A stretch of DNA of 63,413 nucleotides, filler included, from Perkinsus olseni (taxonomy: Eukaryota): NCBI GenBank assembly GCA_013115125.1. It is 46 parts of 46 records of this genome, joined end to end, with 100 filler letters (N's around TTAATTAATTAA, not from the genome) between each part and the next. Parts side by side here need not be neighbours in the genome. Positions count along the whole stretch, not along the records: positions 32,066 to 33,345 come from JABANN010001982.1; positions 33,446 to 34,725 come from JABANN010001983.1; 44 more parts are not named here. The stretch is one strand, 5' to 3'. A program made the position numbers and the translations under genes. Positions within the stretch are counted from its first letter, which is position 1; each line of letters opens with the position of its first letter. A model generated the notes under the pieces. That model was not told the DNA's origin, made no database searches, and saw only the letters and a program-made list of their open reading frames with translations. Below are positions 1-63,413 of the stretch, in pieces.

Positions 1-1307
1 GCCGGTAGGAGGGGTCACCTCTGCGCTGCTTCTGCCTCATCACCATATTGGGCCCTCTCCTCCCCACCAGCAGCACCACCGGCATGCCCGGCTGCCGCGG
101 CAGCTGCCGCTGTATGCAACAACACGTCATCAGGCAGCAGCCATTCCACAGCATAGCCGATGTACCTGTGATGGGGTAGCCTGGCCAAGCCGATGAGGAA
201 CCGAATCCACCCTACGCAGGCTCCATTTCGGGTACTCGGTCGGGAGAGAGACGCTCAAGCAAATGGTCCCCGGGTCGATCCCCGCTCTTCACATTTTGCT
301 GCTTGACTCTCGACTTGAGCGCAGTAACATCACCAGTATTGGTCCCTTACAATCAGCACTTTCTCGTTAGTCGATGCTCGCTCTTCAACCCTACCTAATC
401 GGCCTGTCTCCCGTATCTCCTTGTTAATAAGGTGGACCGAGACGTTGCGTGGGAACAAGTTAAGAGCCGTGAGCTCATCGTCACCAGTGGTGTGGACCAT
501 CGCCCATGGGTAGCGTAAATATCTGGACACACGTTATCATCCATCATTCTACAGGGGCCTCCACAACAACCTTACAGTAATAAACGGTGATCCTTCGCTG
601 CACACTGTACTGAGCCGACGAATGTCCTCAGGATCTGAGGTCAGGACCATGGCCAACTGAAGGACACATTCCTTGATGGCTGACCTCAACGCACATATCC
701 TTATCGACATTCTCGGGCAACTCCTCCATCGCCTCCAGAAGGACGGCCACCTCCTCTGCACCCTTCACAGACAGGCGACACCGCTGGCCCACATCCATCC
801 AAAAACGGTCGTCTACAAGCACGACGAGATCTCAACAGCCCGACTGTCGTTGTAGTTGGCCTGAGAGGCTACCTTCAATAGGCTGGTCCTCTGGAGCAGT
901 AGCACGTATCCTTCCAATCAGCCCGATGGGTTCGAGCTGCCATGGTTCGAACCAGTACCTATGAAGCCACTTGACTGTAGCTCATATGATGATGGCAACT
1001 CACACTCCACTGACGGCAGGAGGCTGAGCAGGCCACAACGCGAATAGCTGGAATAGTGCGGAGTACACCGAATGGCGCACTGCCGGGGAATCTAAGGTTG
1101 AACACAGGAAGATGCGGAATAAGCCAGGCAATGACCGCTCTACTGATGATCTGTTTTCTCTCCTCCATTTTATCATCAAACTCCTTCGGTTGTTCCCTCT
1201 CCTTGATCGCTACTGAGGTCTCGATCTTCCGCGTTGACGGTATCAATATACGCGTGAGGTTGGGGTCCGTCTGTATCACGAACCGTCAGGCAACAACGAG
1301 GACCTCA

Positions 1308-1407
1308 NNNNNNNNNNNNNNNNNNNNNNNNNNNNNNNNNNNNNNNNNNNNTTAATTAATTAANNNNNNNNNNNNNNNNNNNNNNNNNNNNNNNNNNNNN
1401 NNNNNNN
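1308..1407. other. Artificial contig-join spacer N44-TTAATTAATTAA-N44; first of 45 identical spacers (last at 62059-62158)
   Basis: Identical 100-bp structure every ~1.4 kb; core gives stops in all six frames; flanking contig lengths decrease from 1307 to 1255 bp. Confidence 0.98.
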
Positions 1408-3986
1408 GCTCATAACTCTTCTAACTGATCTTCCAATATCCAGTAATGTGGCGAACGTCAATACTGGTGCCGACGGCCGCGTGACGGGTAAGTGCAGGGC
1501 TGCGACTTCAAAGAGCGCCCGGAGTCTCCTGTCATACTCAATCATGTCTAACTTTCTCCTCTAGTCGTGATTCCTCGTCCGTCGCGAGTGCATGCTCATT
1601 AGGCCATGGATGAGTAGCTACGAATCTTAGCGTTCTCAGTCCTTTGAGCGACTCCTCTGTATTGGACGTTATTCTATATTCTCTGACTCGCCGGTTAGTT
1701 CTTTTGGGCGACCCCAGCATGACCTGCTACATTGCATTCCATCTACTACTTTGGGGCCTTGCTCAAGCGGTCAAGACTGACACCCTTCTTCTGGCTAAGG
1801 CGCTCGATTCCGTGGTGACGCTGTTCGATGAAGAAGCACTGAACAAAACGACAGACGCAATGAAGCGCACCGCAGCTCGCGGAGTGTATCGGCGAGTCAA
1901 TCATGCACCACACTGTGATCTTGGTCCTGATAGTGGAGAAATCGTCACTCCGCTTCAGCAATCGATTCGCCAATATTTGTAGGTTTTCGTTTTTCACGCT
2001 GGCGACCGATGTATATTCTCTGCAGTCCTGGCGGTATCAGCTCTGCTTCGACAACTTCACCACTCTTCAAGGAGCTTCAGACCCTGATCGCTAACTTTCA
2101 GGGCTCCGACGCTGCCCAGCGTCAAGCGTCCCAGTTAATATCCGCGACATCCGCCACCATGGCCAAGCACATCGCAGAAGCAGCCGTAGCCTCCTTTTTA
2201 TCGGCTGTGTCCTCTTCAGTTCCACCACCTGTGAGTGGGAATGGTCGTCCACAGTCTACCAAGAATGTTTCCTCGAATAATCCCTGACTTAGATATGGAA
2301 TGACCAGCCGCTACCTTGCATGCCGTTGCCAGAAGGTCATACCATACGAGAAAGCTCTTAGGTACTTTTCTGATTGTAGGACACCCATGTGCCGGAAGCG
2401 TAAAGAGGACACGAGCACGCTGAATCACCGAGGACCACGCATATTAGCAGGTAAAATACCCCGTCACCTTCGCGGACTTCTCCATGGCTGACGTTACGAG
2501 CTCGATATTAGAGGGAGTCAGGGCATCATTTCCTGCTTTATTCGCCTCTCGCACGGGCAAAGCCGAGAGTATGGTATGCGAAATCCATGCAGCTTATCAT
2601 CTGGATGCGCAGGCGATACGTACGAGAAGTGCTACACTGCTTATATGTCAATGCAATGCGCCTCAATTTTCCCCATGTGCACAGTTCCTCAGGTAGTCCA
2701 CATCCAACGAATCGNNNNNNNNNNNNNNNNNNNNNNNNNNNNNNNNNNNNNNNNNNNNTTAATTAATTAANNNNNNNNNNNNNNNNNNNNNNNNNNNNNN
2801 NNNNNNNNNNNNNNACAGATTAAGTAGATTTGTTGTTTTGCATGGCTGGGTGTATCATGTTTTGTGATAATTATACTCTTTCCGAAACATTGCCGCCGTA
2901 ATCTGTTGAACGAGCATGCGCAGATTTGAGACCGATGGCGTATCTGATTTCTGGTCAGTTTACCCGTGTAACCACTTGGGACGGAGTGGTTCCGACAGGA
3001 ATTAAATGAGCTATGTAAGGGAATTGGTGCCCGATTCAGTTCAAATCACGCGAATAATGTGCGCAGATTCATGGTCAAAATCGTGGTGACACGAAGCAGA
3101 AAATAAAAAATATATTGATATATCATACTATTATTTTTTGGTAAACGTGTCACCAATCACCACTGAGCTTGTTCGTTATACAGAGAATCCATCGGGTATT
3201 CATCCAAAGATAAGCTCGATATAGAGGTCAATTCGTGGTGACACGGTTGACCTAGCCGAGTATATGATCGTACCATCTCCTGCCCAACCAACTTGAAATC
3301 GGAGGAGGTGTATTGCTGCCCTTGCAACACGAATGTCCATGATAATGGTGATATTATTTGGCGAGTCCGTGGGAGTAGTTTTTCGGAGATTTAGACGAGG
3401 ATGGGGGAAGAAGGTCAAGGTCCGCGAGGCTGATCAATGAGCGATACACTGGTGGACGTGCACCAAGCGAGGTCTGAGGCGGTTGGTGAGAGGGTGATCA
3501 CGTGTTGAGGCAGCACTGCTGACCAGTACCTGGGACGCAAGATGCACTGCTTCGAGATGCACGAGAGCTGCAAGATTTCAGCCTGAATTTTCAAGCCCTG
3601 GTCCTCCTCATCTCGGGGACAATGCTCTCCAAGTGGTTTCCGAATCAATGTATATTCTCTGATAAACGCCTCGCTGATACTCAACCTTGTACACGGGGCG
3701 CGGGGTGTGCCCTCAAGTATCTGTACGTTCCTTTTCATGATGATTTTGCCTCCATCCTTCGCTTTTTTCCACCAATACCTGAGCAAAACCCAGTTTCCAT
3801 TACTGACAACTGATCTCCAATGACCTACGATTGATTATCGAGCAGCGAGCACCGAGCACTGATAACCGACCACCGGCCATTCGAGCACCTGAGGGGCTCA
3901 GGCTGAGGCTGCCAGGCTACGGCCCCGGGGAAAACGTTCAACAGTATGCTACGGGATTTCTGCGTCACAACTACCTATTGGAATCT

Positions 3987-4117
3987 GTCGAAATTGCCTA
4001 ATGGTTAAGGTGTCGCGCTTCCACCGAAGGGACCTGGGTTCGAAACCTAGAGACCGAACGTCCAAAGGCCGCTAGAGGCTCCTCAAGGGGCACTAGGTAC
4101 CACAGAGGTAGGAGGAA
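3987..4117 (+). mobile_element. tRNA-derived element (SINE-like head or tRNA pseudogene), truncated by contig end
   Basis: D arm GCCT-AATGGTTA-AGGT, loop CTTCCAC, T arm CTGGG-TTCGAAA-CCTAG; acceptor and anticodon stems mispaired. Confidence 0.6.
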
Positions 4118-5620
4118 NNNNNNNNNNNNNNNNNNNNNNNNNNNNNNNNNNNNNNNNNNNNTTAATTAATTAANNNNNNNNNNNNNNNNNNNNNNNNNNN
4201 NNNNNNNNNNNNNNNNNTGAGAGACAATACAACTCGTGAGTATACGTAAACAGACGGTTGGATTTGTAATGTACATCTCTTGACCACGGCTGTCTAGTGC
4301 TCTCCAAGGCTCGTGTTCCCGCTGTAAACAGCTTTGTTATGTGATTATAGGACACCCTAATACGATACTACTCTTTACTTGCCTTGTTTTCATGTACTGG
4401 ACTTCTGGCAGAGTGTTCATTGGGTCGATACTGTTGATTCTGCTGTCTTTTCCCGTCGCTAATCTCAGGCGGTATCGCGGAATTGCTCTCAAGCACTGTC
4501 ACCGAGACCCTTGAAAGGATATGCTCGCCAGAAGATGCCGGACCAGCAGTGACAGACACGAGCGTTTGCCGTGGCAGTTCGGTTGAAGGCATCTACTAGC
4601 TAGGAATTGCTCTTGGACCTCCGTGGCTGTTTACGCCGTCCGAGTTTCTTCTGGCGAACGAAGCAATAGAAGTTTTATTTCACGTGTACGTTATGACATT
4701 GTCGTAATTCAGATGAGTCACCTCTCTGTGCCTACTCTATGCGGTGTCGTGTTTGGTGAGTGTTGATGGCGCCGTAGGCAAGTCGTACGTTCGGGGCGGC
4801 GAGCCAAGCCTTTGTCGCTAACCCAGCAAGGGCGAGGATGGGTGTAAAGCTTCACGTAGCAATGCTCCGCTGTATTGTCGTGCCGAAGGACCTTGAGGTG
4901 CCGAGCTGTCATCGAGGGGAGTGTTGGTGATGTCTTCGCAACACGAGTCGTATCAGTACCATCCTCCTCGTAGCAGTTCACCAGCCTATGGGCCGAGCTC
5001 CCTCTCCTCCGACGTGGAGTCGCTCGAACTGCCACTCGCCCAGCAACTGCAGCTCGGTGTGTCGTTTGAGAGGCCATGACGGCCTTCTTCTGCAGAGGTT
5101 TGTTATGCTTCCTGGGGTCCGTTCCCACGGCTGAAGCTCTCAGGTGGGCTGTACTGTACGCCGACACCGCTGCAATAGATGATAAAGCGGGGACAAGTTT
5201 GACATTGGACGATGAAGAGCGTGAAACCATAGAGTACTCACCGATCGGAATCCCAGCCCAATACTATCCTCTCAGGTTCATTCATTCTCATAGCCTCCAT
5301 CTGGTATACGGACCAAGCGGTGATCGCTACACCAGTCTGCCGTATCGTTTGATAATGATAGATAGCGATGGTAAAGTTGGCTGGCATACGATGAGCCACG
5401 TAAAGGAGGCTATCTCAGCCGCGGAATGGCTACCAATGTAGCTGATGATAACCGCTCAGCGGAGTCGACTATTTCATTCTCAGACCCAGGCCGATCCTCT
5501 CGGATCCCTCTCTCTTCCCCNNNNNNNNNNNNNNNNNNNNNNNNNNNNNNNNNNNNNNNNNNNNTTAATTAATTAANNNNNNNNNNNNNNNNNNNNNNNN
5601 NNNNNNNNNNNNNNNNNNNN

Positions 5621-6922
5621 AAGGCCATCTTGGAGGCCATGCAGGAGGAGACGGCGGAGGGTCTGGATGTTAGCTATCTTGATGAGATGGACCGAGGAGT
5701 AGTATTCGGCTGCAGCGGTCCTATTCCAATCTCAAACTGCTGGCCAACTAAAGAGCGACGCTCACCGCACGGATGGTATCCCATTTTACGCGACGTTTGG
5801 GACAACTACTCCTCTACGCAGTCTTTCTCCGGGGAGGTGGCCAAGGCCATTGAGAAGGAGGTGGAGTTAGGGCGGATGGTGCCCATCTCGCCTATTGAGG
5901 AGAGCAAAATCCGGGCAACCTGTCGTTTAGGGTGTGTACCCTCATACGATGGCAATGGCAATCTCCGGAAAATAAGAGTAATAGATGACCTCCGCAGGAA
6001 TGGAGTGAATTCCATAATAGATGGTCATCTGAAAGAAACCTTACTCTTACCTACCGTGAAGTGTGCAGTGGCCCTCGCACAGCGATGCAAGGAGTCTGCT
6101 CGCGCCCGAGGCGATGACACTGATATCCTCTGGGTGGAAGGCGATATACGGGGGGCTTTCCGCTTGATAAGGCTGGCGGAGGAGGACACGTGGTGGGCTA
6201 CCAACTCGATCGGAGGCAGGAGGTATCGCCACCTGGCGATTCCGTTCGGTGGAGAGTCTTCTCCACTGTTGTTCATGCGTTTCTCCGGGAGTGACACGAA
6301 GATCATCAGTCGACTGCTGCGATGCTTCGATGTGTTTCATCGTTTGATGATATACATCGATGACAAGGGGTGTCCTACAACGAGGAAGACCGCAAGGATC
6401 ACTATTTTGGTGATGGTGCTGGTCGACCTCATTCTCGACGTTGACATCGCCTTTGAAAAGTTTTTCTGCAGCTCAACACCCCGGGTTCTCGGTTTCCAAA
6501 TGGACCTGAACAAGGAAGAGGTCCATCTGCCGGAGGACAAGAAAACGGCCATCCTCGAGGCTTTGGGTACTTTATCCGAGACGTCCGCTAAGGTACCACT
6601 CGCTCTAGTGGATAAAACTCTGGGTAGGTTGGTCTGGGGCTCGGTTATGTTCCAGAAGCTACGATGCCAGTTGCGACCGTTCTTCAGCGTGACAAAGGCG
6701 CTACAGAAGAAGAACCACGGCGGCGGCCGTAGGAAACACCCGGTGAAGAACATCTCCGTCGGTGTCGGTTTGGCATCAGCGGCACAATACATTCATGAGA
6801 TCCTACAGCAGCTATGCTCGGCACCTTTCGCCGGCCTGGTTCCCAGTGTGGGGCTGAGGCGAGCCGTTGTCATGTGCGATTCGTCGACATCAGCACTCGG
6901 GGGTGTGATAGTCGCTCCGGGT
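5621..6922 (+). mobile_element. DIRS/Ngaro-type (tyrosine-recombinase retrotransposon) reverse transcriptase plus start of RNase H, partial
   Basis: Open frame with RVIDDLRRNGVN, DIRGAFRLI, IPFGGESSP, YIDD, LGF, LGRLVW and CDSSTSALGG motifs. Confidence 0.85.
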
Positions 6923-8425
6923 NNNNNNNNNNNNNNNNNNNNNNNNNNNNNNNNNNNNNNNNNNNNTTAATTAATTAANNNNNNNNNNNNNNNNNNNNNN
7001 NNNNNNNNNNNNNNNNNNNNNNCAAGTGGCGGGTCCCGCCTCACTCTTCACGCTTCACACGCTTCTCGGGCGAGCCGCTACCGTCAACTGCATTAGTGAA
7101 AGTACGCTTAGTCGACGATGCTGATGAGCCTGAAATGAAGCTGCAAATTGAGCATTGACCGTTTGACTGGTTAAACGGTCGAATCACGAGTGCCTGCTTT
7201 TAATGCATTCCGACGCTTGGACCCACCTCTCACACGGTCGCTAGCATCCTCGTGCGAACTTCCGCTCGGTCGTTCATCATGGCGAGTGGACTCGTCCTCA
7301 GTCGTGCCGTACTCGTCTAGTGTGAGCGTTGGTGGTGCAGGCGACGATAGCAGGAGGTCATCAACTACCTGAGATCGACCTCCAGCGAAGTAACATCGCC
7401 GGACAGCTACATTGGATGGGATAATAGCGTTGCTGGCGGTGAGCGAGAGATCCTCGGCTGCGTCTTGGATGGCCTTGATAGAAGCATCGCTCACTTTCAA
7501 CTGGGCCTGTAAGACGGACAGTAGGGAGGAGTTGCACTCAGGGCTTTAGAATACCTGCAACTCGTGTATTATCGCCCGTAATTTTGCCGAATATTTCATC
7601 AGACTTTCGGTGTCCGCTATGTGGCGTCTACGAGCTGAGGAAGCTTGACGCCGAGATTCTTGCGCGTCAGACCGCGCAGCCAGCACTTCACATCGGAGGC
7701 TTTCCATATTCTGAATGCGGACGGCACTTCGGGACGGATCGGAAGAAGTCGGGACGGATCGGGCAACAGCGAAGAGGCCTAGGCGGCGTACCCGTTGCAT
7801 GTGCGTTATCTGCTTATCACGATTCTGGAGAAGCTCTTCCTTCGTCCTTCCCTGCTTAACCAACTGCTCTTGCCGAATGGTCAAGTCTCTCACACGAGCC
7901 TGTAACCTGTCGAAGAAGAGTGGGCTGTGACACTGGGCTGACCAGTGTCACCTTATGGCCTCCCCTCGGTATCTCTCCCGAGAGGCTTGGATCCTATCGA
8001 ACTCGCTGTCTTCGGTCGTCTCTGGGGAGGGTGAAGTCAGGACGCCCTAACCAACGACGACACCTCATGATTCCCTCAATGGCCTCCACTCACGTCTTCT
8101 ATGTGCTCCTCGACCTCAGATTCCTCCCCGGCAGCAGACTTGTCAGTCTGTGACCGATCTCCATGTGAAAATACCGGCGTAGCGATGGAAGGTCTTGCTT
8201 CGGATGACATTTTCTCCGGGCCCGGCTGAGGCTCAGCCACGACCTCCGCTTCAGTGACCTCGGCAATGCAGTACTCTAGCGTTGAGTCACCCTCCTCCTC
8301 CTCATCCTTTTCGTGCCCTGTGCNNNNNNNNNNNNNNNNNNNNNNNNNNNNNNNNNNNNNNNNNNNNTTAATTAATTAANNNNNNNNNNNNNNNNNNNNN
8401 NNNNNNNNNNNNNNNNNNNNNNNCA

Positions 8426-9722
8426 AGTAGGTGTCTGTCCTGTGGAGGCTCCCATGAGACTTCATTATGTCGTCTGTCACAGAAGGTTGGGGTACAGAAT
8501 CTTCAATGTCGTCGATGCAAGGGAACTGGTCATGTCGCTCACATCTGCAGAGGAGTGAAGGTGGCCAACAAAGCTCCATCGACTCCAGCCTCTGGTCTCT
8601 CAACAACGAAAGATGACCCACCTGATGGACCTTTGACGAAGACCTCAACCAGCACTCAACAACCAGATGATAAGCAAGATCCTAAGGTCCACCCGCTTAG
8701 CATGCTCTCTGAGATGGACACCGACACTGACCCCCTCTACACTGAGATAAGGTTTGTAGCTGCTAAACCCCTGAAGTGTAAAGCCATGATTGACACCGGT
8801 GCTGCTCGAGTCTATGTTCGTCAGAGTCTGACTAAGTCCTTGGAGGAGGCCGGTGCTGTAGCAGGGTCACGACAGGTGAATCGTCGCATTATTCTCGCCG
8901 ATGGTCACGAGGCTTTTGCCACTAAGGAGATTACCTTCTATGTCGAGCTCCCCAAGGGTCGTCATGTCTGCTTGAGTGCACTCGAATTGCCGACGTTGAC
9001 GTCCGAAATGATTATCGGCTTAAGCGGTCTTCGACTGATGGACATGGCTATATGCGTGTCGCCCACTACTACTGTGCTCAGGTGCGATGCGTCATCCCAA
9101 GATCATGTGGCAAAGGGCAGTCAAGATCATGTTAACCACGTTGCCCAAGAGCCAAGTGATTCCGAAGATGAAGACCACTCTGTTGATGATGATGACTCGG
9201 ACAAAGGCCCTATCTTCTTATGCAGCCTGCAGCCAAGTGAAGACCATGATAATGTTGATAATGATCCTGTTAAGAAATGTTTCACTGGCTATACTGTAGA
9301 TTGTTCACCCCAGGCTTTGAATGGCAACTCTAGTAGTGAGGCTAGTGTAACTCGTTATACGTTCAATCTCCCGTGGCTCAGCAATAAGCGCCCAGAGACT
9401 TTTCGTCTGAGTGATGTCCCGAATATTGTCAAGCGTGACGAGAGGCTCATTAGATCGCTGAAGCGCAATAATTGTTACGATTGCTATAAGAAGCTTATTG
9501 ATGATTATCTCGCTAAAGATATTATCCGTAAGACGGACGTCTCGGGCGTGAAGTTGTTGTTGCCACACTTTGCTGTACTCAAAGATAGTCTCACTACTCC
9601 TTGCAGACCAGTATTTGATGGTCGTATCTTTCAGAATCTGCTGTCGAAAGGTGATGTTGGGCCTATTTCTTGTACGCCCAGCCTGCTTGCTATGAGATGT
9701 TATAAGTATGTTACCTTACTAG
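8426..9722 (+). mobile_element. BEL/Pao-like LTR retrotransposon gag-pol fragment (zinc knuckles, aspartic protease, RT N-terminus)
   Basis: In-frame upstream of the listed ORF: CLSCGGSHETSLC and CRRCKGTGHVAHIC; then IDTGA protease, NLPW, and LPHFAVLKDSLTTPCRPVFDG. Confidence 0.8.
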
Positions 9723-9822
9723 NNNNNNNNNNNNNNNNNNNNNNNNNNNNNNNNNNNNNNNNNNNNTTAATTAATTAANNNNNNNNNNNNNNNNNNNNNN
9801 NNNNNNNNNNNNNNNNNNNNNN

Positions 9823-11040
9823 CTTCCCAGTCCTCATCATGTGCAAGTTCCAAAGCAAAGTCGTCGGAAAGTACTTGTCGGAAGGCGGGCCTCCGGTTCT
9901 ACAGAGGTCGTTAAGGACCTCGGAAGGGTCGACCACCAACCTCACCTTGGTTGACTTCGCCTGTTTACGGATAACGGGGAAGCACGGAAGGTAGCTGACC
10001 ACGTCCTCATCGGCAGGCACGACGAACCCTTCCTCGACCAAGCCCCTGACAACTTCGAGGTAGTCACTCCTCTCGCTAGCGGAGAGGCGAGCGTCCGTAG
10101 AAAAGGCCCTTCGAGCCGCAGTAGAGTTATAACCGCCAGTGGGCCTGGCATCCCCTTTCCATGGGACGTGCAAGACGAAACGACCCAATTTGGATCTGGG
10201 CGTCGGAGGGGCGAGATCCCAGATGAAGTCGTCAGAGTCGTGCCCCTCGTGGGTAGGGATCACAGATGGCACCACAGCACCCGCGGTTAATTCCTTGGAC
10301 TGGTCGGAGGGAAACTGGGAAGTCACGATGTCAGTGGCTAAGTCATCAGGAAGTACGGGGGTGGAAGTAGATTCGGCCGCGGTGCTGAGGGCTAGGTTGC
10401 AGAGCTCGACTACACCTTGCAGGGCAGGGTCCACCGGTTTGCTGCTAGACGTAGGTCTCCCAAGATTGTATAGCTGTTGAGTGATACCATTTGCGCCTGC
10501 CTCGAAGATGAGCCGACTCTTGCCAACCAACCACACCGCATCTAGCTCACGCAGGAAGGACGCACTCAGGATGACCTGCCGAGTCAGGTCCTGTGCGGAG
10601 ACTAGAAAGTCTAGATACACCACCCGTCCTTGAGGTAGATACACCGGCAAATTCTTGATGATGCCCTTGACGGATGGACGTGGACGAGACCAGTCGGCCG
10701 TGGTGAGGGTCAGGGGGGTAGGTTGAAGGTCTACCAAACCCAAGTCCTTCAACACCGAAGACGAAAGAACGGATATCTGGGCACCGGTGTCCACGAGGGC
10801 CTGATAAGGGGTAGTAGACCGACCGAGGGTGACTGTGAGGACCGGGTCTTCCACGGACATAGGACTTAGGCTGACGGCAGAGATAACCCGCGAAGAGGGC
10901 GTCGGAGCTTTACAGGCCCAAGGTCCATGGTGACGCCTTCCGCACCGACCACAATCCTTCCCGTAGGTGTCGAAGTCTTGGGGGCATAGTTGACAGTCAG
11001 AGTGCTTCAATCCGCAGAACGGACAGCGGATCTCAGGGCG
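9823..11040 (-). mobile_element. BEL/Pao-like LTR retrotransposon gag-pol fragment (Cys/His motifs, protease, RT N-terminus)
   Basis: CPFCGLKHSDC and CGRCGRRHHGPWAC, VDTGAQIS, HVPWK, YLPCFPVIRKQAKSTKVRLVVDPS. Confidence 0.78.
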
Positions 11041-11120
11041 ATCTAGCCACACTCGCAGCAAAGCCGCTAGACGTGCGATCTCGAGTTAGGCATTCATTGT
11101 GTTACGATGGAGGTCGTATT
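11041..11120. repeat. Terminus of an interspersed repeat (Helitron-like), copy 1
   Basis: Near-identical to 31895-31965, starting ATCTAGCCACACTCGCAGCAAAGCCGCTAGA; flanks differ. Confidence 0.75.
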
Positions 11121-11220
11121 NNNNNNNNNNNNNNNNNNNNNNNNNNNNNNNNNNNNNNNNNNNNTTAATTAATTAANNNNNNNNNNNNNNNNNNNNNNNN
11201 NNNNNNNNNNNNNNNNNNNN

Positions 11221-11779
11221 TAGTTCGAATGTACTCCACAGCTTCGTGTGCCACGCTATCATATTCATCCTTGTAGAGAGCAAAGGAAGCTTTGAATGCC
11301 TGTTTCGTGATCGCTAGCTGAACGTAAGCCAGATCACGAAGCATTCGCCAGCGTAGCTTCTCATCTACCACAAGCCGCTGCAAGGCGTCTTCCACATTTT
11401 TTTTCACATGGAACCAGCACATGCATCGCTTGGCCCTGGGGTAGACGAGTTTCGCGGCATTCGTAATCTGCATCGCACCATCTGCCATAATATACTCCGG
11501 TGAATGCGGCGGCAGGTTGATTTTTTGAGCGGCCACATTCAGAGATCGGAAGAGTTCTGCGAAATCGGCTGTTTTCTCATTCCCGCATATGGCCAGAGCA
11601 ACAGGGAAAACATGATTTCTATAATCTACAATGGCCAGCAGGAGCACAGGAAATGAATGATAATTCAATTTGTATGTGGCATCAGTTGAAATCATTGGGG
11701 CAGTTCTTGTTGCTGCGATTAGTCTCCTTGTGCTGAAGACGACTTGGAATGCCGATGACCCACTGAAGTTGCTGTGTAC
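11221..11779 (-). mobile_element. Mutator/MULE transposase catalytic-domain exon, partial
   Basis: FQVVFSTRRL, DATYKLN, FPVALA, IMADG and MCWFHVKKNV motifs; candidate splice acceptor at 11780-11781; possible upstream exon at 12243-12517. Confidence 0.9.
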
Positions 11780-11841
11780 CTGAGTGCGAGAATCCTATTT
11801 TCAGTATGTATTTCGCGTTTTGTATTCGTTGAATGTTCATT

Positions 11842-11913
11842 CAGAGTCCGGATGCGATATCTCTGTAGTATAGAGTGACTCTGTACTACAGAGAATATCG
11901 CATCCGGACTCTG
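11842..11913. repeat. 72-bp near-perfect palindrome
   Basis: Arms 11842-11876 and 11878-11913 are reverse complements apart from one indel and one mismatch; 1-nt centre. Confidence 0.9.
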
Positions 11914-14014
11914 TCAGAGTCCGTACTAGTCCGAGTGTCTCGTCATGTACTCAGCATCCCGTTTTGTTCAATTTCGCATGGTTTTTTCCTAAGTGTGATG
12001 ACAACGATGATTGGGAGAACCAACGAGGGCAAATTGCAGTGACTAATACTACTATTGAAATACCAGGCCTACCACGTAGGCCTTGTCCATGTCTGTCTCA
12101 GGTGGTATCTCGGCATGATCGCGTGCCATCATCTCTATATCTCTCACCGTTATCGGGCCAGAGCCACCATTTAACTGAGTCTTTTTGTATCGGAAGTGAT
12201 TGTCGAACTGAAAGGATAATGCTAGATCCGCTCAGCGGTGGACTAACCTGTTCTACAATGTATTCTCACCTGTTCGAAGCTCTTCGGCTTACAGGTCGGA
12301 TGGAGAAGTCCGTTCGATATTTGTTGTAGCAGCTTCTCATACGCTAGTTTTGGGGATATAACTCCAGCATGAAGCTCTTGCATGACGAAACTCTTTACCT
12401 CATCTCTGAGGCCTCGCTGTTTCGCCTCGTACTCTGTATGATCATGAATAGCAACTTGTCCATTCGACTCGTTCATGTATGCGACGACTTGGCGCGTTGA
12501 GTTGAGATAGTGAAGGANNNNNNNNNNNNNNNNNNNNNNNNNNNNNNNNNNNNNNNNNNNNTTAATTAATTAANNNNNNNNNNNNNNNNNNNNNNNNNNN
12601 NNNNNNNNNNNNNNNNNAGAATTTCTTATCTTCGAAACTCGAGTTTAATCTAACTAACCTGATGAATAAACTCTACTCTACCCGCACCAGTGCGTATGAA
12701 ATTATTGCCATGAGTAGGGAGATCTTCGAATATCAGCGATTACGATGCCGAAGCAGGTTTATGAGACGTTTGATCAGTTACGAATCAATGTAAATATTAG
12801 ATTACTGCGCTGGACCTATGAAAAGGGGTTATTCGAGAGCTTAACATTGATTCTCATGCTATCTGCACATCTGGTGATTTCATAGGGCATCGGATTCCTT
12901 ACAAGCACATGTGCGCATTACATGGCTTGTAGCCCACCCGTCGGGTAGGTTTTTTGGATTACCTCATGCACGTTGTTGGATGCCTTGCACGCCACATGAG
13001 CAAATCTCACAGTTCCGCTAAGCAGTTCAATCTCGAGCCGAGATTCTCGACCGTATGAATGATTCGCGCTCTGAATGAGTAGCCCAGAACCCGCTGGTTA
13101 GCGTAGTTAGGCTACGACGTAGCCGCTACGTTGAATTGCCTTGAGGTCGTTTGCTGCCCACTACCCTTGCATTGGAAGGTATACACTCAGTTCCCTGAAA
13201 ATTCACCAAGCGAGAGTTGGCGAATGAAGGAATGTCATGATTCGCTGAAGGCAGTCTATCTCGGCTCATCGATCGTGAGCTACAACCTAATCTGCGCTGG
13301 AAGGCCGGTGATGATGATCGTGTGCAGAGATGTCATAGATGAGCCTCTTCGTCTCTAATGGTCTCGAGTATACTCACAAGGGCTGTTCCGTCCAGGATTG
13401 GCCACCCACAAAGCAGCTCTTGAAGAGCTTGAAGAGCGCCCGCCGAAGAGCCGACTGACTGAATTTCAATAACTGTCAGTGGCTCATCGAAGCCACGCGC
13501 TAACGGTTGCGTGTAGGGGTATTGTGAGCCTCCAGGGTGGAGGCCTGTAACAGACCGTGTGTTCCCTTCATGGCATTTTCCAGGACAGGCCGCATGTTTA
13601 CCGGCTTCGTTCAAGCTGGGCAAGTATGCCTTAGTCGGTTTGCCTCATCATAACTGGTAGACTGGTCAAGTGACGTTCGACGATTCATCCCAGTTTCTCC
13701 TCCTTTCGTCTCAGCCCACTGTATCCCAGGCTGGGATTCGCAGCTGTGTGTCGTGAATTCTTCACTCTTGTGTATGCTGGAGAACAGGCTGGATAATTCC
13801 TATAACACGAGGGAGTCGTACAGATTGTGAGGAAGCATCTTTGTGTTTCTGGTTGCCCTGGGTCACAGATTGGGGATCTGGTTGCCCTATCGGGTCACCC
13901 GATGTTTCGGGTTTNNNNNNNNNNNNNNNNNNNNNNNNNNNNNNNNNNNNNNNNNNNNTTAATTAATTAANNNNNNNNNNNNNNNNNNNNNNNNNNNNNN
14001 NNNNNNNNNNNNNN

Positions 14015-15310
14015 ACAATCATCATTACCCAACGATAGGCAGTTACAATCAGCAAGAGACTTCTCCTCATTGCTCATTGCCGCAACCGCTGCGTTTGCGT
14101 GCATTTCGTGCACTTCACCGCGCTCGCCCGAGTGATCGATTTTGCACCATTCTTGGAGAACCGTAGCTGATCTTCTCGTTAAGTAACCATCTTCTCGCAC
14201 ATTTAAGACTTGATAGTTTCGTTGTAGTGAACGTTGGCCACCACCCTTCTTAAAGGAATGAGCTCGTAGTAGAGGAAGCCACTCTTCTTTACCACTGGCA
14301 TTGCCATTATTACACCCCGCGCTAATTTTGTAACCACCAAAATTAGAATCTTTAAGTGATTCACCCACTATGGATCCAGTCTTTGGATTCCAATATAGTC
14401 TTTGTAGATAATACGCTGTGGAATAGTGTGGGGTTGCACGCACCATGTGTAAGAGAGTGTCATTGCCTCTTGAGCTCTCCACTATACCAATTTCTGCATC
14501 ACCGAAGATGATCACGGTACCCGGAATTAAGCCACCTTTAGTCGTTTTTGTCAATGTCCACGGCCTCTCTACCTTCAGAACATGGTCATATGAGTCTACA
14601 ATAGTGTGCTGATCGTCAAGTTTCAATGAAACTTTGACGCCATCCACTCTAAGGACTTCATAAGGACCCTTCCAAGGTAAATCTAACTTGTGGGATTTCT
14701 TCTTGAATATCCACGCATAGTCACCTTCTCGAAGCTCACGATGTGGATACTTCGATGCCTTAGAGATCACAGTCTCTCTCGACTTTTCACGCATAGATTC
14801 CCACACTGGAATAAATCGTTGTTGTAGTTGTTCTCGGACCTTCTGACGTTGCTTATCAACCACAGTAGTAGAGGGAATCTTAGTCACAGTCTGCCATTGG
14901 TCTCGATTCACTCGCTTGGGTAACTCACCCATTCTCGGCTTCCTCGCCATCATGAGCTCGAAGGGCGATATAGAACCGGTCTTCTTATAGTGGAGCGTTC
15001 TAGTGTTGATTACCCATAGAATGTCATCTAGGTAATCTACCCATTCTTTGGCCGTCGGAGTCAGCGTTCGTTCACCTTCAAGTAATAGGCTTGTTAACCC
15101 ACGGTGTAGTAGTTGGTGGGGACGTTCATAACCACCACCAAGATTCGGACTGTAACGAGGTATCAACCTATGGTGGATATTATTTTCGTTACAGTAGCAT
15201 TGAAACTTCTTGCTTATAAATTGAACCCCATTGTCAAATACAATCATATGTGGGTTTCCATATATACTACACACCTTCTTGAGGGCCACCAATACATTAT
15301 CCACTGTCAT
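14015..15310 (-). mobile_element. LTR retrotransposon integrase core, GPY/F motif and long C-terminal extension, partial
   Basis: YGNPHMIVFDNGVQF, YSPNLGGGYER, SPFELM, WKGPYEV. Confidence 0.88.
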
Positions 15311-15410
15311 NNNNNNNNNNNNNNNNNNNNNNNNNNNNNNNNNNNNNNNNNNNNTTAATTAATTAANNNNNNNNNNNNNNNNNNNNNNNNNNNNNNNNNN
15401 NNNNNNNNNN

Positions 15411-15982
15411 CCATTGAGCAAACCTCTTCCAGAGTGTCGTTCTCGTCTAGTAGCACCACGTCTACTCCGTCGACCACTACTGGTGAAGCGACCACGTCGT
15501 CAACTCCGGAGTCGTATTCGTCCTCCACGACATCCTCAACTACAGAGTATACCACACCTACTACAACGGAAAGCATTGAGGAAATCTGGTCCGATGCATC
15601 GTCTACTGATAGCACGACATCTGTTCCAAAATTGATGTCATCCACTTTGGAATTCTCTACTCGCACCAGTCTCACCTCGTCTTTAGCCGAAGTGACTCCT
15701 GTTGCTTTCAATTCCGCATCAAGCACTAGCGACACTTCCGCGAAATTTACTCCAACTCAAGCGGCACCGATTGACGAAGAGCCGAGTAACACCGCGGCAC
15801 GGAAAGAAGCTCATACCGAGGCGGATGGGTTATCTTCATCACCAGGTAAGCCAGCTCTTCCCAACCGGCAGCAACTTCTCAGCTCTCTCATGTCAGGATC
15901 GGAATCGTCACCACCCGCGACTGAACCTTCGTCCGAGAGCCCATCCAAACACAAAGTTATTGTTATGATGATCGTTGTATGA
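15411..15982 (+). CDS. Ser/Thr-rich low-complexity (mucin-like) protein fragment
   Basis: Open from contig start; strongly S/T/E/P-biased; no recognisable domain; 3' end may be spliced. Confidence 0.45.
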
Positions 15983-16641
15983 TGGTGAAAATGTATTATA
16001 ATCTTGAACTTATTAAAATCATGCGCGTTCAATCGCGAGGATGGTATAGAATAGGGACGCTATTTGCTTTCCCAGTCATCAATTCTCTTATTCTCCGATT
16101 CGACTTTCTCTTCGACGAACTCAATATGAACTTGGAACGGAACGAACTGAATTCCATATTATAAACTCAAGTTGATGAAGTTGTCTGATTCTCCCTTGTC
16201 CGATGTCATACTGTTCCCGCTTCGGTAGAAATTAGCCATGACTCCTAGGGCATATTCAGGGCTCGTAGTTTTTCCTCCGAGCAGTGGGAATGGCGCGCTT
16301 TCCGAAATCGTGAGAAGGCAATGCCTTCAAGTGCGACCTAGCGCTCGGCAAGTGTTTTAAAGCTCTGGGATATAGTTTCACGAGCGTAGAGTCCGAGTCA
16401 TTCGATGAAGTCCTTTGCAATGGACTACTGTAGCAGTAGTACACTAGACAGTAGTACTATCCAAGTTGAATAATCTTACAACGTTTCTTTCGACACAGAA
16501 TGAATAGTGATTCCTAGCTCTTGCATATTGTATGGCGGCCCTAATAGAGCCCACATTAGGGCTGCATTCCCGAGCCGATTCAAAACTCTCCTACTGAGCG
16601 AGTGTCAAACGGGATGTGAGACTCACATTGTGAGTTGTTGG

Positions 16642-16705
<64 letters not shown>

Positions 16706-16706
16706 G
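16642..16706. repeat. (TGT)n microsatellite at contig end
   Basis: Perfect trinucleotide run. Confidence 0.97.
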
Positions 16707-18203
16707 NNNNNNNNNNNNNNNNNNNNNNNNNNNNNNNNNNNNNNNNNNNNTTAATTAATTAANNNNNNNNNNNNNNNNNNNNNNNNNNNNNNNNNNNNNN
16801 NNNNNNTCGACGTCTCCCTTATTGGGTGGAGCTAGTGATTGAGCAATAAGAGTTTTATATACTGGAACAGAGAATCGAATCTGGTCCTGCTGCGACGGGA
16901 CAGCGAGGGATCCTGACCGACTAATCTAAGACTTTTCTTGAAGTACTCTTTCTCCCGCTTCTATTCATACCTCGCTTGTGCTGATAACCTTGTTTGTTGC
17001 GGAGAAATGCCATTGCCTCGTCCGGGCAGACTAAACTAAACTATTCTAGGGGGAAAAGGCGCGCGCGCCAGTAAGTCGTCCTTGCCTCTGTGGTCGGATG
17101 ATTGAGGGCTTAGCGGCTTCTCTAGGACACGTAAGAGGCATTCAGGTTCAGAACGAGCTTATAAGGGGCGTACGAAATTCTCTAGTCGCTACGTCGTTGC
17201 GGTGCGTCAGTGTGACTAGCCAGTCGCGTCACGGTGTCGTAGTAACCAGTTCGGGAAATACTTGTTACATTCTAAGTAGCTATTGAACCTGGTATTCAAC
17301 CTTCGACGTGAATGACCTCCAATCCCCCGTCAGAGATGGGTTCTGACTTAGAGGTCATGTGCATCAATTCTGGTCAGCGTGCCGAGAATACCATGCCTTG
17401 GAGTCAACATGGAGGGTTTCCTGGGAAGTGCGCCAGAGCGAAGGGTCACCACTCATCACATTGCCCCATCTCATTCATGCTGTGAACAAGACGCACAACA
17501 GTACCTGCAGTCAGATACACTCGGACTGAGGAGACCACCTGCAGCCCTCCCGCCGAAGACCCAATCTACAGTGTGTTATCTGACACTTCTAGCCAACCAG
17601 TTGATGAATGATGGCCGCGTAGTGCTTCTTGGTGAACTTCATCGCGTTCGACTTCCCACATCGCGAAGCTTCGAACTTCGTGACTTGGCAAGCAGACACT
17701 GAGTCTCAGAGCCTCATCAAAAGTCACGTGTGTTATTTTTGCCTAGAGAAGACCATGCCCGCCGGAAAGATACCAGCCACCTGGGACGCAATGTGTCACC
17801 TTGTGTCTCACCTGTGTTCAAAGCGAAGCAGACCAGTTCCGCCTGCAGACTGCAACGAAATTCACCCGGTCCGAGCAGATCATCACTACATAGTCTCCGC
17901 GATATTCACTAAGTTGAAGTGAATCTCCTTACACTTCTAGCTACCCAGTTGATCGAATTTCGCATGGGTCACCCGGTTGACAGGCCCTCGTTACGAGGTT
18001 GCTAGCAGTTTGGCTGGTGCATATTTAGCCTGAGGAGTACCGTTTAGGTACGGAAGGTGAAATAGCAGCGCACAGGAGATGATGTTGTCGTTTCGGGCGA
18101 GNNNNNNNNNNNNNNNNNNNNNNNNNNNNNNNNNNNNNNNNNNNNTTAATTAATTAANNNNNNNNNNNNNNNNNNNNNNNNNNNNNNNNNNNNNNNNNNN
18201 NAA

Positions 18204-19495
18204 CCTCGGGAGAGCGAGGACTGTACAGTACAGACGGCGTCGTATGCTGTCGACTGTTATACAGTACCGATAGCGTCATACGCCGTCGACTGTCACCACG
18301 CCAAGCAGTCGGCCGGGAACGACTCGGTTCGGTCCTACGCTATCACGGAGGCTGACCGCCCGCCAGTACTCCTTTTAGATTTTGGAGGTCATCGACAGGA
18401 AGGCCTAGTCGATACAGGATCGGCGACTTCTTTGGTCGACTTGGACACGGCCAAGCACCTATGTCAGTTGGGTCATGCGGTCTGGACGCCGACACGTCTC
18501 AGAGTGACAGTCAAGTATGCTGATGCACGCGAAGAGGTTGCTCGAGGAGAAGTTATCCTTCGTGCTACGGTTAACGGCAGTGTCTGTTATCTGCCATGTC
18601 TCGTCGTCGAGCGGCTTGGCAGGTCTATCATTCTAGGACGGCGCAGCTTGAAACTGCTCGGTACGGAGCTCAAGTTCCGTCAGGACTCTGAGGCGGTGAG
18701 ATGTTCGCTACGTGAGGCCTTCAAGGCAGCCGGCGAGATGGTGAGTCCGCCAGATGCCGAGGCAAACTGTGGTAGTGTCGACATCGCAGAGACCGTGGAG
18801 TGCTACACCACAAATGGAGAGCTTTTCGTTGATGATCAACGTGAACCGTCACATCCAGAGAAGGGCCAACAGATTGGCCGCGATGTGGTGGATCGGAAGC
18901 TTCGTCCGATATTGAGCGAAGCTGTCGAGGCTGGAGTTGGAGAGAAGACGCCCGATGAGTTTATCTCGCAGGCACTGCAGAATATCTCCGAGTTAGGAGA
19001 GCTGCCAGTTGCCGAAGGGTATGCCCTACGCTTGAAGAAGCTCGAGTCCGATGACGCCGAGCCAGCTGAGGAAGGTCAAGAGTACCGGTTCCTTGCGAGC
19101 TGGCAGGTTAGACAGGCGGGTTCGACAGGCAGTGCGGTATGGAACAGCGCGTCGCTGATCCATCGATTGCAGCAGCAGGAGCGAGAAGAGTTCCAGAAGA
19201 ACTGTGACTACTATGTTACTAAGGGCTTCTGGAAAGAGAAGACTCCGAAAGAAGGGCTGGCAGTTGCGCAGAATGCGGATAGCAGTTTGATGGGAGTGAT
19301 ATTCCCAGTCAGACAAGATCCTAACAAGTCGACGGCCGTGCGGCCGGTATGTGATCTGCGCCAAGCTAATTTGGTCTCTCCACCAGTTTCTAATACTCAG
19401 TTGACGACGAGTGATGCGACGATGAGACTTCGATCTCGCTTACAGCCATCACATGTGGTGGCCCAGTATGATCTTCAGAAAGCGTTCTACTCGGT
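18204..19495 (+). mobile_element. LTR retrotransposon pol fragment (aspartic protease and RT N-terminus)
   Basis: Frame open from contig start; LVDTGSATSLV, IILGR, FPVRQDPNKSTAVRPVCDLRQAN, DLQKAFYS. Confidence 0.85.
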
Positions 19496-22400
19496 NNNNN
19501 NNNNNNNNNNNNNNNNNNNNNNNNNNNNNNNNNNNNNNNTTAATTAATTAANNNNNNNNNNNNNNNNNNNNNNNNNNNNNNNNNNNNNNNNNNNNAGAAG
19601 GTATCTGCATCAGATCCGGGAGTGTTACGTTATTGAGTCATCATGGTTGCCAACAACAGTACACAAGTTGGACGTGGCGGGAGAGCACAACAAGAGTGGG
19701 TCCGAGAGAATATTGGAGTTTTACAGCAATTCGATCTTGGAAATAAAGTACCATACTAGGTTCGATTTTTGCGTGTCTGAAGATTTCCGGATCATTAACA
19801 TCGGTTTAGTGCTCACCATCAGCAGGTGAGCTGAAGAATCTTTGCGGCACTTGTTCGAGCGTCGTACTGATCACCAGCGTGAAATAAACATGCGGCAGCG
19901 TTGAAGAGCAGATCCAACGACTCAGGCGATCACTCCCAATAAGAGTTAATTGACAGGCTGTTGTCTCTGAACTCAACACCTCGGAGCACAGAGCCGGGGC
20001 GACCTCAAGCTACCACGCGTCGCGAGGCACGCGCGTCTACAACATACGCAAAGTAGCTACAGGCAACCCGCCATAGCACGGAAGATATGAAAGACAACTA
20101 GTGCTTTGCTCAACTACAGACGGCAGCATTGCCTCCTGGTTTGCCCGACGGCCCGATCGTACGATCGGACCACGCCTTTGTGAACGGCCCATGTAAAATT
20201 GGACGAACGTCGGTGACCATGAGTCATCGAAAAAAGGCGCTTCTAGCAAAACAGCTGCACCCCTTTAGTGGAGCGGATGGCGCTAACAACCGCCGAAGTG
20301 AACCAATACGCTGCGATAGGCTGCTGTCTACGACCAGGAGCACCACTGACCGAAAACTGAGTGAACTCGGAGTGGGTGGACACAGCAGAGAACGACGACC
20401 ACCCAACGGCTTCCATACTGAAACAGCGCGGGCACTACAGGTGAGAGGGAATTCCGACCAAGTGACAACAACAACTGCCACGAGCAGCAGCAGCGGCAAC
20501 CGCAACCTCTCTGGGACTGATACACCGGACGTGGGCAGTGCCATAGACCTTGACAAGAAGACGGTAGCAGAAAGTGTTATCTGAGGCGATAGTAGGGCAA
20601 GACAGCCCTCCCGTAGTAAAGGTGATGTCAGCTTTCAACGAAAAAAAGAACTGTCACTGCTGATGGCAACAGCAGCAGTCACCACCATGATGATGAGTAA
20701 GACAGTTCAACGACCAACAGCCTCAGTAGCCTGCACGTCAGCGAGGGGACCACTCCTCGCGACGCAAGCTTGATCACAAGTGTTATAATACCACTCGCAG
20801 CTGAGCCGCTAGTCATGCAACGTAAGGGCAGGAGGTGGTGGACTGCGATAGAGTCCGTTTCAACCGGCTCTCCGCTTTGCCATCTANNNNNNNNNNNNNN
20901 NNNNNNNNNNNNNNNNNNNNNNNNNNNNNNTTAATTAATTAANNNNNNNNNNNNNNNNNNNNNNNNNNNNNNNNNNNNNNNNNNNNGATCTACGGGGAGT
21001 ATCCAGGGGTGACACTCAGGCCACCGCAAGAGAAGGCAGTTGCCGAGCTCTATATGTGGTTAGTGGTAGGTTTACGTCGCGAATTCCGTTGTGTGGAGCG
21101 CTTTCATGCAGGCTCTCAGCTCAGCAGCTCTTGTGTTGGTAATCAATCTGGTAGCTGCGAATAAGAAAGCCAAGTACTGGCTGACGAGAGAAACGTGGTG
21201 GGGCGACATTATCTTCGATGCTTTTCACAAGTAATAACTCTCCGATCTCCCATTTAGACGTATCTCCTCGCGAGTTTCAATTTGAGGATCTCGAAGCGCT
21301 GCTTTGGCTCGAAGTAAAAATGCTGCGCGGACTACTGATGCTCGGAATCGGCAGTAGTACTATCACAGTAATGTCAAACAAATTATAATACAATTTTATG
21401 AATGATGAATAATTATTTGAAATGATTGGACTTAAATTAGAGACGCCTGCAGTGGAGGATCTCGACAAAGCTGAGCCGGGGTTTGGTCAGTTTGACTCGG
21501 CTTCGGGCATGGAGTCCATGCCGTGGAGAATCTTAGACGTTCAGGATGCTTGAATATCTCAGTCTGTAAGACTAAGACCGAGTCTGAGTTAGACTGTCTA
21601 AGGCTTTCAGACAGTCACGAATGAGAACTGAATAGACTAGTACGCGAGTGCGTCGCCGTCATACAGCACAGGGAAATATTGCACAGGATTATAGAGCAAA
21701 AGGTCATACAGCACAGGTCATAAAGTTTAGGGATATTCACAAGGGAAGGGTGGACGGCATGGATGCGAGCAGTTCAGAGGCTCCGAACAGTCCAGCATTG
21801 CACTGGCAGTACTGAATCAGGAACTACTCTCAGGTTCTGAGACCCAGAATGATCCTCGGCAACGGTGTTGTCTTCCGATGGCGATTTCTCTTTCTCACTG
21901 GATCTGGCAGCAGAAATCTTAAGATTTAGGCTGCTACTAGCAGTCTGCTAGCGAGCACTCTGTTAACGACCTGTGGAATCTCATACTTCGACTCAGTCGA
22001 AGTATTCACGGAATTCCAAGTCGAGCCGACTCTCTCAGGATAGCACTGGCAGTTTCTTTCCGCCGGCAACCAGAAGAAGTTGCGGGGATTCGGCGCAGCG
22101 GCTCGCTGCCAGCGAGTCCCTAAGGAAGATGTCAAAGGACTGGTGTCTCAATCTCAATTCATCCCATACCGGGACACTTTCAGGAGATAGTGACACTATC
22201 ATACAGTGCGTTCGGGTTTGATATGCAAGTCGACTAAAGTGTTGTAACTCGGATATAAACGAACATTTCACGANNNNNNNNNNNNNNNNNNNNNNNNNNN
22301 NNNNNNNNNNNNNNNNNTTAATTAATTAANNNNNNNNNNNNNNNNNNNNNNNNNNNNNNNNNNNNNNNNNNNNTGGATATATCCCTATTCGGGTGGCACA

Positions 22401-22954
22401 GTCGTGAAGTGGTCTGTATCTCCCCGGTATGCTGTGGAAACTCATATCGAGTGGGAGTTGACGTAGAGAAAGGTTGACATGAATCTCTGCTGCTATTAAT
22501 GAGGCTGATAATCTGGTCTTTTCCTCACTCGAGTGACGTAGTCGTGAAGTGGCCTTTATCACCTTTGTGTGCTGTGGGAACTCATTCCAAGGGAAAGGTA
22601 CAAAATCCAAGGAAGCACTTTCCTAGGATCTTGTTGTCCAAGGTAGCAATTCCGGTTTCTGGTTGCCCTGGGTAAGTTCATCCAGTTCCGAGGTCTCCCG
22701 TTCAAGAGAGGGAAAAAGAATAATGGAGAGGGTCTGTCCCAGGCCCGCAATACAAAAAAGGTGAGTTTTGCGCCGAGCCTTTTGACAAGTCGCGTGCGTT
22801 ACAGCGCCCTCATGCGATTAGGTGGCCTCGAACGTCGTTCCTGATGATCGGAAAACTACCGCGCAGGCCGAAGTAGTCGATCTAGATTCCGATGTCAACG
22901 CCTAGCCTTAGGTCGGAGGTTGATGGTCGGTCCGATCACTTCTACTTGAACGAG

Positions 22955-23145
22955 TCCAATGTCCAGTCGGTCTAGTCTAGCTGATTACCAATTAGCATCC
23001 GGGGGTGTTAGACGTGTTGGAGAGCTGAGTCTTCTATAGGAGCCTGGGGGCCAGTTCGGTCATTTCGGCCAGTTTACTCAAACGATTCCAATGTCCAATC
23101 TGTCCAGTCTAGCTGATTACCAACTAATATTCAAGGGTGTTGGAG
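22955..23145. repeat. Diverged direct repeat, two copies, period ~132 bp
   Basis: TCCAATGTCCA...AGTCTAGCTGATTACCAA...GGGTGTT begins at 22955 and at 23087. Confidence 0.7.
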
Positions 23146-23758
23146 AGTATCATGTTGTCTGCAAGATCACAGCTCCTGCAGTGCTGGTTGTGCGGGCAAG
23201 TCTTCATGAGGATTGTTAGGCATCGTTATCGAGCTCTTCAATATAATAAGTAGTGGACACCTCTCCACGCTTCGGCGAGTCTTGATATTCAAAACAGAAG
23301 GATATGCATGCTTCTCATTCGACTCGGGGCTCATTATTGTGTTCGTCAGTCGGAGGTTCAATGCTAAATTGTTCGATCATTATCTCATCGTTGATAATGG
23401 GCTGGGTTCTAGACTTCCATAATGACCAGACCTTCCATAATGGAAGTTCCATTGCACAACCGTTCTGCACATGGTCAAAGCTTGACTTAGGTGGTCGAAC
23501 TTCGAACTTCAAAGCCGACATGAAGATTTCGGCCTCCACGACTGGTATTGGACAAAAGCGTGGTTATGTTGTGTAGGGTATGTGCATTATTCGAAGACGC
23601 AAGACTCACGTCTTGCTGCCTTACGCCCCCTTATATTCTACTTATTTTATGAACTATGNNNNNNNNNNNNNNNNNNNNNNNNNNNNNNNNNNNNNNNNNN
23701 NNTTAATTAATTAANNNNNNNNNNNNNNNNNNNNNNNNNNNNNNNNNNNNNNNNNNNN

Positions 23759-25043
23759 GTTGTCGCCTGGAAACGCTTTCGCGGCCGCGCAATCAGCACA
23801 TTTGAACTGGTTACACTCAGCCGCAAGGCCCGGCATGTCAACGAACTCTCTGAGGATGTTGAACATTGCGGCACGACCTTCGTGATCGTGCGCCAACTCA
23901 AGAAGCTCTTGCGCCTTGTCTCGTGGTACTTGCACCTTTCGATCCTGAATATCGAACTCCGTAAGGAACTGGGCTAGTTCCTCGCTACGATCGGCCTCGG
24001 CCCCCTCTGCAGCGGACACGAACGTAAACCTCTGGCCAGCCGCGTCGCAGGGCGACCCTGCTGGCGGGTTAACCTCGGACTCCACCGCCTTGGCGGCGGC
24101 GGTGAACGCAGGCAGGAGCGCTTCTGGCAAGCGCGACGGCTGATCTGCCTCGTTGTCGCATGAACGACAGTGATGAACGTGGAGTTCGATACCAAAGGAT
24201 GCACGGATGTCATCGATGAGCTGTAATCTTCCCTCGATAGCGCTCTTGCTCATGCCGCTTATCTTGCCCCAATGACGGCCGTCCTTGCGGGTAAGCCAGC
24301 TCTGCACCGATGCGTTATCAGTATACAAATGTAGCACTTGTGCGCGACGGTCGTACGCTCGCATGTAATCGGTAACAAGGTTCATGCCGCGCAAAACGGC
24401 TTCGGTTTCAACTACATTTATGTGTCTCTTACAGCCTTTCTTGCGTAGCCACGCTCGGTCTTCAACCTTAATGGGACCGAAGAAAATAGTAGCGGCCATT
24501 CCAATCGCTGAACCATCGGTAAACAGCCTCCACTCCAGATCCGGGTTCACCAGCCACCGTCCGTGACATGGATCTCCCTCGCGTTTGATGTGCTCGCACA
24601 CAGCTACCCACAAGTCTTGCAGTTGAGGTGGAAGTGGATAATCATAGGAGCGCTTGCTCCCGACCGATGGCTGAGCTGCCGCGGCGACGCGGGTGAGCAT
24701 CGCCCCGCACAAACGCAACCAGCTGGCAATTGGATAGTAAGTCGCTAGTTTACCAGTGAGCGACGCCAGTTGACTACGAGTCTGCGGCACCACATCCAGG
24801 TCGAGTGGTTTCTTCCTAACCCACTCCCCTGCCGGAGTGATGTGAATGCCGATGACTTTAGACCCTAGCAAAGACTGGGGAGGTTTAACGACAAAACCAT
24901 CCTCAGCGAGAGTCTGGCAGACTTTGGCAACATCGTCGTTGTGCACAGCCATATCATCCACATACTTGCGAATAGGGTGAGAGAGTGAATCACCGAGGCG
25001 TGACAGGGAATGGTCCGTCGTAACATCGAGCGCCTTGCCCGAC
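23759..25043 (-). mobile_element. Ty3/Gypsy-like pol fragment (RT C-terminus, RNase H, integrase zinc finger)
   Basis: KYVDD, LFTDGS, HINVVETEA, LYTDN, NEADQPSR, HDH...CADC. Confidence 0.85.
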
Positions 25044-25145
25044 NNNNNNNNNNNNNNNNNNNNNNNNNNNNNNNNNNNNNNNNNNNNTTAATTAATTAAN
25101 NNNNNNNNNNNNNNNNNNNNNNNNNNNNNNNNNNNNNNNNNNNAC

Positions 25146-26304
25146 AGCGAGAACGTCCGCCTTCACGGTTTCTGGGCGGTCATACCAGTTTATGTCAGCT
25201 TTCTACCGACAGCTGGTGCTTCCCTTCTCAAGGGTACTCGAAGGATATGTGGTACCCTTCTGGGCGGTATCGCTGCTGTCATCTGCATTCTCGCCAATCC
25301 AGGCAACAAAGCAGCATTCTTCTGTGAGATGATACTCGTGGTATTCCTTGGTCGCCTGTCCCAGTTCGACAGTCGTGTCGGTTATGCTGGGTATGTTTTC
25401 TCTCTTACTTGGTTCATGGTCGGCTTTAGTTCACTCCTCACGTCCGAGACCAAGGAGGAAATGCTCTTTGCTGCCCTTTGGCGGTTTGTCTTTACAACCT
25501 GTGGAGTCCTCATCACGTCCTTCTCCAGTTGCTTCATCTTCCCGGAGTTTGCCGCTGACAAGTTGGATCGGGCATCAGCACGTATGCTTGGCGCGGTCTC
25601 TAATAAATTAGTGACGACTCTCGACAGCTTCTACCATCAGACGAAGGCACTTGTCGGGAATGATGGATGTTCTGATGACGACGAGGTGCCGCCTACTCCC
25701 ATGTCTGATGATCGGGAAGAGTTTGGTGTGGAGGGTTTCCAGTCGATGGCCGAGCGAGCATCGCTCCTGGACGACGCCAAAATGGAGACTATCGTGTTCG
25801 GCAAGATCTTGCTGGTTCATGACGTAACGAAAAGAGTGCTCGAAAACCAGAAGTTGTTGAACCAAGTCCTGCGGGACGGTCTCGTCCTCTACAGTTCCCT
25901 GGTACTGTCCGCTAAGCATCTGCACGACCCATTGGCTTCCCAGACTCTCTCCCCTCTACTTGGTAGCATCCGAGAGTTATCGAAGGCCATCAAAACTTCA
26001 GCGGACAGGATAGTGAGTTGCCTTTACGATAGCGGTTCTACACCCGGGATGCTGGAGCATCTACCTGATGACGTGCATGTTAAACTACAAGAATGTGCAT
26101 ATAATTTCGGAGCTTTCCGTGAGGAGTGGATCGAAGACGTGATGACTGGCGGCAACAGACTACAAGGCATGCGTGGTACTAATGCGGTCCGTTTATATCA
26201 CACAGTCTATGCTCTTGCTATGTTCGCTGAACGATGGAATACACTCGAAAGCCGTTTACACAATCGTAATGCGCCAGTCGAGCTCGTGGACGCTCAGCTA
26301 CAGC

Positions 26305-26369
<65 letters not shown>

Positions 26370-26428
26370 CCAGAGCCAGCAGCCCAAAGGGCTCTCATGG
26401 TTCTGCGTTCTCGGTCGAATATTGTTCA
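25146..26428 (+). CDS. FUSC/ALMT/aromatic-acid-exporter-like membrane protein, partial, with polyQ tract
   Basis: Frame open from contig start: HGFWAVIPVYVSFLPTAGASLLKGTRRICGTLLGG, several hydrophobic helices, YAGYVFSLT, WR...G, IFP motif, then soluble helical region. Confidence 0.75.
26304..26369 (+). repeat. (CAA)22 coding microsatellite
   Basis: Perfect run, in frame as Gln. Confidence 0.95.
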
Positions 26429-26631
26429 NNNNNNNNNNNNNNNNNNNNNNNNNNNNNNNNNNNNNNNNNNNNTTAATTAATTAANNNNNNNNNNNNNNNN
26501 NNNNNNNNNNNNNNNNNNNNNNNNNNNNCTTCGATTTCCCAATCTGTACGTGAGAGTTTGACCAGCCTCCGCCTCATGAACGCGACTCCCAGAACATGCC
26601 ATGAAGTAACACGATCAATAACCAGCTACTA

Positions 26632-26674
26632 AGGCATAGGCCTAATGATGATCATCATCATTAGGCCTATGCCT
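26632..26674. repeat. Perfect palindrome, 21-bp arms, 1-nt centre
   Basis: AGGCATAGGCCTAATGATGAT-C-ATCATCATTAGGCCTATGCCT. Confidence 0.95.
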
Positions 26675-27913
26675 ATACGCCCATCATCATCAGATGATGA
26701 CGGAGCCTGATACGACTCAAACTTCGGTTGTTACAACGAATGCGAACGTACATACGAATGAAAGACTGGCCATGGCTCAGCCAAAGCGCAATAAGCGCCT
26801 TAGCAGTCAAAGATAGACAGAGAGACAGGTGAAGCACACAACCTGTGCGTGAGGCCCACTATCGGCCATCCATCAGACCACACTGGTTACCTTGTTGTTG
26901 GAACCGTTTTCTGCGGGGGAAAACGGAGCAACCTACTTAGAACGCGGGAAGCTCAAGCCAGAGGGCGAGCGATCCTAAGACAGGTTAGAGTTGGCACAAG
27001 GATTCATCGCCGTGCACGAGCCGTATCACTAAACTACTGTACTAAGTACTTTTTTCTTGTCCCGTCACGCGAGAGGTGTTCGCAACGAGAGAGACAGGTT
27101 TCGAGCACGAGCCCCTGCGACACTCGATGGCGAAGAATCCAAGCAATCCTCACGGCTCATAGGTCGCTGTGATCATCACGAGATTATATAGAAGACACTG
27201 TAAGGAATAAAGAATTAGAGAAAATAGCCCGCGCCATGTGGGGCACATTCGTGCATCCTGTCCGCCATTGTGCCGCCCCCACCCTTCGTGTCCCGGGTTT
27301 TCACCCACCCGCCAGCACACTGTTGGCGAGGTCTACGAAGAGCAGCGCGGAGTTGCTAAGTCACATTAAGCATAGTGATGGAGTAATTTCTTCTTAAGGC
27401 AGTACTGTGACGCCTGCTTGCTGTGCTAATATCTGCTGTGAAGATATTATCGCCAGAACGACCATCGTCATTACACCATGCTGTCGTTGAACCTATTCGT
27501 ACGTTTCCGTCCCGTCTTTGCGCGTGTTTTTAGTCCGAATGAACTTCCCCTTGGTATCGTCAGCCGGCCGGATCTTATGCTACCTATGTAGGACCTGGTA
27601 CACGTTGAAAGATGTGTGTGGAGGGATATGTGCACTACAGTGACGACTACCTTCATTGCCGCTGCGCACTCACCTTGCTCTTTGTGCGCATTTGTTCTTC
27701 GTGCGTGACGCACAGTGCGTCCAATCGTCCCCGCAATCGCGTGCATTCCTCGTCATGCTACGGAACATGAGTTCACATCAAGTCCCCAATAAAATCAGTT
27801 TTCCCACTCTTTGNNNNNNNNNNNNNNNNNNNNNNNNNNNNNNNNNNNNNNNNNNNNTTAATTAATTAANNNNNNNNNNNNNNNNNNNNNNNNNNNNNNN
27901 NNNNNNNNNNNNN

Positions 27914-28760
27914 CAGTTGGTGTAGGGGCATTCGCCACGTGATAGAGTATCCGCTGGGTTCAAGGCAGAGGGAACATGAGCTACGAAGAAATGATAAATC
28001 TGAAGATCAGTAAGGCGACGACAAAATTCTCCTGCCATGGTATTCAATCTTTCCGGAGGACTGGAGCCCCGTAGTATAAGATACTGGCATGCACTGTTAT
28101 CCGTGAAGAGAAGCAGGCATTTCTTAGCGCACCAAAATCGAAGAGACTCGATAGTGGTAGTAGCAGCTAGCATCTCCAGAGAATTGATAGACCCCTGTTG
28201 GAGTTGAAGTTGCAGCTGACCATAAAATAATGGTAGTTGATGTTGAGCCGGAGAAAATTTTCCTATACCATATGAAGTAGATGCATCCAAGTAGCATATG
28301 AATGGTTTCTGAGATGAATGTAGCTCTGTTTCCAGAATAAGGTCTCTGGCGTAATGTTAAGCTTCAAGGAGTTGAAGGAGCATAGATAGAGCCGGACGAA
28401 GGATATATCCGAAATAGGCTTCCCTAGCGACTTCCGAATGATTACTCTGCATGGTGCACAACCCAATCGCCCGAAGAGAGCCTCACAGCAGAAGGATAGC
28501 TTCATGATAGCTGGCTTGGACAATGCAGCGATGATATCGGCATGTAGCCGTGTTTTGCGTTCAGGAGTGAGCGTCACCCTACATTGGCCATGGACTAAGG
28601 TGACCTGTAGTCCCAGAAGGACGGTTTCCTCGGCTGGAGGAATAGTTTTAGCATGTTTGATCTTAACGCCCGTGAGACCGTGCAAAAAGTAGAAGAAATC
28701 CATAGCAGAACCGCTGCATTCGGCGAGTTCAACTGGGAAAAAATCATCCATATATAATGA
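27914..28760 (-). pseudogene. Degenerate DIRS/Ngaro-type RT-RNase H
   Basis: YMDDF, LLGL, LFGR in one frame; DAS, INSLEMLAA, FTDN, VPSALNPADTLSR in another (frameshift near 28290); unrelated sequence upstream of YMDD. Confidence 0.8.
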
Positions 28761-29298
28761 TAAAAAAATTGCCCGCGCGCTCCGCGGGCGACTTTCCCCT
28801 CCTTGACCAGCTCTAGCGTTTCCTCTCCTGCTAGCCTTATGTTGGGATCGATCCCGGGTGATCCGCTTGATAACAGCGCTCCTACCACTGCGCCAATTTC
28901 GCGTCCGCGGAATATTAGAGCCCATTAAACCGACTAATTTTTGTCAGTTACCAAGTGTGCAGCGCACCATCCTCTGGGTCCTCTAGGTCTGTGGCCTTGA
29001 GTGTGAGCCCTTCTCATCGATAGATGCCACGAGCTGGGTAGGTATGCGGATCCTGATCCACGGCTGATCTTGAGAAAAAAATCAGACGGATGGATCAGGT
29101 CTTGATTCTTTCCAATATGTTCCTGAGTTTTGTCTCGAGTACCCTTTATCACGATCGAGTGGGTGATCCACGGATCCGAATCACTATCCGTGGATCAGNN
29201 NNNNNNNNNNNNNNNNNNNNNNNNNNNNNNNNNNNNNNNNNNTTAATTAATTAANNNNNNNNNNNNNNNNNNNNNNNNNNNNNNNNNNNNNNNNNNNN

Positions 29299-30298
29299 CT
29301 AATCCTTTGTTAATGATGAGAGAACCATCTCCATCATCAGTGGATGAAGAATGCTTCTTTCTCATCGTAACATAGCTATCATCAGCTATATCAATAATAT
29401 CCTTACGATCAACGCTCGGACTAGCCTTAGCATTATAAGCCGACCAAGTATTATCGAAAGGAACCATCCTAGGCAGCTGAACGGAGGCATCAGCTTCGAA
29501 TGCCGACATTCTGCGACCCAGGTCAGCAACATCTTGTTGAAGTGAATGCAATGATACCAAACCCTTCTCAAGATGCTCTCGCATATCAGTAACCTCCTTA
29601 GCTAACGGAGATTTATAGAGTTGAACCATGATAGTATCACCAACCTTGTCGAACCGACTGGATAACATATCGATCTTACTATTAAGAATAGATTCATTAT
29701 AGCTCAACCTAGCATTAGTTTGCTCTTGTCGAGTAGCAAATCTATCCAAGACCGAAGTAATACCAACAAACCGTTCTTGTACCATCGTTCGTAATTTAGT
29801 CATTTCTACGGCTAAATCAGTCTGCGAGGTAGAAGGCGGAGATACCACAGGAGAACTCTCAGAAGACGAGGAAGACTTCCCAGGAACCGAAACTCTATGA
29901 GTCGTTTCCACAACGCCTCCTTTAGTACCTTCTTCCATACCAGCTACGGGACTAACATCACCACTAGCGGAGGAAGAAGGAAGAATGCCTTCTTCCAAAG
30001 AAGAGGAAGGACGGTCATCCTTAGAAGCACTCAGCAACCCTGATCGTTGAAAAGAATCATCTGGACTGGACTCAGGTTCTGGTGGATCTTCATTGTACAC
30101 CGTTTTATAAACTGACTTGTACAAAACCAACTCTGTAGAATTCATCACACGCTCGTCGTTTGCCATAATGGTCTCTACGAACTCATTTATAGTGTGACAA
30201 ATCTCAAGTTGTCGACCAACACAGATACTCTCTAACTGGAACCGCTTAAGGCGACCAAGTAGAGGTCTAGTCCAAACATAACAAGGAGCTGCTACCAT
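29299..30298 (-). mobile_element. Gag-like ORF of an LTR retrotransposon (5' part)
   Basis: Long ORF with S-rich and coiled-coil-like regions directly downstream of LTR+PBS; identity rests on context, no capsid motif reached. Confidence 0.65.
30288..30297 (-). promoter_or_regulatory. Primer-binding site, initiator tRNA-Met type
   Basis: TGGTAGCAGC 2 nt downstream of LTR end CAACA. Confidence 0.75.
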
Positions 30299-30299
30299 T

Positions 30300-30582
30300 T
30301 GTTGAGTTACTTAAGTGCTTCTTGTGTTGCGTAATAAAACTAATAACACAACTCGGGATGGATACCAACAATAATAGTACCAACAGTGCCAATACCAACG
30401 ATGATGTAGTAGTGGAAGTAGATACCAAAGATCTTGTACGATCTTAAGTTGGTAATAACAATCTTTACGTAACCTTAATCACTTATGAAAATAATAACGA
30501 ATCTACTAGCGTAAAGATAAGCTTAAGTATTGCGCGCACGCCCGACTATCATCAACCAACGAAGACAATAGTTCGCGCAACA
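30300..30582 (-). repeat. Complete 5' LTR, 283 bp
   Basis: TGTTG...CAACA inverted termini; contig ends exactly at outer boundary; PBS follows. Confidence 0.75.
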
Positions 30583-30726
30583 NNNNNNNNNNNNNNNNNN
30601 NNNNNNNNNNNNNNNNNNNNNNNNNNTTAATTAATTAANNNNNNNNNNNNNNNNNNNNNNNNNNNNNNNNNNNNNNNNNNNNCCTCAAACACGTAGTATG
30701 TGCTGAATTAGACTGATTTTTGTGAT

Positions 30727-31894
30727 TTGCATATCGAATTGGAACACCCTGTATCAGCGGAAGCTGGTATAACTACCAATCATGCTGTTGATGACACTAA
30801 CCCCACAGCATCATCAAAGTCTGGTGGTCGGAGAGGGTATCATAAGAGTAAGAAGATATGCTATCAGTATCAGAAGTATGGTAGCTGTAAATATGGGGAT
30901 CGTTGTCGTTTTGTACACTCTAAAAAGCCTGGTACTGATGTTGGTCAGTCATCCGCTGATAAAGGTACGGGAAATCAGGATTCCCTCTCGTTCACTCAGG
31001 GGCTGTTATGCGTGAGCGATAAGGTTGGAGTTCCTGGTCCGGTCTTACGGTTACATGATGTGTCGAGTGATGGTCGGTCTCTCTCATTATGTGTATTGCT
31101 AGACACTGGTGCTTATTTTAATTATGTACGGGAAGATCAAGCAAAGCTTCTCGGCCTCAAGATTGAGCCGGGGAATGGTGATATTAAGGTCCAACTCGCG
31201 ATAAATCGGTTATACCAGTCTGTGGCCAAGTCAAGTTTGCTGGGTTCTTCTTCCGAGTCCTTCCTGTAACTGATACTGCACCGTCATCATCTCAGGCTTC
31301 ATCGTTGAGTACTCTTTTCGGAGAGCCCTATGGTATTATGGGCGTACACTCTCTTTGTCAGAGTGGTGTCAGGTTAGAGTTTTTCCAGAAGGATAACTCT
31401 AGAGGTGTGCATATCTCTATCAAAGACCATATTGGACTCTCTCAACCATCTGTGGGTAATGACAGTACCGATGATGACAAGGAGTTATCTGAACCTCCGT
31501 CTATAGATCATGTGGGTAGTATCCTCGGCACTGTTGAAGATCAGTTTGATCTGTCGGACACGGTGGATACTACTTTGCATGACGATAGCTGGGGCTCCAT
31601 TCCTTGGACCCCTAAGCCTTTAGAATCCTCGGAAGTTTCGGAAACGTCATGGCACTTCATGAGGGATGCTCCTGGTTTTCGGTGGCAAATCCGGAAGTTA
31701 GAGTCTTCCGATATTGCTGATACTTCTACTCAGGAGTATAAGTTTGTGATCGATCTCCCTAAGTCCAATGGTCCTACTGGTCGTACCTATGATTACACGA
31801 AGCCCATGTTTGCTAACCTCTCTCGGTTTGAGATGGATGCCTACAACACGGAAATCTCAAGGTATCTTCAACGGTCGTGGTGGGCTCCGTCCTC
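30727..31894 (+). mobile_element. LTR retrotransposon gag-pol fragment with CCCH zinc finger and protease; frameshifted and interrupted
   Basis: CYQYQKYGSCKYGDRCRFVH, LLDTGA, frameshift near 31200-31300; downstream part resembles pre-RT region at 18204-19495. Confidence 0.8.
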
Positions 31895-31965
31895 ATCTAG
31901 CCACACTCGCAGCAAAGCCGCTAGACGTGCGATCTCGAGTTAGACATTCATTGTGTTGCGATGCA
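31895..31965. repeat. Terminus of an interspersed repeat (Helitron-like), copy 2
   Basis: Near-identical to 11041-11120; cuts off the pol reading frame. Confidence 0.75.
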
Positions 31966-32065
31966 NNNNNNNNNNNNNNNNNNNNNNNNNNNNNNNNNNN
32001 NNNNNNNNNTTAATTAATTAANNNNNNNNNNNNNNNNNNNNNNNNNNNNNNNNNNNNNNNNNNNN

Positions 32066-32455
32066 GACACCGGACATCCGGACACCGGACATCATAACCG
32101 GTCCGGAAGGTGGTGTCCCCAACGGTCCCGGGTGCATCAAAGGGTCCCGCTCCGGCGTCAGAACAGGTGGAGGGGGTTGATGATTCGCTGCAACCGATGT
32201 GGGTGGGTCTTGATCAGGATTCACTACTGCCGGTGGCACTCGGCTCGCTTGCAGTTCAGTCAACTGTGATGTCATCGACGTGAGGGCATCAGTTAAGCCC
32301 TTGAGGGAGTTGCCAACTTGGTCTCGGAACTCGGCGAATTCGTCGGGCGTGACAGTTCTCGGATGATAATGTTGTTGTGGGTCCGATCTCCCCGACGCAA
32401 GAGGAGATAGAGTGCTTGCCCGTTTCGCCCGAGTCCGACTGGCAACACTAGACAT
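32066..32455 (-). CDS. Possible retrotransposon Gag N-terminus
   Basis: MSSVASRTRAK start, short coiled-coil-like segment, Pro-rich linker; no diagnostic domain. Confidence 0.35.
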
Positions 32456-33935
32456 AGGGGAAAGAGATAAGTACGTACTGACAGCATAGCCAATAAGAGA
32501 GTAAGTGATAAGAGCTCGAGAAGGCCGAGCATTGACAGGACAGAGAAATACAGAGAACAGATAATAGTGCACGTACTATCATAACTAATAATAAGACTGG
32601 CGCGCATGCGTGCGACCAACAGCAGCCAGGCTGATGCGCATGCGTGCACAGACGAAGAGACAGCGGAGTGACATCGCATCAGCACTGGCGCGAGCTTTCC
32701 CACCGGTTTCCATAACGCGGACGTGAAAGGTTTGCGACGTCAGTGGTAGGACTATACCATTCAGAAGTCTATTTGGCGGATAAGGTCGCCTCCGGAGGCT
32801 CTCCACCTCGATGATATGCCTGAAAGGTGCAATCGCACATGACGCGCACAATAGGACACTACGTGTCTCCGTCGTGACTTCTGTGCCTGTTAGTGCCTTG
32901 CCTTGACTGCAAGTTGGAAGTCATGCTCGAGCCGACTGGGCCAGTCGGATTGGCGTCCGATAGTCGTTCACTCAGAAGAACATCGGTTGCCTAACGCTTT
33001 CTGATTGTTGTCGTGGCTGCCGATCTGCAGCTGCCATGTAAGCATGGCATTCGGTAAAGCTCACAAACTCTTCGCCTCCCCTTCGTAGCCGTCTTGACTT
33101 AAGACAGTATAAAACCTCAAGAATCTTGGGGTTCGATATTGAAGTACACGGCCTAAGCGAAGTACCGGACCTTGCCCCATCTCGGAGACCAGAGATGCAG
33201 TCATCGCACTGTCGTGGTAAGCACGAAACGGCCGTCCGACCTAGACACACAAATAGGAAATTCTGCTCGTCACAAAACTTTTGTTCATGCGTGCAATTTA
33301 CTTTGTGCTGCGGTTCCTCGTGGAGCAGATGATGAGGATGTTCCGNNNNNNNNNNNNNNNNNNNNNNNNNNNNNNNNNNNNNNNNNNNNTTAATTAATTA
33401 ANNNNNNNNNNNNNNNNNNNNNNNNNNNNNNNNNNNNNNNNNNNNACCCCAACGCGCAATGTTTGGTAGTACTGCGTATGTTTTTGTTTCTGGCGAAACC
33501 GGCGCGTTACCCACCTAGCGGCTGTGCGAAACGAACCCCTTCGGGGTGTGCGAGTCGAACCTGCGACCTTCCGGTATAAAGGCTGGAGGTTTTTTCGCTC
33601 GCCCTGCTCGCTTGATAATTCTACGTGCGTCCTCCGCCCCGACCGGGCTGCGACCTTCCGGTGTTACGTCAGACGGTCTACCCCTCGCCCAGCTCGCTTA
33701 CTACTTGTTAGGTGCATCCTCAGCCCGGATGGGGCGTGGAGACACAGCAGTGACTTGACAGAGGTCTTGCGCCTTCGGCTGGGCCTCCCGTGCTACCCCG
33801 CATCGCGGGGACCCCAGCACGGTCGGCCCACTAGCTGCTAGCGTTCTCGCTAGCGTACTAGCTTTACTAGCTTCGATGACCTTTGTAGCTACTAGCGACG
33901 CTACTGCCGAAGTCAAAAGACGAAGTTCGTCAAAA

Positions 33936-34008
33936 AGTTTTTACTCGGAATCGAACTCGCGACCTCCTGCTTAGTAGTCCACCGCTCGCCCTGTTAGACT
34001 ACACCTAC
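33936..34008 (-). ncRNA. tRNA-derived putative Pol III module A (loop CT-ACT-AA)
   Basis: A box TAGTCTAACAGG, B box GAGTTCGATTCC, T5 just downstream; stems mispaired. Confidence 0.6.
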
Positions 34009-34185
34009 TCTTGCTATCTACATCGCTGTGTTGCCCCCGATAAGTCGACGCCAAATATTTTCTGAGCACGGTTATATCAGTTAGCTTGTTAGCGTTTTGG
34101 CTAGCGCACTAGCTTTTCTAGCTCGGGCGCCACCGTAGCTGCTAGCGTCGCTAGCCTCGTGATCCCGGTGTGATTTTCCCAAAAT

Positions 34186-34257
34186 GTTTACACCGGGGAT
34201 CGAACTCGTGCCCTCCTGCTTATCAGTCGACCGCTCGCCGTGTTAGACTAAACCTAC
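34186..34257 (-). ncRNA. tRNA-derived putative Pol III module B (loop CT-GAT-AA)
   Basis: A box TAGTCTAACACGG, B box GAGTTCGATCCC, T4 just downstream. Confidence 0.6.
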
Positions 34258-34825
34258 TGCTGAGAAGTGAAGTGCTATGTTGTCCCCGCTAGCTCGGGTA
34301 TAGCTATTTTCTGGGCGCGCTTTAGCACAAATAGTAAATTAGCTAAATTGTGGAATCTTGAATCGTTAATTTCTCTTCAACTAATTTATAAACCGAAATT
34401 CTGAGACCATATATGGGCTTTCCAGACCCATATCTAGCCGTATGCGGAGTTTGGTGAACGTTTAATGGCTGAATCGCGAGATCAGGGTCGCAGCGGGACA
34501 AATTCGCTGTGTATTATAGGGATGTTTTTAGCGCGCGCCCGGGGCCCCTCCCCCTGCGCGCGGAGGGATTTGAGCGGCAGGAAAAGCCATCCACCTAGCG
34601 GCTGTGCGAAACGAACCCCTTCGGGGTGTGCGAGTCCTGCGACCTTTCGGCTTAAAAACCGGAGTCTTTTTCGCTCGCCCTGCTCGCTTGATAATTCTAC
34701 GTGCGTCCTCAGCCCGGATCGGGCTNNNNNNNNNNNNNNNNNNNNNNNNNNNNNNNNNNNNNNNNNNNNTTAATTAATTAANNNNNNNNNNNNNNNNNNN
34801 NNNNNNNNNNNNNNNNNNNNNNNNN

Positions 34826-34893
34826 CGCTGAATGATCGATAGAGCAGATCTTAGTGGTACACAATAATTGTCCCCTTTACATGCCCCCCTCTC
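34826..34893 (-). repeat. Polypurine tract and start of 3' LTR
   Basis: Minus strand GAGAGGGGGGCA then TGTAAAGGGG... just after integrase stop; 34826-34881 identical to 47205-47260. Confidence 0.88.
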
Positions 34894-34899
34894 AAAAAG

Positions 34900-36104
34900 T
34901 CAGGGATAATTAGACGGATCTAATCTAATGACTGGCTTTGGAATACGGGACGAACGACGGAGAATGGGGGGTTCATCTTCTATACTATCGAGACTGGTAA
35001 AGCTGATACTTTCAACCATAGAAGAGTCTGAACTAGAAGATGAATGGTGGTCAGATATAGTATCATCATTGAGATCACACTGATAACAAGGAACATCAAT
35101 AGTATTACAGCTCTTAATAGTGGTCTTCTTCCTAGCTATCGTATCATCGTCCTCTATATCTGCACTTGGGGGAAGTAGACGAACTTGAGACGGATGAACG
35201 ACCTTAGCTTCGTTGTTGTCATCGAGAGAAACGATCTCTATCCGCGATGGAGAGAGAATCCTTGATACCACAAAACGCTTTGCTCCAAAGAGTGGAGTTG
35301 TTTGCGGAAAGGCAGAGTACTTGACCTTCTTCAGCACCAAGTCACCAACGGAGAGAGATAACCTGTTGTTATCATTGTTTTTGGGAGCATCCTTCTGCAT
35401 GGCTTCGTTAACCGAATTCCATAGCAATGAATTACCAAAGAAGAGAGAAGCGGGAGTGCGATGACTGACCGAATGAGAGATAGAGTTGTGGACATGGACT
35501 GCTCGCGCCAACCATGATACCACTAGACGATGATTAGCTTGTAGATGATGCTGTTGATACTGTAGTTGTAAACAAAGGATAGATTGGCGTAGTAGTCGAT
35601 GGTATCTCTCAACAACTCCATTAGTCTCTGGTTGATTAGGTATAGAATACCTCAATCTGACATTTCTTTCAGTGAAATATCGTTGTAGTCGAGCAGATTT
35701 AAATACTGCAGAGTTATCGCAAAAAACTTCTTGTGGTAGAGGGTATAAGGAGAAGTAGAAGGTGAAGACCTTGATAACACTGTTGGTGTTCTCGCCCGAA
35801 ACGAGTTCGAAAGCAAAGGCATAGCGTGAAAAACCATCGATAATGGTAAGCACCGGTCCAAGAAGAGAATGAGGATGAGTAACGTCAAAGTAGAGGCGTT
35901 CCATAGGCTTGGTGAGGGACTTCGTGAGAGAACCAGTGTGCTTATAGGACTTGCCAGCGTTAGGCTTCACTTGCAAGCAGATTTCACAAGTAGAGATGTA
36001 GGAGCCAATGTCACGATCCATGCCGGGCCAGTAGTAGTGCTTTGACAATTCTTCTCGAATCTTGGGGACACCCGCATGGTTGAACTCCTTATGAATGTCA
36101 GCAA
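34900..36104 (-). mobile_element. Ty3/Gypsy integrase (HHCC, DDE core, C-terminal tail), 3' end of pol
   Basis: YYWPGM...CEIC, YFDV, FCDN, PETNGVVER, terminal LRRSSR. Confidence 0.92.
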
Positions 36105-36205
36105 NNNNNNNNNNNNNNNNNNNNNNNNNNNNNNNNNNNNNNNNNNNNTTAATTAATTAANNNNNNNNNNNNNNNNNNNNNNNNNNNNNNNNNNNNNNNN
36201 NNNNT

Positions 36206-37482
36206 GAAAAAAATAATTTCACCAATTTTTGGACGCCCCGGCAAGCACCCTATGCCTCCCAGCGACATCGACTCCCAGCTGATGCGATCGGAGGACGGGA
36301 CCCTGAGGTTGCGGCAGTCTGCCGAGGCGAAATTTGTTCTCATCTCACAGGATGAGAAAATCTATCATAGCAATGACCAGCTCAGTCGATACTGGTCTGA
36401 TGGGAGCTTCACCAAGCTCCCAGCGAAGTCTGCTGGGAGGACTGTGATGTCGTCGGACTTCCTATCTGAGGTGTACGGACTCATCCGCCATCCAGAAACG
36501 GCAGAGCGTGTTGGTTCGCTCTTAGATGTTGGAACTGACGGTTATTACACCAATGAGCGATGCTTGGCTGACTTTGCCGAATGTAGCAAGGTGGTACGGC
36601 TCCTATCGCAGGGGAAATATAAATGCATCTTCCTTACCGATCACAGCCCTATACATTCAAAATTCGCTCAGAATGCTTTAAATGTCAAAGCGATGAATGT
36701 GAAACCGGGTGGGAAGCAGCCAAAGATGCGTGATGGCTGGTTTATTAGCGATGGCCGACGTGTCGTGCAGGAGATGAATTTCGCTGAGGATCACCCGTTG
36801 TACCCAGGCAAGCCCAAGGGCCTGCGTGAAGTCGTTCGAGAAAGATTTGGTGCATCAGCAATAGTGGGGAAGAGGCATGACGACCTTGTCGCAATGTTGC
36901 AGAGTTGCGATGATTTCGTTAGCCAAAAATCCTTGCTGGAAGAGGAAGCGGTCGCTCGCGGGGATATTATAATTTTTGGGGTCAAGTTCCATCCCGAGCT
37001 GATGCCGATCGAAGCCGCTTACCGAACTATCTCCAAGGCTGTTCGTGTTTCGAATACGACGGGCTCCTCCAGCGGGTTCAAACGGCGTGTAGACGAATGC
37101 CAGCGAACTCCCGAATTGACTCTAGAGCTGATTCGAAAATATTTCCGGTCTGCTAGGGAGTACCTTAGGAATTATAGTGAGGGGAAATCAATGGCTGAGA
37201 TTGAGACTTTGCGGTCGGAGAGGAGGAAGCATCGGGAGCCGGCTGTGCTTCTCAACGAAGGAGCTGCAGACGAAGAAGACAGTCAGTTGTTCAAGAAGGG
37301 CAGATACGATCGAAATAGGCTGGAATAGTTCTGCCGAATCCTGTTTTGTCGATGTACTAATAGTTTTATGTTTCTTCTCGTAGAATGTTTCAGTTTCTGG
37401 GACCAATACCACCTTTCATGAGTTCGTAACCTGGGTGGTGGCACGGGAAACGGGTCCAAAAATTGGTGAAATTATTTTTTTC
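36206..37482 (+). mobile_element. TIR DNA transposon, IS630/Tc1/mariner-like, 29-bp perfect inverted repeats
   Basis: GAAAAAAATAATTTCACCAATTTTTGGAC at 36206-36234 and its reverse complement at 37454-37482; contig ends at both repeats. Confidence 0.85.
36252..37328 (+). CDS. DDE transposase catalytic domain, long D-E spacer (123 aa by manual count)
   Basis: QDEK, MSSDFL, DGYY, FLTDHSPIH, MNVKPGGKQPKMRDG, PKGL, KFHPELMPIE. Confidence 0.85.
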   Translation: MPPSDIDSQLMRSEDGTLRLRQSAEAKFVLISQDEKIYHSNDQLSRYWSDGSFTKLPAKSAGRTVMSSDFLSEVYGLIRHPETAERVGSLLDVGTDGYYTNERCLADFAECSKVVRLLSQGKYKCIFLTDHSPIHSKFAQNALNVKAMNVKPGGKQPKMRDGWFISDGRRVVQEMNFAEDHPLYPGKPKGLREVVRERFGASAIVGKRHDDLVAMLQSCDDFVSQKSLLEEEAVARGDIIIFGVKFHPELMPIEAAYRTISKAVRVSNTTGSSSGFKRRVDECQRTPELTLELIRKYFRSAREYLRNYSEGKSMAEIETLRSERRKHREPAVLLNEGAADEEDSQLFKKGRYDRNRLE

Positions 37483-37823
37483 GNNNNNNNNNNNNNNNNN
37501 NNNNNNNNNNNNNNNNNNNNNNNNNNNTTAATTAATTAANNNNNNNNNNNNNNNNNNNNNNNNNNNNNNNNNNNNNNNNNNNNTGGGAGGGTGCGACCGC
37601 ACCGGGAGATCGCTGAGTGCTTACTCACCCCTTGACTGTGAATGATTTGATGGCCACATTGTTGGTGGGGGGAATACTGCCGGCTGATAAACTTACTCTA
37701 AAGTAACTGTGGCCGGGAAAAGCCCTTCTCGGACTCTCATCTACGCATACTCCCTCTTTGATATCACAACCCTAACAACGAGAAGACGGTAGCACACTTC
37801 CGACGCGTAGCACGCTGGGAAAC

Positions 37824-38437
37824 TTAACTACCCACCAGTTCAGGAAGAGATGTTTCGGTAGAATACTGATTGTAGGCTCTCTCCAGTTTGAGATTGAGGA
37901 TGCTCCAAGCGACGAATGAGTCGCTCCCCAGTACGATTCCGAGGCTCTTCGCATCGTGTTGATATCTTTCCGAAGTCCTGTACATGTATCCACCAAAGAT
38001 TCTCAGAAGGCCCTCGCATGTGGCCTTGTTATCAGGGTAATCAGGAGGGCTCTTCCCTTCCAAGGCACGGAGCATGTCTGATTCCAACAAATCCTGGACC
38101 TCGCTACCAGAGGTTCTCTCCACGGCACCCGTCCTGAAATAAAAGATACTCATTGCTGGCCTGCCGTATCAGGCACCCACTCTGAAGTGTACTCGATAGA
38201 TCTGATACGCGCAACCTTCAAGTTCTGGCCTGGGATTGGCGGTTCTCTGGTTTTTAGTTCGTCAACGAAAGCCTCGACTGTAACGCTTCTGGGATCGTCG
38301 AGATTTGCCCAGCTAACGGTGCAGTGGCGTGGCGCCTCCTCAGAGCTCGCAAGGGTAGGGACGCCGTCATCGACCGTAGAGGTCGCGATAGACCCGAACT
38401 CTGCGAAGATGGCGAAGGCGAGGACTTGATGGAGCAT
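37824..38437 (-). CDS. Lineage-specific secreted-type hypothetical protein, split across two frames
   Basis: Signal-peptide-like MLHQVLAFAIFAEFGSIA; second ORF abuts at 38150-38153. Confidence 0.35.
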
Positions 38438-41400
38438 TGGTTATGCGAAGGAGGGACAGGGCGTCACCAGACAGGTCCGAAACCCACTAATATACACCTC
38501 TTCAGTCTGGAAGCGCTTCCCGTGTACATCCCAAGGTCAATTCTGAGAGCGCAGCCCCTTGCGGGTTCGATCTCGGGGAAAAATAGGAGGGGAAAGCGCT
38601 AATTCCTTAGGAAAAATTTATTATCCTAGCGCGCAGCACGATCTTGATTTTAGGCGAGCGAGTTGTTTTCGAACAGTCGAAGATTCGACACATTGTGGGA
38701 GGGTATTTTTCCGCCGCTTCCTTCGTTTGGATCCTCGACGAGGATCCCTCGTACATGCTTCGTCACAACAGCGTCTTCTCGGCCCGGCCGGTAATGCTCG
38801 GGGCGAGTGGCAGCCGACGGTGGGTCTCAAAGCTCAGTCACAAGTACTCCCGGGAGGTANNNNNNNNNNNNNNNNNNNNNNNNNNNNNNNNNNNNNNNNN
38901 NNNTTAATTAATTAANNNNNNNNNNNNNNNNNNNNNNNNNNNNNNNNNNNNNNNNNNNNTTCGCACGTATAACGAGTGCGTTTGGTTTTGGATTAATTCG
39001 GTTGAAATTCCGGCGCATGATGCGCTGCGCATCGAATACTATTTGTGCCCCACAAGTGTACCTGATGCACTTGATATTCCGGTTGTGATAGCCACCACCA
39101 ATGCTGATGATGCAAAAGTACTTCGTGCCAATTACTCGTGCTGTTTCGGAGGATCACTCAAAGAGACGACCTTGTACGTCTCAGCGAGTGGAACCTCAGC
39201 TCAGCTGACGCTGGTACAGTATAGTCCAGAGCCCGTGAGTGCTTGAATCGGGTCAGATCGCGGCGTTCTCACAAGTCGTGCGCATTTCCAGCCTGGATGT
39301 GATACCTTTTGTTCATTCCTCATACATGCTGTTCTATCGTATTAACCGATTCGGATATTATTGACTTTCATCATCTGTGCAATCTGTGGATCTGATTTGC
39401 CTGACTTCCTCTGGTACTATTATAGGATTAATGGTGAGGATCCGGGTCTCTGACGAGAATTTCCCGCCATAAAAGTGTGAAGAAAGCGGTGAGTGCTGCA
39501 ATTGTATCGATATTGAAGTTCTACTTGATTCGGGTTACCTTCATATCATACGGACCGTATATCACGTCGCATGTTTCTGGCATCAATGAGCTCATCAAAT
39601 GAACTTGAGAAAAACTTCCGGGCCTAGCACGATGAGCACGATCCGCTCAGTTGGGCGAAGCTTCAAGACCCGCTCGAAACCACTATCGTTGCGCGGCTTT
39701 TTGCAGGAATGAGATGTATTAATGAACACTACAGTGGTAATTAAGTTATCCAACTACTGTTGTTCGAAACTTGATGCCGAGGCGGGAGGGATCAGACTGC
39801 TATCGAGAGTGGTAAAGCGCTCCCGTAACTACCGATCAGCAGTATGCCTTACACGGAAGACACGCGCTAAAAAGCGAAACGACAGTTATCAAGACGCAGT
39901 CAGCTCGCTGACTGATGGATTCCATTCTACCACTACGGAAATGCTGGGAAGTCCCCAGCACCAGTGTCCACCATGCGGCTTCAGATAGGACGGGACTAAA
40001 AACTTTTAGTAAAATTGGTCAGAAATTCTCTTCGTCCAAAAATCCGCACTCGAGAATCTCAGCTAAAAAGCAAACCAACAGTGTTGACTAATAGTAAAGT
40101 GCTGCATAGAGCAGAGAAGAGCGGTTCTTGACGGGAAGGTCGAAAGCAATGGTACTCAGAGAGAAACCATGCATCCTCTTCTCTTCAATCAGGCGGATCT
40201 TATCGACAACCTGTTGCTGCGACTCGTATATACANNNNNNNNNNNNNNNNNNNNNNNNNNNNNNNNNNNNNNNNNNNNTTAATTAATTAANNNNNNNNNN
40301 NNNNNNNNNNNNNNNNNNNNNNNNNNNNNNNNNNAAAGAATACTTCATTCCTCACGGTGGAATGTTCAGGTAGATTTGCCGAAGCATCTCTCGCTTTCCT
40401 CGCCACGCCCTTCATGCAGATTTATCTCTCAGATTCATTTCCTGCCCGAACTATTTGGGCGAGATCATGGAGTGATTGGGTTATGCTATGGCCGGTGGCT
40501 GGGGTCTGGCACCAGTTTCCTTTGTAGACTGCGTAGCGTCATATTCAGTGTCACTGAAATATCGGCTCGCGCTGTGGTTCATTTCAGGCTTTCTGCACAT
40601 TCGCCAGCCTTTTCCCGAGAGCTCTCGAGGTACATAAGTGGTATCAAGCTAAATTTGAGGATTACAGCAAGCTCAACCACAAGGCCATTCTGCCGTTTTT
40701 CTTCTGATAATCCCCAAGTTTATTACTAATCATTTGATAACCGAATTTTGATTTTTCTGGCCAGACAGCAGTCGTTACGAGTTCAGATTCCGAAAGAGCA
40801 TTTTGTCGGAGCGTAGCTGAAATTCACTTGCCTAAAGAGGAATGGGAGGACTCAGGCATTTATTCGTCCCCGCGCAATCGATCGCTGACTGACTATCGGC
40901 GTAGCGCCTCGCCGTTGGCGGGCGCATTTTGCGTACCCGTAGGCGGAATTCCATCTTACAAACCGCTCGAATAAGTGCCAGTGGGGTCGGTAACACACGA
41001 GTGGAAGAGAACTCCTTCCCATGGGGTCGAGTCGAAGGGAATCAGACACTCCATCATGAACAGCTGGTTACTTTAATGTCTTTTGAACACCTCATCATCA
41101 GAGTCCCAGCTGCTGCCGCGTTACTGTCTTACTTCCCTCTGGTTACCGCCATAGGTGCAATGGCTCCTGACAATCCCGTTGATGTAAGAGCTTCTTTATC
41201 GGCCAAGCTCTAGTTGAGCCAACTAAGTTGCGTTTTTGTCGCCATGTTAAGTGTCATTCAACACGTGAACTTCAACGAGTTCGCAATAGTGCCTTGCCGT
41301 GCGTCTTTCGCTCTCAGGCATACCCCCCGTGGTGCCGAACCTCTTTTTTCGATACCTTGACAAACACGGCTTTTTGCAGCTACAACAATTTCCTTGACAA

Positions 41401-41879
41401 AAGTCGTACTAGGACTAAGAGCCTCACTATGGCGGTTGAGGATAACATGGTTAATGCAGACGTTGTTGCTTGCCCTGAAGCTAATAGTCGGCCCGCATTC
41501 TACATAACGTAAGTGAGGAATATCTGAGAATCCTTCGTATCAGTAGCGAGTCTCGGAGAATCAGACCCTCTGGCAGATCATCACATGACCCTTTTCCCCG
41601 TGTACAGANNNNNNNNNNNNNNNNNNNNNNNNNNNNNNNNNNNNNNNNNNNNTTAATTAATTAANNNNNNNNNNNNNNNNNNNNNNNNNNNNNNNNNNNN
41701 NNNNNNNNTATATCGCCCGCCTAAGTGTGTAACCGTGAAACCGCCAGATTCCCCATTGCCCCACGGTTACGGATACTAATCCTTTTGCACTTAGTTGTCC
41801 GACTACTTGACATACTCTGCTGGTCTGTGGCCAACTATACTCTGTACTCTTTTAATATGGCACCTCCGGTTGTGTTGCT

Positions 41880-42982
41880 TCATGGCAAGGATATGACATC
41901 CTTGCGTACGATGGTCCATGAGAGATGTGGTAACTCGTGTAGCATCGCCTTAGCATATACCCTGTTCATATTACTGTCGAGAACAGAGCATCCATGAGCA
42001 TAGCTGGAGCTATCGACGAAGACATGTAGAGCTTGATGATCAACTAATCGAGGTACAGGCTTGGGGTTCTTGAGGGCTTGGTAGACTTTGTAGAATTCAC
42101 GATACAATGGGCCTGGTAGTAGTTGATCGAAGGTGATACCACATCGATGAGCATAACAAAGTACAAGTTTGCCACGGAGCACGGTTTCAGCGACGGTTCC
42201 AAGTGGATCATAAATACTGGCAAGCCACGATAGCGCTTCTCGAAGGGTCAGGGGAGAGACGGACTGGAAGTCATTTGAGCTGAGATTAGGGACATCACTC
42301 GACTCTAAATTGATGGGAGGGTCAACATGTTGAAAGACCGGAGACGGTAACTCACGTATAGGAGTAACTTGAAGGCTATCCGTAGGACCATCCCACAGCA
42401 TTCCGAAAGCCTTAACACGACCACTGTGGCCCTCCTGGCATTCCTTGGCAGGATCTAGCCAGAACCCGTGAGAGCCGAAGACTGATCTAGTTTCTACAAC
42501 CACTGTGTCCCTAGTGGTAGAGTCATTGCTACCAACTACTAGATCATCAACGTAATCAACAACAGAGTAGTCATGGGCAACCGCCGTACGACTATGAACT
42601 TCAGCTACCATTTCAGAAGTGCAATAACGTAGTATAGCAGGAGACGGCGGAAGACCCATAACAACGCGATTAAATTGATAATATGCTCCTTCGAAGTAGA
42701 AGGAGACCCAAGGCTTTGACACGGAAACATCGGCAGCAGCGGTTGTTCTCTCTTAGGACCTTGTAGTTAACACGGCGTGGGGTAGACCCAGTAGCAGCAT
42801 CGGCGTTGTTGTTGGTGGCATCGGTTTCTTGGTGATTCCTGTCGGAGGCGTTAATACCAGCCAGAGTCTCAGTGCTGGACTTGAACATATTCTGAGCTAC
42901 AGTAGCTCGGGCACGGTTCCTTAGTAACCTCACCACCTCTTTCGGTTCTCTCTCCTCAGCAACCCATTCTGCAACCCAATCC
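41880..42982 (-). mobile_element. Internally deleted BEL/Pao element: Gag remnant joined to RT C-terminus and Pao RNase H region
   Basis: NRCCRCF remnant, then YQFNRVVMGLPPSP, YVDD, FGMLWD, TLREALSWLASIYDPLG, LHVFVDSS. Confidence 0.88.
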
Positions 42983-43227
42983 NNNNNNNNNNNNNNNNNN
43001 NNNNNNNNNNNNNNNNNNNNNNNNNNTTAATTAATTAANNNNNNNNNNNNNNNNNNNNNNNNNNNNNNNNNNNNNNNNNNNNTAGCCCTTAAAGCCCCAA
43101 GAAATGCCTCCAACTCCGCACCTGTCATCGCCGCAGGATTAACCTCTGCACATGTGGAATAAGCTGGCCCTACCGCTCAACGACTTGCCCTACTTGGACA
43201 TGGGCTAGCTCTTAGCCGACCTCTGAA

Positions 43228-43279
43228 GGTTAAGGGTCTCCAGTGGAGACCCTTAACCGGGTGGAGACTCTCCACCCGG
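43228..43279. repeat. Two overlapping perfect palindromes (15-bp and 11-bp arms, 1-nt centres)
   Basis: GGTTAAGGGTCTCCA-G-TGGAGACCCTTAACC and CCGGGTGGAGA-C-TCTCCACCCGG. Confidence 0.92.
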
Positions 43280-44454
43280 AGACCGGTGAGGGTCCAGCAC
43301 TGCCGAGCTCTCCCTATTCAACTTCGTCTCGGTACGGTTATCGCGGAGCAGGAGCAGGCCTTGCAGTATGCTGAGCTATGCACTCTCGCAATGCGATATA
43401 CACGGACGGCTCGGTGATTTTCGACCGACGAGCGGGTGCCGGTTGTTTGGTCTTTCGCAAGGGAGTCCGGCTTCACACCGCGCTCTGGGGTTTACCGTCC
43501 CTCTCAGCAATGAGATGTGTTGTAAGAAGTGAGACTCACTGGTTACTAGTCTAGGAAGAGCAGTCAAATGAGGCCAGCTATTCTTGTTGGGTGGCTTGGC
43601 GCCCTTTCGGTCTGGGAAATCCTCATAAGATCAAACACACTTATTCCGCCAGGTTCTACCGTAGAACTTCTACGTGAGAAGTCAGTTCTGTGTTATTAAC
43701 TCATACTCAAGTCAACACAAGCAGTTGCACGAAGTGAAATGTAGCTGATAACGCCGAACGGCCGTAGCCACGAAATCGTTCCTGTTGGCAAAGCTGTTGT
43801 GAGAATAACAATGTCAAAGTCACGGAACCTAACTAGGTAGTGAAAGGCCTTTCTGAGCTCCGAAAGGAGTAAAAATGTGCTACAGAACTGGCCGAGCCAC
43901 TTTAACAGAAGCTTTCAACGATTTCCCTACTCGAAAATTGTCTACTACCAAATGGCAAATCTACATCGTGACGAACATCATGACGACTCATCAGTGATGA
44001 GTCATCACTCATGAGGATTCATAACGAACTTTCGAGGACGCCTGCAAGTTGCAGGCTGCACTGCATGCCCTTAAGAATGTGGCTAACGAAAGATGCCGAA
44101 TATCGAAAGCAGTATGAGAAGGCCTATGTATGATTCGATTGATGTACTTTCTTGTTGAAAAGTGGTAACACCACCTCTGAACTGAGTGGTCGCCGTAGTC
44201 GGGGTATTGAAGACTACAGTCCGGCAGTCATCCGTCAACAAGATTATACCGCAAGAGCGTCGGAGGTTGTCTCTGAGTATTTCCCACTTGGAGAGCTTCT
44301 CCACCTCATACTTGCTTTCATCGTAATTGTAGTCGAGATGCGCAGAGATCCTCGNNNNNNNNNNNNNNNNNNNNNNNNNNNNNNNNNNNNNNNNNNNNTT
44401 AATTAATTAANNNNNNNNNNNNNNNNNNNNNNNNNNNNNNNNNNNNNNNNNNNN

Positions 44455-45724
44455 CCAGTCTGACCATTCGACCACCAGTTTCCTCGCTCTTTGTGATTCC
44501 GACGTCAATCCGCGTCGCTCTATAGAAAGCAACGTAATCTCCATCCGGTAGAATCTCCGATGATGGGACGCATGCCTCGGAGTTCGGCTCAGCCTCGCGT
44601 TCCTTTTCATCAACCATTTTGCGGTTATCCGCTGAACCCACATCGGAAGATGGCACGGTTTGGGTCAAGGGTGGGTTCTCTCCCCGAGGCTGGTGAGAAT
44701 GAGGGTATGAGGCCTCGCCACGTGAGGGTTTCGAGAACTTATCGCCAGGGAGGGCGTCGGGCGGGGAGGCGATAACAGCAGTTGAATGACCTGCACCCTT
44801 TGCTTTGCCAAGTTCCACTCGCTGCTTCTTCACGATCTTCACATCTTCCTTGACGGCTTTCTCCTTCCTCTTTTTACTCGAAGAACTCGTCCGAGGCGTG
44901 ATGGCGAGGGCGTCCATCTTATCAGAGTTTTCCTTCCTCTCCGGTCTAGTGAGACGAACAGAACTGTCGGATTCCGTAGGCGGGGAGACGACAGCCGCCC
45001 TAGAATGACCTGCACCTTTTGCTTTGCTAGAATCCATACGTTGCTTCTTCACGACCTTCACATCTTCCTTGACGCCTTCCTTCTTTCTCTTTTTACTCGA
45101 AGAACTCGTCCGAGGCGTGATGGCGAGGCCGTCCATCTTATCAGGGATTTCCTTCCTCTCAGGTTTACTTAGACGGATAATATTAGTGAGATCCGTAACC
45201 ATATTCTTGTTTCGCTTCATGCCAATGACAGCATAGAGACCCCTTTTAGCATTGCAGAAAACCAGCTCCTTGGTGGGCTGCATCGGCTGATCCCTCCCCG
45301 TAAGATTGTACAAGTGTCGTATGAACATGCCCACTTCCGTCGCCCCACGAACTTTATCCGACATGAAATGGAAACACTGTTCCGCTGTATCAGGAAGGTC
45401 GTAATGATCGAGGTCCAGCCTATTCGTGAAAGATTTGTCGTACCACACCAAACGATACTCCTCGCTCATCTTTATAGACTCCTCACCGACCTTCGCCTTC
45501 ACACGAGCCACTTGCTCACCGTCGCGCTCCCAAACTTTCAGTTCGAAGTCCGAGAGCGATCGAATGGTGCGGCACGTTTGACCCTCACCCTGTTTCCTTG
45601 CCTTGTAAGTTCCAGATGGGAGCTGACTTTTTGTGACTGGCCTGAAGATTTTCTGCTTCACTCGGTTCGAGAAGCTCGTTAGTAGGGGAGGGACTGCGCC
45701 ACCCCTCTCCTTAGCTTCCACGGT
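44455..45724 (-). CDS. Lineage-specific hypothetical protein, partial, with 73-aa tandem repeat carrying basic NLS-like motifs
   Basis: Frame open across contig; 219-bp period (GAATGACCTGCACC at 44784 and 45003); KKRK in each copy. Confidence 0.7.
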
Positions 45725-47191
45725 NNNNNNNNNNNNNNNNNNNNNNNNNNNNNNNNNNNNNNNNNNNNTTAATTAATTAANNNNNNNNNNNNNNNNNNNN
45801 NNNNNNNNNNNNNNNNNNNNNNNNGCCCAGGCTCGCTGATGTGTCGCTTGCGCGACAGTTTATGGTTTTTGGCAAACCCGGCGCCTTACCACCGAGAGCG
45901 CGAACGAAAGCGAGAGCAACGGGGAAAAACAATCGTACGTATATATGAACAATGTTCATTGAACAGCATTCATTGAATTATATGTGGAGCAATTAGAGGT
46001 TAACCGGACGTGTACCAGATGCGTCTGATGCACTGCGTCATATGAAGATAATACAGCTTCTGCGCAACATTACGGAGTATATCAAGGCTAAATAGCCATA
46101 GAGGAATGATAATTAATATGCTTTGAAATCAGGTATCGCTGCAGCAGTGTGAAGAATAAGTATACTACACGATTTAAAATTCACTTACGAAATCTGTCAT
46201 TTCAAATCGCTATGACTGAGAACAGATAGTACTATTCACAGAATTGAGATATGCTGCTTAAGGAGTGGAAGTTGAATTGAAGGAAAAATTAAAACACTGT
46301 GAAACGCTACGCTTTGTCAGGGACTCAAAGAGGTGTTCATACCCTACTCGATGGACGGTATAAAACCATATAGTAAATCTGAAATAATACAGTGACTATG
46401 AAAATCTTACTATCAACTTTTTAGTAATCATAATCATTAGTGCTTGTAGTCAGCGTAGTGTGCTCAATACATTGCTTTCAAAACTAGTCGAATGAAGAAC
46501 ATAATATGGATAACTAATCGAATCTGAGCGAATATTGCTATCAACGTCTTGTTCTCTTTGAGGAGGTACCTACTAACAATAATGCTGGTATTTCACACGG
46601 ACTACGCTAACGGAAGACACTGATAAAGACATTTGAAAAGTGGTAGTTGGGAATTGTAGAGAATGGGTACGAATCATATGGAAGCATGAACATGTAGATT
46701 TCATCTGGATGACAAAGAATAAGCGAGACATTTTTCTGCTTCAACGCAACTTAGGTACGTTGGAATACGGAGCTAATGTTTACAGCTATCGTACTATTTG
46801 ACAATGTATACCGAACTGTAGAGATGAAGATATCGAAACTGCATATATTATAATAAACTTCCCTCACACTTACATGATGAAATAGAAATCGATGTTGAGA
46901 TTTTTCACCTCGCCTTTTTCCCTTTTATGCCTATAAAGTTGAAAAATGTAGAGGCATAGAACAACGAAAGTCTCGATATCAGCTACCGTTCATGAAGCGC
47001 GTCAAAGTAAGCTATTACCGAGTGGCCATGTCTAAGAAGTTGAGTTCATCAGCTGAAAGATTATCGGCCGGTGATAAGGCCATTCTCTTTANNNNNNNNN
47101 NNNNNNNNNNNNNNNNNNNNNNNNNNNNNNNNNNNTTAATTAATTAANNNNNNNNNNNNNNNNNNNNNNNNNNNNNNNNNNNNNNNNNNNN

Positions 47192-47260
47192 CATAGCTAC
47201 GCTACGCTGAATGATCGATAGAGCAGATCTTAGTGGTACACAATAATTGTCCCCTTTACA
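47192..47260 (-). repeat. LTR 5' end at a second insertion site
   Basis: 56 bp identical to 34826-34881; ends at the TG terminus; different flank, no PPT. Confidence 0.88.
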
Positions 47261-48081
47261 GCACTGAGGGCAAGACTGAGCCTGAGCGACTGCGCCTAAG
47301 CTAGCCCGAATCGCCTCAGTGAGTTGACTCGTCGACTGAGGCCTTTGTTCTTCAGGCGGAGATTCTTTCCGATGAGCTCCATCCCTTTCGCAGATTTGCG
47401 CCTGCCAGATATTGAGGGCCCAGGGCAAACTCATTGAGACCGTCGGCTATCTCCGGATACTGACATTCAAATTCGGGTTTTAACTTGAAACTTTTAAGCA
47501 CACCATTGCCGTTTCTTTGTGACTGGCCTTCGTGATACGAAGTAACCTCGTCGAAGTTCGTATAGCTCGCTGGTGGATGCCGTGAAATTATGCGTTCACG
47601 ATGCCCACCAAGGAGCGATCAGTGCTTGCAAGGGAAGGCTCCCAGATGCTCGAGATGCTATGACCGAACTGGCGAGGACAAGGAAGTTCCCTCGAGGAAC
47701 TCTAAGGGACTCTTTGCTGTTTCTACCCTTTCAAGAAAAATCTAACAGACAAGTTGTCTGGGACAACGAAAGGGAGCTTGAGGCGGCGTATGAATCCTCT
47801 TGGAGGCATGGTTTCACCCAGGCGTACCCCACGCGCCTCCAGGCGCGTGCCGCTTACCATAGTATCGGCTCAGGCGCGCCAACCACGTCGCCCCTCAGGC
47901 GCGGCCAACGCGCCTGATGGCGCGTGGCCCGGCCGTGGGACATGCGTGCGGCGTGGTTGCCGCGATGCACGCATGCGCGAGTTCAACTACTCATCAAGTA
48001 GTGCTTAACAGTACGAGCTCACCATGGCCGTCGTAACACTACGGTAGGTCGTTGTTATCTTTGTTACCCATCTGAGCAAAT

Positions 48082-48457
48082 ATGCCTGTCGACGCTTTCA
48101 AGAAAATGATGGAGGCTGGTAAACGGCAGAATCGAGCCAGTTCTTCAACAGACCCATATACTGACGATGAGTCTGCCACCCCTCCGGCCCCCAAAGCCCC
48201 GAAGGTGAAGAAGCTGGCGCCGGTGAAGGAGCGTTTTGACTGGCTGATAGAAGTGCAGGGCGACGACGGCAAAGGCCGGTATTTCTGTGCAATTTGTTCG
48301 AGGGACCCCGTGATACTGAAGGCCCTCGGCGAGTCGCCGGAATATTTCAGCAATGTCGGAGTCGAGAAATCGAAAGACCCTGGGCGGAAGGCAGAAGCTC
48401 ATGCTGCCAAAGCCTCTCACCAGAGTGCTCTATCGAGAGCGAAGATAGCTAGCGGGA
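48082..48457 (+). mobile_element. Probable hAT transposase N-terminus (TTF-type zinc finger)
   Basis: FDWL...YFCAIC...F...G...AHAAKASH pattern; GGCGCG-rich short repeats upstream. Confidence 0.55.
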
Positions 48458-48557
48458 NNNNNNNNNNNNNNNNNNNNNNNNNNNNNNNNNNNNNNNNNNN
48501 NTTAATTAATTAANNNNNNNNNNNNNNNNNNNNNNNNNNNNNNNNNNNNNNNNNNNN

Positions 48558-49435
48558 CTGGTTTCCCAGTGAGGGTAGTGAGCTTTCGCTCCTTCGCTTT
48601 CGAGGGAGTTACCTTAAGAAGGTCTAACGCTTTCTTAGATATTAAACTCACCGATGCTCCCGAGTCTGATAATTTTGACTTGCTGCTGGTCTCCAACTTG
48701 CCATTTCCCCTCGACTACACTCGAGAATCGGGCTCGCTTGGATCCAGACTGTCCTGACGCCTGATTCTTATCAGAAGCATCATAAATCCCAAGTGGAGCT
48801 TCTTCTTCTTCAGCTTCCACTGTCACATGGAATAGATTAGCTTCTTCAGCCGCCTGTCCCCTCCTCTTCGTACTCTTGGACGAGTCCACCTCATCCTCGA
48901 GTCCATCCTTTATCATTGACAAAAGATCTGGAACTGGAATCTTTCCATCCTTATAGATCCTTTTCATGATCTTACGTCGAGTTCGTGGGGCTTCAATAGT
49001 GAGCAGCAGGGACTCGGATGCTCTAGCTTTCACAGAGGACTTTTTCGCCTCAGGATAGAGTAGTGTGGTTAAGTTAACCAACCTATTCCATACCGCCCTA
49101 ACCTGATTAGGATCCTTTAGGCGGATAGATCTCAACTTATTGAGAACATCTCCTCCATCCAGAATTCTACAGGCAGCCTTCTTAGCTGATATCGCAAACT
49201 GATCCCACTCTATCGCTGACTCCTCTTCTACCGCCATTTCCTCCCGTAAGTCGGACGGGAAATATACTTTCACCGAAGAGATCGCAGCCTCATCCTTCTG
49301 TCCCTGGGCCTTACTCCAGTCATGGTATCTCTCCAGATCTGAAGGTAAGGTCTCCAACGACTTGAAGGAATCCATCAGTGGAAACTCCTGATTTGGGGGG
49401 AGCACCACATCGATCTGCTGAGATTCATTGGACAT
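48558..49435 (-). mobile_element. LTR retrotransposon Gag-like ORF followed by frameshifted protease remnant
   Basis: 266-aa helical ORF; DSGASVSLIS protease motif in adjacent frame; candidate LTR TGT...ACA at ~49497-49822. Confidence 0.6.
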
Positions 49436-49923
49436 TTAGGAGCAAATCAAAACTAACATAATTTAGTTGAGCTTTGACGATCCAATGGGCCTCACGTGTT
49501 TCGTCCACAACCACGAGGACTCATCAGTGGTCTTCTAGGGAAGGGAACCCTAAGGTCGACCAGACACTATGTTCAATAGCGCCACTCATAACTAGTATGC
49601 ATCTCACCGAACGTCACCAATCAACACAACACAGCATTAAGCTTGTCGAAGATAATTGTAGCACTATCGGATAAGGAAGCAACTAAATTATGTTGTACAC
49701 AAGGAGAATCATAGAGCTGGTTGACCAAACACAAGGTTTAGATCGTCACATTGGCCAAAGTTAACGAGAGCCGCGGCCACTCGACCTCCCATGTATCTAC
49801 CCGCTACTATCTATATCGTACAANNNNNNNNNNNNNNNNNNNNNNNNNNNNNNNNNNNNNNNNNNNNTTAATTAATTAANNNNNNNNNNNNNNNNNNNNN
49901 NNNNNNNNNNNNNNNNNNNNNNN

Positions 49924-50327
49924 CTATGGGTGCTGCCTGGGCGCTGGGCACGCATTACCGGAGCAACTGGATGGTGAAGGCCGCTGAAGTGACTTCGGTT
50001 ATACTATGGAACCTTGGAGTGTAGGTCGTTGCCTCTGGTCGTATCTTTCATGTCACCCTCAGGTTCATAACGTTATACCTTTCCTACGCTCCTGTTGAAG
50101 ATCTTCCTCTTGTTGGTCAATCATCTGGTACGGCCTTCTTCACCGTCGTCACCGTTGTTGGAGGGGCGACCATCGCCTTCACTAAGTCGGCCACGATGCT
50201 ACGCCTGAAGCCCTATAATAAGGAGGGTGTCCTAAAGCACGCCGGCATCTGCATGCAGTTTGGGTCTATGATTGGAGCTGCTTCCTGTGCATTGGTCGCT
50301 AATTTGGTGGAGCCCCCTGCTCACTGA
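49924..50327 (+). CDS. 3' end of SLC52 (riboflavin transporter)-like membrane protein; intron 50021-50062
   Basis: Splicing the 42-nt GT-AG intron keeps frame; PLVGQSSG...AFTK...AGICMQFGSMIGA resembles SLC52 C-terminal helices (recognised by eye). Confidence 0.55.
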
Positions 50328-51297
50328 TCGCCTCACGCTGCATCCGCGCACAGTTGGTGATGGCAGGCCGTACTGTCTATAAGGGTTACTGGAGTTCTTT
50401 CTCAAATTTACTACTAAAGCAGTGCTACTTGTTGTTCGTTGTTGTCAATAGGCTCATGAATCTTGAGGAGAGGCTTCAAGGCCCGCAGCCGGGGCCATCC
50501 GCAATAGTCTTTGTACGCTTTTTCTCCGGGTTTGAGTTGTTCTGCGAGCTACAGCCTGTAGTGTGAAGAGCTCACTATTATCCTTTGAGTTGCATTGCTT
50601 ACGATGAGCTCTGCCCCACGCCTCCCGCCAGACGGGATCATCCTGAAGCGCGTGGCCAGCGATGAGAAGCATGCCGCCTTGGAGAGGTACACGCATGAAA
50701 TGAGTGAGTGCAATTAGGCGTACACAATGACGAAACTAATAACACATTCAGAGATAGCAGCGATGGCTGCGTCATGGTTCGAGAATAAGAGCAAATACGA
50801 CTTCACAGACAACCAGAAGCGGAACGACGGTTTGTAATATCCCCTCATAGCTCTCTGCTTCATTATCTGCCCAACGCGGCGTATCTTTAGTATCGCAGAG
50901 GAGCTCCGCTGTGCTAACCACGAGTTGCTGCTCAGGAGAAGGCATAGGAGGGTAAGGCTGATGGACGGTCCATCATGGACCTCACGGGGGAGGCTCCCAC
51001 TCCTGCTGATGCCGGACCTGCTCCTGATGAGCCGGTAGAGTCCAAAGAAAATACTTTGGCAGAGGAGGCTGCAGGGCCAGACCTCCCCGTTGGCTATTCT
51101 ATTATTCGTTCTCAGAATTGAGAATTCGCATTTTTGGGCGCTCTTTGATGGATGAAATGAGCCGGATAAAATTGCGCTGGACAGAATGGNNNNNNNNNNN
51201 NNNNNNNNNNNNNNNNNNNNNNNNNNNNNNNNNTTAATTAATTAANNNNNNNNNNNNNNNNNNNNNNNNNNNNNNNNNNNNNNNNNNNNTCATCCCG

Positions 51298-51340
51298 CGA
51301 TGCGCTCCAGGCTGGAGCAGCACCAGCCTGGAGCGCATCG
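51298..51340. repeat. Perfect inverted repeat, 18-bp arms, 7-nt loop
   Basis: CGATGCGCTCCAGGCTGG-AGCAGCA-CCAGCCTGGAGCGCATCG. Confidence 0.93.
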
Positions 51341-52443
51341 GTCGTCACACGAGCTTTGTCTTAAACGTGAAGATTAGCAGATATTGCACAAAAGCGTGAT
51401 CGATATATTGAGCCGCATACTCAACGATAATTCGACATATCGTCCAGTACAGATGATGCAGATCCCAGAGGCCGTCACCAGTCAGGCCTGTTGCCAACAG
51501 GCTGTTGGAGACACAGACTATGCGTTAGAGATGACTTAGACGAGGAAAGTGTTGATTTGTGTTTGATCAATTTACGGGAGTCTCTCATTGATAGACAGTC
51601 GGACGAACTAACAGTACGGTCCATTCGGTATGACTAGGTGAAAGACTCTCACCGCATCCATCCTCACACTCAAAAACAAGAACCGAAATAGTGAAAAACC
51701 AACTGATCCATATGGGGTGATGACAGGCTACAGCGATTGTTAACTCCCCTCGATTGGTGAAAAAATACGAGAACTCATAATCGGCACATTTATAATTCGC
51801 TCCCTCCAGTCGAACTTGCATAAAGCTCTCCATTAGAAATGAGTTTGCCGCTTAGCCAGTCGAACTCCTGGTTATCTCGGTACAGCTTGCCACACATGCT
51901 CGGGTCATAATCGACCTCGGTAGCCAACCAGGCCACGACTCGAGCGCCCACCTCGGCACTGCGACGGCCCCTGTGCCTGAAAATTGACAGTAATGGCTAC
52001 ACAGGAGCGGCCCCACTTCAGTGATTCTGCATCGCCTAAGACGAAAGAACTCGATCGTTGGACCCAGCGACGCTAGGAGACATGCGGCTTAGCCGCACGT
52101 TTCCTGATGTGTGGAAGGCTCATGTCGAACATGAGCCTTTCGCTGTACTTTTCAATCTCGATGATTGACATGAGTAGCATGTCAGCCACAGCAACTAAGG
52201 TCTTGTCGCGTCGCACGGTGGAGCTCAAATTTAGAGTGCACCAAGAAAAACGATTATAGATAGGTATGTGTAGGACTCACAGTGTGAGTCTCACACACAG
52301 AATTCCAAGGCCATATTCGCATGCTGTGGCTCGCACTATCCGCCAGCAGTTCAACACGTGATATTGGTACTTTAGTGGCGTGTGCACGGGACCGACAAAT
52401 AGAATTGCGAAATGTCGAAAATGACGCCGGCAGAAGTACCTCA

Positions 52444-52474
52444 AGAGGGCACTTGGGAGTCCCAAGTGCCCTCT
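52444..52474. repeat. Perfect palindrome, 15-bp arms, 1-nt centre
   Basis: AGAGGGCACTTGGGA-G-TCCCAAGTGCCCTCT. Confidence 0.93.
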
Positions 52475-52654
52475 CGAGGAACTTCTGTCCCAAGTTGGGA
52501 CACATTATGTTTTGGCGCCACCGTACGTCGTTCCTGAAGGACTCACTCGCTCATNNNNNNNNNNNNNNNNNNNNNNNNNNNNNNNNNNNNNNNNNNNNTT
52601 AATTAATTAANNNNNNNNNNNNNNNNNNNNNNNNNNNNNNNNNNNNNNNNNNNN

Positions 52655-53915
52655 CCTCCTTAAGCAATGAAGGAGAGAACAGCCCAATGTCGTGCTTGAT
52701 GATCAATGGACGAGTCCGTCTCGAACAGATGTCACAGCCTTGCATGATTGCCGATGCCTCATCCAACATACGCGGGAACCACCCACGGGACGACACCAAC
52801 TCGAGAGTACGCCGTTGGCCCGCATGGCATAATATGCCATGTATGGAATGGACGAACTCATGCTTCAGCGCATCGGGAATCACCGGAACAGTGACCTCCT
52901 TACCAACATAAGGCGGAACATACGTTCTTACTATCATATCGTAGTCATCAATCTCGAGCTGAGGTCGGACCTGCTGCAAATCCAACGATACCTTCTCAGG
53001 CAGAAGACGGTCCTGCTTGATGCTACGCCGGACAATGTAGAGCTCTTCATCATCGTACTGAGCCTCGATGACCAACGCCGTGTTCAACACAAGATCGTCA
53101 TCCACTATCGGCTGCTCCGACACACCGCCGGCCACCTTAGCAGTATCAACTTCACCACCAAGTTGTCCCTCGATGTCGAGATCATCATCAGCATTTCGAC
53201 CCAGTGCCTCATACAGGCTAAGGAACTTCTCCTCAACCCTACTCAGAATATCACTAGGGTTCTTAGTCGTCTCGACACGATGAACCTGAAGACTGTCGAA
53301 AGTCTCGGCAGTATCAAATATGGCCTGTAAGCGGCGTCCAACAACCGTCGCAGATAGTCCACCTCGCTTGACACTAGCGCCCCCTAGGAACTTGGAGATC
53401 CAGTTCCTCACACACTCATTGTCAACATACAAACGAATAGTGCCGCAGACATAAGGTGCCGCCCATATCAGTGCTTTAGCTGCCGCACATAATTCATTAA
53501 TATTGATATGGCGCAACATCTCTCGACGACTGAGCAACCAACACGCATCCCGGACCTGGATGACTTTACCCTGGGAATCTTCGTATGACAGTGTGGCTCC
53601 CATGGCCACTCCACTCGCGTCCGAGTGCAGGTGCCAACACACCGCATCACCAGGCTTGGGACAATACCACTTACCCATAGCCGGATCCCCCTCTTGGCGG
53701 AGCTTCTCATCAATATACCAGGCCAATTCCATGGTACAGAGGTCGACTTCTCTGTCCCACTCAAGGTCACTCATGGCCCTCAACAACATACCAATGTGCG
53801 GCCTCAGCCATGATGCTATGGGCACAAACCCAGTCAAGCGACCACACCAGCCTGCCAGCTCCCGCCTTGTTGGTAGCTCGTCATCATCATAATCATATTC
53901 GAGCGATATTTCTTG
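52655..53915 (-). mobile_element. Ty3/Gypsy-like pol fragment (RNase H, integrase HHCC), same lineage as 23759-25043
   Basis: PIASWLR, EGDPAMGKW, HSDAS, HININEL, YVDN, NPSDILSR, HGILCHAG...WFPRM...CDIC. Confidence 0.88.
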
Positions 53916-54259
53916 NNNNNNNNNNNNNNNNNNNNNNNNNNNNNNNNNNNNNNNNNNNNTTAATTAATTAANNNNNNNNNNNNNNNNNNNNNNNNNNNNN
54001 NNNNNNNNNNNNNNNACCAGCTGCCTAAACAGCAGCCTGTTGGTCTGGCAATGCTTCTCGCTGTTCGGGCCAGAATCGCCCCGATGGTTCGGCGGGGGTA
54101 AGATGGCCTGCCGACTCGGCAGTGCCCAGCCATCGCGCGGTATGTAATGGTACACCTTTGCCTCCGAAATTTCGACGAGGGAAATGTGAAACGGTAAAAA
54201 ATAGGGTTTTTGTTATTCAGCTCTGCCGAGCAGAATGTTCCGTTACAAGCGTATCTATC

Positions 54260-54391
54260 TTTGATATCATCACCGACTTCGAGGCAGCAATGCGGAATGC
54301 GTTAGTGTAGATGTACGGGGTTGACAGGGAGAGACTCAACGGCTGCTTGTTACATCTCTGCTGGTCGCGGATGCGCAAGATACACGAAGAG
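54260..54391 (+). pseudogene. Degenerate MULE transposase remnant
   Basis: IITDFEAAMRNAL, in-frame TAG, then GCLLHL...RKI. Confidence 0.65.
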
Positions 54392-55374
54392 ATGGCAGCA
54401 GATTACAGGGCGCCAAATCCGATGTCACAGGACTAACTTAGTCCGACTAAGGAGGTTACGTGGCTCTGTTATACGATTGTTCCCATAGGGATGCATTGTT
54501 CAATTGAGAGAGCTGCACCGAGGGCATAGAAGCCATTTTGAAGTTGTATGTGAGCAGGACTGCATCCTATCGAAATTACCAAGGAGGTACCTCTTCAGCG
54601 AGACCTCGATTGTTGGCCCCGGAAGTGGAACTAAAACTGTGAATTGAACCTGTCGGACTTTTTCTCGAGCCCGCAAGAGGCATTTGTTCTCCGTGCTCGT
54701 TGCGTTTGATATACTTTTGCATTTGTTGAACTCACCCGGTACGGTGAAGCAAATCCAATCCTCGGCATGGGTCTCACGGGCAGGTTGTAATTATCTGCTC
54801 ACTACAAGCCTTGCTTTCTTAGGCTCGCAACATGCTCGGGCGTGGCAGTCGACGACTGCCAGTCGTCTAACGGTTCTTGAAGGTTCAGTACGTGCTCCTG
54901 GATTTGGAGTCAACATTATATTAGTGGTAACAGAATCGTATCTCGCGGTTCATTTCGGGTTTTCAGGCGTGGGGCCTTTAGGTAAGTCCTGGCTGCTCCT
55001 GTCAGGTGTCTTGCTCAAACGCAAAAAACATAGTAACAGCTCGGTGATGAGCCTCATCAGATGAGGGCCTCATCGTGAGGCTTTCCAGGAGAGCCTCTCT
55101 TCCTCCATTCAAATCCCAGGCATACAGCAGCTATATTGTGGCTGCCTGCCAGGCAGTGCCTGGAACTCAATCAGGGTTGCCGTGATGAGCTCGCTTGCAC
55201 TCCGACGAGGGCCCTCGAAAGCTTTCTGGTCCAATCCCTAGTCTAGGGATCACGAGGGATTCGCAGGGGGACGGNNNNNNNNNNNNNNNNNNNNNNNNNN
55301 NNNNNNNNNNNNNNNNNNTTAATTAATTAANNNNNNNNNNNNNNNNNNNNNNNNNNNNNNNNNNNNNNNNNNNN

Positions 55375-56459
55375 GAGCCCCTGTGGGGCCGTGCTGTGAA
55401 AGTCGTCCACGTAGGAGAGTATCACTAGGAGCAACCAGTACCAGAGGATGGCGCATATGCCTTTGGCCACCCTGGTGTAGTGTAGGCAGCTGGCTTTGCT
55501 TCCGAAGGGTAATGAGTGGTGTATGTAGTACACTAGGTCGGCTCGGTCTGGGTGGTATATGCCAACAACTGCGACGTCATAGTCGTCGGGGTTGATTGGG
55601 CACTGGCGGTAGGCGCTCTGGTGGTCTCCTTTGAAGAGGCGGTATTGCCTATGGCGTCCCTTGGCCTTGTCGTTGTCCTTCTGTTGTTGAAGTAAGTCCA
55701 AGGCGCTATCCACGGTGTCTAGCACTATCCGTTCTCCGATGCGGGTAAGGCCGTTGACCCTCGAGATGGTGAGGTCGTCTATCTGTCTCGTCTTATCGCT
55801 CTCCACCTTCCCAAATCGGGGGGAGAAAACCCATCTTCCGTTGAAGCGCTTGTTGAGGTCTGCTTCTGTGTAGGGTCCTTCTAGCCTTTTGGCTCGCTCC
55901 TCGTTCTCGGCCTGCGTCCATAAAGTTTTCACGATGTCTGGCGTTGGTCTTCTTGAGGCCTGCTTCATTAGGTCTCGGATGGACTCGGCTTGGTTCAGGA
56001 GCTCGTGCTTGGGGTGGCTGGCTTGTCTTCTTTGGGTGGGTAGAGTCCGTTGGAGCTTAGATCGCCGGTGAGGCGGAACCCCGCGACCAGCTCGTGACAT
56101 AGGCTGTGATCTGGATGGTTCGCCTCCCGGAGCAGTAGGTCCAGGGCTCCAAGGTTCAAGTGTTCGATTAGTGCTCTCACCTCGGGAGGGGACCGGGCCT
56201 TGAGCTCGGCGTCCCGTGCTTTGGCGTCCTTGGAGTTGGCGATGTCCCGGATGCGCTGTAGCTGTCCGGCTCTCCACGCTGCCAGTTTGTCGCCATGAGT
56301 CTCGGCTGCTGTGAGGGTCTGTGAGATCCGCGCATCTCTTGGAAGAGTCTTCGGGTTCTTGGCCGCGTTGTGTAGATGTGCGACTTGAGGTGGTGTTGCT
56401 GGGCTGGGCGCCGTGCTATCGTCTACTTCCCCGCCTCTTGGGTTGGAGGACTCCGTCAT
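55375..56459 (-). mobile_element. DIRS/Ngaro-type reverse transcriptase, frameshifted near 56000-56040
   Basis: GFRLTG in one frame; EGPY, PRFG, RQIDD, DHQSAYRQCP, LPFG, YVDDF in the other. Confidence 0.85.
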
Positions 56460-56563
56460 CTGTGGTTTCGACGGCGGGGATGCGGGGCCACCGCATAACC
56501 GTCAATTGCCACCCGTCCGCATGGGCCCTTGGCTGCTGGGGTACTTCCCTGCCGCTCGGTTGC

Positions 56564-56632
<69 letters not shown>
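56564..56632. repeat. (TGT)n microsatellite at contig end
   Basis: Perfect trinucleotide run. Confidence 0.97.
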
Positions 56633-57209
56633 NNNNNNNNNNNNNNNNNNNNNNNNNNNNNNNNNNNNNNNNNNNNTTAATTAATTAANNNNNNNNNNNN
56701 NNNNNNNNNNNNNNNNNNNNNNNNNNNNNNNNCAGGCGAGCGCTTGCTTCGTCTCCGTATTTGCACCACTCTACACTGCGCGGGCTTCGTGTAGTTCGTC
56801 AAACAGAGTTAAAAGGTTCGACAAGATTTTTGTCCATGCTCGCGCACGTTAGCGCCGGGCCTGAACAACTTCAGGCTCCATTGGTCGGAATTCTTGATGC
56901 CATATCTAACCTTACAACTATCAACTCAGTGCCTGGCTTATCATATCACAACAGACACATGTTCACACCATATCACGCAGCACGTGCTCACACTACCGTC
57001 AAAAGAGATTCATATAACGCATAGAAATGATCAAACAACGTAGAAATACACCAACATGACAGATAACCATGAAAACAGGTGAATCGCATAATAATGATAG
57101 TAAAATCATAAATAATCGTGAGTGGCAGATTAAGTATAATCATCCTCGCACCGTGCTCGGGATGACTTTCATTCCCGCAGAAACTGATCCTTCGCTGGCC
57201 AAGTAAACC

Positions 57210-57896
57210 TCAGTCTCGATGGGACACCTTTTTACTTGCTCTGCGTACGATGCTTCGGAAGCCATTCTGCCATCTCGACAGCCGCGGGAGCCCCTCAGTG
57301 GCATGCTTACGATCCCAATCTTTCATATTATGCCTACCGAACGTGGGGTGGAAATATGAATCCCATTGTTTATCTGATTCAACGATCTCCGAATGTTCGA
57401 GAATGAACTCGTAACGCATGAGCCGGACAGCTGGGTTCTCGGCAATCACCGAGAGCACGCGACCTAATCCAAAGTAGGTGATTTTGGTCATCGTCTCGGT
57501 TGCATTGTTCAACTGCGTCGCGATCACGCGTTCGATTCTACCGTCCTCTACATCCAACTGGAGCCCCATAGAACCTGCTCTTTTGCCATATTACGTGCCG
57601 TCCTCGATCTCGGTGTAATTAGGTTGAGTATAATATGGGTCCAAGCTGTTGCTTTTGCAGAACTCATTGACTGCAGCAGCAACTTCTGGATCATAAAGGT
57701 CGATGGAGGTGAAGCAATCTCGTCTCTTGTCGGCTATCAACGATGCTGAATGTCTCGTCTGCTCCTTCGTCTCATGCTTGACACGAGTTATCGTCGCAAA
57801 TCGGACAGGGAATACGTCGGCGTAATTGGCATACTGAGTCGCTGGTATGCATTGATACCCGTTGTCCGTCACGGTAGCTGGCCCAATACCCAGCAC
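57210..57896 (-). pseudogene. Hypothetical lineage-specific gene with one in-frame stop
   Basis: ORFs 57591-57896 and 57210-57569 share a frame, separated by TAA. Confidence 0.4.
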
Positions 57897-58090
57897 AGCG
57901 CCCCTTTCTTTGGGTTCGATATAAACCCTTCCACAAAATTATATCACATCGCGTTTTTTCCTCATTTCTTCCAATTTATTGCGATTGGGGNNNNNNNNNN
58001 NNNNNNNNNNNNNNNNNNNNNNNNNNNNNNNNNNTTAATTAATTAANNNNNNNNNNNNNNNNNNNNNNNNNNNNNNNNNNNNNNNNNNNN

Positions 58091-59347
58091 TCACGCTTAA
58101 ACTGAAAGCAGATCTTACTAGCCGCATTGCTAGAAGCCCGAGCCGTAGTTGGAGTAGGGGTAGGGTCAGTGGTGGCCACCTGGTGGATGGTAATAGCCCT
58201 AGAAGGAGATGATGTAACAATCGACCGCATCTTTTCCCGCTGAGTTAACGAACTGACCAGAGTAGCATAAGTAGGTTTCTGACCAGCCAACCTATCCAAA
58301 GCAACGTCCCGGACCTCCGGGAGCAGACCACATAATAGATTGGTAGCCTTCGACTCGTCATCCAGATGCTCCTTACCAAAGGCTTCAACATTGCTAACCA
58401 GCTCCTTGAACCGTCGAACGAACGCCGTAACGGACTCGTTCTTACCTTGGCGGCAAGACTGCAATTCTTGCAACGCCTGGAGCCTACAAACCGATATAGA
58501 AATGCCCTTGCACAAACCTTGCAGAGCAACCACCATACGCCTGACTTCCTTCACCCACTCCAAAGAAGAGGAGCCAGAAGGGAGTCTCGGCTTGACATCT
58601 ACCACCACAGACTCGGCCAAGTTGTTGACCAAGGTAAAATACAGCGCAGGCGGATCCAACAATAGCCCACGAGACACAGCCATGGTCTTGAACTTCCTGA
58701 ACCATACTGGAAACGGTCTAGGGTCTTCAACACCAAGAAAAGGAGAGTCGCCAACAATCCACGACTTCTCAGAGGCTTCTCGACGGGCACTGGATCGATC
58801 CTTACGCTCAACTGTATACTCCGCAGTTGAATCCAAAGGAGGCCATCCACCCAAATCTTCCGGAGCACCTTGAGCAACTTCCTTCTCGTCCAGGGCCATC
58901 TCATCTTCGGGCTTCACTACCGACCGGGCCACAATCTCGGACCCTGGGGAAGAAGCCAGAACCTTCGGAGCAACATAGTCCAACTGCGCGGTCAACGTGT
59001 CCAACCGAGCTTGAAGTGTAGCACCACTCTTCAAAGCCTCCACGTTCTGACACCAAGGGGAGAAGTAGTCCTTCACCAAGTCTCGTCGATAGTTGCTAAG
59101 CTCTCGACGAGAGACACCTGCCTCCTCATTCCTAGCCATCAGAGTACCAAAGAGTAGGAACATGTTATGAGCCTTCATTTCGAGCGGATCATCACTTGAA
59201 AGAACACGGCTAACAGCGTCCTTATAACTCTCGGGAGTAAGAACCCCTTCCCCCAAGGACTGCAACTGAGTAGCCGATATCTCAGGAGTGAGATGAGGAT
59301 AGCCAAGCCACGAAATCAGAATCTTATCAATAGGCCCCGCCTGTCCC
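58091..59347 (-). mobile_element. LTR retrotransposon Gag (Retrotrans_gag-like), partial
   Basis: CRQGKNESVTAFVRRFKELV motif, LLCGL; ends KICFQFKR (start of a CCCH-like finger). Confidence 0.82.
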
Positions 59348-59884
59348 NNNNNNNNNNNNNNNNNNNNNNNNNNNNNNNNNNNNNNNNNNNNTTAATTAAT
59401 TAANNNNNNNNNNNNNNNNNNNNNNNNNNNNNNNNNNNNNNNNNNNNTTCATAGATTCTACACAGCGATACAGCACCGATCATCGGTACGCATACCTGTC
59501 GAGCTCATGCTTACTCCCGCCTACTCGCATAGTTCCCGCGTTCTTGGTGGATGTCTTTCCTGACCCACACAACCCGTTTGCGCGCAGGGGGAGGGGCCCC
59601 GGGCGCGCGCTAAAATACATCCCTATAATACACAGCGAATTTGTCCGTTTCGAAGCCGATTTTGCGAAAAAGCCACATAACTCCCTCTGAAACTTTGCAT
59701 GCGGGTAGATATGGGTCTGGAAAGGCCAGGTATGGTCTCAGAATTTCAGTTTATAAATTAGTTGACGAGAAATTAACGATTCAAAGTACGAGAATTTAGC
59801 TAAAATGAATTTTCGTGCGAAAACGCGCCCTAAAATAGCTGTCGCCGAGCTATCGGGGACAACAGAGCACTCAAGATGACAAGA

Positions 59885-59956
59885 GTAAGATTAGTCGAAC
59901 ACGGCGAGCGGTCGACTGGTAAGCAGGAGGGCACGGGTTCGATTCCTGGTACCAAC
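59885..59956 (+). ncRNA. tRNA-derived putative Pol III module C (loop CT-GGT-AA)
   Basis: TAGTCGAACACGG, GGGTTCGATTCC, T4 at 59958-59961. Confidence 0.6.
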
Positions 59957-60144
59957 ATTTTACAGAAAGCCGCACCTGGACTCCGAGGCTGGCGACGCTA
60001 GCAGCTAGGGTGCCGCCCGAGCTAGAAAAGCTAGTACGGTAGCCAAAACGCTAACAAGCTAACTGAAACGCTAACAGCCACCCGTGGTCGGAAAATGTTT
60101 GGCGTCGACTTGTCCGGGGCAACACAGTGATATCAATATCAAGA

Positions 60145-60216
60145 CTAGGTTTAGTCTAACAGGGCGAGCGGTTGACTAGTAAGCAGGAGGTCGCGAGTTC
60201 GACCCCAAGTACAATC
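60145..60216 (+). ncRNA. tRNA-derived putative Pol III module D (loop CT-AGT-AA, tRNA-Thr-like)
   Basis: TAGTCTAACAGG, CTAGTAAGCAGGAGGTC, GAGTTCGACCCC, T4 at 60218-60221. Confidence 0.6.
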
Positions 60217-60803
60217 ATTTTAACGAAATGCGTCTTCTGACTCCGAGAGTAGCGTCGCTAGCGGCGAGGGAGGTCATCCAAGCTCTTTAAGCTAGTACGC
60301 TAGCCACAACGCTAGCAGCTAGTGGGCCGACCGTGCTGGGGTCCCCGCGATGCGGGGCAGCACGGGAGGCCCAGCCGAAGGCGCACGACCTCTGTCAAGT
60401 CACCGCTGTGTCTCCACGCCCCATCCGGGCTGAGGATGCACCTACAAAGTAGCACGCGAGCTAGGCGAGGGGTAGAGAGCCCGACTTGACACCGGAAGGT
60501 CGCAGCCCGATCCGGGCTGAGAACGCACGTAGAAGTATCAAGCGAGCAGGGCGAGCGAAAAAACCTCCAGTTTTTATACCGAAAGGTCGCAGGACTCGCA
60601 CACCCCGAAGGGGTTCGTTTCGCACAGCCGCTAGGTGGATGGCTTTTCCTGCCGCTCAAATCCCTCCGCGCGCAGGGGGAGGGGCCCCGGGCGCGCGCTA
60701 CAGNNNNNNNNNNNNNNNNNNNNNNNNNNNNNNNNNNNNNNNNNNNNTTAATTAATTAANNNNNNNNNNNNNNNNNNNNNNNNNNNNNNNNNNNNNNNNN
60801 NNN

Positions 60804-62058
60804 AGTATCTTAGCTTGACCCGTGCCTTTCTCATGAAGGTCTTCGGGTTTGCCTCCCACTTGGGTGCCGTTAAAGTATGTTGTGCCGGGAAGGGAGGTCT
60901 GTTGGCGACTGGTGGTACGGACGAGGCCATTCGTCTATACGACACCCTCAAGCGCCAGGCCAAGGGCTCTCTTGGTGTCCATGAGAACAGCGTCACTGCC
61001 CTTGCTGCAACTCCAAGGTAGTACTTCATCTTGGGAGGGAGGATTCGCCTTCTACTCGGGGACACTGGAATTCAATCGTGCCTGGGTTGCACGGCGATCT
61101 CGAACCCACCGCCGTAATGGTAGTAAAGGGCGGCTCATGAGCTCCCTTCCGACCTTCGTGATGAATTCCTCATGAGCTAGGGCGCGTTCGATGTGGCATT
61201 CCTAAGGGAGCTCGGGGGGGTGGTGTTCTGACAACGAGTAAATAACTCGAGAACTCATAGCGAACAGGTCGGTGATGTTTGTGTCTCTTCTTCCTCAGTG
61301 GTCACTGTATCCTGTCCGGCGCGGGTGATGGTAAGATATCCCTCACCCGCCTATCAGACTGTAGAGTGCTGAAGTCGTTCCGTGCTCACTCTAAGGGAGG
61401 TGTCGAGACCATCGCCGTCCACCCCAGCGGTCGGTTGGCCCTCTCCGCCGGGGCTGGCGAGCTCAGAATGTGGGACCTCACTCGAGGCACCTGCGCTGCC
61501 GTCACTAAGTTCACTGAACCGATCAGAGATGTCAAATGGGTTACTCTGGGCGAAGGAAAGGAAGGCTATGCTATTATGATGAATAGAAAAATTCAAGTCT
61601 TGTCTGTTTCGGACCAGCCCGGCGGAGAGGGGTCCCTTCCCAAGCCGTACGAGAGTGATGCGCTACTGTCAAGCATGTGTTTTGTCGATGGCTGCCTGGT
61701 CGTCGGGAAGGCTGATGGCTCTCTGGCCGTCCTCAGAATTGCCGCTAATGGGGACTTGATGGTGGAAAGTGAAGTCGCGCCCTCGGCCGATGACGATGAG
61801 ACTAACTTCGCCCACGGCAGTCGGGTTAAGGCCGTGATGGTAGCATTAGATGAGGAGGACCTCACCCTCATCGTCACGGTGTGCTCTGATGGCCGCTTCG
61901 TACTATGGCAGTTGGCGGCTGGTGAGCTCGCTGGGGTGGCCAGTGTGGATAGTGGCTGTCGTATCACGTCCGCCTGCACGGGCACGCTGGTCGAGACTAG
62001 CCCCGCTAAGGCCCAAGATGATGCCACAGCTGGTCACAAACGTAAGCGTCGGAAGCAC
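60804..62058 (+). CDS. PAK1IP1: PAK1IP1/Mak11-like WD40 60S ribosome biogenesis protein, partial; intron 61018-61298
   Basis: LATGGTDEAIRLYD, GSLGVHENSVTAL, LSGAGDGKI, AVHPSGRLALS, LRMWDL; GT-AG intron joins the frames; basic tail. Confidence 0.85.
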
Positions 62059-62158
62059 NNNNNNNNNNNNNNNNNNNNNNNNNNNNNNNNNNNNNNNNNN
62101 NNTTAATTAATTAANNNNNNNNNNNNNNNNNNNNNNNNNNNNNNNNNNNNNNNNNNNN

Positions 62159-62338
62159 CGAAGAGCGAAGAGCGAAGACTCGTCCGTCGTCGATCGTAGT
62201 AGCTCGATAGATACCCGGAAGAAGTCGCGATTCCACAACGGGTTCCGTATCCACCGGCGCATTTCGACCAACCGCGCCATCTACAGTGGAAGCCAGCAGA
62301 CCCACGATGAAGAATAGCCTCATCTCCACAGTTTGCAT
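62159..62338 (-). CDS. N-terminus of a secreted-type hypothetical protein
   Basis: MRLFFIVGLLASTVDG signal-peptide-like start; runs off contig. Confidence 0.4.
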
Positions 62339-63413
62339 GACTAGATCAAGTGAAACGATGAGATGAAGAATGGAATTCGTTTAATTACACTCTCTTCGTG
62401 CGTCTCGTCGCGTCGGCGTAAAAGCGCGCGCCATTATGATCGATGCCAGGACTGGCTTGGCGAGCGCATCTCCGTGGGAAATGATCATCCGGTGCGGGGT
62501 AGCGAACGACGGGAGTGGAACCATTGCACGATGAGCACTGAAGACAGAGGATCTGCTGAAACAGCTCATAGGAGCCTCCTGAGCAAGGCGCAAGGAGCAG
62601 CTAAGTGCTTCTGGGCGACTTGGGCCTGACGAGCCGTCACTGCTCCTGCTCTGCTCTTCGCGATTGAATTGCCGGTACTCAATGAGCCTGTGAAGAGGAA
62701 TACCGCGCACCGTGAACGTGGGGCGAAGTCCTGGTTGTTGATGTCAGACGAGCGCTGGCCGCAAGAAATTTACGTCGGACTGAGGACGCCCGGATGCATC
62801 TCCAGAACTTCCGTGACAGACTGTACATGGAGAATAGGATGATCTCCCACGGCAAAGTTGAGATCGGGTAACGGCAAACCTCCATGCCATGACCCAGCTG
62901 ACTGCGGCGTCCATCGTCCGCGCCAGGTTCATGCTCTTCTGTCTCTTCTACGTTATCACGATATACCTCAACTTCAAGTGGCCCGTGCCTGTCGACATCA
63001 GTAGCGACTTGCTGGCAGGAATTAAGACTACGAAAACATTTGACTCCATGTTAGAGCTGATCCAAGTAGGGAGCATCGTGCCTTGGGTGTAGGCTCGGTC
63101 AGATTGCGGTCCCCCCTCAGTCTGAGCCACAACGCCTGAAGCCATTTGAGCTTTTCGGACAAGACCGTGCCACTGTCACCGTTACATCCAATCCCAACAG
63201 CACTGATGGGCCCGACGTGCACGTTAAGGCGATGAAGCCTCTGAAACGTCCAGTGAGACCGTAGGGGCCCGTCCGCGGCCATAGCTGCTCGGCCGCAGGT
63301 CCTGGCGTTATTGCCTATGATTGTCATACACAGAGGGAAGGCACTAGACCGCTGCGGCCCACCTACCGCTCGAGAGCTCTCGCAGCGGTTTCCCGCGTAA
63401 AGGGCGAGCAGCA

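Follow-up and report, generated by a model that had tools for sequence, protein, structure and literature searches.

A 1.08-kb tandem satellite of Perkinsus olseni with modules that appear to derive from a tRNA gene

In fission and budding yeast, tRNA genes and sites occupied by TFIIIC only act as chromatin barriers. There, B-box DNA works via TFIIIC whether or not a useful RNA is made, and the same mechanism may, by analogy, apply to the Perkinsus satellite described here. The yeast barriers are, however, single or few sites beside heterochromatin and not the monomer of a satellite. Satellite 1 of Xenopus laevis and, in European plethodontid salamanders, the Hy/Pol III satellite carry Pol III promoters and are transcribed. 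Like the Perkinsus repeat, they are tandem, their monomer comes from a Pol III-type element and motifs resembling A and B boxes are kept. However, their origin is SINE-like, whereas each Perkinsus module has the length of one tRNA with a T run directly after it. Both are found in Table 1 of PMC6947457 as SINE/Pol III-related satellites.

Other tandem systems contain intact tRNA genes. In Entamoeba, tRNA arrays consist of tandem units of ~1-2 kb holding several tRNA-type modules, with microsatellite-like repeats between them, and they take up a large share of the genome of a parasitic protist (PMC2652664). In the same account, a role at chromosome ends is proposed, not tested at the time, and the function is presented as debated. 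The Perkinsus satellite shares the tandem units of this size with several modules in each, apparently also the large share of the genome, and the short tandem repeats between modules, here in the form of CTAGC tracts, but not the intact tRNA genes: the Entamoeba genes are intact, with no clear pseudogene evidence according to that account (PMC2652664), whereas the Perkinsus modules are stemless. Moreover, Entamoeba belongs to the Amoebozoa and Perkinsus to the Alveolata, two unrelated lineages. The human variable-number tandem repeat at 1q23.3, which likewise contains tRNA genes, is a proposed chromatin boundary (PMC4041453). As described there, it differs by its 7.3-kb unit, present in 9-43 copies, by its intact tRNA genes and its CTCF site, and it is not a high-copy satellite. 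For Perkinsus itself, a search restricted to open-access literature found no publication on satellite DNA, centromeres or chromosome-end structure. The word "tRNA" is absent from the review PMC5615363. The satellite, for which no description was found in the open-access literature searched, is apparently undescribed, as the first-pass annotation of this DNA had supposed.

The window, that is, the whole stretch of DNA that was analysed (63,413 nucleotides, filler included), is made up of 46 separate contigs of 1255-1307 bp each, joined by N...TTAATTAATTAA...N linkers, a make-up of unlinked pieces that the first-pass annotation had overlooked. The satellite was found on two of them, c25 (33446-34725) and c44 (59448-60703). 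The assignment to Perkinsus comes from a host gene carried by a different contig of the window and not from these two. The recurrence of the unit at 59581 claimed in that annotation corresponds to a real copy, but one that lies on a separate contig, unlinked to the first. The two contigs are organized as follows.

33446-34725: contig c25, a 65-bp variant linker and 1.13 satellite units (from contig boundaries and self-overlap)
33511-34590: complete monomer of 1080 bp (from self-overlap and the c25/c44 alignment)
34591-34725: beginning of the following monomer, with 89% identity to 33511-33649 and a 4-bp deletion in the B-box-like site
33446-33510: alternative linker variant, replacing 34549-34590 in a subset of units; not unique flanking DNA
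59580-60703: satellite part of c44, in reversed orientation relative to c25, with one full unit and 65 bp of the preceding unit
59448-59579: tail of c44, departing from the unit sequence

The tandem arrangement is visible within each contig. In c25, positions 33511-33649 overlap with 34591-34725 at 89.2% identity over 139 bp, giving a period of 1080. The c44 sequence is a reverse-complement copy of the c25 unit (84.6% identity over 1103 bp) with a self-overlap of its own of 71 bp and a period of 1088. End-to-start joints between units are also seen in contigs of independent sequencing runs. The tandem repeat of ~1.08 kb announced in the first-pass annotation is confirmed by these periods and head-to-tail joints, the longest uninterrupted stretch of satellite in one contig being 1.13 units. 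Because neighbouring units differ from each other, a trivial circular or duplicate-end artefact is unlikely. The reading of 33446-33510 as a linker variant is based on contigs of run X1 that join 34547/34548 to 33446-33448; this linker has no alignment to the c44 unit. Nothing in the other 44 contigs matches the c44 tail, which could be the edge of an array, an insertion or a unit that has degenerated.

In independent sequencing runs of the same organism, contig pieces aligning to the unit at a likeness of at least 80% are numerous (5162 for run X1, 1629 for X5, spread over identity classes), counts that are to be taken as a sign of abundance and not, any more than summed depths, as a calibrated copy number. 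The satellite is partly present in 12 runs from 6 studies, and at least half of the sampled words are present in 5 runs. None of the runs with satellite sequence is listed as RNA; X7 and X10 might be RNA, but cover by their contigs does not bear on transcription. With its head-to-tail units and its high copy number with many variants, the repeat is a true nuclear satellite, and an abundant one, of a Perkinsus-type alveolate. Public metagenome contigs gave no match to the module core and none to the GC-block core. There are no telomere-type repeats within the window, which has no bearing on the satellite's location. At 80% likeness, cover by run contigs is thin over 33618-33660 and 34263-34348, two parts of the unit that are probably variable.

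The monomer combines two subrepeats with several blocks of unequal conservation; the limits of the subrepeats come from their mutual match and from a four-copy alignment.

33511-33640: well-conserved block, with a CCCCTTCGGGG hairpin at 33536-33546, a B-box-like 11-mer at 33551-33561 (minus strand) and a T6 run at 33590-33595 (plus strand)
33700-33845: hairpin block rich in GC; no other highly conserved part of the unit is as long (140 of 146 columns identical between c25 and c44)
33832-34073: subrepeat 1, made of a CTAGC tract, module C and a spacer
33831-33897: CTAGC short-repeat tract 1
34082-34322: subrepeat 2, made of a CTAGC tract, module D and a spacer
34079-34156: CTAGC/TTAGC short-repeat tract 2
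34346-34440: AT-richer block, moderately conserved (84 of 95 columns identical between c25 and c44)
34441-34494: most variable part of the unit (33 of 55 columns identical between c25 and c44), with many read variants
34495-34562: conserved block with a GC palindrome at its end (GCGCGCGCCCGGGGCCCC...GCGCGC; 66 of 69 columns identical between c25 and c44)

The two subrepeats are 70% identical over 243 bp (33832-34073 vs. 34082-34322). CTAG is 5-fold enriched in the satellite contigs, with 11.7 and 10.4 occurrences per kb vs. 2.25 per kb in the other 44, and it occurs as CTAGC at a spacing of 2-7 nt. Both observations agree with the earlier description of two CTAG-rich subrepeats of ~250 bp per unit. 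Outside the subrepeats, the block 33511-33640 shows 40-bp windows that are 100%, 82.5% and 97.5% identical between c25 and c44. Its plus-strand hairpin and T6 run (33505-33602) were considered as a small RNA and rejected, their fold being no better than that of shuffled sequences in three of three copies. The GC-rich block 33700-33845 folds with z-scores of -2.46 (plus strand) and -2.17 (minus strand) relative to shuffles. In run X10, which is labelled as a second organism (B), a single contig of 209 bp spans 33677-33885 and shows 5 differences. The longest open frame of the unit (123 aa) does not stay intact in other copies, where a 4-bp indel interrupts it, and no protein relatives were found among 58 candidates.

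Each subrepeat carries one tRNA-like module, which gives four modules in the two contigs. In the following list, positions 1-72 refer to tRNA numbering.

33932-34008, minus strand: module C of c25; positions 1-72 from 34008 down to 33937, T5 at 33936-33932, anticodon-equivalent ACT at 33975-33973
34181-34257, minus strand: module D of c25; positions 1-72 from 34257 down to 34186, T4 at 34184-34181, anticodon-equivalent GAT
60145-60221, plus strand: module C of c44; positions 1-72 at 60145-60216, T4 at 60218-60221, anticodon-equivalent AGT
59885-59961, plus strand: module D of c44; positions 1-72 at 59885-59956, T4 at 59958-59961, anticodon-equivalent GGT

Each of the four 72-nt modules runs collinear to a canonical tRNA, and no indel is needed to fit any of them to tRNA numbering. 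The invariant bases in their canonical spacing (U8, R9, A14, G18, G19, Y32, U33, R37, G53, T54, T55, C56, R57, A58, C61) have exactly four matches among the 46 contigs, namely the modules; the pattern was composed after inspection of the modules, and all four matches stem by copying from a single ancestor. When all contigs are resampled with a first-order Markov model, the mean number of matches is 0.045 (9 of 200 resamples with a match); with the two satellite contigs alone it is 0.002 (4/2000). The T arm is best kept in module D of c44, with four of five pairs and the exact sequence GGTTCGATTCC. The loops read CT-ACT/GAT/AGT/GGT-AA, as had been reported; at 33974, in module C of c25, the majority of reads gives AGT. 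From this likeness to tRNA, there are strong grounds to think that the modules descend from a tRNA gene, and the tRNA derivation proposed in the first-pass annotation stands.

The same annotation held that all four modules keep an A box, a B box and a run of four or five T. The Pol III A box has the consensus TRGCNNAGTGG and the B box GGTTCGANTCC. Two of the three elements are indeed found throughout: a B-box-like GTTCGA..CC at positions 52-62 and a T4-5 run that starts at tRNA-equivalent position 73/74, where an oligo-T terminator is expected, are present in four of four modules. The A box (positions 8-19) is only partial, with T8, R9, G10, A14, G18 and G19 present, C11 replaced by T and different loop letters. 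Allowing at most one mismatch, the 11-mer GGTTCGANTCC occurs in two of the four modules and in a third module-like piece of the unit (below); window-wide it has six matches, three of them in the two satellite contigs, which represent 4% of the window.

The stems, in contrast to the invariant bases, are lost. When a cloverleaf is imposed on the four modules, 42 of 84 cells pair (50%), vs. 31-46% when the partners are slid, in keeping with the earlier statement that stems no longer pair. Helix by helix, pairing amounts to 46%, 69%, 45% and 45% (acceptor 46%, anticodon 45%, T 45%). RNAalifold assigns the consensus fold an energy of -7.9 kcal/mol, to which the covariation term contributes 0, and no compensatory changes are seen in the stems across the four modules. 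ARAGORN makes no tRNA call in the window at default settings and none with thresholds lowered to 80%. At a 70% threshold its calls are noise, since the 44 contigs without the satellite receive 228 of them, or 5.2 per contig. Rfam searches found nothing in the whole window at gathering score, nothing at E<=10 with a single 111-bp module and, at E<=10 with c25, only a chance-level match to a plasmid antisense RNA (E=8.6). As regards the properties of a functional tRNA gene, the invariant bases are there but the cloverleaf and recognition by detectors are not. Because all four have lost stem pairing, the modules cannot yield tRNA; they are fossil tRNA genes.

A tRNA gene, and not a SINE, is the likely source, because each module corresponds to one tRNA length with its own T run directly after it. 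In the other 44 contigs (56 kb), no significant match to the module or to the unit was found, and within these 56 kb there are no dispersed copies with the tRNA-related head, body and tail of a tRNA-derived SINE. The best hit outside the satellite, at 249-300 of contig c1 (E=0.064), was rejected as a dispersed module copy, its likeness being confined to the T-arm part. Within the unit, a weaker module-like piece that had escaped the first-pass annotation lies at 33552-33610 (nhmmer against the module profile, E=0.18, or ~0.004 if scaled to c25 alone). It is probably, judging from its sequence, a third and more decayed module copy. A candidate fourth module in the region 33552-33700 gave no nhmmer match.

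Conservation is unevenly distributed along the subrepeats. Of all 55-column windows in the four-copy alignment, the best one begins exactly at tRNA position 8 and reaches the end of the B box (8-62). Over these positions 45 of 55 columns are invariant, vs. 95 of 208 outside (Fisher p=1.5e-6), all such module statistics resting on four copies. Comparison of boxes with spacer, a check that had been suggested at the outset, gives a divided answer: the whole span 8-62 is above its flanks, but the boxes themselves (18 of 23 columns) are not above the inter-box stretch (27 of 32; p=0.73). That the inter-box stretch is kept as well as the boxes is not what a pure promoter model would lead one to expect. 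Between c25 and c44, the modules (59/66 and 58/66, or 88-89%) are slightly above the unit mean (904/1066, or 84.8%), four other blocks of the unit reach 96-100% identity, above the modules, and the surroundings of the T run are poorly kept (17/23 and 15/22). Differences fixed between subrepeats 1 and 2 are common to both contigs, so that recent conversion between these paralogs is not the cause of the conservation. As far as can be judged from the alignment, the pattern argues with moderate strength for constraint on the module core.

We weighed several explanations of this pattern. The one that we favour, at somewhat less than even confidence, is that of a tRNA-gene-derived satellite in which the 8-62 span of the modules is kept as a Pol III promoter or TFIIIC site. 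A segment of ~250 bp, consisting of a CTAGC tract and a tRNA gene that brought along an oligo-T terminator, would have been duplicated and given rise to the 1.08-kb monomer. Positions 8-62 have diverged at roughly a third of the rate of the remaining subrepeat, and they would be retained because they continue to act as a TFIIIC landing site or as an internal Pol III promoter of type 2. TFIIIC would be loaded on each unit, with or without Pol III; short unstructured transcripts of ~75-80 nt could be made and would end at the T run, and the array would turn a region of repeated chromatin into a dense platform for TFIIIC/Pol III. Actual use of the modules by TFIIIC or Pol III is conceivable by analogy with the systems cited above.

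A substantial though lesser possibility is that the satellite has the same tRNA-gene origin but that its modules are inert fossils, the apparent constraint being an effect of sampling no more than four copies, of arrays evolving in concert or of mutation rates that differ locally. Uneven conservation without known function is common in satellites. The full decay of the stems, the weak consensus fold with no covariation, the boxes kept no better than the stretch between them and the better conservation of other unit blocks between c25 and c44 all speak for inertness. However, if evolution were neutral, it would be a coincidence that the best-kept window runs exactly from position 8 to the B box; the T run stands at 73/74 in all four copies despite variable surroundings, and the paralog-specific differences indicate that orthology was kept without recent homogenisation. 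Those better-kept blocks suggest yet another reading, which we consider rather unlikely, where the functional part lies in 33700-33845 together with 33511-33640 and 34495-34562, as protein-binding DNA (for example centromeric or heterochromatic) or as a non-tRNA RNA, and the tRNA fossils are passengers. These segments are 96-100% identical in contigs that differ by 15% overall, the sole piece from the second-organism run falls on the GC-rich block, and this block folds somewhat better than shuffles. Nevertheless, the comparison involves two copies only, the fold scores are modest and alike on both strands, which a DNA palindrome would explain equally well, and there is no Rfam family match at E<=10. 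Neither the fold of 33505-33602 nor the 123-aa frame, indel-broken elsewhere and lacking protein relatives, lends support to such a function.

Three further readings have little in their favour. It is improbable that an assembly artefact or an extrachromosomal circle of ~1.08 kb mimics a tandem: the contigs are unplaced fragments from a draft assembly with at most 1.13 units each, and end-to-start joints fit circles as well as arrays, but adjacent units of c25 diverge at 11% of sites and show a 4-bp indel, c44 passes from the unit into non-unit sequence, and the variant pieces number thousands in runs from several studies. Still less credible is an Entamoeba-like array of working tRNA genes. 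Its outward signs are there, with tandem tRNA-like modules, short-repeat tracts between them and a T run after each, but pairing is at background (50% vs. 31-46%), ARAGORN and Rfam are negative and compensatory changes are lacking. Lastly, spliced-leader (SL) RNA, 5S and snRNA genes are all known to form tandem arrays in dinoflagellates and Perkinsus. The SL RNA genes of P. marinus are described as tandem, together with numerous non-functional SL-like sequences in tandem (PMC3101222). Tandem SL-like loci are listed in supplements or tables of PMC3101222 and PMC9399869. The unit does contain ACCGTAGC, the first 8 nt of the published SL. However, the 22-nt PmaSL1 has no match in the window with up to 3 mismatches, and no Rfam family reaches gathering score there, c25 giving only the plasmid antisense RNA match; identity with an SL RNA array was rejected on these two grounds, and the chance that any such gene array is involved is negligible.

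Perkinsus is an important shellfish pathogen and the sister lineage of dinoflagellates. An abundant and easily probed satellite of 1.08 kb provides a handle for FISH, long-read scaffolding and strain typing. If its module cores are inert, it is an ordinary satellite with a traceable origin. Returning to the reading that we favour, a bolder extension of it, which we regard as a long shot, is that a very large array of stemless tRNA fossils might be a dedicated TFIIIC/Pol III platform marking a chromosomal domain, perhaps centromeres or chromosome ends; it may also release many unstructured RNAs of ~75-80 nt, hypervariable only at two former-anticodon bases. If the cores do load TFIIIC or Pol III, Perkinsus would be the second independent case, after Entamoeba, of a parasite in which tRNA-type arrays occupy a sizeable part of the genome. 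Since its units are unable to make tRNA, the chromatin role of such arrays would then be separable from their coding role.

The window is made up of 46 contigs of 1255-1307 bp each, ordered by decreasing length and joined by linkers consisting of an N-run, TTAATTAATTAA and another N-run. Because it is a concatenation of unplaced contigs, features that span or recur across the joins are without physical linkage. The satellite is carried by two contigs, c25 (1280 bp, 33446-34725) and c44 (1256 bp, 59448-60703). The others mostly hold transposon fragments (reverse transcriptase, integrase, aspartyl protease, and MULE transposase), among them the following:

5573-6970, 9775-11085, 11165-11794, 13967-15358, 34900-36156, 41880-42752, 52599-53963, 58039-59391: open frames with transposon domains

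Reverse transcriptase, aspartyl protease, MULE transposase, integrase, Pao-type peptidase, and gag domains are found in these frames. The small unplaced contigs of the window are largely transposon debris. A host gene is also represented on another contig, at 25146-26426 (plus strand), by a fragment encoding an ALMT/FUSC-type transporter. Over its full length (100%) this fragment shares 91% identity with a Perkinsus olseni protein; identity with a P. chesapeaki protein is 39%. On this match the assembly is taken to come from a Perkinsus species, an assignment drawn from this contig and not from the two that carry the satellite. The fragment finishes at the contig end in about 24 glutamine codons (TRF array 26300-26370). 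A pair of (GTT)n arrays, each with about 24 copies, also occupy extreme contig ends, at 16634-16706 and 56559-56632; it seems that the assembly often breaks at trinucleotide runs. Telomere-type repeats are absent from the 63,413-base window.

Within c25, positions 33511-33649 match 34591-34725 with 89.2% identity over 139 bp, which gives a period of 1080; the self-overlap of c44 extends over 71 bp, with a period of 1088. These overlaps bear out the tandem repeat and both periods proposed in the first-pass annotation. Adjacent units differ, a 4-bp indel being among the differences, and hence the self-overlap is more than a trivial artefact of duplicated ends. In reverse complement, c44 matches c25 at 84.6% identity over 1103 bp; the recurrence noted at first pass therefore holds as a second copy, but one on a separate contig unlinked to c25. 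Parts of the repeat were found in 12 runs from six studies, and five of the 12 contain at least half of the sampled words. Four runs were aligned, and contig pieces matching the unit at 80% likeness or more numbered 5162 in X1 and 1629 in X5, two independent sequencing runs, the summed depths of aligned runs not being copy numbers. In the run contigs, some joints connect the end of the unit with 33446-33448; others mirror the subrepeat of about 250 bp. The opening 65 bp of c25 (33446-33510) thus represent an alternative linker variant of the unit rather than unique flanking sequence. In c44, the tail (59448-59579) has weak unit likeness at first, then none, and does not match the other contigs; an array edge, a degenerate unit, and an insertion are all possible readings.

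The unit is organized as follows:

33511-33640: well-conserved block with a CCCCTTCGGGG hairpin
33700-33845: GC-rich hairpin block
33832-34073 and 34082-34322: pair of subrepeats of about 250 bp each, 70% identical to each other
within 33960-34045 and 34210-34300, minus-strand upstream of the modules: GGGG(A/C)CAACA.AG block
34346-34440: AT-richer block
34441-34494: variable stretch
34495-34562: conserved GC palindrome block

Each subrepeat is composed of a CTAGC tract (2-7 nt spacing) followed by one tRNA-like module. The two satellite contigs have CTAG densities of 11.7 and 10.4 per kb vs. 2.25 per kb for the remaining 44, and these counts, with the 70% identity, uphold the earlier description of two CTAG-rich subrepeats, each holding a module. 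All four subrepeat copies retain most of the GGGG(A/C)CAACA.AG block, which precedes tRNA-equivalent position 1 by about 20-35 nt and could be either an upstream promoter element or simply one more conserved patch. A module-like third piece at 33552-33610 has CAGGGCGAGCG and AGGTCGCAGGTTCGACTC in common with the module profile (E=0.18 in a profile search of all contigs). On the first contig of the window, 249-300 bears a faint likeness to the module 3' half (nhmmer E=0.064, not significant) that takes in the T-arm-like GGGTCGATCCCC and ACATTTTG. No conserved open frame was found in the unit; the longest, of 123 aa, is disrupted by an indel in other copies, and a search for protein relatives returned none.

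Other readings were considered. Perkinsus has tandem spliced leader (SL) RNA genes and many tandem SL-like sequences without product in RACE or blots (PMC3101222). An SL RNA gene array was rejected, the published 22-nt leader having no match in the window at up to three mismatches. No Rfam family is present in the window. Against shuffles, the GC-rich block has a modest folding advantage on each strand (z=-2.46 and -2.17), an outcome equally consistent with a DNA palindrome and with an RNA. A single 209-bp contig of X10, a run of guessed kind assigned by its label to a second organism, matches this block at 33677-33885 with five differences; the block may be common to a relative, or the sample may include the satellite's organism. 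A small RNA from the plus-strand hairpin and T6 at 33505-33602 was discarded, since folding did not exceed shuffles in any of three copies.

The four modules (minus strand in c25, plus strand in c44) align without indel to canonical tRNA numbering, with a D loop of 8 nt and a variable loop of 5 nt. They keep U8, R9, A14, G18, G19, Y32, U33, R37, G53, T54, T55, C56, R57, A58, and C61. Across the 46 contigs, this pattern matches the four modules and no other site, against 0.045 matches expected per window by resampling (a match in 9 of 200 resamples) and 0.002 for the two satellite contigs alone (4/2000). As the pattern was composed after inspecting the modules, which are copies of one ancestor, the four matches count as one event, at roughly P<0.05. 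As first described, a T5 or T4 run follows the tRNA-equivalent 3' end, starting at position 73 or 74 in all four modules. This is the usual site of a tRNA gene's own terminator, which argues for a tRNA gene, not a SINE, as parent. ARAGORN finds no tRNA at default settings or at thresholds down to 80%, and its satellite calls at 70% are noise (5.2 calls per unrelated contig). Rfam gives no tRNA match at E<=10, a single 111-bp module included. An imposed cloverleaf pairs only 42 of 84 cells (50%), where slid partners give 31-46%; the stems show no compensatory change across the four modules, and RNAalifold finds no shared structure in them (-7.9 kcal/mol, covariation term 0). Stem pairing has been lost, as proposed; the modules are fossils, not working tRNAs. 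The loop was correctly read as CT-ACT/GAT/AGT/GGT-AA, but with four copies a "variable anticodon" has no statistical weight. At 33974 the majority read letter changes ACT to AGT (5970.6/7752 in X1; 104371.7/140456.4 in X5).

The main rival explanations are that the fossils are inert, or that function resides in the GC-rich blocks, which are better conserved. The best 55-column window of the four-copy subrepeat alignment begins exactly at tRNA position 8, and 45 of 55 columns are invariant in positions 8-62 vs. 95 of 208 elsewhere (Fisher p=1.5e-6; four copies). The segment spanning both boxes is therefore kept above its flanks; in the comparison proposed at first pass, the A and B boxes themselves are not better kept than the inter-box stretch (18/23 vs. 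27/32; p=0.73). Fixed differences between subrepeats 1 and 2 are common to both contigs, and recent conversion between paralogs is thus not the cause of the conservation. Between c25 and c44, identity is 59/66 and 58/66 in the modules and 904/1066 over the unit, and four blocks are better kept than the modules: 33511-33550 (100%), 33591-33630 (97.5%), 33700-33845 (140/146), and 34495-34562 (66/69). Conservation around the T run is poor (17/23 and 15/22), the T run itself being retained. Constraint on the internal-promoter span, seen in four copies only, is moderately supported.

Xenopus satellite 1 and the salamander Hy/Pol III satellite have Pol III character. SINE-like or Pol III-element-derived satellites, these two included (the latter in plethodontids), appear in Table 1 of PMC6947457. 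Entamoeba tRNA arrays are tandem units of up to 5-6 intact tRNA genes with microsatellite-like repeats between them (PMC2652664); they represent >10% of the genome, and a role at chromosome ends was proposed, untested in that work. The layout resembles that of the Perkinsus satellite, but the genes are intact in Entamoeba and dead here. A human tRNA tandem repeat was proposed as a boundary element (PMC4041453). Given these precedents, a tRNA-gene-derived satellite is of a known kind. No description of a Perkinsus satellite was found in the open-access literature, a provisional result; the nearest Perkinsus literature on tandem repeats is two SL papers. The feature is real and was correctly observed at first pass, and it is provisionally new, in a lineage for which that literature yielded no described satellite.

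Support is good for the satellite itself, its origin, and its anatomy. The nuclear satellite monomer most likely arose through duplication of a segment made up of a CTAGC tract and a tRNA gene with its terminator. tRNA function was lost, but the internal-promoter span has been retained. By analogy, we infer that TFIIIC and/or Pol III may continue to recognize this span. The array would thereby form a dense Pol III-type platform, which may release short unstructured RNAs.
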